Source: Cyanothece sp. BG0011 (lineage in GTDB: Bacteria; Cyanobacteriota; Cyanobacteriia; Cyanobacteriales; Microcystaceae). From it: DNA of 32,000 nt. Below, one piece after another: positions 1 to 32,000 of this stretch (within the stretch, counting starts at the first letter, position 1; each line of letters starts with the position of its first letter). Made by a program: the position numbers and the translations under genes. The notes beneath the pieces are model-generated. The model worked only from the letters and a program-made list of their open reading frames with translations. It had not been told where the DNA came from and searched no databases. The stretch lies in the NCBI RefSeq assembly GCF_003013815.1, contig NZ_PRLH01000095.1:23943-55942 (forward strand), read 5' to 3'.

Positions 1-2864
1 AACACATAAATACCGGCTGAATTAGCCTGAACCATAAAAGAAAGGGTATTACTATTTACCTCGATCTTTTTACCGGTTACTGCATCAGAATAAGTCCCAT
101 TTTTGACATTATTAATAGTAATTTGTTGGTCGCTGCCAATGGTTAACCCCACCGCAACATAACTATTACTCCCTGCATCTTCTCTGACAAAACTCATGGC
201 ATTTCCCCACTCATTCACCTGACTCATGGCCCCTTTTTGTAGTGCCGGAATACGACTACGAATGAGGTTTAACCGTTGAATATGTTGATAAAGAGGATGA
301 CTTTGGGTGGTTTGAATGGTATCTTTTTCGAGATGGGGACCATAATAAGCCCTTCCCGTTTCATCTAAGGTATCATCATTACCAATAATATCCTGGGGTT
401 TTCCTTTCATAAATTCGATTTCTTCCCCAAAATAGAGACAAGGAATACCTCTGATCGTCCACAATAAATTATAAGTAGCCGCCGCCCATTCTGTCTCACC
501 TTGGAAACGAAAGCGAAAGTCATTATCGGGTCCGACATCATGGTTTTGTAAAAAGGTGACTAAAGTGGTTGCATCCCCATAAACCCAATCATTGGCTAAA
601 ATAGCCCCAATACCATTAAAACTGCCCCGACTGACATTATCCCGAAAGGTAGAAAACAGCGAAAAATCTAACACTGAGAAACCAGAGTCACCCCCAGAGT
701 TCGGATCTTTGGGATCATCTCCTAAACGAGTGTACCACCAAGGGCGTAAAAACGAGGGTGCATTGTCATCGCCGAATAAATCACCCCATCCCGTCCCTTT
801 CACCAGGTTTTCCCCAAACACAAATAAACCAGGTTTATGGGCCTTCCAAGCATTGATATATTCTAATAAATTATTGCGCTCAACGTGCTTGACGGTATCG
901 ATGCGTAGCGCGTCCACACCCATGTCTAAATACTGACAAATAGCATTGATCAGATAATCTTTGACATTGTCTCGTCTCGTGGCCAAGTCAATGGTATCCC
1001 CTGCCATATGTTTAGTCTGAATAGAAACATTTTCCCAGTCTCCCCCGGCCATAAACCCGTCTTGATGATACCATTCGGGGTCAAGATTATTGGCATCGAT
1101 ACCAAAAAAGCGGTTAGGGTTATACCCTTCTTTGGGAACAGTTTCCCCGGTCAGGGGATCAACTAAGGGGACGACTCCCTCAGCATCAGAAGTTTGTCTT
1201 TCTTTGAACCAGTCAGGGGCCACCGGGTTATCATTATCTTCTTTAAACTCGTTTTGATAGTTGCCTAAGTTGCCTTGATAGGGACCATAGTTAACTTGTC
1301 CCTGTTGTGATCCTTGGGGGACAAAATATTTAATGGGAAGATGATCGATCCACACTTTGCCCCTGATACCGTATTGACAGGAATGGTTAACCACCACATC
1401 TTGTATGATTTTTATGCCTCTTGCATGGGCCTCATTGATTAAATCTTGATAGGTGGCATCGGGAGACTCTAAACGGGGATCGATCTTGGTCCAGTCATAA
1501 CCGTGATAACCATGATAGTCTAAACCGCTTCTATTTTCGATAGGAGGGGTGATCCAAATAGCGGTAAACCCTAAGTCTTTGATATAGTCTAATTTTTGAA
1601 TTAATCCTTTAAAGTCCCCTCTCCAGTGAGGATCTTCTGCTTCTCCTGCTGCGTTAAACTTGATGCGATCGCGACAGAAAAAGTTATTACTGGGATCACC
1701 ATCATAAAAGCGAGTGGTAATCAGAAAATAGATGGTTTCTTCTCGAAAGTCTCTCGGTTCGATCTGACTGCCAACACTGTAGTAAAAGTCTGCATAGGTT
1801 TCATTATCGGCACCATCAATGATTAAAAATCTCACATTAGTGGTGGTGTCTAGGAGCATTTTTGGCCCGGTTAACCCATTGATGGCGTTTCCTTGAACAT
1901 AAATATTACTGTGGGTGGTGGGTTCAGTGCCATCGTTGGTATAGTAAGCAATGATGGGGGTTTCACGGGGATCGGTAATGGTAAAACGAGGGGCGATCGC
2001 TTCTTGATAGTTGCCTGAGTCTTCACTCGCTGTAATGGTGGGTTTTCTGAAGTCTGCGTTCGGATCAATGGTATAAATAAATTCAAAAATAGCCCCCATT
2101 TCTCCCAATGCGTTACGTCCAATACAACGCAAAGTCGTGTTAGTTTCGATTAAAATGGGTTGCTCATAAAGGTTTGATTGAACACTGGGTGTTGTGCCAT
2201 CGGTTGTATAGTAGATAGCATCGTCTTCGTTGTCACTTGAGAGGGTAACACGCTGTGATTCTTGATAGGTTGCCCCTTTTGGCATAGCGGTAATCACAGG
2301 AATGGCAGGCCGTTGGGGGTTTTGATCGTACCAGTTATCCTTTAAAAACCATCCTTCCCTATTTCTGCTTAAGTTATCGGTTTGTTTCCCACTGCCATCA
2401 TTAAAGATAATCTTCGCTGTTTCAACTTCTGGGAAATGATAACCATACCAGTCATTCCCCTCTGCTGTCATGGGAACCCCTGGCCATTCAAGGGTGGGGG
2501 AAGTGGGACTGGTATCCCAATAGTAAATATTAACGGTTTTTTGCCAGGAGGTGGGCCGTTTAAAATGGACCACTAGGGGAGTGATGGGGGTGTCAGGGTG
2601 GCGATCGTACCATTTATTATTCAAGTACCAACCGTCTCCTTCTCGTTGTAAGTCCCTCGTTTGTTGTCCCTGGCCATCATTAAAGATGAAACGGACCCTA
2701 TCTACTCCTGAAAGGCGATAGCTATACCAGTCATCCGCTTCTGCTGTCATGGGAACCCCTGGCCAGGATACTGAGTTAGAAGAGGGATAGGTGTCCCAAT
2801 AATAAACATTAATGGTTTGTCCCCAAGAGGAAGGACGCTTAAAGTAGATGAGGAGATCGGCCAT
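1..2864 (-). CDS. GH13 alpha-amylase family glycoside hydrolase with two N-terminal starch-binding-like modules and two YYTxDG (chitobiase-C / Fn3-associated-like) modules; the C-terminus lies beyond the window edge
   Basis: This gene is not in the ORF track because it has no stop inside the window. My translation of the minus strand from the ATG (complement of 2862-2864) stays open to base 1, which is 954 codons. An AAGGGA Shine-Dalgarno-like sequence sits about 9 nt upstream, and an in-frame TGA lies 11 codons upstream. The protein starts MADLLIYFKRPSSWGQTINVYYWD. The four classic GH13 regions are readable: DVVVNHS, GVDALRIDTVKHV, FVFGE and FLQNHD. Confidence 0.9.
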   Translation of the reverse strand, partial: MADLLIYFKRPSSWGQTINVYYWDTYPSSNSVSWPGVPMTAEADDWYSYRLSGVDRVRFIFNDGQGQQTRDLQREGDGWYLNNKWYDRHPDTPITPLVVHFKRPTSWQKTVNIYYWDTSPTSPTLEWPGVPMTAEGNDWYGYHFPEVETAKIIFNDGSGKQTDNLSRNREGWFLKDNWYDQNPQRPAIPVITAMPKGATYQESQRVTLSSDNEDDAIYYTTDGTTPSVQSNLYEQPILIETNTTLRCIGRNALGEMGAIFEFIYTIDPNADFRKPTITASEDSGNYQEAIAPRFTITDPRETPIIAYYTNDGTEPTTHSNIYVQGNAINGLTGPKMLLDTTTNVRFLIIDGADNETYADFYYSVGSQIEPRDFREETIYFLITTRFYDGDPSNNFFCRDRIKFNAAGEAEDPHWRGDFKGLIQKLDYIKDLGFTAIWITPPIENRSGLDYHGYHGYDWTKIDPRLESPDATYQDLINEAHARGIKIIQDVVVNHSCQYGIRGKVWIDHLPIKYFVPQGSQQGQVNYGPYQGNLGNYQNEFKEDNDNPVAPDWFKERQTSDAEGVVPLVDPLTGETVPKEGYNPNRFFGIDANNLDPEWYHQDGFMAGGDWENVSIQTKHMAGDTIDLATRRDNVKDYLINAICQYLDMGVDALRIDTVKHVERNNLLEYINAWKAHKPGLFVFGENLVKGTGWGDLFGDDNAPSFLRPWWYTRLGDDPKDPNSGGDSGFSVLDFSLFSTFRDNVSRGSFNGIGAILANDWVYGDATTLVTFLQNHDVGPDNDFRFRFQGETEWAAATYNLLWTIRGIPCLYFGEEIEFMKGKPQDIIGNDDTLDETGRAYYGPHLEKDTIQTTQSHPLYQHIQRLNLIRSRIPALQKGAMSQVNEWGNAMSFVREDAGSNSYVAVGLTIGSDQQITINNVKNGTYSDAVTGKKIEVNSNTLSFMVQANSAGIYV

Positions 2865-2978
2865 TGTTGAGGTTTCCCTTATGCTGTTGTAAGCTCAACC
2901 TATCATGTTGCTGTTCTACTTTTTGACACCCTTACAATGTTTTAAGGAGACTAGGATAATAATCAAATACAAAAATTG

Positions 2979-3006
2979 GTAGGGGCATAATATATTATGC
3001 CCCTAC
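2979..3006. repeat. 28-nt perfect palindrome GTAGGGGCATAATA|TATTATGCCCCTAC
   Basis: The two halves are exact reverse complements, read directly from the sequence. It lies in the divergent amylase/mutS intergenic region. The arm resembles the GTAGGGTGGGCAA repeat family. Confidence 0.8.
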
Positions 3007-3061
3007 ACCGTATTTTATTAAGTCGTAAACGGCTGTATTTATTCATCAGGGGTTATCTTGC

Positions 3062-3124
3062 GGTGGGCAATATTAATATGAACCATGATAATTTTTTATC
3101 TTGAATGAGTATTGCCCACCCTAC
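3062..3124. repeat. Small hairpin-type dispersed repeat with 11-bp arms (GGTGGGCAATA / TATTGCCCACC) and a 37-nt loop
   Basis: The inverted repeat was read directly. It has the same arm motif and the same 37-nt loop length as the element at 25078-25142. Confidence 0.7.
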
Positions 3125-3336
3125 AGATAAGATGATACTTTTTAATATTTTTCTTGTATTTTACTAATTATAGTTATCTGGCATAGTTTATAATGGACTG
3201 GCTTGAAACATCAATCAAATGAATTATCTTAAGAAATATAAATAAGTTATTAGTTATTAACTCTCTCCCTGCTCCGGCTCTCCCTTCTCCCCTGCTTATC
3301 TCAACTTTAACATTACTTTCCAACCACTAATTATCA

Positions 3337-5991
3337 ATGTCCAGTTATTCAGAATCAAACCCTAATCCTAATATTGCTACCAGTAAATCTCCTCATACTG
3401 ATTATCGTCCCCTTGAGGTTAAGAAATTAACCCCAATGTATCAACATTATGTGAAAGTCAAACAACAGTATCCTAACGCTTTATTACTATATAGAGTCGG
3501 TGATTTTTTTGAATGTTTTTTTCAAGATGCTGTTACCATTTCTCAAGAATTAGAGTTAATGTTAACCAGCAAAGAAGGGGGAAAAGAAATCGGTAGGGTT
3601 GCCATGACTGGGGTTCCTCATCATGCTTTAGACCGCTATAGTCGTTTATTAGTAGAAAAAGGCTATGCTGTGGCGATTTGTGACCAAGTAGAAGACTCGG
3701 CCCAAGCGGCAGCCCAAGGGCGAATGGTAGAGCGAAAAATAACTAAACTTTTAACTCCAGGAACCCTAACCGATGAGGGAATGTTATCAGCAAAACAGAA
3801 CAATTATTTAGCTGCGGTTGTCATTGCCGGGGAACACTGGGGACTTGCTTATGCTGACATTTCAACGGGGGAATTTTTTACTACCCAATCAAAAGAATTA
3901 ACTAATCTCAATCTAGAGTTATTGAGGCTACAACCAGCCGAGATTTTAATCCCTACCAATGCCCCTGATATTAACAGTTTATTGCGCCCTGGTGAGAAGT
4001 CTCAATATTTAGCTGATGTCTTACCCGATTGTTTTTGTTATTCCCTGCGATCGCAAACGCCTTTTACTCTAAATGAGGCAAAAAGTAAGCTATTAATTAA
4101 CTTTCGTGTTCGGTCTTTAGAAGGGTTGGGTTGTGACCATTTACCCCTGGCGATTCGAGCAGCCGGAGGGTTATTAGAATACATCGAAGATACACAAAAG
4201 GCTCATCAAGTTCCCTTACAATTATTACGCACTTATAATCAAGTTGACTTTCTGATTTTAGATTATCAAACCCGTCGTAATTTAGAAATAACTCAAACCG
4301 TCAGAGATGGTAGTTTTCATGGTTCGTTATTATGGGCGTTAGACCGCACCTGCACAGCAATGGGGGGTCGTGCTTTACGCCGTTGGTTATTAGAACCTTT
4401 AATCAGCATTAAGGGAATTGTTGCCAGACAAAACAGCATACAAGAGTTAATTGATAATCCGACTTTACGGCAAGATATTAGACAGTTATTACGCAGTATT
4501 TACGACTTAGAAAGAATTAGCGGCAGAGTGGGGGCAGGAACAGCTAATGCTAGGGATTTATTGTCTTTAGCAGAATCATTGGTTAGGTTAAAAGAGTTAG
4601 CAGAATTAGCGTTACAAGGTGAATCTGCTTATTTGAAAGCCTTACAAAATCTTCCCCCAGATTTAGAAAAATTAGGTCAATATGTGATCGATCATTTAGT
4701 GGAGTCTCCCCCCTTACATTTAAAAGATGGCGGTGTTATTCGAGACGGAATTAATGCTGATTTAGACACCATGCGAAAACGGCTAGAAGATGACCGTCAA
4801 TGGTTAGCTAATTTAGAAATTACAGAGAGAGAAAGGACAGGAGTTTCTAACTTAAAAGTTGGGTATAATAAGACCTTCGGCTACTATTTAAGTATGCCTC
4901 GAAGTAAAGCGGCCCAAGCACCCGATAATTACGTTAGAAAACAAACATTAACCAACGAAGAACGCTATATTACCCCTGAGTTAAAAGAACGAGAAACCCG
5001 TATTTTAACCGCACAAGATGATCTCAATAAATTAGAGTACGAAATTTTTGTAGAATTGCGTTTAAAAGTAGCAGAAAAAGCTCAAGAAATTCGTAAAATT
5101 GCTAAAGCAGTGGCTGCTATTGATGTGTTATCAGGGTTAGGGGAAATTGCCGTATTTCAAGGTTATTGTCGCCCCGAAATTTTGGACAGTCGCTTAATAG
5201 AAATCACAGACGGTAGACACCCTGTGGTCGAACAATCTTTAGGGTTTGGTTTATTTGTGCCTAACTCCACTAATATGGGGGATAATCAACAAGAAACTAG
5301 CCCTGATTTAATCATTTTAACGGGTCCCAATGCCAGTGGAAAAAGCTGTTATTTAAGACAAGTTGGCCTCATTCAATTAATGGCCCAAACCGGTAGTTTT
5401 GTCCCTGCTACAGAAGCAAAATTAGGCATTAGCGATCGCATTTTTACACGTGTAGGTGCAGTAGATGATTTAGCCACGGGACAATCAACATTTATGGTAG
5501 AAATGAATGAAACGGCTAATATTTTAAATCATGCTACTGAAAAATCCTTAATTTTATTAGACGAAATTGGCCGAGGAACGGCAACGTTTGACGGACTTTC
5601 TATTGCTTGGGCAGTGGCGGAATACTTAGCAACAGAAGTACAAGGGAGAACGATTTTTGCGACTCATTATCATGAATTAAATGAACTGGCTTCTATTCTT
5701 TCTAATGTGGCTAATTATCAAGTTACAGTGCAAGAATTACCCCATGAAATTGTCTTTTTACACCAAGTTAGACCGGGTGGGGCTGATAAATCCTATGGCA
5801 TTGAAGCCGGAAGATTAGCCGGGTTGCCGACTTCTGTTATTAGTCGAGCAAAACAAGTGATGAATCAAATAGAAACTCATAGTAAAATTGCCCTGGGATT
5901 ACGAGAAGGAATTAGTCAAGTTAATCCTAATAAAAACAAAAATAATAAAGCTGACTTAATCGAGCAATTAGATATTTTTGATGATTTTTAA
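3337..5991 (+). CDS. mutS: DNA mismatch repair protein MutS
   Basis: The 884-aa ORF has an N-terminal mismatch-binding region ([30 protein letters not shown]). It also has a Walker A motif ([13 protein letters not shown]), the STFMVEMNE motif, LLDEIGRGT and THYHEL. Confidence 0.97.
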
Positions 5992-5997
5992 ACTCCT

Positions 5998-6627
5998 ATG
6001 AATGAAAACACTATCCACTCTCAATATAATAAACTTGCTAAAAACTATGATAAACGCTGGCAAAATTATCATCATAATAGTTTATCCTTTCTGAAAAATT
6101 GGGTAAATATTTCTTCTACTTCTACCATCTTAGACGTGGCTTGTGGGACAGGAATTTTTGCAGAAATGTTACTTCAAGATAATCCTCATTTAGAGATTAT
6201 TGGGGTTGATATTTCCTCAGAAATGTTAACCATAGCTAAGCAGAAATGTCAAGGTTATGATCAAGTTAAGTTCTATCAAAGTTCGGTGACTGCTTTACCC
6301 TTTGAAAGTCATAAGTTTGATTATGTTATTTGTGCCAATGCGTTTCATTATTTTGATAATCCCATCATTGCGTTAATGGAAATGAAGCGACTGGTTAAAC
6401 CCAATGGTCAAATTATAATATTAGATTGGTGTCGAGATTATTTAACCATGAAAATTTGTGACTTAATTTTAAAACTATTTGATCCTAGTCATAAAAATTG
6501 TTATAGTCAAGCAGAATTAAGTCAATTTTTAGCCTCTACAGAATTAACAATTATTGACAATACTAAATTTAGTTTTAGTTGGGTTTGGGGTTTAATGGTA
6601 TTTACAGTAACCCCTAAGTTTTCTTAG
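5998..6627 (+). CDS. Class I SAM-dependent methyltransferase
   Basis: The 209-aa ORF starts 6 nt after the mutS stop. It carries SAM-binding motif I (ILDVACGTGIF) and a Methyltransf_11-like layout (CANAFHYF, LVKPNGQIIILDW). Confidence 0.85.
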   Translation: MNENTIHSQYNKLAKNYDKRWQNYHHNSLSFLKNWVNISSTSTILDVACGTGIFAEMLLQDNPHLEIIGVDISSEMLTIAKQKCQGYDQVKFYQSSVTALPFESHKFDYVICANAFHYFDNPIIALMEMKRLVKPNGQIIILDWCRDYLTMKICDLILKLFDPSHKNCYSQAELSQFLASTELTIIDNTKFSFSWVWGLMVFTVTPKFS

Positions 6628-6819
6628 TAATTTCTTAGTCAGGTGGGCAGTGCATCGGCGGACAATACTTAATCAAATTTAATTAGTAGGATGGAAACTG
6701 CATCAGCTTACTAAAGAATAAGCCCCATTTTGACAAAAATCACCCTTTAGTTAGATGAAAAGTTATATTAAACCTGTTAATTTTAAGATTATATTGACTG
6801 AAACAATATAATCTAACTT

Positions 6820-8058
6820 ATGAATTATGAACAATTCTTAAACTTGTATAGTGAGGCGGTTTTAACCTCTTTAAGTTTTTTCTGGAAAGCATTATGGGCA
6901 TTTATTTTAGGTTATATTGTCAGTAGTGCCATTCAAGTTTTTGTAACCCGTGAAAGAATGCAAAAAACCATGGGAAAAGCAGGAAAAAAGAGTATTGCTT
7001 TAGGTACGTTTTTCGGCTTTATTTCAAGTTCTTGTAGCTTTGCTGCGTTAGCAACCACTAAATCTTTATTTAAAAAAGGTGCTGGTTTTATTCCTTCTTT
7101 AGCTTTTTTATTAGCATCAACTAATTTAGTCATTGAATTAGGATTTATTATTGCTATCTTTTTAGGATGGCAATTTGTTGTCGGGGAATATGTAGGGGGT
7201 GTTTTATTAATTCTTTTTACTTGGGAAATTGTCAGATTAACTCGTCCCAAAAAATTAATTAGAAACGTACGAAGAAAATTAAACGACACAGAAGGAGAAG
7301 AAAAAAGCGATACGGATACACCCAACTGGAAAGAAAAAATACAAAGTAAACAAGCATGGAAAAAAGTTGCTAAAAAGTATTTTATGGAATGGGGTATGGT
7401 ATGGAAAGATGTTACCTTTGGTTTTACGATAGCGGGAATTATTGCTGCGTTTGTTCCTCAATCTTTTTTCCAAACCCTGTTTATTAATGCTGGTAATAAT
7501 CCGGGATTTTTCTCCATTTTAGAACATACCATTATCGGTCCAGTGGCAGCCTTTTTTACTTTTATTGGTTCAATGGGAAATATCCCCTTAGCCTCTATTT
7601 TATACAGTAACGGGGTTAGTTTTGCCGGGGTAATGGCTTTTATTTTCAGTGATTTAGTGGTGTTTCCTGTAATACGAGTAAATGCTAAATATTACGGTTG
7701 GAAACTAGCCTTATATATTGTTGCTGTCTTTTTAGGGGCATTAGTAGCAACCTCAATCGTCATGCACTATGGTTTTGCTGCTTTGAATTTACTTCCTGAT
7801 AGTAGTAATAGTCAAAGTGTCGCCCAAACCGAACGATTTGCTATTGATTATACCTTTTGGTTAAATCTCGTGTTTATCGCCATAACAGGATATTTAGCTT
7901 GGTTAAACTTTGGCGGAAAAAGTAAGAAGAAACAACAAGAGCATAGTCATAAAGATAATAGTAATGGTGGTAAAAAAGGAATTATAGAAAAATTAGTTTT
8001 TTGGTTAGCTATTTTTTCTTTTATCTGGTTAGCTGGGGGGTTAATTGCGATGGTTTAG
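6820..8058 (+). CDS. Polytopic permease, DUF318/YraQ/ArsP-like superfamily (tentative)
   Basis: The 412-aa ORF has many hydrophobic segments. The N-terminal region (ALGTFFGFISSSCSFAALA) resembles the CSC-containing helix of the predicted-permease family. It has a Lys/Glu-rich central loop and a His/Lys-rich segment near the C-terminus. Confidence 0.65.
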   Translation: MNYEQFLNLYSEAVLTSLSFFWKALWAFILGYIVSSAIQVFVTRERMQKTMGKAGKKSIALGTFFGFISSSCSFAALATTKSLFKKGAGFIPSLAFLLASTNLVIELGFIIAIFLGWQFVVGEYVGGVLLILFTWEIVRLTRPKKLIRNVRRKLNDTEGEEKSDTDTPNWKEKIQSKQAWKKVAKKYFMEWGMVWKDVTFGFTIAGIIAAFVPQSFFQTLFINAGNNPGFFSILEHTIIGPVAAFFTFIGSMGNIPLASILYSNGVSFAGVMAFIFSDLVVFPVIRVNAKYYGWKLALYIVAVFLGALVATSIVMHYGFAALNLLPDSSNSQSVAQTERFAIDYTFWLNLVFIAITGYLAWLNFGGKSKKKQQEHSHKDNSNGGKKGIIEKLVFWLAIFSFIWLAGGLIAMV

Positions 8059-8106
8059 TTATATAGCTAGTCTATTGCAATCATGAACCTACTTGTTGAG
8101 AAGAAT

Positions 8107-8141
8107 GAACAGGGAATTCCGGAACGGGGAACGGAGAACGG
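8107..8141. repeat. G-rich heptamer tract (GAACAGGGAATTCCGGAACGGGGAACGGAGAACGG)
   Basis: Read directly from the sequence. Related tracts occur at 14205-14227 (GGGGAATAGGGAATGGGCAAGGG) and, in reverse orientation, at 25658-25685. Confidence 0.6.
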
Positions 8142-8321
8142 AAAATTTTCACAACTCATTTAAACTGGCCATAGCAGTACAAAAAAGGTGTTTGTCACCC
8201 CGGTTCAGAAGTTCCCCACGTCCCACTTAATTAGAATATTGATACACTTCATTGAAAACCGCTATATTAGGGCAAAATCGCGCTACTCTAGAAATAGACA
8301 GCAAAGCAGGACAAGATTATT

Positions 8322-8738
8322 ATGGGTCTAACCAATGTCATCAAGGTCTTGTTAATTGAGGATAATCTAGCAGAAGCGAGACTGTTGCAAGAAGTGCTAA
8401 AAGGGGCAACAAGGCAAGAATTTCAGTTAGTCCATGAAAAACGGCTAAAAGACGCTCTAAAGCAGCTAGAAACCCACACATTTGACATCATATTACTCGA
8501 TTTGACCTTACCCGATAGTCAAGGTCTAGATTCTTTGTCCCCGATTATTAATCATAATTCTCATATTCCTATTGTGGTTTTAACCAATATGAATGATGAA
8601 GAATTGGCCTTAGAAGCAGTTAGAAAAGGAGCGCAAGATTATCTCGTTAAACGCCACATCACCTTAGATATTTTAGTTCGTTCCATTTGTTATGCCATTG
8701 AACGTAAACAGATGGAAAAGCAATTAAAAAAAAGCTAA
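8322..8738 (+). CDS. Response-regulator receiver domain; probably the N-terminal part of a frameshifted hybrid histidine kinase
   Basis: The 138-aa ORF has CheY-like motifs: LLIEDN, the phospho-acceptor context DIILLDLTLPD, VVLT and DYLVK. It has no output domain. The stop sits immediately after an A8 run. Confidence 0.85.
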   Translation: MGLTNVIKVLLIEDNLAEARLLQEVLKGATRQEFQLVHEKRLKDALKQLETHTFDIILLDLTLPDSQGLDSLSPIINHNSHIPIVVLTNMNDEELALEAVRKGAQDYLVKRHITLDILVRSICYAIERKQMEKQLKKS

Positions 8739-8758
8739 TCAAGACCTAGAAAAAAAGA

Positions 8759-9520
8759 GTGGAAGAAAGAACGATTCAATTATTAAAAGCACAAGAATTA
8801 AACCAACTAAAATCTGAATTCGTTTCTATCCTCTCCCATGATTTTCGCAATCCTCTCAATACAATTTTATTATCAACAGGATTATTAGAGGATAGTCACG
8901 ACCAATTAACCAGAGAGCAGCAATTATCCTATTTTCAGATGATTCGCCAAGCGGTTCAAGACATGAATCAACTACTGAACGAAGTTTTGTTATTAGGAAA
9001 AGCTGATTCGGGAAAATTAAAACCTAACTTTGAGCAGCTTAATCTTAAGGAATTTTGTCAAAAAATTCTTCATTCTTTACACCTTTCTTTTGAAGATAAA
9101 AACCAAATTGTGACTCAATTTAAAGGAAAGTTTGAAGAAGAATTATGGGATGCTAAATTACTTTGGCATATTTTACATAATTTATTAAATAATGCCCTTA
9201 AATATTCTCCTCAAGGGGGCCAGATTTTTTTTGATATTATTGCTGATGAAAAAATAGTGACTTTTCGCATTGAAGACCAAGGAATTGGTATTTCTCAAGC
9301 ATCACAAAAACATCTTTTTGAAAGCTTTTATCGCGCTGATAATGTAGAAAATATTTCAGGAACCGGATTAGGTTTGTCCATTGTTCGTAAATGTGTAGAC
9401 GCTTACCAAGGAGATATCTTTGTAGACAGTCAGTTAAACAAAGGGACAACCTTTACAGTTATTTTACCCCGACAGCAACCAGTTATGAGTAAAATAGAAA
9501 AAAGTATCGAACAAATATAG
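8759..9520 (+). CDS. Histidine kinase core (HisKA + HATPase_c) with no sensor domain
   Basis: The H-box is FVSILSHDFRNPLN, the N-box is HNLLNNALKYSP, G1 is EDQGIGI and G2 is GTGLGLSIV. The track start is a GTG with no convincing ribosome-binding site (RBS). See the frameshift finding. Confidence 0.85.
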   Translation: MEERTIQLLKAQELNQLKSEFVSILSHDFRNPLNTILLSTGLLEDSHDQLTREQQLSYFQMIRQAVQDMNQLLNEVLLLGKADSGKLKPNFEQLNLKEFCQKILHSLHLSFEDKNQIVTQFKGKFEEELWDAKLLWHILHNLLNNALKYSPQGGQIFFDIIADEKIVTFRIEDQGIGISQASQKHLFESFYRADNVENISGTGLGLSIVRKCVDAYQGDIFVDSQLNKGTTFTVILPRQQPVMSKIEKSIEQI

Positions 9521-9536
9521 TTATGAGTTGGGTATT

Positions 9537-9896
9537 ATGAGTACACAAAAAGATTCTCATCCTAGCGAATTTACTCGCACTCCTCCTTGGGGAAGGGTGA
9601 CTATGTTAGAAGAAGGCCCCCGTTATCGCATTAATCGCATTGAAGTTAATCCCGGACAACATATCAGTACCCAAATGCACTATCATCGTAGTGAACATTG
9701 GATAGTCGTTTCAGGAACCGCTAAAGTTATTTTTAATGGGGAAGAACATCTTTTAAAACAAAAAGAATCGACCTATGTTCCCATGAATACTCGTCACCGA
9801 GTTGAAAATCCTGGGGTTATCCCTTTAGTGATGATTGAAGTTCAAAATGGAGAGTATTTAGGGGACGATGATATTATTCGTTTTACAGAAGAATAA
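9537..9896 (+). CDS. Cupin-domain protein (type II phosphomannose-isomerase C-terminal cupin-like)
   Basis: Cupin motifs are present: PGQHISTQMHYHRSEHWIVVSGTAKV, then YVPMNTRHRVENPG, then IEVQNGEYLGDDDIIRF. The track begins at a TTG (9528). The in-frame ATG at 9537 is the more likely start. Confidence 0.8.
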   Translation: MSTQKDSHPSEFTRTPPWGRVTMLEEGPRYRINRIEVNPGQHISTQMHYHRSEHWIVVSGTAKVIFNGEEHLLKQKESTYVPMNTRHRVENPGVIPLVMIEVQNGEYLGDDDIIRFTEE

Positions 9897-10097
9897 AGCA
9901 ATCACTCAGACACATTCATCAGTAAAGATGGTATAATAATGTTGTCAGGAATAACTCATATTTTTAGTGAAAAGTCTTAAAATAATCTGGATTTTTGTTA
10001 TTATATGGCCAAATATTCGATAGAATGAAAAAGGGGAGTTAGGGTTAAGAATATAGCCACAGCTACCAGCCAACTGAAGAACGAGGAAACAGGAGGA

Positions 10098-10925
10098 ATG
10101 AAGATGAAAATCTTAGTGAGCATACTTCTGTTAACCCTGGTTTTGTTATTCATCAATGGCTCTAAACCTGACCTAACACAGAGATTATTAATCTCACGGG
10201 AATGTATCGGTTGTGATTTAGAAAATGCAGATTTACAACAGTTAGATTTAGAAGGCGTGAACTTAGAAAAAGCGAATTTGAAACACGCTAATCTCCACGA
10301 AACTAACTTAAATAAAGCCAATCTAAAAAATGCGAATCTACAGCAAACAAGGTTAACAGACGCTCAATTAAAACAAGCGAATCTAACCAAAGCTAATTTA
10401 TTTGAAGCTAATCTATCTAACAGTAATTTAGAAGAAGCTATCTTAAAAGAAGCTAATCTCATCAATACTAATCTCAATAAAAGTATTATAAAAAATGCTA
10501 ACTTATACAAAGCTTTACTAACAGGAAGTAAGCTATCTCATGCCAACTTAGAAGGAGCTAACTTAGAAAAAGCTGATTTATCAACCTATAAAGAATTACC
10601 CACTTTATTAAATCATACTAACCTGAAGAAAGCCAACCTCAAACAAAGTGATTTAGAAGGAGCTTGGTTAGTGAAAGCCCAATTAATAGAAGCTAACTTA
10701 CAACAGAGTAATTTGAAATATGCTAACCTAAAAGGAGCCAATTTAGCCGGTTCAAATTTAAAAGAATCAAAGTCAACTTATGCCATTTTAGACCAAGTCA
10801 ATTTCTGTGGTACAATGATGGAAAACGGAGCCATTTCTTTAAAAGGATGTTCAGTTCAGGGAATATATGATTTCTCCCCTATTAATCATCGCAAGCATTA
10901 CTCTCTTAGTCGCCGTTTCAATTAA
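10098..10925 (+). CDS. Secreted pentapeptide-repeat protein
   Basis: It has an N-terminal signal-like segment (MKMKILVSILLLTLVLLFING), followed by about 200 aa of A(N/D)Lxx repeats such as ANLKHANLHETNLNKANLKNANL. An AGGAGG at 10091-10096 favours the second ATG (10104) as the start. Confidence 0.85.
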   Translation: MKMKILVSILLLTLVLLFINGSKPDLTQRLLISRECIGCDLENADLQQLDLEGVNLEKANLKHANLHETNLNKANLKNANLQQTRLTDAQLKQANLTKANLFEANLSNSNLEEAILKEANLINTNLNKSIIKNANLYKALLTGSKLSHANLEGANLEKADLSTYKELPTLLNHTNLKKANLKQSDLEGAWLVKAQLIEANLQQSNLKYANLKGANLAGSNLKESKSTYAILDQVNFCGTMMENGAISLKGCSVQGIYDFSPINHRKHYSLSRRFN

Positions 10926-11340
10926 CACAATTTTTAAAGGTGATTATGGTTGGTTTAACCGTCTTCGTCGTCCCCAATGGTTAACCTTTGAATGGGCAAT
11001 TCCTTTCATTTGGATATTCGTATTTATTTGTGGGGTTTATTCAGCTTATCAACTTTGGATAAAACAACCAGGAAAAACTGAAACCTGGTTATTAATGGCA
11101 GGGTATTTATTATTAGAAATATTGATCATGGCCTATACCCCTGTTATGTGTAAACTGCGGAGCTTACAAGTAGGAACAATTATCGGTGCAACCGGTTTCT
11201 TTTGGGGGTTAATTCTCGCTGTTTTAGTCTGGCCAATCTCACAAGAATCAGTCTTTTTATTATTACCTTACTTATTATGGAGTCCCATAGGAACTTATGT
11301 TACCTGGGATATGATTTCACTCAATCCTTTAGATAAATAA
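10867..11340 (+). CDS. tspO: TspO/MBR family tryptophan-rich sensory protein
   Basis: The 157-aa ORF has five hydrophobic segments and the family pattern WFNRLRRPQWLTFEWAIPFIWIFVF, with a Trp-rich sequence. It overlaps the upstream gene by 59 nt. Confidence 0.75.
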   Translation: MISPLLIIASITLLVAVSINTIFKGDYGWFNRLRRPQWLTFEWAIPFIWIFVFICGVYSAYQLWIKQPGKTETWLLMAGYLLLEILIMAYTPVMCKLRSLQVGTIIGATGFFWGLILAVLVWPISQESVFLLLPYLLWSPIGTYVTWDMISLNPLDK

Positions 11341-11540
11341 TTAAGAATTAAAAAACTAAGAATTAAGAATTAAAAATTGAGAATTTCCCACTTCTTATAT
11401 AGTCTCATTGGCGGTTCTTTTTGTGTTAAAATAAGAAAGAATAACTTATTTAAAACCATTGACATTAATATTAAGCTTTTTTGTCAATTTTTAAGGCAAT
11501 TGTCCTTTAAACTGTCCCTGTTAACGGAGTTAAGAGACTT

Positions 11541-14129
11541 ATGACCATCCCTCAAGATAGAATTATCCCCACAGACTTGAGTAATGAAATGTCCCGTTCA
11601 TATTTAGAATACGCCATGAGCGTTATTGTGGGACGAGCATTACCCGATGCTAGGGATGGTTTAAAACCTGTGCATCGTCGCATTCTCTACGCCATGTATG
11701 AACTGGGTTTAACTCCCGATCGCCCCTTTAGAAAATGCGCCCGTGTCGTCGGGGAAGTGTTAGGTAAATATCACCCCCACGGCGACACAGCCGTATACGA
11801 TGCCCTAGTTCGGATGGCCCAAGACTTTTCCATGCGGAGTCCTCTGATCGAAGGCCACGGAAACTTTGGATCGGTAGATAACGATCCCCCGGCAGCCATG
11901 CGTTACACGGAATGTCGTCTGCAAGCATTATCAACCAACGCCCTACTCAGAGACATCGAAGCCGACACCGTTGACTTCGCTGATAACTTCGACGGGTCCC
12001 AACAAGAACCCATTGTCTTACCGGCCAGAGTCCCTCAGTTACTCCTCAACGGTTCCTCTGGTATCGCCGTCGGTATGGCCACCAATATTCCTCCCCATAA
12101 CCTCGGAGAATTAATAGACGGAACCATTGCCCTCATTCATAACCCAGAGTTAAGCGAAAAAGAACTCATTAAGATTATCCCCGGGCCAGACTTTCCCACC
12201 GGCGGACAAATCTTAGGGCGATCCGGTATCCACGACGCATACATGACCGGACGGGGTTCGATTACCATGCGCGGTGTGGCCCAAATCGAAACCATCGAAC
12301 AACGGGGCCGGCCCGATCGCGAAGCCATCATTATCACTCAACTTCCCTATCAAACCAACAAAGCAGCCTTAATTGAACGCATCGCCGACTTAGTGAACGA
12401 AAAACGCATTGATGGCATTTCTGACATCAGAGACGAAAGCGATCGCGACGGAATGCGAGTGGTAATAGAACTCAAACGAGACGCTTACCCCAGAGTCGTC
12501 CTCAACAATATCTATAAACAAACCCCCGTACAAGGCAACTTCGGGGCCAATATGTTAGCCCTCGTCAACGGAGAACCCCAACTCCTAACCATAAAAGAGT
12601 TCTTACAGGTTTTCCTTGACTTTAGAGTTGAAACCATCACCCGTCGTACTCAATACGAACTCCGCAAAGCAGAAGAAAGAGATCACCTCTTACAAGGGTT
12701 ACTCATCGCCCTCGATAACCTCGATGCCGTCATTCAACTTATTCGCAGGGCAGCCGATAGCAGCAGCGCAAAAGAAGAATTAGTCCAAGAGTTTGGCCTC
12801 TCCCCAGTTCAAGCAGACGCTATTCTACAAATGCAACTCCGTCGCTTAACCGCCCTAGAAGCAGAGAAAATACACGCCGAACACGAAGAATTACAGCTAA
12901 AAATTGCCGATTTACAAGACATTTTAGCCAGACGGGAACGCATCGAAGCCATTATTGAAGAAGAATTAAGCCAGATCAAGAGCATTCATGCCACCCCTCG
13001 ACGCACCGAAATTGTTCACGATGACGGAGAAATTGTTGATACTGACCTCATTGCCAACGAACAAGCCATTATCCTCCTCACCGAACAAGGTTACATCAAA
13101 CGGATGCCCGTGAGTACCTTTGAGGCACAACAACGGGCCACCAGAGGAAAAGCAGCCGCCAAAATTAAAGACGACGATGTGGTTGAACACTTTTTAACCT
13201 GTTGCGACCACGATCAAGTTCTCTTTTTCAGCGATCGCGGGGTTGTCTATGCCGTGAATGCTTATCAGATCCCATCCTCCTCCAGAACCGCCAGAGGCAT
13301 TCCCATCGTTCAAATGTTACCCATCCCCAAGGATGAGAAAATAACCTCCATCGTCGCCGTTAGTGAGTTCACAGAAGACGTTTTTCTCGTGATGTTAACT
13401 CATAAAGGTTACATCAAAAAAACCGCCCTTTCCGCCTTTAGTAATATTCGGACCAATGGGTTAATTGCCATTTCCCTCGGTGAAGGGGACCAACTGCGAT
13501 GGGTAAGACTCACCAGAGAAGAAGATAGTATTATCCTCGGAACCCGTAAAGGGATGGCGATCCATTTCCACGCCGATCACCAACAACTGCGACCCCTGGG
13601 ACGGGCAACTAGAGGCGTAAAAGCCATGAAATTGAAGAAAGGGGACGAATTAATTAGTATGGATGTGTTGCCGGCACAAGTCACCGCAGGGATAGGGGAT
13701 GCAGCCGAAGACGAAGACGTTTTAGAGAATGAAACTGAAGAGTTAAGCGAAGAAGAAACCACCGGTGGCCCTTGGATCTTAGCTATTACTAATGGGGGTT
13801 ATGGTAAACGGGTTCCTATTTCCCAGTTTCGTCTGCAACGACGGGCCGGAATGGGGGTTCGGGCGATCAAGTTTAAGTCAAAAACCGATTGTTTAGCCTC
13901 CCTTCATGTGGTCAATGCAGAGGATGAATTAATGATTGTGTCTAACCGAGGGATTATTATTCGTCAAGCTGTCGATGCTATTTCTATGCAGTCTCGCGCT
14001 GCTACCGGGGTTCGAGTACAACGGTTAGATAGTGATGATGCGATCGCAGCCGTTGCATTAGTTCCCCCGGCACCTGAAACCGACGAAGAAGAGGGGGAAG
14101 CAGAAGCAGTCGAAGTGGTTAGTGAGTAA
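11541..14129 (+). CDS. gyrA: DNA gyrase subunit A
   Basis: The 862-aa ORF has the [19 protein letters not shown] motif, [19 protein letters not shown], and the catalytic AAMRYTE tyrosine motif. A GyrA-box-like sequence ([12 protein letters not shown]) opens the C-terminal domain, and the protein has an acidic tail. Confidence 0.97.
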
Positions 14130-14428
14130 ACAATAATCTGCTGTAGGGTGGGTTAGGTGTGGGCTTTATTTTTTAATTAATAACTAATTATAGTGCTACG
14201 CACTGGGGAATAGGGAATGGGCAAGGGTTCTCCCCCTCACAAAAGGGGGAGTTAGAGGGGGTGGCAATGGTAAGCTGTAAAAGGGTTTCAGAGTTGGGAA
14301 ATGTCCTAAACTTAATGCGTAGGGCTATAGTTTTTATACACACCGCAACCCACCACTTCAATTTTGCAAGATCACGTATTGCCGATTGCTCAACCATATT
14401 GAGCATATCGTTCAATCAGTATTTTAAG

Positions 14429-15205
14429 CTAACTATCTGTTTTGAGAAAAATTGAGATAGATCCTGGAGATGGAGTATAAACTGTTTGTAGTTTGAAATG
14501 ACGTTCAGGATAGGTTCGTGCTAATATAGTTTGCAGGGCATTTGCTACATCTCCCTCATTTTGAGGATAATATCGAATCTGATCAGAAGATGCTCTATCA
14601 CGCTGTGGTTTAACTTCAATGACTGATGTAACACTACTCTCCCTTAACGCCTCTTTAATCTCAAAAGCGATTGTTTTTTGTTCAGTCCTTTCCCCATTAT
14701 AGAAAATTTGGATTTTATATTCACTCACCATATTGGCTTGTGGATATAGGTTTCGTATATTTTGTATAGCTGTTTCTATTTCTGATTTAACTTCTGGTTG
14801 AACCTTATTCTTCGCCCAAATAAGAATCATGATAGGTTCATCTACATGAGGAGACATCATCTCCAAGAAAGAGACAGCGTTTTTTTGTTTCTGTATATCC
14901 TGACTGGTAATCTCTTGATAGAACAGTTCAACATATTTAGTTTGTAAATTTTCTCTTCGTTGAACTCTTGCTAACTCCAATTGAGCATCAGTCAGTTTAT
15001 TTTGGGCTGTCGAAACTTGGTAACCAGCCAAACCGGTGATACCAGACAGAAGTAACAACAAAAGAGGAATAACTAGCTTCTCTGAAAATTCTAAAATTTT
15101 AGTGGTTAATGATTTCTCTTTAGAGACAAGCGCAAGTATTGTGTCAAGCTTTTTATCAGATTCGATCTGTTGTTTTTTGTCTACTCCATTAAATTGTCTA
15201 ACCAT
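14429..15205 (-). CDS. Hypothetical single-pass membrane protein
   Basis: The track ORF starts at a TTG (15241). An in-frame ATG at 15203-15205 has a strong AAGGAGG 8 nt upstream, giving MVRQFNGV and 258 aa. There is one TM segment (LVIPLLLLLLSGITGLAGY), then a coiled segment, then a roughly 90-aa alpha/beta C-terminal domain. I recognised no family. Confidence 0.6.
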   Translation of the reverse strand: MVRQFNGVDKKQQIESDKKLDTILALVSKEKSLTTKILEFSEKLVIPLLLLLLSGITGLAGYQVSTAQNKLTDAQLELARVQRRENLQTKYVELFYQEITSQDIQKQKNAVSFLEMMSPHVDEPIMILIWAKNKVQPEVKSEIETAIQNIRNLYPQANMVSEYKIQIFYNGERTEQKTIAFEIKEALRESSVTSVIEVKPQRDRASSDQIRYYPQNEGDVANALQTILARTYPERHFKLQTVYTPSPGSISIFLKTDS

Positions 15206-15434
15206 TACCGACCCCTCCTTTATCGATTCGTTAATCGACAAACTTAAACCAAAAGACCTCGATTTACACTTTGATTCTAGCTCTTTTGAATCAAGAATAA
15301 ATTAATTTTTTGTTCAATTATTGCTTATCTTATAATAAGAATTGTTAAAAAAATCAACAATAATAAAAAACTAAACAGTTACTTATTTTCAGCGTCCTAA
15401 CGATCTTTTTCCTTAAATTACCCTCTGACTTCAT

Positions 15435-16427
15435 TCAACGATGAACTTTCCCATCTGGCATCGTTGCACCCCGTAAAATAACACCCGCCAAGTTAGCACT
15501 CATTAACTCTGCCCTGGTTAAATTAGCATTACTCATATTAGCCCCCATGAGATTTGCCCGTGCAAAAAATGCCTCTACTAAGTCAGCATCCGTTAAATTC
15601 GCCCCTGATAAATTTGCCCGACTTAAATCAGCGTGGTTCATCCGTGTTAACGTTAAATTGGCTTGATGAAGATTAGCACGGTTGAACACAGCGTGCGTCA
15701 TGATTGCCCCTCTAGCCATGACATCACTCAACTCCGCTTGAGATAATTGCGCCCTAACTAGATTCGTGTTGGTAAGATTTGCCCCGTTTAACTTTGCCCC
15801 GGTTAGGTTAGTATCTGTCAGTAACGCCCCTTTGAGGTTAGCATTAGTTAAGTCTGCTTTGCGTAAATCAGCATCCCTCAAATTCACTTCTTTGAGATTG
15901 GCCCCCACTAAATTAGCCCGACTCAAATCAACCCCCTTCATATTAGCCCCTTGTAAGTCTGCCCTAGCTAAATTAGCAGCTTGGAGGTTAGTATAGTAAC
16001 TCTTCTTTTCTTGGCGCATATTTGCCCCTCTCAGACAAGCACCGGTAAGGGTTGCCCCACTTAAATCTGCTCCTCGTAGATCAGCCGCGATTAAGTTGGC
16101 ATCGAGAAAAGTCGCTAAGGTAATATCCGTATCCCTTAAATTCGCTCCTTGTAGTAACGTTCCATGAAGGGTAGCATTACGTAAATCTGCCCCACTGAGG
16201 TCCGCTTGAGAGAAATTAGCCCCACTTAAATTCGCTCCCACCAGATTCGCCTGGGTTAAATTAGCGCGGTTAAAATAGGAGAACAAAAGATTAGCCCCAT
16301 GTAAGTCTGCTTCATTAAGGGTAATGCCGATTAAATCTGCCCCTAACAAGTTAATTCCTGGCAGTTTTAAGCCATTAAATAAGGTTTCTCCGGCAGAATA
16401 ACGCTCAATTAGTTCACTGGGTTTCAT
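15435..16427 (-). CDS. Pentapeptide-repeat protein, cytoplasmic type with no signal peptide
   Basis: The 330-aa ORF consists almost entirely of A(D/N)LxG repeats, for example ANLSGANFSQADLSGADLRNATLHGTLLQGANLRDTDI. Confidence 0.9.
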   Translation of the reverse strand: MKPSELIERYSAGETLFNGLKLPGINLLGADLIGITLNEADLHGANLLFSYFNRANLTQANLVGANLSGANFSQADLSGADLRNATLHGTLLQGANLRDTDITLATFLDANLIAADLRGADLSGATLTGACLRGANMRQEKKSYYTNLQAANLARADLQGANMKGVDLSRANLVGANLKEVNLRDADLRKADLTNANLKGALLTDTNLTGAKLNGANLTNTNLVRAQLSQAELSDVMARGAIMTHAVFNRANLHQANLTLTRMNHADLSRANLSGANLTDADLVEAFFARANLMGANMSNANLTRAELMSANLAGVILRGATMPDGKVHR

Positions 16428-16448
16428 AGAGGCGAAATGGCAACAATA

Positions 16449-17594
16449 TTATACAAAAGGTTTTATGGCTTCAACGACGGTACTGGCAGTTTGCAGATGA
16501 GAATCGGGATCATTAAGAGATTTGGCCATGTTGTAGAGTTTTCCTTCAATCTCGGTAATCGAACGACCACTCTGAAGAATCTGCTCTAGAAGATCATCGA
16601 GGGTATAACTTCTCAAGGTTGACCAATCTTGTCCACTACGATCCCAAGGATGAAAGAGTAGGGAGAATAGCAATATTTTAGCGCGTAATGGATTGGTATA
16701 TTGCATAATTTCTAAGCGAATCTCAAAAATATCATACTTAGGTTTAGCAGGAGAGGGCGCTGGAGTGGCTTGTACCTGTTTTAACTCAGTTACCATCTGT
16801 TCTGAGGTGATATCAATCACAGAGGTTTCAAAGGCTGAAGCCGGAGAGGGTTGCATATTTTGATAGTTGTCACTACTATTAATGGAAATAATTTGGGTAC
16901 TGTAGCTATTAGAACTGTCAGAAGAGAGCATATCTTCTTGTTGTAAATTATCGTATAAGCCACCCATTTGATTGAGAATCACTTTAGCAATGGCAAGATA
17001 TAAATTCTTTTTATTAATATTGTTAACTAATTGGATAAAGGCTTGTTTAAGGGCATTATAATCTGGATAAATTTCTAGGGTTTCCATGATTAAGTTGTTT
17101 AACCCATAATTTTTAATTCGGTTTAAATCATTTTCCCAACTGTTTTTAGTAATAGCATAAATTAATTTATGAATTCTAGCGGTTTCAGGATGATTGGATA
17201 AATTTCTCACTGCTTGTTCTATGAGAACACTACTATCAGAAACCTGAGTTTCTTTCGGATTAGTTGGCACTTCGATGACTTCGGTTTCTCGATGGAGTTC
17301 CCGATAAATCGGTCCTAGTTGTTCAACGATCGCTTTAGCCACACCAGCATACACTTTAGGACGGTTTAGAGTTTTGACTAATCTATATAAGGAAAGGGTC
17401 AGTTGTTCAAGGGTTTCTTGTTGCGTAATCAGTTCTTTAACTAAACTTTCCATCGACAAGCGATTGAGAACATTGAGATCGTTTTGCCAGGTTTTTTGAC
17501 AAATACAAAAGATTAATTTTTTGACTCTGATAGATTCGGGATGGTGTTCAAGATAGTGAACCGCTTGGTAAAATAAATCAGATGATAATTGCAT
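16449..17594 (-). CDS. Hypothetical protein built from three copies of an uncharacterised helical domain of about 90 aa
   Basis: The ORF is 381 aa. Residues 8-97 and 125-214 align without gaps at an offset of 117 (QAV..L..HPE..R..KLI......W.NDLN...LV..N....Y..AK.I..Q.G..Y). Residues about 289-381 form a divergent third copy. The gene ends 21 nt before the pentapeptide gene start. Confidence 0.7.
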   Translation of the reverse strand: MQLSSDLFYQAVHYLEHHPESIRVKKLIFCICQKTWQNDLNVLNRLSMESLVKELITQQETLEQLTLSLYRLVKTLNRPKVYAGVAKAIVEQLGPIYRELHRETEVIEVPTNPKETQVSDSSVLIEQAVRNLSNHPETARIHKLIYAITKNSWENDLNRIKNYGLNNLIMETLEIYPDYNALKQAFIQLVNNINKKNLYLAIAKVILNQMGGLYDNLQQEDMLSSDSSNSYSTQIISINSSDNYQNMQPSPASAFETSVIDITSEQMVTELKQVQATPAPSPAKPKYDIFEIRLEIMQYTNPLRAKILLFSLLFHPWDRSGQDWSTLRSYTLDDLLEQILQSGRSITEIEGKLYNMAKSLNDPDSHLQTASTVVEAIKPFV

Positions 17595-18036
17595 AATTAC
17601 CCCTTAAATAGAAAAAAATACTGATGTTAAGTTGTCAGTGGATAGGTTAAAGTTTATCTTTATCTCAAACAAAAATAATTGACACTTCATTGTCTATAAT
17701 ACTGTCTATCCTTAAGTTAGAAAACAAACCATAGGCAATAGTTACACTCTATCGCTTAACTCAGAATCAGTAGAACCCAACGTTGCTTGTTTGGGCTACC
17801 AGAAAGGGGGGATCGAGGCGTAAAGTATACTATTTTAAAATTTTTTAGAAGAAATAACAACTTAAAACCTTATTTAAGCCTTAATTTCTTATTGATACTT
17901 CTTCATTTATCATTTATCTACTATTTTCTTTTTCCTATGCCCCGATTTCTCCCCCTACCCAGTGCGCCGCGATCGACTGAGGTTATCATTCGGTTATGTT
18001 TGGGTTATGCTATAGTAACCAAGACTTGAAAAATAT

Positions 18037-18046
18037 TTCATATGAA
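18037..18046. promoter_or_regulatory. 10-bp perfect palindrome TTCATATGAA; candidate ArsR/SmtB-type operator
   Basis: Read directly from the sequence. It ends 23 nt upstream of the ArsR-family start codon, and TTCA/TGAA half-sites recall SmtB/ArsR-family operators. An AT-rich palindrome this short could occur by chance. Confidence 0.3.
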
Positions 18047-18069
18047 TAGATTTTGAAAATTTACCAACC

Positions 18070-18363
18070 ATGATGAATGAATCAAAAAGTTGCGCCGATA
18101 AACTCAAAATATTAGCAGATACCACTCGGTTATCTGTTCTGAGAATTCTGATGGAAGGGTCTAAGCACGTGGGCGAAATTAATGATGTTTTAGGATTAGA
18201 ACAGAGTTTACTGTCCCATCATTTAAAAATTTTACGCCAAGCAGGGTTGGTTACAACAACCAGAGATGGTAAATCCGTTCTTTATCATTTTGTGCCAACA
18301 ATTCGACAAAAGGGAGTAACTAACGTCATTGATTTAGGCTGCTGTCTTCTCTCCTTTGAATAA
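18070..18363 (+). CDS. ArsR/SmtB family transcriptional regulator
   Basis: The 97-aa ORF has a winged-helix core: LKILADTTRLSVLRILMEGSKHVGEINDVLGLEQSLLSHHLKILRQAGLVTTTRDGKSVLYHF. The canonical ELCVCDL site is replaced by SKHVGEI. The cysteines are Cys8 and a vicinal Cys91-Cys92 near the C-terminus. Confidence 0.9.
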   Translation: MMNESKSCADKLKILADTTRLSVLRILMEGSKHVGEINDVLGLEQSLLSHHLKILRQAGLVTTTRDGKSVLYHFVPTIRQKGVTNVIDLGCCLLSFE

Positions 18364-18382
18364 GAATCAGAAAAATAATAGA

Positions 18383-19237
18383 ATGAAAAAAATCAAAAAA
18401 ATTCCCTTACTTGGACTGATTTTAACTCTGAGTTTAGGGATACAAAATTGTAGCCAATCTTCCCCAAAAACTAGCCAAACCAGCAATGAATTACAGGGAA
18501 AATTAATCTTAACTGGTTCGAGTACCGTCGCCCCTTTAGCCGCAGAAATAGGAAAACGATTTGAATCAGAGCATCCTGATGTACGAGTGGACGTACAAAC
18601 AGGGGGATCATCCCGTGGCATTGCCGATGCACGCACAGGGGTCGCAAATATTGGCATGGTATCCCGTCGCCTCAAAGAACAAGAAAAAGACCTACAATCA
18701 TTTGCGATCGCTCGTGATGGCATTGGTATTATTGTTAATCAAGATAATTCCGTCAACAGCTTATCCAATCAACAGATTATCGACATTTACACAGGAAAAC
18801 TGAATAATTGGCAACCCATTAATGGCAAAGATGCACCGATTACAGTGGTTAATAAAGCAGAAGGACGATCTACCTTAGAACTATTTCTAGAATACTTTCA
18901 ACTTGATAATAAAGACATTAACCCATCGGTGGTCATCGGCGATAATCAACAGGGGATTAAAACAGTAGCCGGCAACCCAAACGCCATGGGTTATGTCTCC
19001 ATTGGGACGGCTGAATATAGTATCAATAATGGGGTTCCCATCAAATTATTACCCCTTAATGGGGTGGCAGCCACCACAGAGAATATACAAAATGAAACCT
19101 TTCCTTTATCTCGTCCTTTAAACCTAGTCACCACAACCCAACCGAAAAGATTAGATCAAGCATTTATCGAGTTTGCCCAATCATCTCAAGTTCATGATAT
19201 TGTTCAACAACAAGATTTTGTCCCCGTCTCAAAATGA
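18383..19237 (+). CDS. pstS: Phosphate ABC transporter substrate-binding protein (PstS family)
   Basis: It has a signal peptide with a Cys (MKKIKKIPLLGLILTLSLGIQNC). PstS-family motifs are present: LTGSSTVAPLA, QTGGSSRGIADA, GMVSRRLK and RDGIGIIVN. The track starts at a TTG (18356), so I prefer the ATG at 18383. Confidence 0.9.
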   Translation: MKKIKKIPLLGLILTLSLGIQNCSQSSPKTSQTSNELQGKLILTGSSTVAPLAAEIGKRFESEHPDVRVDVQTGGSSRGIADARTGVANIGMVSRRLKEQEKDLQSFAIARDGIGIIVNQDNSVNSLSNQQIIDIYTGKLNNWQPINGKDAPITVVNKAEGRSTLELFLEYFQLDNKDINPSVVIGDNQQGIKTVAGNPNAMGYVSIGTAEYSINNGVPIKLLPLNGVAATTENIQNETFPLSRPLNLVTTTQPKRLDQAFIEFAQSSQVHDIVQQQDFVPVSK

Positions 19238-20072
19238 TATCGTTTTTCTGTGGATTTTAAGATTATTAGCCTTAATCACAGGGATGATTGTCATTTTAAT
19301 TACTAGCTTCTTATTGCTCGAAGCATTACCCCTGCTACAACAAGTCGGATGGTTAAGGTTTGTCAGAGATCAAGCTTGGCACCCCGTTCAAGGACTCTAT
19401 AATTTAATGCCGATGTTGTGGGGAACCCTGTTAGTCACCTTGGGTTCTGTGCTGTTGGCCACCCCTTTAGGCATCGGTTCAGCCCTATTTTGTCAATATT
19501 ATGCCCCTCCATTCATAGGGAAAGGATATCGAGCCTTAATCGAGTTATTAGCCGGTATTCCCTCGGTGGTTTATGGGTTTTGGGGTTTAGTGGTGCTGGT
19601 GCCACTGATTGGCAAATGGCAACCCCCCGGCACTAGCTTATTAGCAGGAATTATTATTTTGACATTAATGATTTTGCCTACCATCGCCTTGACAGCAGAA
19701 GCCAGTTTTGCTGAAGTGCCGACAGAATATGTGCAAGGGGCGGCGGCTTTGGGACTTTCTCACTGGGCAACCATCCGAGGGGTTATTATACCGGCTGCCC
19801 AATCGGGTTTAGTGACAGGTTTAATTTTAGCAACAGGACGAGCAATAGGAGAAACCATGGCCGTGTTGATGGTGTGTGGCAATGTGGTACAAACCCCTAA
19901 GAGCTTATTTGACCCTGTTCGCACTTTGACGGCCAATATTGCCTTAGAGATGGCTTATGCCCTGGGAAATCATCGCTCAGCCTTGTTTGTTACTGGTTTA
20001 TTACTGATGATGCTGATTACTTTATTAATAGGGATTGCTGAAGGGATGAGTTGGAGCAAAGATTATGGGTAA
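19173..20072 (+). CDS. pstC: Phosphate ABC transporter permease PstC
   Basis: The protein has six TM segments and a permease EAA-type loop (EVPTEYVQGAAALGLSHWATIRGVIIPAA), with PstC-like motifs (ELLAGIPSVVYGFWGL, GRAIGETMAV). The start is uncertain: ATG 19173, ATG 19194 and TTG 19218 are all in frame and all overlap the pstS 3' end. Confidence 0.88.
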   Translation: MPNHLKFMILFNNKILSPSQNDIVFLWILRLLALITGMIVILITSFLLLEALPLLQQVGWLRFVRDQAWHPVQGLYNLMPMLWGTLLVTLGSVLLATPLGIGSALFCQYYAPPFIGKGYRALIELLAGIPSVVYGFWGLVVLVPLIGKWQPPGTSLLAGIIILTLMILPTIALTAEASFAEVPTEYVQGAAALGLSHWATIRGVIIPAAQSGLVTGLILATGRAIGETMAVLMVCGNVVQTPKSLFDPVRTLTANIALEMAYALGNHRSALFVTGLLLMMLITLLIGIAEGMSWSKDYG

Positions 20073-20157
20073 ACTCACATCTTGCACCAGCATAAATAAA
20101 CTCAATAGAAAAACAAAAACAATGAATTCTAAGACAGTTAGAGTCAAAATAAACCTT

Positions 20158-20178
20158 TACACCCTACACCCTACACCC
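20158..20178. repeat. Tandem heptamer (TACACCC)x3
   Basis: Read directly from the sequence. It lies inside the 133-nt pstC-pstA spacer and contains CACCCTAC, the reverse complement of the GTAGGGTG core of the hairpin repeat family. Confidence 0.75.
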
Positions 20179-20205
20179 TTTCACTACTAGCCAATTTAAA
20201 ACAAG

Positions 20206-21060
20206 ATGCAAGATATGAGTAAACCTGCCAATCTTCAAATCAATTTACCCAGTCTTGTGGTTTGGGCGATCGCTTTGTTGATAACTGGGGCATTTGGTTG
20301 GATTTTAGGGGATATTCTTTGGCATGGAATCGGACAACTCTCTTGGGAATTTTTAACAACCGAACCTCGAAATGCAGGACGGGAGGGAGGGATTGCCCCG
20401 ATTCTGGTGTCTACGGCCTTAATCTTAGGGGTTTGCCTAGTCGTAGCCCTTCCCCTGGGGGTTGGTACGGCCATGTTCTTAGCTGAATTTACCCAGACTG
20501 AAAATCGCTTTGGCCGTTTAGTGGGTCGCAGTTTAGATATTTTAGCCGGAGTCCCCTCGATCGTGTTTGGTTTGTTTGGTAATGCTTTTTTTGCCATTCA
20601 ACTGGGATTAGGGTTTTCCATTTTGTCTGGGGGTTTGACCTTAGCTTGTATGGTATTACCCATTCTCATTCGCTCCACAGAAGCAGGATTTCGGGCGGTT
20701 CCCACTGACTATCGATTAGGGGCGGCAGCTTTGGGATTATCTCGAACCACGACTCTATGGAAATTATTATTACCGGCAGCGACACCAGGGTTAATGGTGG
20801 GTTTAGTGTTGGGCATTGGTCGAGCGATCGCAGAGACAGCGGCCTTGATTTTTACCAGTGGTTATGTAGATAGGATGCCAGGGTCATTATTGGATTCGGG
20901 GCGATCGCTTTCGATTCATATTTTTGATTTATCTATGAATGTGCCAGGGGGAGATGGGAATGCCTATGCTTCTGCGTTGGTGTTATTGATTTTATTGTTG
21001 CTGATCAATGGTACAGCTACCTGGATCGCACAATTTTGGTTAGCCAGGAGGTTTATATGA
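20206..21060 (+). CDS. pstA: Phosphate ABC transporter permease PstA
   Basis: The 284-aa polytopic ORF has the PstA pattern: W.FLTTEPRNAGREGGI, LAGVPSIVFGLFG, the EAA loop AVPTDYRLGAAALGLSRTTTLWKLLLPAA, and GRAIAETAAL. Confidence 0.9.
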   Translation: MQDMSKPANLQINLPSLVVWAIALLITGAFGWILGDILWHGIGQLSWEFLTTEPRNAGREGGIAPILVSTALILGVCLVVALPLGVGTAMFLAEFTQTENRFGRLVGRSLDILAGVPSIVFGLFGNAFFAIQLGLGFSILSGGLTLACMVLPILIRSTEAGFRAVPTDYRLGAAALGLSRTTTLWKLLLPAATPGLMVGLVLGIGRAIAETAALIFTSGYVDRMPGSLLDSGRSLSIHIFDLSMNVPGGDGNAYASALVLLILLLLINGTATWIAQFWLARRFI

Positions 21061-21842
21061 GAGAAAATCGGCCATCTTTACCTTCAATGCAAACAGAGCA
21101 ACTGAGCTTATCTTACGGTAACAAAGTCGCTTTTACGGACATCACCTTGCCCATTGAAGCCGGAAAAATTACTGCTTTGGTAGGGCCGTCTGGCTGTGGA
21201 AAGAGTAGTTTTTTGAGTTGTTTAAATCGTCTCACTGATTTGATCCCCAATACTAAAGTGTCGGGGAGCATTCGCTTAGATTCCCTAGAAATTTTAGATA
21301 ATACCCTAGATTTAATCGCCCTACGACGGCGAGTCGGGACGATTTTTCAAAAACCCAATCCGTTTCCCTTTTCCATTTGGAAAAATTTAGCCTTTCCGTT
21401 ACAAGAACACGGCATCAAAAACCGTGAGCAACTCGATAGCATCATTGAAACCACCCTGAAAGAGGTGGGACTGTGGAACGAAGTCAAAGATCGACTTAAA
21501 ACCTCTGCCTTATCCTTATCTGGGGGACAAAAGCAACGGTTGTGTATGGCTCGTGCTTTGGTGTTGCAACCGGAAGTCTTACTATTAGATGAACCTTGTA
21601 GCGCACTCGATCCCATTGCCAGTGGGGTGGTAGAGGATTTAATTGCCAGTTTGCGAGGGCATTATACGGTGGTGATTGTCACCCATAACCTAGCACAAGC
21701 CAGACGAATGGGTGACTATGCTGCTCTGTTTTGGGTACAAGAAGCAGTCGGTCAACTCATTGAGTATGGAACCATCGAACAAATTTTCTTAGATCCTCGA
21801 CACCCTTTAACCACTGCCTATGTGAATGGGGTTCGAGGGTAG
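21057..21842 (+). CDS. pstB: Phosphate ABC transporter ATP-binding protein PstB
   Basis: Walker A is GPSGCGKSS, the signature is LSGGQKQRLCMARA, Walker B is LLLDEPCSALDP and the H-loop is VTHN. An AGGAGG at 21046-21051 sits 5 nt before the ATG at 21057. That ATG overlaps the pstA TGA as ATGA. The track's upstream start (21036) is unlikely. Confidence 0.92.
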   Translation: MRENRPSLPSMQTEQLSLSYGNKVAFTDITLPIEAGKITALVGPSGCGKSSFLSCLNRLTDLIPNTKVSGSIRLDSLEILDNTLDLIALRRRVGTIFQKPNPFPFSIWKNLAFPLQEHGIKNREQLDSIIETTLKEVGLWNEVKDRLKTSALSLSGGQKQRLCMARALVLQPEVLLLDEPCSALDPIASGVVEDLIASLRGHYTVVIVTHNLAQARRMGDYAALFWVQEAVGQLIEYGTIEQIFLDPRHPLTTAYVNGVRG

Positions 21843-21907
21843 TCAAGAAACTAAATGTCTGTCAATGACATCTTTACTACTATAGCTAAAGTCTAAGTTA
21901 TATTCCT

Positions 21908-22987
21908 ATGGGTAACTATCATTCTGATCAACCGATTCAACCTGAGTTTGAGCCACACTTAGGGGATATCGACCCCCGCACCACAGAAACCCTTAACCCT
22001 GACATTGTTATCGACTCAAACCAAAATGAAACCGAAGAATCATCAGAAATTGCAGAAATTTCTATTGTCGAAGAAGCTGATCTTCCTTTGACCCATGACT
22101 GGTTTAACTTGGCTCGTAAATTACGGGGACAAAATCGAGAACTCCTCGATACCATTGTCACCCTAGAACAAGCTTTGGCTGAGTCACGACAACAACTGCA
22201 AGACTATCAAGAGCGATCGCGTCATCATAACGCTTTGCTATCCCAGCAAACCGCCCAACTTCAAAGCACCCAAGCCGAAAATAGTCATCTCCTCGAACAA
22301 CTACAAACCTCTCAAACTTGTCTACAACAACAGCAACTGAACCTAGACGCACTACAACAACAATTACAAGCCTCTCAAGAAGCCTTCGCTCAGTTAGAAC
22401 GAGAATGTGCCTTACTCAAAGAGGAAACCCTACAAAATAAACATCAGTTAGTTCTCAAAGAAAGACACATTAACGAGTTACAGCAACGCCTACAACGACA
22501 ACAACGCTACAGTTTACAGTACAAAGCCGCCTTAGATGAATGTTTGAGTAGTCATGGAAAAAAACGACCATCAGCCCAAGTTAACTCTACGGTTGAGCGT
22601 CCAACGGCTCCTAATGTGGTTTCTATTCAACCTTGGTCTGATTCTCCAGACAAGAAAATAGTGCCTAGTCTTACCCCTTCTTCTGTGGCATCAGAAGCCT
22701 CAAAACCGACCTCTGATGCCATTGATGACACTTTAGAAGAGTTATTTTCCCTCACCCCTGAACCCAAACCAGAGCCGACTCCGACGGATGAGCAAACCAT
22801 AACCGAGGAACCCACTCCCATGGATAGCCAAGAAAATAGTAGCCTTGAGGATCAGACGGCTACTTCTTCAAAGGGTTTATTAATGAGTAGTTCGGTGCCT
22901 TTTAGTTTCAGTATTGACCGTCATCGTAAAGAAGATGCTGCTAGGGAAAAGGTGGATTTACCTTCTTTTCTTCGTCGTCAATCTTAA
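21908..22987 (+). CDS. Q-rich coiled-coil protein with an acidic N-terminus, a P/T/E/S-rich linker and a C-terminal DLPSFLRR peptide
   Basis: The 359-aa ORF has about 150 aa of heptad-like Q/L/E sequence (LEQALAESRQQLQDYQERS...LQQQLQASQEAFAQLERECALLKEE). This is followed by a low-complexity linker and the terminal sequence KVDLPSFLRRQS. Confidence 0.7.
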   Translation: MGNYHSDQPIQPEFEPHLGDIDPRTTETLNPDIVIDSNQNETEESSEIAEISIVEEADLPLTHDWFNLARKLRGQNRELLDTIVTLEQALAESRQQLQDYQERSRHHNALLSQQTAQLQSTQAENSHLLEQLQTSQTCLQQQQLNLDALQQQLQASQEAFAQLERECALLKEETLQNKHQLVLKERHINELQQRLQRQQRYSLQYKAALDECLSSHGKKRPSAQVNSTVERPTAPNVVSIQPWSDSPDKKIVPSLTPSSVASEASKPTSDAIDDTLEELFSLTPEPKPEPTPTDEQTITEEPTPMDSQENSSLEDQTATSSKGLLMSSSVPFSFSIDRHRKEDAAREKVDLPSFLRRQS

Positions 22988-22992
22988 AGCGG

Positions 22993-24144
22993 TTAATTGC
23001 CTAAGACTTGAGCGGCCGCAGCCATTCCTGCCCCAGATTTCGCCCCTTGATCCCCTAACCTTTCTAAGGTGGCTTCTAAGGCAGCGATCGCCGTTAAAAC
23101 GTCTCGCTCGCTGACAAATCCTAAATGACCAATGCGGAAGATTTTCCCTTTGAGGTGATCTTGTCCCCCGGCTAAAGCAATATCAAATTGTTTTCTCATG
23201 GTGGACCGAATGGCCTCGGCTTCAACGGTAGAGGGCATCACCGCCGTTACTGCATGGCTGGCTGCGTCATCGGGGGCAAATAAACCTAATCCTAACCCTC
23301 TGGCTGCTGCACGGGTGGCCTGGGTTAACCGTTGATGACGGGTAAACATAGCCTCTAACCCTTCAGCTTTCATCATTTCTAAGGCCACTTTTAACCCGAA
23401 CATCAGATTAATGGGAGGGGTAAAGGGTGAACTGTTTTTATCTGTGGCTTTTTTGTAAGTGCCTAAATCTAAATAAAACTTAGGTAAGGTTGCTGTTTCG
23501 TAGGCTTTCCACGCTTTGGGGCTAACGGCTACAAATCCTAACCCTGGCGGAATCATATAGCCTTTTTGGGAGCCAGAGGCCACCATATCCAGTCCCCATT
23601 CATCTACTGGTACACTGACGGCCCCTAAACTGGTTACGGCATCCACCATGATTAAGGCTTCCCCGTGGGCTTTGACATGGGTGTTAATGGTTTGTAGGTC
23701 GTTGAGAACCCCGGTCGAGGTTTCAGAATGGGTGATAATGACGGCTTTGATGGTTTTTTCGGTATCCGCTTCTAATTTTGCTTTAAAGGCTTCGGGATCA
23801 AGGGCTTTACCCCATTCTGCGGTGATTTCTTCCACTTCTAATCCGAAGGCGCGAGCAATTTTTCCCCAACGTTCCCCGAATTTTCCGTTGTTACCCACTA
23901 AAACGCGATCGCCGGCACTCAAGAAATTAATAATTCCTGCTTCCATGGCCCCGGTGCCACTAGCGGTTAACATCAGTACATCGTTTTGGGTTTGATGCAG
24001 CCATTTGAGGTTTTCGGTAATTTCCCCGATAATTTGGCTAAAGTCCCCACTACGATGGCCGATCGGGTGTTTGGCCATGGCTAATAGGACACTTTCAGGG
24101 ACAGGGGTTGGCCCTGGAATCATGAGCATATGTTTATCTTGCAT
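22993..24144 (-). CDS. PLP-dependent class V aminotransferase (alanine-glyoxylate / serine-pyruvate aminotransferase family)
   Basis: The 383-aa ORF has the N-terminal LMIPGPTPVPESVL pattern, ASGTGAMEAG, THSETSTGV and the PLP-lysine context SGSQKGYMIPPGLGF. This family was historically annotated in cyanobacteria as the soluble hydrogenase small subunit. Confidence 0.9.
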   Translation of the reverse strand: MQDKHMLMIPGPTPVPESVLLAMAKHPIGHRSGDFSQIIGEITENLKWLHQTQNDVLMLTASGTGAMEAGIINFLSAGDRVLVGNNGKFGERWGKIARAFGLEVEEITAEWGKALDPEAFKAKLEADTEKTIKAVIITHSETSTGVLNDLQTINTHVKAHGEALIMVDAVTSLGAVSVPVDEWGLDMVASGSQKGYMIPPGLGFVAVSPKAWKAYETATLPKFYLDLGTYKKATDKNSSPFTPPINLMFGLKVALEMMKAEGLEAMFTRHQRLTQATRAAARGLGLGLFAPDDAASHAVTAVMPSTVEAEAIRSTMRKQFDIALAGGQDHLKGKIFRIGHLGFVSERDVLTAIAALEATLERLGDQGAKSGAGMAAAAQVLGN

Positions 24145-24387
24145 TACTGTTTGTCTCCTGCTTGTTTTTCTAAATCAATTATCCCCTGTAGAATCGACAT
24201 GAGGATAGTGGCTTCACAGGGAGTCCAACCTATCAGTTTACCCTGTCCCTTTCCAGACTAAAAAAATCCTTGTCTGTTATGGCTTTTTTTAAGCTTTAAT
24301 TCAGATTTTATCTATAGTAATGTTATATTGAGTCTTGGCCTTTTAATGTCTTTTCGTACGGCTCAAAGAAAAAATTCGGAACGCGTA

Positions 24388-25041
24388 ATGGAAATCAAAT
24401 TTAATTCAGGACAAGTCAGTTTAATAACCATCACTCCCAATGCTGAAAAATTAATCGCTTATTGTGCTAGAGTTAGCAGTAAAAATCAAGAGAATCCTAA
24501 GATAGAAAAATTACTAAGATATTGTCTTAAACATGGTCATTGGTCAATTTTTGAACAAGCATCTATGACGGTGGAAATACAATGTCCTCTTGCGATTGCT
24601 ATTCAAATTTTAAGACACCGATCGTTCTGTTTCCAACAATTTAGTAAGAGATATCAAGAAGTAGAAAAAGATAATTTTGCTTATTTACCAGAAATCAGAT
24701 TACAAGATTATAAAAATAGACAAAACAGTATTATTCCTGACAATGATGAGTTACAGAACAAATACAACGAAAAAATTAGCAAGTTATATGATGACATTTT
24801 TAACCTTTATAAAGAAATGATTGAGGATGGTGTAGCCAAAGAATGCGCCCGTTTTGTGTTACCTGAATCAGTGATGACTAAACTGTATATGACGGGTAAT
24901 ATTCGCAGTTTTATTCATTATCTTCAAGTTCGGACTTCCAATGATGCACAAAAAGAACATAGAGAGGTTGCTAATGCTGTGGGTGAAATCTTAAAAAAAG
25001 AATGTCCGATTATTTGGAATGCTGCTTTTGAGGGAGTTTAA
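24388..25041 (+). CDS. thyX: Flavin-dependent thymidylate synthase ThyX
   Basis: The ThyX signature RHRX7S is present as RHRSFCFQQFSKRY (nt 24613-24654), and the C-terminal region has the pattern RSFIHYLQVRT. The track starts at a TTG (24328). The ATG at 24388 (MEIKFNSG) is the more plausible start. Confidence 0.9.
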   Translation: MEIKFNSGQVSLITITPNAEKLIAYCARVSSKNQENPKIEKLLRYCLKHGHWSIFEQASMTVEIQCPLAIAIQILRHRSFCFQQFSKRYQEVEKDNFAYLPEIRLQDYKNRQNSIIPDNDELQNKYNEKISKLYDDIFNLYKEMIEDGVAKECARFVLPESVMTKLYMTGNIRSFIHYLQVRTSNDAQKEHREVANAVGEILKKECPIIWNAAFEGV

Positions 25042-25077
25042 GAAACTGTTCCTAAAGAAACCATAACAATAAACTTT

Positions 25078-25142
25078 GTAGGGTGGGCAAGGTTTTCAAG
25101 GATGAAGTTAGTTTAGAAAAGTTTTTGACTTGCCCATCCTAC
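25078..25142. repeat. Small hairpin-type dispersed repeat with 14-bp arms (GTAGGGTGGGCAAG / CTTGCCCATCCTAC) and a 37-nt loop
   Basis: The inverted repeat has one G-T mismatch. It belongs to the same family, with the same loop length, as 3062-3124. It lies between thyX and dut. Confidence 0.7.
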
Positions 25143-25188
25143 CATCTACCGTCTTAAAATTCTATTTATCAACAGTCTCTAAACAATC

Positions 25189-25617
25189 ATGAAATTAAAA
25201 ATAAAACGATTAAACGAGAATGCGATTCTACCCAACTATGCTCATTCTGATGATTCAGGAATGGACTTATTTTCGATTGAAGAAATAGCCATAAAACCAG
25301 GAACCCAAGAACTGATTAAAACGGGAATAGCTATAGAATTACCCGAAAATACAGAGGCACAAATTAGGCCCAGAAGTGGATTAGCTTTAAAACATGGTAT
25401 TACGGTATTAAATACACCTGGAACCATCGATCAAGGCTATCGCGGAGAAATTGGTGTTATTTTAATTAATCATAGTAACCTCACCTTTTTTATTGAAACA
25501 GGGATGAAAATTGCTCAATTAATTATTATGCCGGTTATTCGATGCGAAATTGAAGAAGTCCAAGAATTATCAATAACTCAAAGAAATGAAGGGGGTTTTG
25601 GTTCAACAGGTGTTTGA
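25189..25617 (+). CDS. dut: dUTP diphosphatase (trimeric dUTPase)
   Basis: The 142-aa ORF has dUTPase motifs: [37 protein letters not shown] and the C-terminal [10 protein letters not shown]. Confidence 0.93.
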
Positions 25618-25631
25618 TTTTTTAGGCAGTA

Positions 25632-25676
25632 GGAAACGAGGAATTAATAATTAACTATTGCCCATTCCCCGTTCCC
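25632..25676. terminator. Candidate bidirectional terminator hairpin between the convergent dut and C-methyltransferase genes
   Basis: GGAAACGAGGAAT (25632-25644) can pair with ATTCCCCGTTCCC (25664-25676) at 11 of 13 positions, with a 19-nt loop. There is no clear U-tract, and the right arm is part of the GGGAAC heptamer repeat. Confidence 0.3.
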
Positions 25677-25686
25677 TGTTCCCTCT

Positions 25687-26895
25687 TTAAATATCTTCGG
25701 GATTAACCGGAAAATAGAACTCAATTCCTTGATCAATTAAATGTTGATTATTAGCTAAAATTTCTTTCTTGAAGTTCCAAGCTAATACATAATAAATGTC
25801 AGGAAGTTCTGTTAATTCTTTTTCGATAATAATAGGAATGTGCATTCCAGGTGAATAAAGTCCGCGTCTGAGTTCATTTTTTTCGACTAAATAATCAAGG
25901 TATTGTGTCCCTACACCGAAGTAATTTAACATAGTATTACCTTTCACCGGTGCGCCAAAACCCCACACAGTTTTACCTTCTTTTTTAGCCTTATCTAAGT
26001 AGGCTAAGTTATCAGCTTTCATCTGTTCAATACGTTTCGCAAAGTCTAGATAAGTGGAGAATTCATTGCTTTTTTCGTCTACTTCTGCTTGACGCATTTG
26101 TTGTAAGCGATCGCTTGGTTTTTTCTGTCCTTGATGAGTGACAAACCCAATAATAGATCCACCGTGAATGGGAGATAAATAAGCATCAAACATGGCTAAA
26201 CCATGACGATTTAATAAGACTTCAATGGTGTTTAAGTTGTAATATAAAAGATGTTCGTGATAGATTTGATCAAAGGCTAAATTATCAACAATGCGCTTCA
26301 TATAAAGGAATTGAACCACAAAAACACCATTATCAGTTAAAGCTTCTCTTATTCCTTCAGTCACAGAATGTAACTCTTCTAAATGGAAAAAGACACCGGC
26401 TGCATTGATAGCATGAAATTTGCGATCGAGGCGTTTAACCACCTCTAAATTAAAGAAATCATTAACCGTGGGAACCCCTGCTGCTTCGGCTATTTTTGCA
26501 GTGGTTTTTGAAGATTCTACCCCTAAGACATCATACCCCAAGGCTTGAAAATGTTTCAGTTGTGTTCCATCATTTGAACCAATATCTAAAACAGACTTAT
26601 TAGGGGTATCTTTAAAGAAACGATCATCCACTTCATGGGCAACATTTTTAAAGTGTTCACTGAGGGATTTTGTCACCCCAGACAGATAGGTATGATCCCC
26701 AAACATGATCTCTTTTTTAACGGTATAATCTAACTGTACCGTTCCACAATCATGACAGTATAAAACCCGTAAAGGATAAAAGGGTTCTTTTCCTACTTCT
26801 TCAGGTTTTAAGAAATTATTACACCAGGGTTGATGTCCTAAATCAATCGCTAATTCTAAGTTAGTCGAATCACAAACACGACAAATAGTATTCAA
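25687..26895 (-). CDS. SAM-dependent C-methyltransferase of the TylCIII/TcaB9 type (Zn-ribbon + class I MT + C-methyltransferase C-terminal domain)
   Basis: The 402-aa ORF has an N-terminal four-Cys zinc-ribbon pattern (CRVCDS ... CHDCG), SAM motif I (VLDIGSNDGT) and a long C-terminal domain (WGFGAPVKGNTMLNYFG) typical of NDP-hexose C-methyltransferases. Confidence 0.82.
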   Translation of the reverse strand: MNTICRVCDSTNLELAIDLGHQPWCNNFLKPEEVGKEPFYPLRVLYCHDCGTVQLDYTVKKEIMFGDHTYLSGVTKSLSEHFKNVAHEVDDRFFKDTPNKSVLDIGSNDGTQLKHFQALGYDVLGVESSKTTAKIAEAAGVPTVNDFFNLEVVKRLDRKFHAINAAGVFFHLEELHSVTEGIREALTDNGVFVVQFLYMKRIVDNLAFDQIYHEHLLYYNLNTIEVLLNRHGLAMFDAYLSPIHGGSIIGFVTHQGQKKPSDRLQQMRQAEVDEKSNEFSTYLDFAKRIEQMKADNLAYLDKAKKEGKTVWGFGAPVKGNTMLNYFGVGTQYLDYLVEKNELRRGLYSPGMHIPIIIEKELTELPDIYYVLAWNFKKEILANNQHLIDQGIEFYFPVNPEDI

Positions 26896-26984
26896 GGTTA
26901 AAGTTTCCTCCCGGTTAATTAGTTATGTCTTCAATTATTAAAACATTTCGTTGGCATTTTCTCCAATTCCTCATTCTGTATAGT

Positions 26985-28553
26985 TTATATATTTTCTAAA
27001 GATTGATAATAATCTGTGAAAATTTTTTCAAATACTTGAGGATCTTGGCGACTGAAATAGGGGACTTTAATCAATTTTGTTTGTGTTTCATTGGTTACAT
27101 AACTATCATAAGTTTCTTGAGGTACTTTCTCCATAAGCACCGTTTTATCCCCTAAAGATAACTGAATTTTTGAATCTCTATCATAATAGTTAACTTGATA
27201 ACCTTCTAAGCGAAGATATAAACTACTAAAAGTCCAAATCCATTGTTCAGTGGCTATATTATCGTCTTTATCTAAGTAAATAGCGGTGACATTTTTATCT
27301 GGTTTTTCTAGTGCTTTGGCCATCTGACGAGCAAATTTTATAGGAGGATGTAAGCTATCAATTTGAGCTTGACGAACTTTATTATATCCTGTTAAATAAG
27401 CCCCGGATACTCTCGGACCATCGTGGGTTGCTGTATAGGTAGGTTCAGGAGTAATCGCAATAAATGGAATATGGTTAAGGATGTGAATGGAAACAATTTG
27501 TAGACAAACACTCAAAGCAATAAACGTCAAGGATATTCCTTGAAATTGTTTTTTAGTTAATTTATCTTTAATTTCTAAAGCCATCCTAGCCAAAATAAAG
27601 GGGAGAAAGATTATCCCAGGAATCAAGTATTTCGGACTGGTTAATGTCGGTAATGGATATAAAATAATCAGACTAGATACTATTAATATAAGGGGTTTCC
27701 ATTGTTTAGATTTAATACTTTGAATAACAAAATAAATCAAAGCAATGATTAATAAAAACCAAATTAGCAAATTAGTAATTGTCCATAGGTTAGCCCAGGA
27801 TTCAGCCATTGTCCAGTTGGCCGCTCCTTCTTCGTGGCTTTTAGCTATGTTAATTAACTGCTGGGGGTTAAAAATATCAGTTAACCAAAAGATGCCTAGA
27901 AGAACAAAACTTGAACCAGCATAGATACCATAGTTTTTAAACCTTTGTTTTAGGGATTTATCAAACAGCATTAAGCCCCAAATCAAGGGAAAAGCCAAAA
28001 CAAAATCAAAGCGAAAAAATATCGCTGTCGTTAAGGTAATTCCTAAGATAAAATAGCGAATATTGTTCCAAAGTTGTATGGATTTTAGAGGACTTTTTTG
28101 CCAAAATAAAAATAGTGAGGCAATAGCCATAGGAACCATGGCATAGACGGTAGAATTATAATAGAGTCCAGAAAAAAATAGTTCAGGAAAAACAATTAAA
28201 AACGAAAAACAAAGAATTATATTCAGACGTTTTTGAGCAAATAAATAAACCGCCGTTAAGAGAATAAAGATATTCGTAGCCCCTAAAATTTGAGGTATAA
28301 TAAATAAAAGTTTCGGTTGATCAAGCCAATTCATCAACCCAAGATTCACTTCATAGGTTAAAGGTTGCCAATAGTATCGATAAACTAAATCTTTTCCTTT
28401 ATAGGCAAAGTTAACTATCCCTTCTAATTGTTCAACGTCGTCTCCTTCCCAACCGACGCGATCGCCAAAAAATAAAAATAAGGCGAGAAGTAAAACATAA
28501 AAAATAATCGACGACAATAAAACAGATTTTTTCGTTTTTAAATTAACATCCAT
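26985..28553 (-). CDS. Polytopic membrane protein with a C-terminal soluble domain; candidate GT-C-fold glycosyltransferase
   Basis: The 522-aa ORF has about 10-11 hydrophobic segments. An acidic motif (WEGDDVEQ) opens the first long loop, and a soluble C-terminal domain of about 150 aa follows. It sits in an operon with a polyprenyl-phosphate glycosyltransferase. I recognised no family signature. Confidence 0.55.
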   Translation of the reverse strand: MDVNLKTKKSVLLSSIIFYVLLLALFLFFGDRVGWEGDDVEQLEGIVNFAYKGKDLVYRYYWQPLTYEVNLGLMNWLDQPKLLFIIPQILGATNIFILLTAVYLFAQKRLNIILCFSFLIVFPELFFSGLYYNSTVYAMVPMAIASLFLFWQKSPLKSIQLWNNIRYFILGITLTTAIFFRFDFVLAFPLIWGLMLFDKSLKQRFKNYGIYAGSSFVLLGIFWLTDIFNPQQLINIAKSHEEGAANWTMAESWANLWTITNLLIWFLLIIALIYFVIQSIKSKQWKPLILIVSSLIILYPLPTLTSPKYLIPGIIFLPFILARMALEIKDKLTKKQFQGISLTFIALSVCLQIVSIHILNHIPFIAITPEPTYTATHDGPRVSGAYLTGYNKVRQAQIDSLHPPIKFARQMAKALEKPDKNVTAIYLDKDDNIATEQWIWTFSSLYLRLEGYQVNYYDRDSKIQLSLGDKTVLMEKVPQETYDSYVTNETQTKLIKVPYFSRQDPQVFEKIFTDYYQSLENI

Positions 28554-28607
28554 AATTCAACTCAATTGCTTAATCCAAGCTCAGAAAATAGACGATTCTC
28601 CTAATTT

Positions 28608-29981
28608 TTATTTCACTAACCGATATTGAGTTTCCACAAAACTAGCAATTTTCTGTCCTTCACGAATAGCATAATTAGTGCCTCGATCTTCGGGATAAAT
28701 TTGAGCCATAGTGGAAATATAAAACCCTGGTAAAGGGGTTTCATGACTCGGAATTAAACGACTATAATGACGAACCACAATGGGTTGAGAATAACGGGCG
28801 CGCCAGAAATGATAATCAATAATCCAATCACGACTAAACTCAGGAAACATTCTTTTTAAGTGAGGAATGGCATAATTTAAAGCTTCTTGATCACTCATTT
28901 GATAGAGTGTTTCGCTTTCGGGTAAATATTTAGATAAATAAACAATATGTTGTCCCCCGTAGGTTTCTTTGGGTTCAAAATTTGTGTGTTCAATCACCCC
29001 CACAAAGGGAAAATTAGGATCATTAACATTGAGCCAATAAGTCTCAGATAAACTACGATTGAGTTGCAGCACTAAACAAACATTCGCCAAATAGTCCACA
29101 GAGCGAAGTTTTTGAATATAATCAGAACTCAAATGATCGTCGAGGAGATCAGCGATAATGGGTAAAGCGGGAGTAGCGATCACCCCATCGGCCTCGATGA
29201 TACCTTGATTCGTTTTGACCCCTGTGAGGCGATCGCTTTCTACTATCACCCCTTCTACGGTGATGTTGGTTTTAATTTGACCCCCACGAAAGGCGATCGC
29301 TTCTGCCAACTTTTGGGCCAAGGCAGCGAACCCCCCGCGATAATAAGCCAACATTTCCGCGCCGTCTTTGTTACGACTACCGCCGCGTAGTTTAACTTTA
29401 TTCCAAAACCAAACCGCCGAAACCTGATCAGCAAAGGGGCCAAACTTACCCCTGAGCAACGGTTCCCACACAACCCGATACACCTGGGAACCACACACCT
29501 TTAACAACCATTCTTTAGCTGTCAAGGACTCTAGTTTGCGCCAATTTTTGATCCGACGGGCCCACAATGCAAACAACCCTAAACGAAGACGATTAAACCA
29601 ATTTAAGGGCTTAAAAGTTAATAAATCTAGGGGAGAACTTAACTTAAAGAAATTGTTAGCGTAGTAGATGCCGGTGCGAGTGGGGCGATAAATCACTTGA
29701 TCTTGGGCTTCTAATTCCTCCACTAAGGCCATGACATATTTATCATTGGTAAACCAGTGATGATAGAACTTTTCTAAGGGTTGGCCATTGACTTCAAAAC
29801 TACCCGCTAAACCCCCCACTTCCTTATCTCTTTCTAAGACAGTGACTCTGTATCCTTTGCGGGTGAGTTCGTAAGCGGCCGTTAACCCGGTAAAACCACC
29901 GCCAATGATCACAATATGGGGGGGGTTTCCCTGAGTCGGGGAGAATTTTGAGGTTGAGGGCAAAGAAGGATTAAATGTCAT
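28608..29981 (-). CDS. FAD/NAD(P)-binding oxidoreductase (amine-oxidase / phytoene-desaturase / UDP-galactopyranose-mutase-like fold)
   Basis: The 457-aa ORF has an N-terminal dinucleotide-binding motif (IVIIGGGFTGLTAAYELTRKGYRVTVLERDKEVGGLA) and a C-terminal flavin-anchoring region (GFYISTMAQIYPEDRGTNYAIREG). Confidence 0.85.
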   Translation of the reverse strand: MTFNPSLPSTSKFSPTQGNPPHIVIIGGGFTGLTAAYELTRKGYRVTVLERDKEVGGLAGSFEVNGQPLEKFYHHWFTNDKYVMALVEELEAQDQVIYRPTRTGIYYANNFFKLSSPLDLLTFKPLNWFNRLRLGLFALWARRIKNWRKLESLTAKEWLLKVCGSQVYRVVWEPLLRGKFGPFADQVSAVWFWNKVKLRGGSRNKDGAEMLAYYRGGFAALAQKLAEAIAFRGGQIKTNITVEGVIVESDRLTGVKTNQGIIEADGVIATPALPIIADLLDDHLSSDYIQKLRSVDYLANVCLVLQLNRSLSETYWLNVNDPNFPFVGVIEHTNFEPKETYGGQHIVYLSKYLPESETLYQMSDQEALNYAIPHLKRMFPEFSRDWIIDYHFWRARYSQPIVVRHYSRLIPSHETPLPGFYISTMAQIYPEDRGTNYAIREGQKIASFVETQYRLVK

Positions 29982-30037
29982 AATTAAAAAGAGATATTTA
30001 ACGGATATCTATAAGGGCAAATCTTTGGTTTAAAGGA

Positions 30038-31024
30038 CTAAACCAAGTGTTTATCATTATTAATCGATTGTTGGGTCTCGAAAGAATAGTTTTTAAACCC
30101 TAGTCGTTCTCGAACTAAGTATAGAGGACGTTCTTTGTTTTCGCGGTAAATGCGGCCAATATACTCACCAATGACTCCTAAAAAGACTAATTGAATGCCA
30201 CCAATAAACAGGGTTGAGATAAACAAAAGGGTCCAACCCGGAACCCAAATGGAGGTAAACAATCGTAACACTAGGGCGTAAAGAATACCAATGATAGACA
30301 GGACAAAAGTAAACAGACCCACCCAAATGGCCATTCTCAGGGGAATCAGAGAAAAGGATAAAATTCCATCCGCCGCAAAGCGTACCATTTTCCACAAGGG
30401 ATATTTACTCACCCCGGCCAGTCGTTGTGAGCGTTGGTAAGGAACTCCGATTTGTCGAAACCCCACCCAACTCACCATCCCTCTGAGGAAGCGATCGCGT
30501 TCTGGCATGGTTTTTAAGGCTTCTACTACCCGACGATCCATTAAGCGGAAGTCTCCGGTATCGAGGGGAATGGCAACATCGGAAAGACCGTTAATAATGC
30601 GATAAAAGGCTTTAGCACTCCAGAGTTTAAACCAGGTTTCTCCTTGGCGATCGGTTCGCACGCCGTAGGCCACATCATAACCTTGATACCAATAATCGAT
30701 CATGTCTTTGATGACTTCGGGGGGATCTTGGAGATCGGCATCGATTAACACGACGACATCCCCCGAAACATGGTCAAGTCCGGCGGTTACCGCCATTTGA
30801 TGGCCAAAGTTACGGGACAGCAAAATCACTTTAACCCGTTCTTCTTTTTGTTGTAGAGTGCGTAGGTGTTGGGCGGTTTGATCTTGACTCCCATCATCGA
30901 TATAAATAATTTCCCATTGGGGGGTTATCTCATCTAAAACCCCCACTAGGCGTTGATGGGTCGCTTGAATCACTTCTTGTTCGTTATAACAGGGGACAAC
31001 AACTGAGATCAACAACGGTTTCAC
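30038..31024 (-). CDS. GT2 polyprenyl-phosphate glycosyltransferase (GtrB / ArnC / DPM1-like)
   Basis: The 328-aa ORF has VVVPCYNE, YIDDGSQD, the DxD-type motif LIDADLQDPPE, and GDFRLMDRRVV. Two C-terminal TM helices flank IGEYIGRIY, as in GtrB-family enzymes. Confidence 0.92.
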   Translation of the reverse strand: MKPLLISVVVPCYNEQEVIQATHQRLVGVLDEITPQWEIIYIDDGSQDQTAQHLRTLQQKEERVKVILLSRNFGHQMAVTAGLDHVSGDVVVLIDADLQDPPEVIKDMIDYWYQGYDVAYGVRTDRQGETWFKLWSAKAFYRIINGLSDVAIPLDTGDFRLMDRRVVEALKTMPERDRFLRGMVSWVGFRQIGVPYQRSQRLAGVSKYPLWKMVRFAADGILSFSLIPLRMAIWVGLFTFVLSIIGILYALVLRLFTSIWVPGWTLLFISTLFIGGIQLVFLGVIGEYIGRIYRENKERPLYLVRERLGFKNYSFETQQSINNDKHLV

Positions 31025-31050
31025 TCCTCCTCCTCATCAGTTTAGTTCCT

Positions 31051-31923
31051 TTATTTTGCCTTTTGGGGAGTACAAAATAAGGTATGTTCTTTCATTTCGA
31101 CATCATAACCTAAGGCTTCTAGGAACGGTTGAACCCCTAATAAGGATGATTTTCCGGTTTTCACGTCTTCATGAATATCAATACAGAGATAGGGATGATA
31201 ACGATCTAAGGTGGTTTTTGCCCCTTGTAACCCGTAGAGTTCAAAGCCTTCGATATCAATTTTCATGGCTTTGGGTTCAATATTCATGGTGGCCACATAA
31301 TCATCAATGGTCATCACTTCGACTAAATAACTGTCGTGTTGACGATGACGGTTGCTCTCTGGGGTACTGAGGGTTGACACATCAGAAGCCCAAAAAAAGT
31401 CTTTTTCTGAGGTATATTCTAAAAATTCTGCTTTTCCCGGTTCATCGCTCACGGCAGCCGGCACAATGGTTATGTTTTCGATGTGGTTGAGGTCTACCAT
31501 TTGTTTGAGAAAGGTTTGGGTTTTTCGGGCGGGTTCAAAGGCATGGACTTGACCTTTTTTGCCCACTGCTTTGGCTAGGGGTAAGCTAATCACCCCAAAC
31601 GCGGCCCCAATATCGAGAACCACATCCCCATACTCAATGTTGGAGCATAACCAGTCAGCGCAATGGGTTTCGATCATAAAGCTGAGATGATCTTCTTCTC
31701 CTGGCATCAAACAATGTTTGTAGACTTTCAGGGGGTCAATGGGGGCTAAAGCATCGATCCGATTAATGCGACATTGAACCACTGAGCCTGATTGAATAAA
31801 ATCTAGCATTGCTTGGGTAAATTCCCGTTTTTGGGCGTGAAGCACCCGATCAATGGCTTCTAATGTGTCTACAATACCGATAACTCGACGTAATTTTGTA
31901 ATGAGATAATCTTTAATGTCCAT
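31051..31923 (-). CDS. FkbM family methyltransferase
   Basis: The 290-aa ORF has VVLDIGAAFGVISLPLAKAVGKKGQVHAFEP, AAVSDEPGKAEF and the MKIDIEGFELYGLQGA motif characteristic of the Methyltransf_21/FkbM family. Confidence 0.85.
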   Translation of the reverse strand: MDIKDYLITKLRRVIGIVDTLEAIDRVLHAQKREFTQAMLDFIQSGSVVQCRINRIDALAPIDPLKVYKHCLMPGEEDHLSFMIETHCADWLCSNIEYGDVVLDIGAAFGVISLPLAKAVGKKGQVHAFEPARKTQTFLKQMVDLNHIENITIVPAAVSDEPGKAEFLEYTSEKDFFWASDVSTLSTPESNRHRQHDSYLVEVMTIDDYVATMNIEPKAMKIDIEGFELYGLQGAKTTLDRYHPYLCIDIHEDVKTGKSSLLGVQPFLEALGYDVEMKEHTLFCTPQKAK

Positions 31924-32000
31924 AAAAGTGTTTTATAAATAAATCGTTTATGATTCGGCTTAATGATTTAGATAGACTCACTGAACTATTTTTAATGTTC

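What the first reader, a model, noticed from the sequence alone, without database searches (positions are those of the whole stretch)
18037..21842. Complete pstSCAB phosphate transporter placed directly behind an ArsR-family regulator that has an atypical C-terminal Cys-Cys site
The unit runs on one strand: arsR-like (18070-18363), a 19-nt gap, pstS (18383), pstC overlapping the pstS 3' end, pstA, and pstB coupled to pstA by an ATGA overlap. A palindrome (TTCATATGAA) ends 23 nt upstream of the regulator start codon.

Pst operons are normally controlled by the PhoR-PhoB/SphS-SphR system, not by an ArsR/SmtB repressor.

The regulator lacks the classical ELCVCDL metalloid site (it has SKHVGEI there) and has no alpha-5 His/Asp metal site. 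It does carry a vicinal Cys91-Cys92 six residues from the C-terminus, plus Cys8. This recalls the C-terminal As(III) site described for Acidithiobacillus ArsR.

Arsenate enters cells through phosphate transporters. My hypothesis is that this is an arsenic- or thiol-reactive-inducible auxiliary Pst system that maintains selective phosphate uptake under arsenate stress.

The binding protein also has GRST where PstS-family proteins commonly show GSGT (ITVVNKAEGRSTLELF), which may bear on anion selectivity.
Basis: partly seen in the sequence, partly recalled or inferred. Interest (0 to 1): 0.65.

Follow-up and report, generated by a model that had tools for sequence, protein, structure and literature searches.

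The report
Arsenic-regulator-controlled variant phosphate transporter operon
A cyanobacterium carries an intact five-gene unit in which an arsenic-type repressor sits directly in front of a variant phosphate-type ABC importer; the same unit recurs in many genomes, often next to arsenic-methylation and arsenosugar genes, which points to an arsenic-triggered uptake system.

Summary
arsR-like (18070-18363), pstS, pstC, pstA and pstB lie on one strand, with the 19-nt gap and the ATGA overlap as described.

- **Recurrence.** I verified the adjacency in 13 genome or plasmid loci. It also holds in 34 of 80 metagenome loci. 60 of those 80 carry a marker seen in arsenic gene clusters within 6 kb: the same regulator, ArsM, ArsS or a VTT-flavoreductase fusion.
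- **Regulator.** It belongs to a clade with a conserved Cys8 and vicinal Cys91-Cys92. No alpha-5 helix is predicted. It matches none of the described ArsR arsenic sites.
- **Operator.** This motif occurs once per locus, always just upstream of this regulator.
- **Binding protein.** It belongs to a large clade with a near-invariant K-x3-R-S-T motif in place of R-x3-S-G-T. It lacks the Asp linked to high arsenate discrimination.

Most likely reading: a trivalent-arsenical-responsive autorepressor controls an auxiliary Pst-type importer. ArsR-controlled pst is already proven in Agrobacterium tumefaciens, so this is a new variant of a known kind. Substrate and selectivity are untested.

The parts
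18027..18056 (.). Predicted operator: two tandem TGAA-N6-TTCA-type boxes, box 1 at 18027-18040 (TGAAAAATATTTCA) and box 2 at 18043-18056 (TGAATAGATTTTGA). Together they form an imperfect 30-bp palindrome.
   Evidence: The motif is conserved upstream of the regulator in every close orthologous locus. A weight matrix hits once per locus, always just upstream of the regulator, including 11 loci not used to build it, and nowhere else in the window. In 632 kb of metagenome loci there were 22 hits, all 9-255 nt upstream of this type of arsR. No shuffle out of 100 reproduced the pattern. The palindrome was also found (I4).
18037..18046 (.). It is the junction between the two operator boxes.
   Evidence: In most orthologues the sequence is TTCATATCAA, which is not palindromic.
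18026..18031 (+). Possible -35 hexamer TTGAAA overlapping box 1. This is inferred; no convincing -10 was found by the scan.
   Evidence: Read from the sequence. CTTGAA is shared by several orthologues. The promoter scan gave no hit here.
18070..18363 (+). ArsR/SmtB-family regulator, 97 aa. Cys8 is encoded at 18091-18093 and Cys91-Cys92 at 18340-18345.
   Evidence: C8 and C92 are invariant and C91 is present in at least 90% of 61 homologues. The AlphaFold2 model has pLDDT 84, helices 2-15, 18-28, 34-41 and 45-57, a wing at 61-74, and no alpha-5. The fold matches the ArsR/SmtB core only.
18383..19237 (+). PstS-like substrate-binding protein, 284 aa, with a signal peptide and a conserved Cys23 (probable lipoprotein). 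It is S-type with a variant anion pocket.
   Evidence: Clade conservation is shown. Pocket mapping onto C. perfringens PBP-1 uses and PMC5381212.
18851..18886 (+). Codons for N157-K-A-E-G-R162-S-T-L-E-L-F168, the clade-defining replacement of S-R-E-D-G-S-G-T-R-D-A-F.
   Evidence: The K..RST pattern is present in 70 of 80 metagenome loci.
19194..20072 (+). PstC permease, 292 aa. An alternative TTG start lies at 19173. It contains GRAIGETM (aa 215-222), the equivalent of E. coli PstC Arg237.
   Evidence: and PMC12976172.
20159..20179 (.). Three tandem copies of ACACCCT inside the 133-nt pstC-pstA gap. Several orthologues have overlapping pstC and pstA instead.
20206..21060 (+). PstA permease, 284 aa. 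It contains GRAIAETA (aa 205-212), the equivalent of E. coli PstA Arg220.
21036..21842 (+). PstB ATPase. The start is either TTG 21036 (268 aa, the orthologue length) or ATG 21057 (261 aa, ATGA overlap with the pstA stop). The Walker A motif is encoded at 21183-21206.

Best explanation
This is a self-contained, autoregulated five-gene operon. I infer the following sequence of events.

1. The ArsR-family repressor binds, probably as two dimers, to two tandem TGAA-N6-TTCA boxes (18027-18056) that overlap its own promoter.
2. A trivalent arsenical, As(III) or methylarsenite, is bound by the thiols of Cys91-Cys92 together with Cys8. Cys8 may come from the same or the partner subunit.
3. The repressor leaves the DNA, and arsR-pstS-pstC-pstA-pstB is transcribed as one message.
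4. The products form a Pst-type ABC importer whose binding protein has a re-arranged anion pocket: Lys158 and Arg162 instead of a single Arg, and Ser163 instead of Gly.
5. The most likely role is phosphate uptake that is switched on by intracellular arsenic rather than by phosphate starvation. This would keep phosphate supplied, and indirectly limit arsenate entry, when the ordinary Pho-controlled transporters are compromised.

**Shown here:** gene order and integrity; conservation of the module, of the cysteines, of the operator and of the pocket variant; the association with arsenic genes.

**Inferred:** operator binding, the arsenical effector, co-transcription, and phosphate as the substrate.
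For: **Module conservation**
- The same order occurs in Cyanosarcina, Anabaena, Limnofasciculus, Coleofasciculaceae and a planctomycete.
- It also occurs in Nostoc carneum and Chondrocystis, Symploca, Nodularia and Moorena, and on two cyanobacterial plasmids.
- 34 of 80 metagenome loci have it. pstC follows pstS in 60 of the 60 loci with enough downstream sequence.

**Arsenic link**
- Regulator relatives lie beside ArsS (TIGR04167, 433 bits), arsenosugar ArsM (NF038099, 580 bits), other ArsM-like genes and MIP channels.
- The orders arsM-arsS-arsR-pstSCAB and arsM-arsR-arsS-pstSCAB both occur.

**Operator**
-.
- From my own knowledge, TGAA-N6-TTCA is the core of SmtB/CzrA-type 12-2-12 operators.

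**Cysteines:** conserved across the family.

**No separate signal between arsR and pstS.** The gap is 19 nt and no terminator was predicted there. The promoter scan did give one consensus match, 18356-18384 (9 of 12), spanning the arsR stop. A transcript from it would start after the pstS start codon, so I treat it as spurious.

**Transport path is phosphate-type.** The PstC and PstA arginines that set phosphate specificity in E. coli are conserved (PMC12976172). Six of nine phosphate ligands of C. perfringens PBP-1 are kept or conservatively replaced (PMC5381212).

**Precedent and rationale**
- ArsR1 represses an As(III)-inducible second pst locus in A. tumefaciens (PMC7965956).
- Canonical pst genes are repressed by arsenic in Synechocystis (PMC4010505).
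- My inference: arsenic-induced phosphate uptake gives a negative feedback loop, whereas arsenic-induced arsenate uptake would give a runaway positive loop.
Against: - There are no expression, binding or transport data for any member of the module.
- The binding protein is S-type and lacks the Asp low-barrier hydrogen bond. The only S-type protein tested discriminates arsenate only about 150-fold (PMC5381212). Nothing known predicts high selectivity.
- Three of nine phosphate ligands are changed in a strictly conserved way (R to K, S to R, G to S), and Arg78 and Arg111 are added. This could signal a different ligand.
- The tight coupling to arsM and arsS is not obviously explained by phosphate supply.
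- PstS and PstB fall slightly below the NCBIfam cut-offs.
- The cysteine arrangement matches no experimentally defined arsenic site (PMC11868830).
- About half of the related pst loci lack an adjacent arsR and lack the operator.
- A two-repeat Pho-box-like match lies 183 nt upstream, at 17869-17887.
- The closest sequenced relative, C. subtropica ATCC 51142, has let the pst genes decay, so the function is dispensable there.
Confidence: 0.55

Rival explanations
1. The regulatory circuit is the same, but the transporter is not primarily a phosphate importer. In this reading the K-x3-R-S-T binding protein has been retuned to another oxyanion, such as arsenate, a methylated arsenic oxyanion, or another phosphorus or arsenic species. 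The system would then feed, or belong to, the arsM/arsS arsenic-organification pathway.
For: - The pocket changes are strictly conserved across a very large clade.
- The clade sits directly beside arsM, arsS and a VTT-flavoprotein reductase fusion in many loci, sometimes with no arsR between them (arsM-pstSCAB, arsS-pstS, VTT_FDR-pstSCAB).
- In Pseudanabaena the same gene families cluster with arsM and arsS.
- S-type binding proteins discriminate arsenate poorly (PMC5381212).
Against: - The substitutions add bulk and positive charge rather than room or hydrophobic contacts for a larger or methylated anion.
- The PstC and PstA specificity arginines are unchanged.
- Arsenical-induced arsenic import would be a self-amplifying loop (my inference).
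- No known benefit of importing arsenic has been established.
Confidence: 0.2
2. The regulator senses a different thiol-reactive signal, not arsenic. Candidates are persulfide or sulfite (as for BigR and SqrR), oxidants (as for HlyU), or soft metals such as Cd or Pb (as for CmtR). The adjacency to arsenic genes would then be secondary.
For: - Structural neighbours include HlyU, SqrR and BigR.
- There are weak NCBIfam hits to BigR, CmtR and SdpR.
- The cysteine arrangement is unlike any proven arsenic site (PMC11868830).
- More distant clade members have no recognisable arsenic neighbours.
Against: - All those family scores are far below cut-off: BigR 54 against 155, CmtR 46 against 150, SdpR 61 against 100.
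- The cysteines are not at the BigR/SqrR positions.
- Neighbours of close relatives are specifically ArsS, ArsM and aquaglyceroporin-type channels.
- A vicinal Cys pair plus a third Cys is the chemistry expected for three-coordinate As(III).
Confidence: 0.12
3. This is an ordinary phosphate-starvation (SphS-SphR) Pst operon, and an unrelated regulator gene happens to lie upstream.
For: - A Pho-box-like pair of repeats with one mismatch lies at 17869-17887.
- The genes are annotated simply as phosphate ABC transporter components in public records.
Against: - The adjacency is conserved across cyanobacterial orders, other phyla and plasmids.
- The gap is 19 nt, or the genes overlap, in many loci.
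- The Pho-like match has only two repeats. It lies in a 209-bp segment that is absent from the nearest relative.
- The binding protein forms its own clade, always with this context.
Confidence: 0.05

Closest known systems
ArsR1-repressed pstS1C1A1B1-phoU1-phoB1 locus next to the ars1 locus of Agrobacterium tumefaciens 5A (Kang et al. 2012, 2016; Rawle et al. 2021, PMC7965956), and more generally the pst1 operons in proteobacterial arsenic islands (PMC3834237)
   Same: Both are a second Pst system under an ArsR repressor. The Agrobacterium locus is induced by As(III) independently of phosphate and is distinct from the true Pho-regulated pst locus. The proposed purpose is the same: phosphate acquisition under arsenic stress.
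   Different: - In Agrobacterium the regulator belongs to a separate ars operon, and the pst locus carries its own phoB and phoU. Here arsR is the first gene of the pst operon, and no phoU or phoB is present.
- The regulator class differs (Cys8 plus Cys91/92, no alpha-5).
- The operator differs.
- The binding-protein clade differs (S-type, K-x3-R-S-T).
- Here the link is to arsM and arsS rather than to aio genes.
Cyanobacterial ars clusters of the type arsR-pstS(sphX-like)-gap3-arsJ-acr3-arsH, for example Nodularia spumigena nsp33490-33550 (PMC3610870, PMC9846622; noted in the review PMC4284471)
   Same: An ArsR gene lies immediately upstream of a PstS-family gene in cyanobacteria. The authors proposed co-regulation by arsenic.
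   Different: Those clusters have a lone binding protein followed by efflux and detoxification genes, with no pstCAB. In the clade studied here, pstC followed pstS in 60 of 60 informative loci. I did not test whether the lone PstS belongs to the same clade.
AfArsR (type 2 site: Cys95, Cys96, Cys102) and SpArsR (Cys101, Cys102; methylarsenite-selective), as summarised in PMC11868830
   Same: All have a vicinal Cys pair near the C-terminus, at a similar linear distance after the wing. HMMER aligns query residues 9-80 with 6J05 residues 11-86.
   Different: - There is no third C-terminal Cys; the conserved third Cys is at the start of helix 1.
- The predicted C-terminus is a loop plus two short strands rather than an alpha-5 helix.
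- The tail was not matched in the structure search.
S-type phosphate-binding proteins: C. perfringens PBP-1 (4Q8R/4GD5, PMC5381212) and Synechocystis SphX and Sll0540 (PMC13614923)
   Same: These are the best sequence matches among solved structures. All have Ser in place of the low-barrier-hydrogen-bond Asp. The Ser/Thr ligands at positions 46-48, 76, 94 and 164 are conserved.
   Different: The single charge-balancing Arg (PBP-1 Arg125) is Lys158 here. Ser129 is replaced by Arg162 and Gly130 by Ser163. Arg78 and Arg111 are clade-specific additions.
SmtB/CzrA-type 12-2-12 operators (from my own knowledge)
   Same: They share the TGAA-N6-TTCA inverted-repeat core, overlap the promoter, and are autoregulatory.
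   Different: Here two boxes are fused head to tail with a 2-bp spacer into one 30-bp palindrome. Binding has not been tested.

Membership tests
ArsR/SmtB family of winged-helix repressors | HTH_5 / metalloregulator profile above the curated cut-off, and the alpha1-alpha4 plus wing fold | tested here: met
   PF01022 scores 55.3 against 22, and NF033788 scores 81.7 against 55. The AlphaFold2 model and Foldseek hits to HlyU, SmtB, CzrA, SqrR and ArsR structures give TM about 0.7.
Type 1 ArsR (R773 / E. coli) | Cys32-x-Cys34-x2-Cys37 (ELCVCDL) in the DNA-binding helix region | tested here: not met
   There is no Cys between residues 9 and 90; the region reads EGSKHVGEIN. NF007528 scores 38.3 against a cut-off of 97.
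Type 2 ArsR (AfArsR) | Three Cys (95, 96, 102) at the end of the alpha-5 dimerisation helix | tested here: not met
   The vicinal pair is present (C91, C92), but there is no third C-terminal Cys, and no alpha-5 is predicted. The site definition is from PMC11868830.
Type 3 ArsR (CgArsR) | Cys15-Cys16 in the N-terminal arm plus Cys55 of the partner subunit | tested here: not met
   The alignment to 6J0E shows no Cys at those positions. The only N-terminal Cys is a single Cys8.
MAs(III)-selective ArsR (SpArsR) | Only the two vicinal C-terminal Cys, with a response to methylarsenite and not arsenite | tested here: inconclusive
   The vicinal pair is present, but a third conserved Cys (C8) also exists. 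One relative (L016) lacks C8. Effector specificity cannot be tested with these tools.
Persulfide/sulfite sensors BigR/SqrR, and CmtR | Equivalog profile score and the characteristic Cys pair positions | tested here: not met
   BigR NF040642 scores 54.3 against 155, and CmtR NF047906 scores 45.7 against 150.
PstSCAB phosphate ABC transporter | PstC and PstA permease equivalogs with the specificity arginines (E. coli PstC R237, PstA R220) | tested here: met
   TIGR02138 scores 253.1 against 196.45, and TIGR00974 scores 240.2 against 193.45. GRAIGETM and GRAIAETA align with R237 and R220 (PMC12976172).
PstSCAB phosphate ABC transporter | PstB ATPase equivalog | tested here: inconclusive
   TIGR00972 scores 325.9 against a cut-off of 343.2. 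It is the best hit by far, and the Walker A and signature motifs are present.
PstS phosphate-binding protein (TIGR02136 / S-type) | Profile above cut-off and the nine phosphate ligands of PBP-1 (S11, T12, S13, S41, S59, R125, S129, G130, T131) | tested here: inconclusive
   The score is 196.9 against a cut-off of 206.6. Six of nine ligand positions are kept or conservatively changed. R125 becomes K158, S129 becomes R162, and G130 becomes S163 (PMC5381212).
D-type high-affinity PstS (E. coli PstS, Synechocystis PstS1) | Asp forming the low-barrier hydrogen bond that underlies arsenate discrimination | tested here: not met
   Ser94 occupies that position, invariant in the clade. TIGR00975 scores 45.8 against 205. 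The D/S classification is from PMC13614923.
Pho regulon (SphS-SphR controlled) | A Pho box of three or more 8-bp PyTTAAPyPy(T/A) repeats at 11-bp spacing upstream | tested here: inconclusive
   There is one two-repeat match with one mismatch at 17869-17887 and no third repeat. It lies in a segment absent from the nearest relative. The Pho-box consensus is from my own knowledge.

The most novel reading that the evidence does not exclude
The K-x3-R-S-T Pst system may not be a phosphate back-up at all. It could be an integral, previously unrecognised component of an arsenic-organification pathway made up of arsM, arsS, a VTT/TVP38 membrane protein, a MerA-like flavoprotein reductase, and a Cys8/Cys91-92 ArsR. 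In that reading its binding protein is tuned to an arsenic oxyanion or another non-phosphate ligand, and it is controlled by a fifth structural class of arsenical-sensing ArsR.
Probability: 0.17. Interest if true: 0.85.

Novelty: new variant of a known kind. Interest (0 to 1): 0.6.

Why it matters
Arsenate enters cells through phosphate transporters, so how cells keep taking up phosphate under arsenic stress is a central question in arsenic biology.

An arsenic-switched Pst system is proven only in Agrobacterium. This work shows a distinct, compact version that is widespread in cyanobacteria and present in several other phyla. It has three features of its own:
- a repressor class with its own cysteine arrangement;
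- a defined operator;
- a binding-protein clade with a rearranged anion pocket.

It is repeatedly embedded in arsenosugar (arsM/arsS) gene clusters.

Possible uses:
- concrete reagents for testing what sets phosphate/arsenate selectivity in S-type binding proteins;
- a candidate new arsenic-sensing site for biosensors;
- possibly the missing transport and accessory components of arsenosugar and arsenolipid biosynthesis;
- more precise annotation, because these genes are currently labelled only as generic phosphate transporter and ArsR-family genes.

Tried and rejected
- **Other arsenic genes in the window.** I looked for further arsenic genes and for a second operator copy. I found only a generic ArsP_1-family permease with a SAM methyltransferase 11 kb upstream. 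There was no second operator.
- **RNA elements.** Rfam and tRNA scans of the window found nothing.
- **Promoter and terminator scan.** It gave no convincing -35/-10 pair at the operator. A promoter-like hit at 18356-18384 would start transcription inside pstS, so I treated it as spurious.
- **Distant regulator relatives.** Neighbours in Sphingomonadales, Verrucomicrobia and Pirellulales gave no informative arsenic links. The exception is a pstSCAB-arsR order in L017.
- **Second operator in wide gaps.** I looked in the 150-216-nt arsR-pstS gaps of arsM-arsS-arsR-pstSCAB loci and upstream of arsM. None was found.
- **Metagenome scan.** The first alignment was too diverse for the scan. A narrower one worked.
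- **Literature.** Searches for this module, for arsenosugar genes with phosphate transporters, or for cyanobacterial arsenic transcriptomes mentioning it returned nothing specific.
- **Pocket geometry and cysteine distances.** I did not try to examine them, because model coordinates are not exposed by the tools.
- **Horizontal transfer by composition.** I considered and rejected this as uninformative: operon GC is 43.3% against 39.9% for the window.

Full report
**1. Observation**

The ORF list and sequence confirm the layout.
- The ArsR-like gene is at 18070-18363 (97 aa).
- After 19 nt comes pstS at 18383-19237 (284 aa).
- pstC most plausibly starts at ATG 19194. That gives a 44-nt overlap with pstS, the same overlap as in the Nostoc carneum and Chondrocystis orthologues. 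It ends at 20072.
- pstA lies at 20206-21060, after a 133-nt gap.
- pstB ends at 21842.
- ATG 21057 overlaps the pstA stop as ATGA. An upstream TTG at 21036 would give the 268-aa length of orthologues, so the pstB start is ambiguous.

Profile searches place the regulator in the ArsR/SmtB family and put PstC and PstA above their equivalog cut-offs. PstB (325.9 against 343.2) and PstS (TIGR02136, 196.9 against 206.6) fall just below theirs. The system is Pst-like but divergent.

The regulator has exactly three cysteines: C8, C91 and C92. The closest public protein is the ArsR-family regulator of Crocosphaera subtropica ATCC 51142, at 90% identity. The window therefore comes from a close relative of that strain; the DNA is 86-95% identical over shared segments.

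**2. The regulator is one member of a well-defined clade**

Sixty-one homologues at 59-90% identity keep C8 and C92 invariantly and C91 in at least 90%, within a C-terminal (D/N)LGCC-L-F motif. The motif persists down to about 39% identity in Verrucomicrobia, Pirellulales and Sphingomonadales.

An AlphaFold2 model (pLDDT 84) shows helices 2-15, 18-28, 34-41 and 45-57 and a wing at 61-74. It shows no alpha-5 helix. The tail forms a low-confidence loop and two short strands, with G-C-C at the turn.

Foldseek matches only the roughly 75-residue ArsR/SmtB core, with hits to HlyU, SmtB, CzrA, SqrR, CgArsR and AfArsR.

The experimentally defined arsenical sites, as listed in PMC11868830, are:
- R773: C32/C34/C37
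- AfArsR: C95/C96/C102
- CgArsR: C15/C16/C55'
- SpArsR: C101/C102
- ArArsR: C41/C80/C82

The C8 plus C91/C92 arrangement corresponds to none of them. It shares the vicinal C-terminal pair with the Af and Sp types. Scores for BigR, CmtR and SdpR are far below cut-off.

**3. The palindrome is part of a larger conserved operator**

I aligned the 160 nt upstream of the regulator in 17 loci. This revealed the pattern (C/T)(T/A)TGAA-N6-TTCATAT(C/G)AAT-N6-ATTCA. It consists of two TGAA-N6-TTCA boxes separated by 2 bp, which together form an imperfect 30-bp palindrome. In the window this is 18027-18056.

In most orthologues it reads TTCATATCAA.

Evidence that the motif is specific:
- A weight matrix built from 11 instances hits exactly once per locus, always immediately upstream of the regulator. 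That includes 11 loci not used for training. It hits nowhere else in the 32-kb window.
- In 632 kb of independent metagenome loci it gave 22 hits of at least 18 bits. All were 9-255 nt upstream of a regulator of this type. None were in loci lacking the regulator.
- The composite pattern never arose in 100 shuffles. The bare 10-mer arose in 9 of 100.

From my own knowledge, TGAA-N6-TTCA is the core of SmtB/CzrA-type 12-2-12 operators. Autoregulatory binding is therefore the natural inference, but it has not been demonstrated.

**4. The arsR-pstSCAB linkage recurs**

Direct inspection shows the same order in:
- Cyanosarcina, Anabaena UHCC 0204, two Coleofasciculaceae, Limnofasciculus and a planctomycete;
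- Nostoc carneum NIES-2107 and Chondrocystis NIES-4102;
- Symploca;
- a Nodularia and Moorena bouillonii;
- plasmids of Nostoc edaphicum (pstC interrupted by IS630) and Pseudanabaena galeata.

Eighteen further regulator/PstS pairs have identical longest-contig lengths in the two protein searches, which suggests they lie on the same contig.

A metagenome scan with a PstS alignment returned 80 loci:
- 34 have this regulator directly upstream.
- pstC follows pstS in 60 of the 60 loci with enough downstream DNA.
- The K...R-S-T motif is present in 70 of 80.

**5. The link to arsenic**

Relatives of the regulator that are not followed by pst genes sit next to the following:
- ArsS, the arsenosugar radical-SAM enzyme (TIGR04167, 433 bits);
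- arsenosugar-type ArsM (NF038099, 580 bits);
- other ArsM-like methyltransferases;
- MIP channels.

The pst module itself is often fused to these genes. The gene orders observed are:
- arsM-arsS-arsR-pstSCAB (Symploca, Moorena, L003, L005, L092, L096, L103);
- arsM-arsR-arsS-pstSCAB (L126, L137, L159);
- arsM-pstSCAB;
- arsS-pstS;
- pstSCAB-arsM.

In 13 loci the neighbour is a fusion of a VTT/TVP38 domain with a pyridine-nucleotide disulfide oxidoreductase. On the Pseudanabaena plasmid, separate TVP38 and 'mercuric reductase' genes lie between arsM and arsS.

Overall, 60 of 80 metagenome loci carry at least one of these markers within 6 kb. Among loci with at least 1 kb of upstream DNA the figure is 47 of 57. 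I did not compare this with the rate around canonical pstS genes.

**6. The binding protein**

The best solved relatives are S-type phosphate-binding proteins.

I mapped the nine phosphate ligands of C. perfringens PBP-1 (PMC5381212) through the HMMER alignment:

| PBP-1 ligand | Window residue | Status |
|---|---|---|
| S11 | S46 | kept |
| T12 | S47 | conservative |
| S13 | T48 | conservative |
| S41 | S76 | kept |
| S59 | S94 | kept |
| R125 | K158 | changed |
| S129 | R162 | changed |
| G130 | S163 | changed |
| T131 | T164 | kept |

These residues, plus R78 and R111, are invariant or nearly so in the 120 closest homologues. An exhaustive search of 50%-identity representatives shows K-x2-G-R-[S/A/G]-T in about 60 of 150 clusters, against 34 with the canonical R-x2-[GS]-S-G-T. 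This is therefore a large subfamily and not a local oddity.

The protein has Ser where D-type proteins have the Asp of the low-barrier hydrogen bond. Elias and co-workers linked that bond to arsenate discrimination. The one S-type protein measured discriminates only about 150-fold (PMC5381212). Synechocystis SphX has lower phosphate affinity than PstS1 (PMC13614923).

Known determinants therefore do not predict high selectivity. The relocated arginine may be a different solution to the same problem, or it may signal a different ligand.

The membrane path looks phosphate-type. The arginines equivalent to E. coli PstC R237 and PstA R220 are conserved (PMC12976172).

**7. Mechanism I commit to**

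I propose a trivalent-arsenical-responsive autorepressor, bound at the tandem boxes, that controls one arsR-pstSCAB transcript. That transcript encodes an auxiliary Pst-type importer, most likely for phosphate.

Support for co-transcription:
- The gap is 19 nt, or the genes overlap, in many orthologues.
- No terminator was predicted in the gap.
- The one promoter-like match at the junction (18356-18384) would start transcription after the pstS start codon, so I discount it.

Support for the physiological logic:
- In A. tumefaciens 5A the second pst/pho locus is As(III)-induced, repressed by ArsR1 and insensitive to phosphate (PMC7965956).
- In Synechocystis, which was not seen among the carriers here, the canonical pst operons are repressed by arsenic (PMC4010505). 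An arsenic-induced alternative would fill that gap.
- Arsenic-induced phosphate uptake forms a negative feedback loop, whereas arsenic-induced arsenic uptake would not. This is my inference.

Remaining doubts:
- the substrate;
- the effector;
- a weak two-repeat Pho-box-like match at 17869-17887. It lies in a 209-bp segment bounded by 11-nt direct repeats and absent from C. subtropica.

**8. Comparison and novelty**

The concept is known. Proteobacterial arsenic islands carry ArsR-controlled pst genes (PMC3834237, PMC7965956). ArsR next to a lone PstS has been noted in cyanobacterial ars clusters (PMC4284471, PMC3610870).

What I could not find described is this compact operon with:
- its own regulator class;
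- the tandem-box operator;
- the K-x3-R-S-T binding-protein clade;
- its embedding in arsM/arsS/VTT-reductase neighbourhoods.

Public records label the genes only generically. I therefore rate it a new variant of a known kind. A minority possibility is that the transporter is a genuine component of arsenic organification.

**9. Side observation on dispensability**

In C. subtropica ATCC 51142 the regulator and operator are intact. Two deletions, corresponding to window 18955-19272 and 19513-21112, have removed the 3' part of pstS, most of pstC, all of pstA and the 5' end of pstB.

The module also occurs on plasmids and is interrupted by insertion sequences (also L085). This marks it as accessory and frequently lost.

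Noticed in passing
L081 (C. subtropica ATCC 51142, CP000806.1) 10287-11851, compared with window 18383-21842: The nearest sequenced relative keeps the regulator and operator. It has lost window 18955-19272 and 19513-21112, which leaves a 200-aa PstS fragment, a 77-aa ORF and a truncated PstB. Downstream synteny also ends at window position 21879.
   Followed up: yes
window 17769-17975; direct repeats at 17788-17798 and 17997-18007: A segment of about 209 bp upstream of the operator is absent from C. subtropica. It is bounded by 11-nt direct repeats (TGTTTGGGCTA / TGTTTGGGTTA). This suggests either insertion of a small element or deletion between repeats. The segment contains the only Pho-box-like match near the operon (17869-17887).
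   Followed up: partly
window 20159-20179: Three tandem ACACCCT heptamers lie in a 133-nt pstC-pstA spacer. Several orthologues have overlapping pstC and pstA instead.
   Followed up: no
window 5998-6627 and 6820-8058: A small SAM-dependent methyltransferase (generic UbiE/Methyltransf_11 type, with weak ArsM-like hits) is followed by an ArsP_1-family (PF03773) permease, 11 kb upstream of the operon. No copy of the operator is nearby. Any relation to arsenic is unknown.
   Followed up: partly
L123:3746-5893, also L128, L129, L148; L090 (Pseudanabaena plasmid) 1-5095: A 715-847-aa fusion of a VTT/TVP38 membrane domain with a MerA-like pyridine-nucleotide disulfide oxidoreductase lies directly upstream of the variant pstS in 13 metagenome loci. 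On the Pseudanabaena plasmid the same two families are separate genes interleaved with arsM and arsS. They may be uncharacterised members of the arsenosugar gene neighbourhood.
   Followed up: partly
L010, L012, L013, L015: A more divergent branch of the regulator (54-58% identity, with an N-terminal extension and a C-terminal ECC/KCC/GCC motif) is transcribed divergently from a kinase-like gene followed by ABC-transporter genes. In three of the four loci (L010, L012, L013) a single CATGAA-N6-TTTTCATATG box overlaps the regulator's start codon; in L015 a related box lies further upstream.
   Followed up: no
L017 (Sphingomonadales MAG) 53-3523: An alphaproteobacterial contig has the reverse order, pstS...pstB followed by a regulator that ends in DLGCCRLDFS. 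This suggests the association extends beyond cyanobacteria in another arrangement.
   Followed up: no
L089 (Nostoc edaphicum plasmid pNe_5) 10130-12060; L085 12212-12808: Insertion-sequence damage occurs in other copies of the module. An IS630 transposase interrupts pstC on the Nostoc plasmid. In Symploca a Y1 transposase sits where pstB would be.
   Followed up: no
window 15435-16427 and 10098-10925; 16449-17594; 21908-22987: Two pentapeptide-repeat proteins lie in the window. Two conserved proteins without family matches flank the operon: a 381-aa protein on the minus strand upstream, and a 359-aa coiled-coil-like protein downstream. The upstream one is syntenic with C. subtropica.
   Followed up: no

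Follow-up and report, generated by a model that had tools for sequence, protein, structure and literature searches.

What does a flavoprotein do in a cluster that otherwise resembles a system for carrying sugars on a lipid and attaching them outside the membrane, and what do two methyltransferases contribute beside it? The question is raised by five genes of Cyanothece sp. BG0011, found in a stretch of 32,000 nucleotides (hereafter the window; Table 1). The initial annotation proposed that a sugar is oxidized, or ring-contracted by a mutase-like flavoenzyme, then methylated, perhaps while lipid-linked, and transferred to an envelope glycan. We put the probability at roughly 50% that the cluster is a Gtr-like extracytoplasmic envelope glycosylation system with extra tailoring enzymes. 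The part of the earlier interpretation that describes a lipid-carrier GT2/GT-C system with a flavoprotein is retained, while the mutase or sugar-oxidase fold and the coupling of flavoenzyme to C-methyltransferase are weakened.

Cluster layout and conservation

The five genes are all on the minus strand, and their coordinates are exactly those first described; by rising coordinate, the intergenic gaps are 89, 54, 56, and 26 nt. The family assignments made earlier also hold (Table 1), including PF13450 as a second family for the flavoprotein and the lack of any Pfam family for the 522-aa protein.

Table 1. Features of the cluster, with predicted functions and the evidence for each.
Predicted feature	Position	Strand	Evidence
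FkbM-family SAM methyltransferase, 290 aa, first gene of the cluster	31051..31923	-	PF05050, TIGR01444
GtrB-type GT2, putative polyprenyl-phosphate hexose synthase, 328 aa	30038..31024	-	PF00535, match to 5EKP
FAD/NAD(P)-binding flavoprotein, PRK07233 family, 457 aa	28608..29981	-	PF01593, NF005560
Predicted GT-C-fold polytopic membrane protein, 522 aa	26985..28553	-	AF2 model, Foldseek, conserved Asp
Zinc-ribbon TylCIII/TcaB9/MtmC-type sugar C-methyltransferase, 402 aa, last gene of the cluster	25687..26895	-	PF08421+PF13489+PF08484
AT-rich stretch, upstream of FkbM to the window edge	31924..32000	.	Sequence reading

Co-transcription of the five genes is plausible, since none of the four gaps contains a terminator-like site; we note that neither promoter-like nor terminator-like sites exceeded shuffled expectation. 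The 77 nt upstream of FkbM have one frame open throughout and two frames with stops. A single weak promoter-like match lies at 31922–31893 on the minus strand, of a kind not enriched over shuffles. This region may be a promoter region, in which case the cluster may start there. As described earlier, the window appears to lack two functions: there is no NDP-sugar 4,6-dehydratase among its larger ORFs and no flippase gene, the sole ORF with the small, 3–4-TM shape of GtrA being TspO. A literature search found no paper describing the combination of GT2, flavoprotein, GT-C protein, and methyltransferases, in line with the initial annotation, whose author knew of no such described pathway.

The order GT2, FAD, GT-C, (Methyltransf_24), C-methyltransferase is syntenic in seven related genomes. 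Conservation of the gene order covers this part but not FkbM, which is absent from the other syntenic relatives and has a Methyltransf_24 gene in its stead. Five reduced genomes of diatom endosymbionts keep GT2, FAD, GT-C, and C-methyltransferase intact although the neighboring Methyltransf_24 gene has decayed. Synteny within the Crocosphaera group partly reflects shared ancestry, which counts against our preferred explanation; in one endosymbiont, an ORF of dUTPase size beside the C-methyltransferase suggests that the flank is conserved too. Because the synteny extends over seven genomes and the GT2–FAD pairing recurs across phyla, the arrangement is not due to chance.

Glycosyltransferase and membrane protein

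The GT2 matched PF00535 at 125 bits in a Pfam profile search, and its residues 5–311 align with the solved Synechocystis GtrB sll0501 (5EKP) at 326.7 bits (E = 1.4e-96), an enzyme that reportedly makes Und-P-glucose in vitro. ArnC structures are the next-closest solved relatives (160–173 bits). The protein has a DAD motif at residues 95–97 and C-terminal hydrophobic segments at about residues 220–283. Its identification as a GtrB-type polyprenyl-phosphate glycosyltransferase, as first proposed, is well supported by this homology. Metagenome GT2 genes adjoining flavoprotein homologs score about 380–455 bits against the window GT2. Since the subfamily is conserved at about 400 bits in loci without any methyltransferase, its nucleotide-sugar donor is probably common and unmethylated.

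The 522-aa protein reached no curated NCBIfam cut-off, matching NF047440 weakly (20.5 bits against a cut-off of 200). Its AF2 model (pLDDT 90) consists of TM1 (residues 8–29), short helices (38–57), more TM helices, and a C-terminal alpha/beta domain (355–522). The best PDB matches of this model were GT-C enzymes only, with ArnT first and ALG12, ALG3, PIGU, EmbB, Pmt1/2, Pmt4, PimE, and AftA also among the top Foldseek matches; the best of these was moderate (E = 1e-3, TM 0.48). Across 22 homologs, D31, G37, and D38 never vary, and conservation of D39 is 90% or more. D31 and D38 follow TM1 directly, where the catalytic Asp of solved GT-C enzymes sits, and for GT136 ORF12 that enzyme's own D31 has been proposed for this role (PMC11127046). 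The fold matches and the invariant Asp support the earlier reading of this protein as GT-C-like, with conserved acidic residues after TM1, and we propose that it is a periplasmic transferase. The family is small, with only 290 representatives among 1.84 billion.

Flavoprotein

The flavoprotein belongs to NF005560 (PRK07233, "hypothetical protein"; 532 bits, cut-off 252), an NCBIfam family without an assigned function, and matched PF01593 at 134 bits. We found no paper in our literature search on a role for PRK07233-type flavoproteins in lipid-carrier systems. An FAD-binding GxGxxG motif lies at the N-terminus, and the sequence contains no signal peptide and no TM segment; having no TM helix, the protein is probably membrane-peripheral.

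The predicted fold does not favor the mutase or sugar oxidase suggested previously. In the AF2 model (pLDDT 86.6), the best PDB match was rice phytoene desaturase 5MOG (TM 0.81, E = 4e-28), followed by protoporphyrinogen oxidases (TM about 0.75), whereas UDP-galactopyranose mutases ranked 47th or lower. The resemblance to phytoene desaturase and protoporphyrinogen oxidase includes the overall fold, GxGxxG, and the lack of a TM helix, but sequence identity is only 17–19%, curated desaturase and oxidase models give scores far beneath their cut-offs, and the genomic partners are glycosylation genes rather than carotenoid or heme genes. We note that this fold is nearest to enzymes acting on C–C bonds of isoprenoids and tetrapyrroles, not on sugar hydroxyls, which counts against our preferred explanation.

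Neighborhoods of flavoprotein homologs, of which there are at least 7,314 (about 60–65% identical across phyla), were compared at 80 loci in soil, water, and sediment metagenomes. The flavoprotein usually adjoins the same GT2, often with a GtrA or MprF-like protein and a variable polytopic protein nearby. A GtrB-like GT2 lay no more than three genes upstream on the same strand in 25 of the 36 loci with enough upstream sequence, and a GT2 and/or a protein with at least 7 TM helices lay within three genes in 22 of the 23 loci having both flanks. Among 98 same-strand neighbors, the commonest families were PF03706 (14), PMT_2 (11), and GtrA (5). Genes of about 330 aa between GT2 and FAD were PF03706 in all eight cases, and those of about 130 aa were GtrA in three out of four. 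Some homologs are themselves fused to PF03706, an MprF-like membrane domain. GT2 and FAD are about 60% identical across phyla and the polytopic partner varies by lineage, a pattern that fits one conserved donor serving different acceptors. The regular association of the flavoprotein with this GT2 subfamily and with flippase-like and GT-C-like proteins in many phyla supports the initial view that its position is meaningful. The flavoprotein thus accompanies systems that decorate surfaces with lipid-carried sugars in many bacterial phyla.

What the flavoprotein edits could be the lipid rather than the sugar. It may saturate, desaturate, isomerize, or hydrate the polyprenyl chain, either in the carrier lipid or in the Und-P-sugar, leaving the sugar untouched and creating a dedicated carrier pool. 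Members of the CrtI/PDS superfamily carry out all of these reactions on isoprenoid chains, and plant phytoene desaturase, the closest structural match, holds a long isoprenoid inside a hydrophobic tunnel. Such a reaction needs no reductase partner, which matches the neighborhood data, and an MprF-like, lipid-handling fusion partner would accord with a substrate that is a lipid. However, the fold leaves the substrate unfixed, as the TM scores of protoporphyrinogen oxidases and amine oxidases are nearly as high (0.71–0.77), curated carotenoid-desaturase scores are far below their cut-offs, and no bacterial Gtr-type system is known to us in which the carrier lipid is modified. We regard this alternative as unlikely.

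The same fold would also suit a cluster that, instead of serving an envelope polysaccharide, adds a sugar and methyl groups to a membrane isoprenoid (a carotenoid or hopanoid), for example to give a myxol-glycoside-like methylated sugar. Cyanobacterial carotenoid glycosides do bear O-methylated deoxy-sugars, and there are weak matches to CrtI and to the HpnE, CruG, and HpnB models. All of these scores are far beneath curated cut-offs (HpnE 88 against 283, CruG 29 against 600, HpnB 24 against 379), the GT2 is much nearer to GtrB and ArnC, and the constant GtrA-like, MprF-like, and GT-C partners mark Und-P-sugar systems. The module is also common in non-photosynthetic soil phyla. This makes an isoprenoid glycoside very improbable.

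Methyltransferases

The C-methyltransferase combines PF08421 (85 bits), PF13489 (47 bits), and PF08484 (171 bits) and matches MtmC (4RV9) at 240 bits, TcaB9 (3NDI) at 198 bits, and KijD1 at 190 bits. Like TylCIII and these NDP-hexose 3-C-methyltransferases, it has three domains with a zinc ribbon (Cys5/8/47/50), a SAM motif (DIGSNDG), His171, and the Tyr-x-Glu-His motif (Tyr212-x-Glu214-His215). It differs in having His68 at the position of TcaB9 Tyr76, in being unusually conserved (84–96% identity among many cyanobacterial genera, across orders), and in being embedded in a lipid-carrier system. Since the whole C-terminal domain, which binds the nucleotide in TcaB9, is retained, conservation points to an NDP-sugar substrate. 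FkbM (PF05050, 64 bits; TIGR01444, 109.5 bits against a cut-off of 37.7) is probably a sugar O-methyltransferase.

Orthologs of the C-methyltransferase (85–96% identical) occur in Nostoc, Rippkaea, and Crocosphaera loci that have no flavoprotein, which argues against tying the two enzymes together. In Nostoc sp. FACHB-110, an 85%-identical ortholog has an FkbM gene immediately before it (full-length identity to the window FkbM, 46%) and an SDR gene immediately after it. Other products of this locus are a nucleotidyltransferase, a GHMP kinase, SIS and HAD proteins, GT4s, and an ABC-transporter protein; it has no GtrB-type GT2, flavoprotein, or GT-C gene. Such a setting fits a sugar with both C- and O-methyl groups and resembles routes to GDP-6-deoxy-3-C-methyl-hexoses. 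In Rippkaea PCC 8801, a 91%-identical ortholog is solitary, without GT2, FAD, or GT-C. A Crocosphaera cluster with the order FkbM-FkbM-GT2-CMT has a GT2 81% and a C-methyltransferase 96% identical to those of the window and two FkbM proteins 55–58% identical to the window FkbM, which links the methyltransferases to the GT2; next to it lie genes for two other polytopic proteins, one PTPS_related and one of 590 aa with 10 TM helices. We infer that C-methyltransferase and FkbM form a separate cyanobacterial methylation pair. Because the C-methyltransferase occurs without GT2, FAD, and GT-C in Nostoc and Rippkaea, its link to these genes could be only positional.

These loci bear on whether the cluster is instead two unrelated adjacent modules: a self-contained GT2–FAD–GT-C lipid-carrier system, and a C-methyltransferase that, with FkbM, makes a methylated NDP-sugar (e.g., a GDP-6-deoxy-3-C-methyl-hexose of the virenose or vinelose kind) destined for a polysaccharide whose assembly genes lie elsewhere. 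The Nostoc and Rippkaea orthologs fit this division, as do the fully conserved PF08484 domain and the lack of any C-methyltransferase or FkbM homolog at the 80 metagenome flavoprotein loci. However, the C-methyltransferase adjoins GT2 and/or GT-C genes in three different Crocosphaera-group architectures, the methyltransferases flank the triad on the same strand at gaps of just 26 and 89 nt, and the reduced endosymbiont genomes keep the C-methyltransferase with GT2, FAD, and GT-C. Two modules are a serious minority possibility.

The chemistry first proposed, in which the flavoenzyme oxidizes Und-P-hexose, the C-methyltransferase methylates the carbon neighboring the keto group of the lipid-linked sugar, FkbM adds an O-methyl group, and the branched sugar is transferred by the GT-C protein, would explain a window without a 4,6-dehydratase or other source of keto-sugar. 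With a donor that is probably unmethylated, methylation would follow loading; the C-methyltransferase retains the catalytic Tyr-x-Glu-His and His171; and lipid-linked sugars are already known to be modified by DprE1 and the undP-Ribf epimerase. The evidence against it includes the flavoprotein-free Crocosphaera cluster, the phytoene-desaturase/protoporphyrinogen-oxidase-like fold, the lack of a ketoreductase to finish the sugar, and the retained NDP-binding domain. Because flavoprotein loci of other phyla are without a C-methyltransferase, the flavoenzyme does not exist to feed this enzyme. On-lipid oxidation followed by C-methylation is possible but not favored, as the methyltransferases form a separate pair and the C-methyltransferase occurs in flavoprotein-free loci; we consider it quite improbable.

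Proposed mechanism and comparison with known systems

In our preferred reading, the GT2 would use a UDP-sugar to load undecaprenyl phosphate with a common hexose at the cytoplasmic face of the membrane, a step well supported by homology. Judging from gene neighborhoods, fusions, and fold, the flavoprotein would be a cytoplasmic, membrane-peripheral enzyme that edits the lipid-linked intermediate ahead of its export. The leading options are sugar oxidation following DprE1 logic, perhaps with a quinone as electron acceptor, and a change to the polyprenyl chain. The donor would then be exported by a flippase encoded elsewhere, a role that GtrA or the MprF-like protein may fill at related loci, and the GT-C protein, judging by its fold and motif, would attach the sugar to an envelope glycan that is specific to the lineage (e.g., LPS, EPS, or S-layer). 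C-methyltransferase and FkbM would decorate the same glycan, the former most likely acting on an NDP-4-keto sugar from enzymes elsewhere and less likely on the lipid-linked sugar; unlike NDP-hexose 3-C-methyltransferase systems, both the window and the Crocosphaera cluster lack a dehydratase or ketoreductase. The missing flippase and the lack of a consistent reductase partner, unlike DprE1/DprE2, count against this explanation.

The cluster is most like GtrA/GtrB/GtrC O-antigen glucosylation and Gram-positive systems of the CsbB/GtcA/YfhO type, sharing a GtrB-type GT2 with C-terminal TM helices, an adjoining polytopic GT-C-fold transferase that varies between lineages, and, at related loci, GtrA between the GT2 and the next gene. 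It differs in the flavoprotein between synthase and transferase, which is kept there across phyla, in the MprF-like PF03706 protein that takes the place of GtrA at many related loci, in the two attached methyltransferases and absent flippase gene of the window, and in a GT-C protein outside Pfam families and NCBIfam cut-offs. The Arn pathway of lipid A modification (ArnC/ArnD/ArnEF/ArnT), which adds aminoarabinose, supplies the next-closest solved GT2 relative and the best GT-C match. It also edits a lipid-linked sugar, by the deformylase ArnD, whereas the editing enzyme here would be a flavoprotein and sugar-nucleotide genes of the ArnA/ArnB type are absent.

In the mycobacterial decaprenyl-phosphoryl-arabinose route (DprE1/DprE2), DprE1 has a fold of the vanillyl-alcohol-oxidase type, in contrast to the phytoene-desaturase/amine-oxidase fold here, and the flavoprotein loci have no consistently present DprE2-like reductase. 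Shared features would be a redox edit of a polyprenyl-phosphate monosaccharide followed by GT-C transfer, and tailoring before export has precedents in DprE1/E2 and in the conversion of undP-Ribf to undP-Xylf by an SDR (PMC11127046). The latter belongs to three-component pentofuranose systems composed of PPPRS, flippase, and GT136, with an optional SDR epimerase (Kelly et al. 2024; PMC11127046). In those systems the donor comes from a UbiA-type phosphoribosyltransferase, whereas here it would come from a GtrB-type GT2 and a nucleotide sugar. Distant homologs of the GT-C protein in sphingomonads do lie beside a fusion with the architecture of PPPRS (HAD-UbiA).

Organization of the gene cluster

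We interpret the five-gene cluster as a putative Gtr-like envelope glycosylation system, in which the flavoprotein would edit a lipid-linked intermediate and the methyltransferases would decorate the same glycan. We give this reading a probability of about 0.5, with functions assigned by homology, predicted structure, and gene neighborhood. The five minus-strand open reading frames (ORFs) are spaced by 26, 56, 54, and 89 nt, and an ORF check returned exactly the coordinates, strand, and gaps of the initial annotation. A consensus scan found no terminator-like hairpin in the four intergenic gaps, and consensus promoter and terminator matches in the window showed no excess over shuffled sequence. 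As judged by sequence, a single operon for the five genes is plausible.

The remaining genes of the window were housekeeping in character (MutS, GyrA, a Pst phosphate transporter, a two-component pair, TspO, pentapeptide proteins, an aminotransferase, ThyX, and dUTPase). An NDP-sugar dehydratase was absent among the larger ORFs and a GtrA-like small membrane protein was absent in the window, so that ORF and family scans confirmed the earlier remark that an NDP-sugar 4,6-dehydratase and a GtrA-type flippase are missing here.

Coordinates of the cluster genes and of other features discussed in the text
Feature	Location	Coordinates	Strand
FkbM methyltransferase	window	31051-31923	-
GT2	window	30038-31024	-
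Flavoprotein (FAD)	window	28608-29981	-
GT-C protein, 522 aa	window	26985-28553	-
C-methyltransferase (CMT)	window	25687-26895	-
ThyX and dUTPase, adjacent	window	24328-25617	+
ORF with no Pfam family	window	21908-22987	+
ORF with no Pfam family	window	14429-15241	-
ORF with no Pfam family	window	16449-17594	-
Methyltransf_24 gene, intact (strain SU2 and Aphanothece sacrum)	L006; L001	7268-8383; 12056-13153	
Methyltransf_24 gene, frame-shifted fragments (diatom endosymbionts)	L007-L010, L012	~11.8-12.9 kb	
GT2, flavoprotein, weak GT-C-family homologue (Sphingobium MAG)	L018	6562-11134	
Flavoprotein-PF03706 fusion gene (cyanobacterial contig)	L022	10001-12367	
Distant GT-C homologue locus with HAD-UbiA fusion	L015	7903-9795	-
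Distant GT-C homologue locus with HAD-UbiA fusion	L020	894-2339	

A GtrB-type synthase and a predicted GT-C transferase

The initial annotation had framed the cluster as a lipid-carrier pathway ending in a GT-C transferase, and this frame is well supported by a GtrB-type GT2 and by a GT-C-fold model with invariant aspartates. The GT2 matched PF00535 (125 bits, residues 7-169), and its DXD motif, read from the translation, is D95-A96-D97. Over nearly its full length, it aligned with the structurally and biochemically characterized Synechocystis GtrB sll0501 (5EKP) at 326.7 bits (E 1.4e-96, residues 5-311) and with ArnC structures at 160-173 bits, and a crude Kyte-Doolittle scan placed C-terminal hydropathy windows beginning at residues 220, 242, and 264. 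By these predictions, the protein is a GtrB-type polyprenyl-phosphate glycosyltransferase with a C-terminal hydrophobic anchor.

The GT2, FkbM, CMT, and FAD proteins all fell into families of the kind proposed earlier, and the 522-aa protein, which had no Pfam match at E 0.01, belongs to no Pfam family. At NCBI, a 100% identical BG0011 entry is named hypothetical protein, and the score of 20.5 bits against NCBIfam NF047440 lies under the cut-off of 200, which leaves the protein outside that named family. Its AlphaFold (AF2) model, built from 22 homologues, reached a pLDDT of 90 and comprises TM1 (residues 8-29), helices at 38-47 and 49-57, and membrane helices to about residue 353, with residues 355-522 folded into a C-terminal alpha/beta domain; a hydropathy scan gave nine hydrophobic windows. 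The best PDB matches of the model were nearly all GT-C enzymes (ArnT, ALG12, ALG3, PIGU, EmbB, Pmt1/2, Pmt4, PimE, and AftA), with moderate scores, and model comparison showed structural similarity to the GT-C superfamily.

Solved GT-C enzymes carry their catalytic aspartate directly after TM1. At this position, 22 homologues with identities down to 23% all keep D31, G37, and D38, and at least 90% of them keep D39. The proposed catalytic aspartate of the GT136 founder is likewise placed after TM1 (PMC11127046). The GT-C family counts only 290 representatives in a set of 1.84 billion proteins. Distant homologues (~24% identity) in Sphingomonas and on a metagenome contig adjoin a HAD-UbiA fusion, the architecture of the polyprenyl-phosphoribose synthase in pentofuranose three-component systems, and because of this adjacency the family may be related to GT136.

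The flavoprotein belongs to a large family with no assigned function

The flavoprotein scored 532 bits against NCBIfam PRK07233 (NF005560; cut-off 252, residues 22-452), a family for which NCBI gives no function, and carries the dinucleotide-binding motif GGGFTGL at residues 27-33. We found at least 7314 homologues, with identities of about 65% in Gemmatimonadota, Acidobacteriota, Nitrospirota, and cyanobacteria. The protein has no signal peptide. Its model (pLDDT 86.6) was closest in fold to rice phytoene desaturase (TM 0.81), followed by protoporphyrinogen oxidases and amine oxidases.

Several more specific identities were considered and set aside. For UDP-galactopyranose mutase (UGM), GLF was not among the Pfam matches and UGM structures ranked only 47th-50th (TM 0.71-0.72); E. 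coli UGM aligned by sequence over the FAD-binding part alone (E 1e-7, residues 24-229). Mutase activity was dropped as the leading option on this structural ranking. DprE1 was rejected because the fold resembles that of amine oxidases and phytoene desaturases rather than the vanillyl-alcohol-oxidase type and because no reductase, as a counterpart of DprE2, is consistently nearby in the listed metagenome loci, a mismatch that weakens the case that the protein is a DprE1 but not the case that it works like one. Phytoene desaturase, CrtI, and HpnE share only the fold, with scores below the curated equivalog cut-offs (TIGR02731, 38 bits against a cut-off of 569; crtI_fam, 56 against 238; HpnE, 88 against 283), and a carotenoid or hopanoid glycoside role for the cluster was rejected on model scores and partner genes.

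We infer that the flavoprotein acts on a lipid-linked intermediate at the cytoplasmic face. It could oxidize the sugar, as DprE1 does with another fold, or alter the polyprenyl chain, and sequence does not decide between the two; we regard chain editing, a sub-variant of the general model, as unlikely. Some flavoprotein homologues of 650-790 aa (P0039, P0043, P0046, P0047, and P0049) are fused to PF03706, a lysyl-phosphatidylglycerol synthase TM or MprF-like domain. One such fusion gene, on a cyanobacterial contig, has no GT2 nearby.

Synthase, flavoprotein, and polytopic genes recur together

The initial annotation had attached significance to the flavoenzyme embedded in the cluster, and this is well supported, as GT2, flavoprotein, and polytopic neighbors recur across phyla. 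We scanned metagenome contigs with two invariant flavoprotein peptides and kept 80 loci among the matches listed; genes were called by a simple longest-ORF procedure and TM segments counted with a hydropathy window. Among the matches listed, a GtrB-like GT2 lay on the same strand no more than three genes upstream in 25 of the 36 loci with enough upstream sequence, and these GT2s scored ~380-455 bits to that of the window. Where one gene separated the GT2 from the flavoprotein, its product was, among the matches listed, a PF03706 protein each of the eight times that it measured ~330 aa; of the four products of ~130 aa, three were GtrA. A protein of 500-700 aa with at least seven TM segments was usually adjacent in the listed matches, and these polytopic neighbors were diverse (PMT_2, PMT, PTPS_related, DUF6798, or no family). 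Taken together, a GT2, a polytopic protein, or both occurred within three genes in 22 of the 23 listed loci with both flanks, and no consistent reductase or other redox partner was seen near the flavoprotein in the listed metagenome loci.

An HMM of the window's GT-C family gave only two weak matches among the listed polytopic partners, which therefore represent different GT-C lineages. A highly conserved synthase and flavoprotein with a variable transferase would fit a system in which the lipid-linked donor is conserved and the acceptor differs from lineage to lineage. On a Sphingobium MAG contig, a GT2 (410 bits), a flavoprotein (610 bits), and a weak GT-C-family homologue stand in the window's order, so the three-gene order recurs outside cyanobacteria even with the rare GT-C family.

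The methyltransferases form a separate cyanobacterial layer

The CMT carries zinc-ribbon, class I SAM, and C-terminal domains (PF08421, PF13489, and PF08484; 85, 47, and 171 bits) and matched MtmC and TcaB9 over its full length (240 and 198 bits), and has a SAM motif and a fully conserved, nucleotide-binding C-terminal domain. By sequence comparison it is a full-length methyltransferase of the TylCIII/TcaB9/MtmC type. Bruender and Holden reportedly identified His181, Tyr222, Glu224, His225, and Tyr76 as catalytic in TcaB9; the four zinc cysteines Cys5/8/47/50, together with His171 and Tyr212-x-Glu214-His215 of the CMT, align with TcaB9 residues, and the Tyr76 position is occupied by His68 (the chain numbering of 3NDI is offset by 2 from these TcaB9 numbers). 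FkbM scored 109.5 bits against TIGR01444 (cut-off 37.7) and 64 bits against PF05050 (cut-off 22.7).

No other protein of the cluster is as conserved as the CMT, which keeps 84-96% identity across distant cyanobacterial orders (Crocosphaera, Rippkaea, Aphanothece, Snowella, Lusitaniella, Nostoc, and Calothrix), and its context differs wholly among genomes (the window and compared loci L103, L104, and L105). This conservation could stem either from very strong constraint or from a recent exchange of the gene between cyanobacteria. At the Nostoc sp. FACHB-110 locus, an FkbM gene (46% identical to the window's) is followed by the CMT and an SDR gene, SDR genes flank the CMT orthologue, and a nucleotidyltransferase, GHMP kinase, SIS, HAD, GT4s, and an ABC-transporter protein are also present; no GtrB, flavoprotein, or GT-C gene was found there. 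The CMT of Rippkaea PCC 8801 is solitary. In Crocosphaera sp., the order is FkbM-FkbM-GT2-CMT (GT2 81% and CMT 96% identical), and the genes for a 10-TM protein of 590 aa, a PTPS_related protein, and WecG are transcribed in the divergent direction; there is no flavoprotein in the cluster. Neither the Crocosphaera cluster nor the larger ORFs of the window contained an NDP-sugar 4,6-dehydratase or other 4-keto-sugar source for the CMT.

The order (GT2)-FAD-GT-C-Methyltransf_24-CMT is shared by strain SU2, by Aphanothece sacrum, and by the five diatom endosymbionts, and a Microcystaceae MAG has GT2-FAD-GT-C with GtrA and no methyltransferase. The Crocosphaera-group synteny is probably due in part to shared ancestry. 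CMT or FkbM homologues occurred in none of the 80 metagenome flavoprotein loci among the matches listed. The CMT and O-methyltransferase travel together, as a separate, cyanobacterial layer that in no case depends on the flavoprotein, nor the flavoprotein on it. The two modules may simply be juxtaposed, which we consider possible if doubtful; within the Crocosphaera group, the CMT and O-methyltransferase repeatedly occur with the GT2 or a GT-C-like gene.

The same comparisons bear on the chemistry first proposed for the cluster, in which the flavoenzyme would form a keto-sugar or contract the ring on the lipid and C-methylation would follow there. Since this GT2 subfamily is also conserved in loci lacking methyltransferases, the enzyme probably draws on a common nucleotide sugar as donor, and any methyl groups on the GT2's own sugar must be attached after loading, as that proposal holds. 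The proposal is nevertheless weakened because other genomes carry the flavoprotein and CMT independently of each other, the flavoprotein has a fold like that of phytoene desaturase, and the nucleotide-binding domain of the CMT is fully conserved. We consider this exact chemistry very improbable.

The Methyltransf_24 gene is intact between GT-C and CMT in unicellular SU2 and Aphanothece sacrum. It is reduced to frame-shifted fragments in all five diatom-endosymbiont (spheroid-body) genomes, where the surrounding GT2, FAD, GT-C, and CMT genes are intact. The gene is absent from the window, where GT-C and CMT are 89 nt apart and FkbM heads the cluster instead.

Comparison with known systems

Three-component systems, composed of a lipid-sugar synthase, a flippase, and a GT-C transferase, are a main bacterial route to surface-antigen diversity after polymer synthesis. 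The general model places the cluster alongside the Gtr/Arn-type systems, as it would work in a similar manner and its GT2 belongs to their synthase family. To our knowledge, editing of lipid-linked sugars is established for pentofuranose donors only, by DprE1/E2, a tuberculosis drug target, and by one SDR epimerase. Like the DprE1/E2 route and the pentofuranose systems described by Kelly et al., the cluster would edit a lipid-linked monosaccharide, but it differs in synthase type, flavoenzyme fold, and the lack of a reductase. In 2024 Kelly et al., who reported the SDR epimerase, stated that they were aware of no further epimerases in systems that glycosylate O-polysaccharide side chains (PMC11127046). 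A 2024 PNAS commentary mentions 'FAD-dependent oxidoreductases' that are part of the PRPP-derived pentofuranose systems in their Bacillus versions, and does not mention a GtrB-type synthase alongside them. We found no description of a GT2, flavoprotein, and GT-C module in the literature searched.

The genes of a flavoprotein family with at least 7314 members and no assigned function are linked to those for GtrB-type synthases, flippase-like proteins, and GT-C proteins, and these links point to an unrecognized step in hexose-type systems. A fuller scheme, which we put forward as decidedly speculative and hold to be improbable, is a widespread, undescribed four-part Gtr-type system. In it, a flavoenzyme with a phytoene-desaturase fold would edit an Und-P hexose, or the lipid, before export, and in the Crocosphaera/Cyanothece group, including nitrogen-fixing diatom endosymbionts, the product would then be C- and O-methylated on the lipid. 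If true, the envelope would carry a branched, methylated sugar made by a route unlike any known pathway. The survival of the cluster in strongly reduced endosymbiont genomes suggests that these nitrogen-fixing endosymbionts have a need for the modified glycan in their envelope.

Flanking genes and base composition

Three sizeable ORFs of the window had no Pfam family; one of them encodes a glutamine-rich protein of 359 aa that probably forms a coiled coil and has a tail rich in proline and threonine. G+C content was ~0.34-0.36 across 24-29 kb, compared with ~0.44-0.45 in the GT2 and flavoprotein genes and at 19-23 kb, and reached 0.49 at 23-24 kb. The adjacent genes for ThyX, a flavin-dependent thymidylate synthase, and dUTPase are convergent with the CMT gene. 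An ORF of dUTPase size, matched by size alone, adjoins the CMT in one endosymbiont genome, which suggests a conserved flank.
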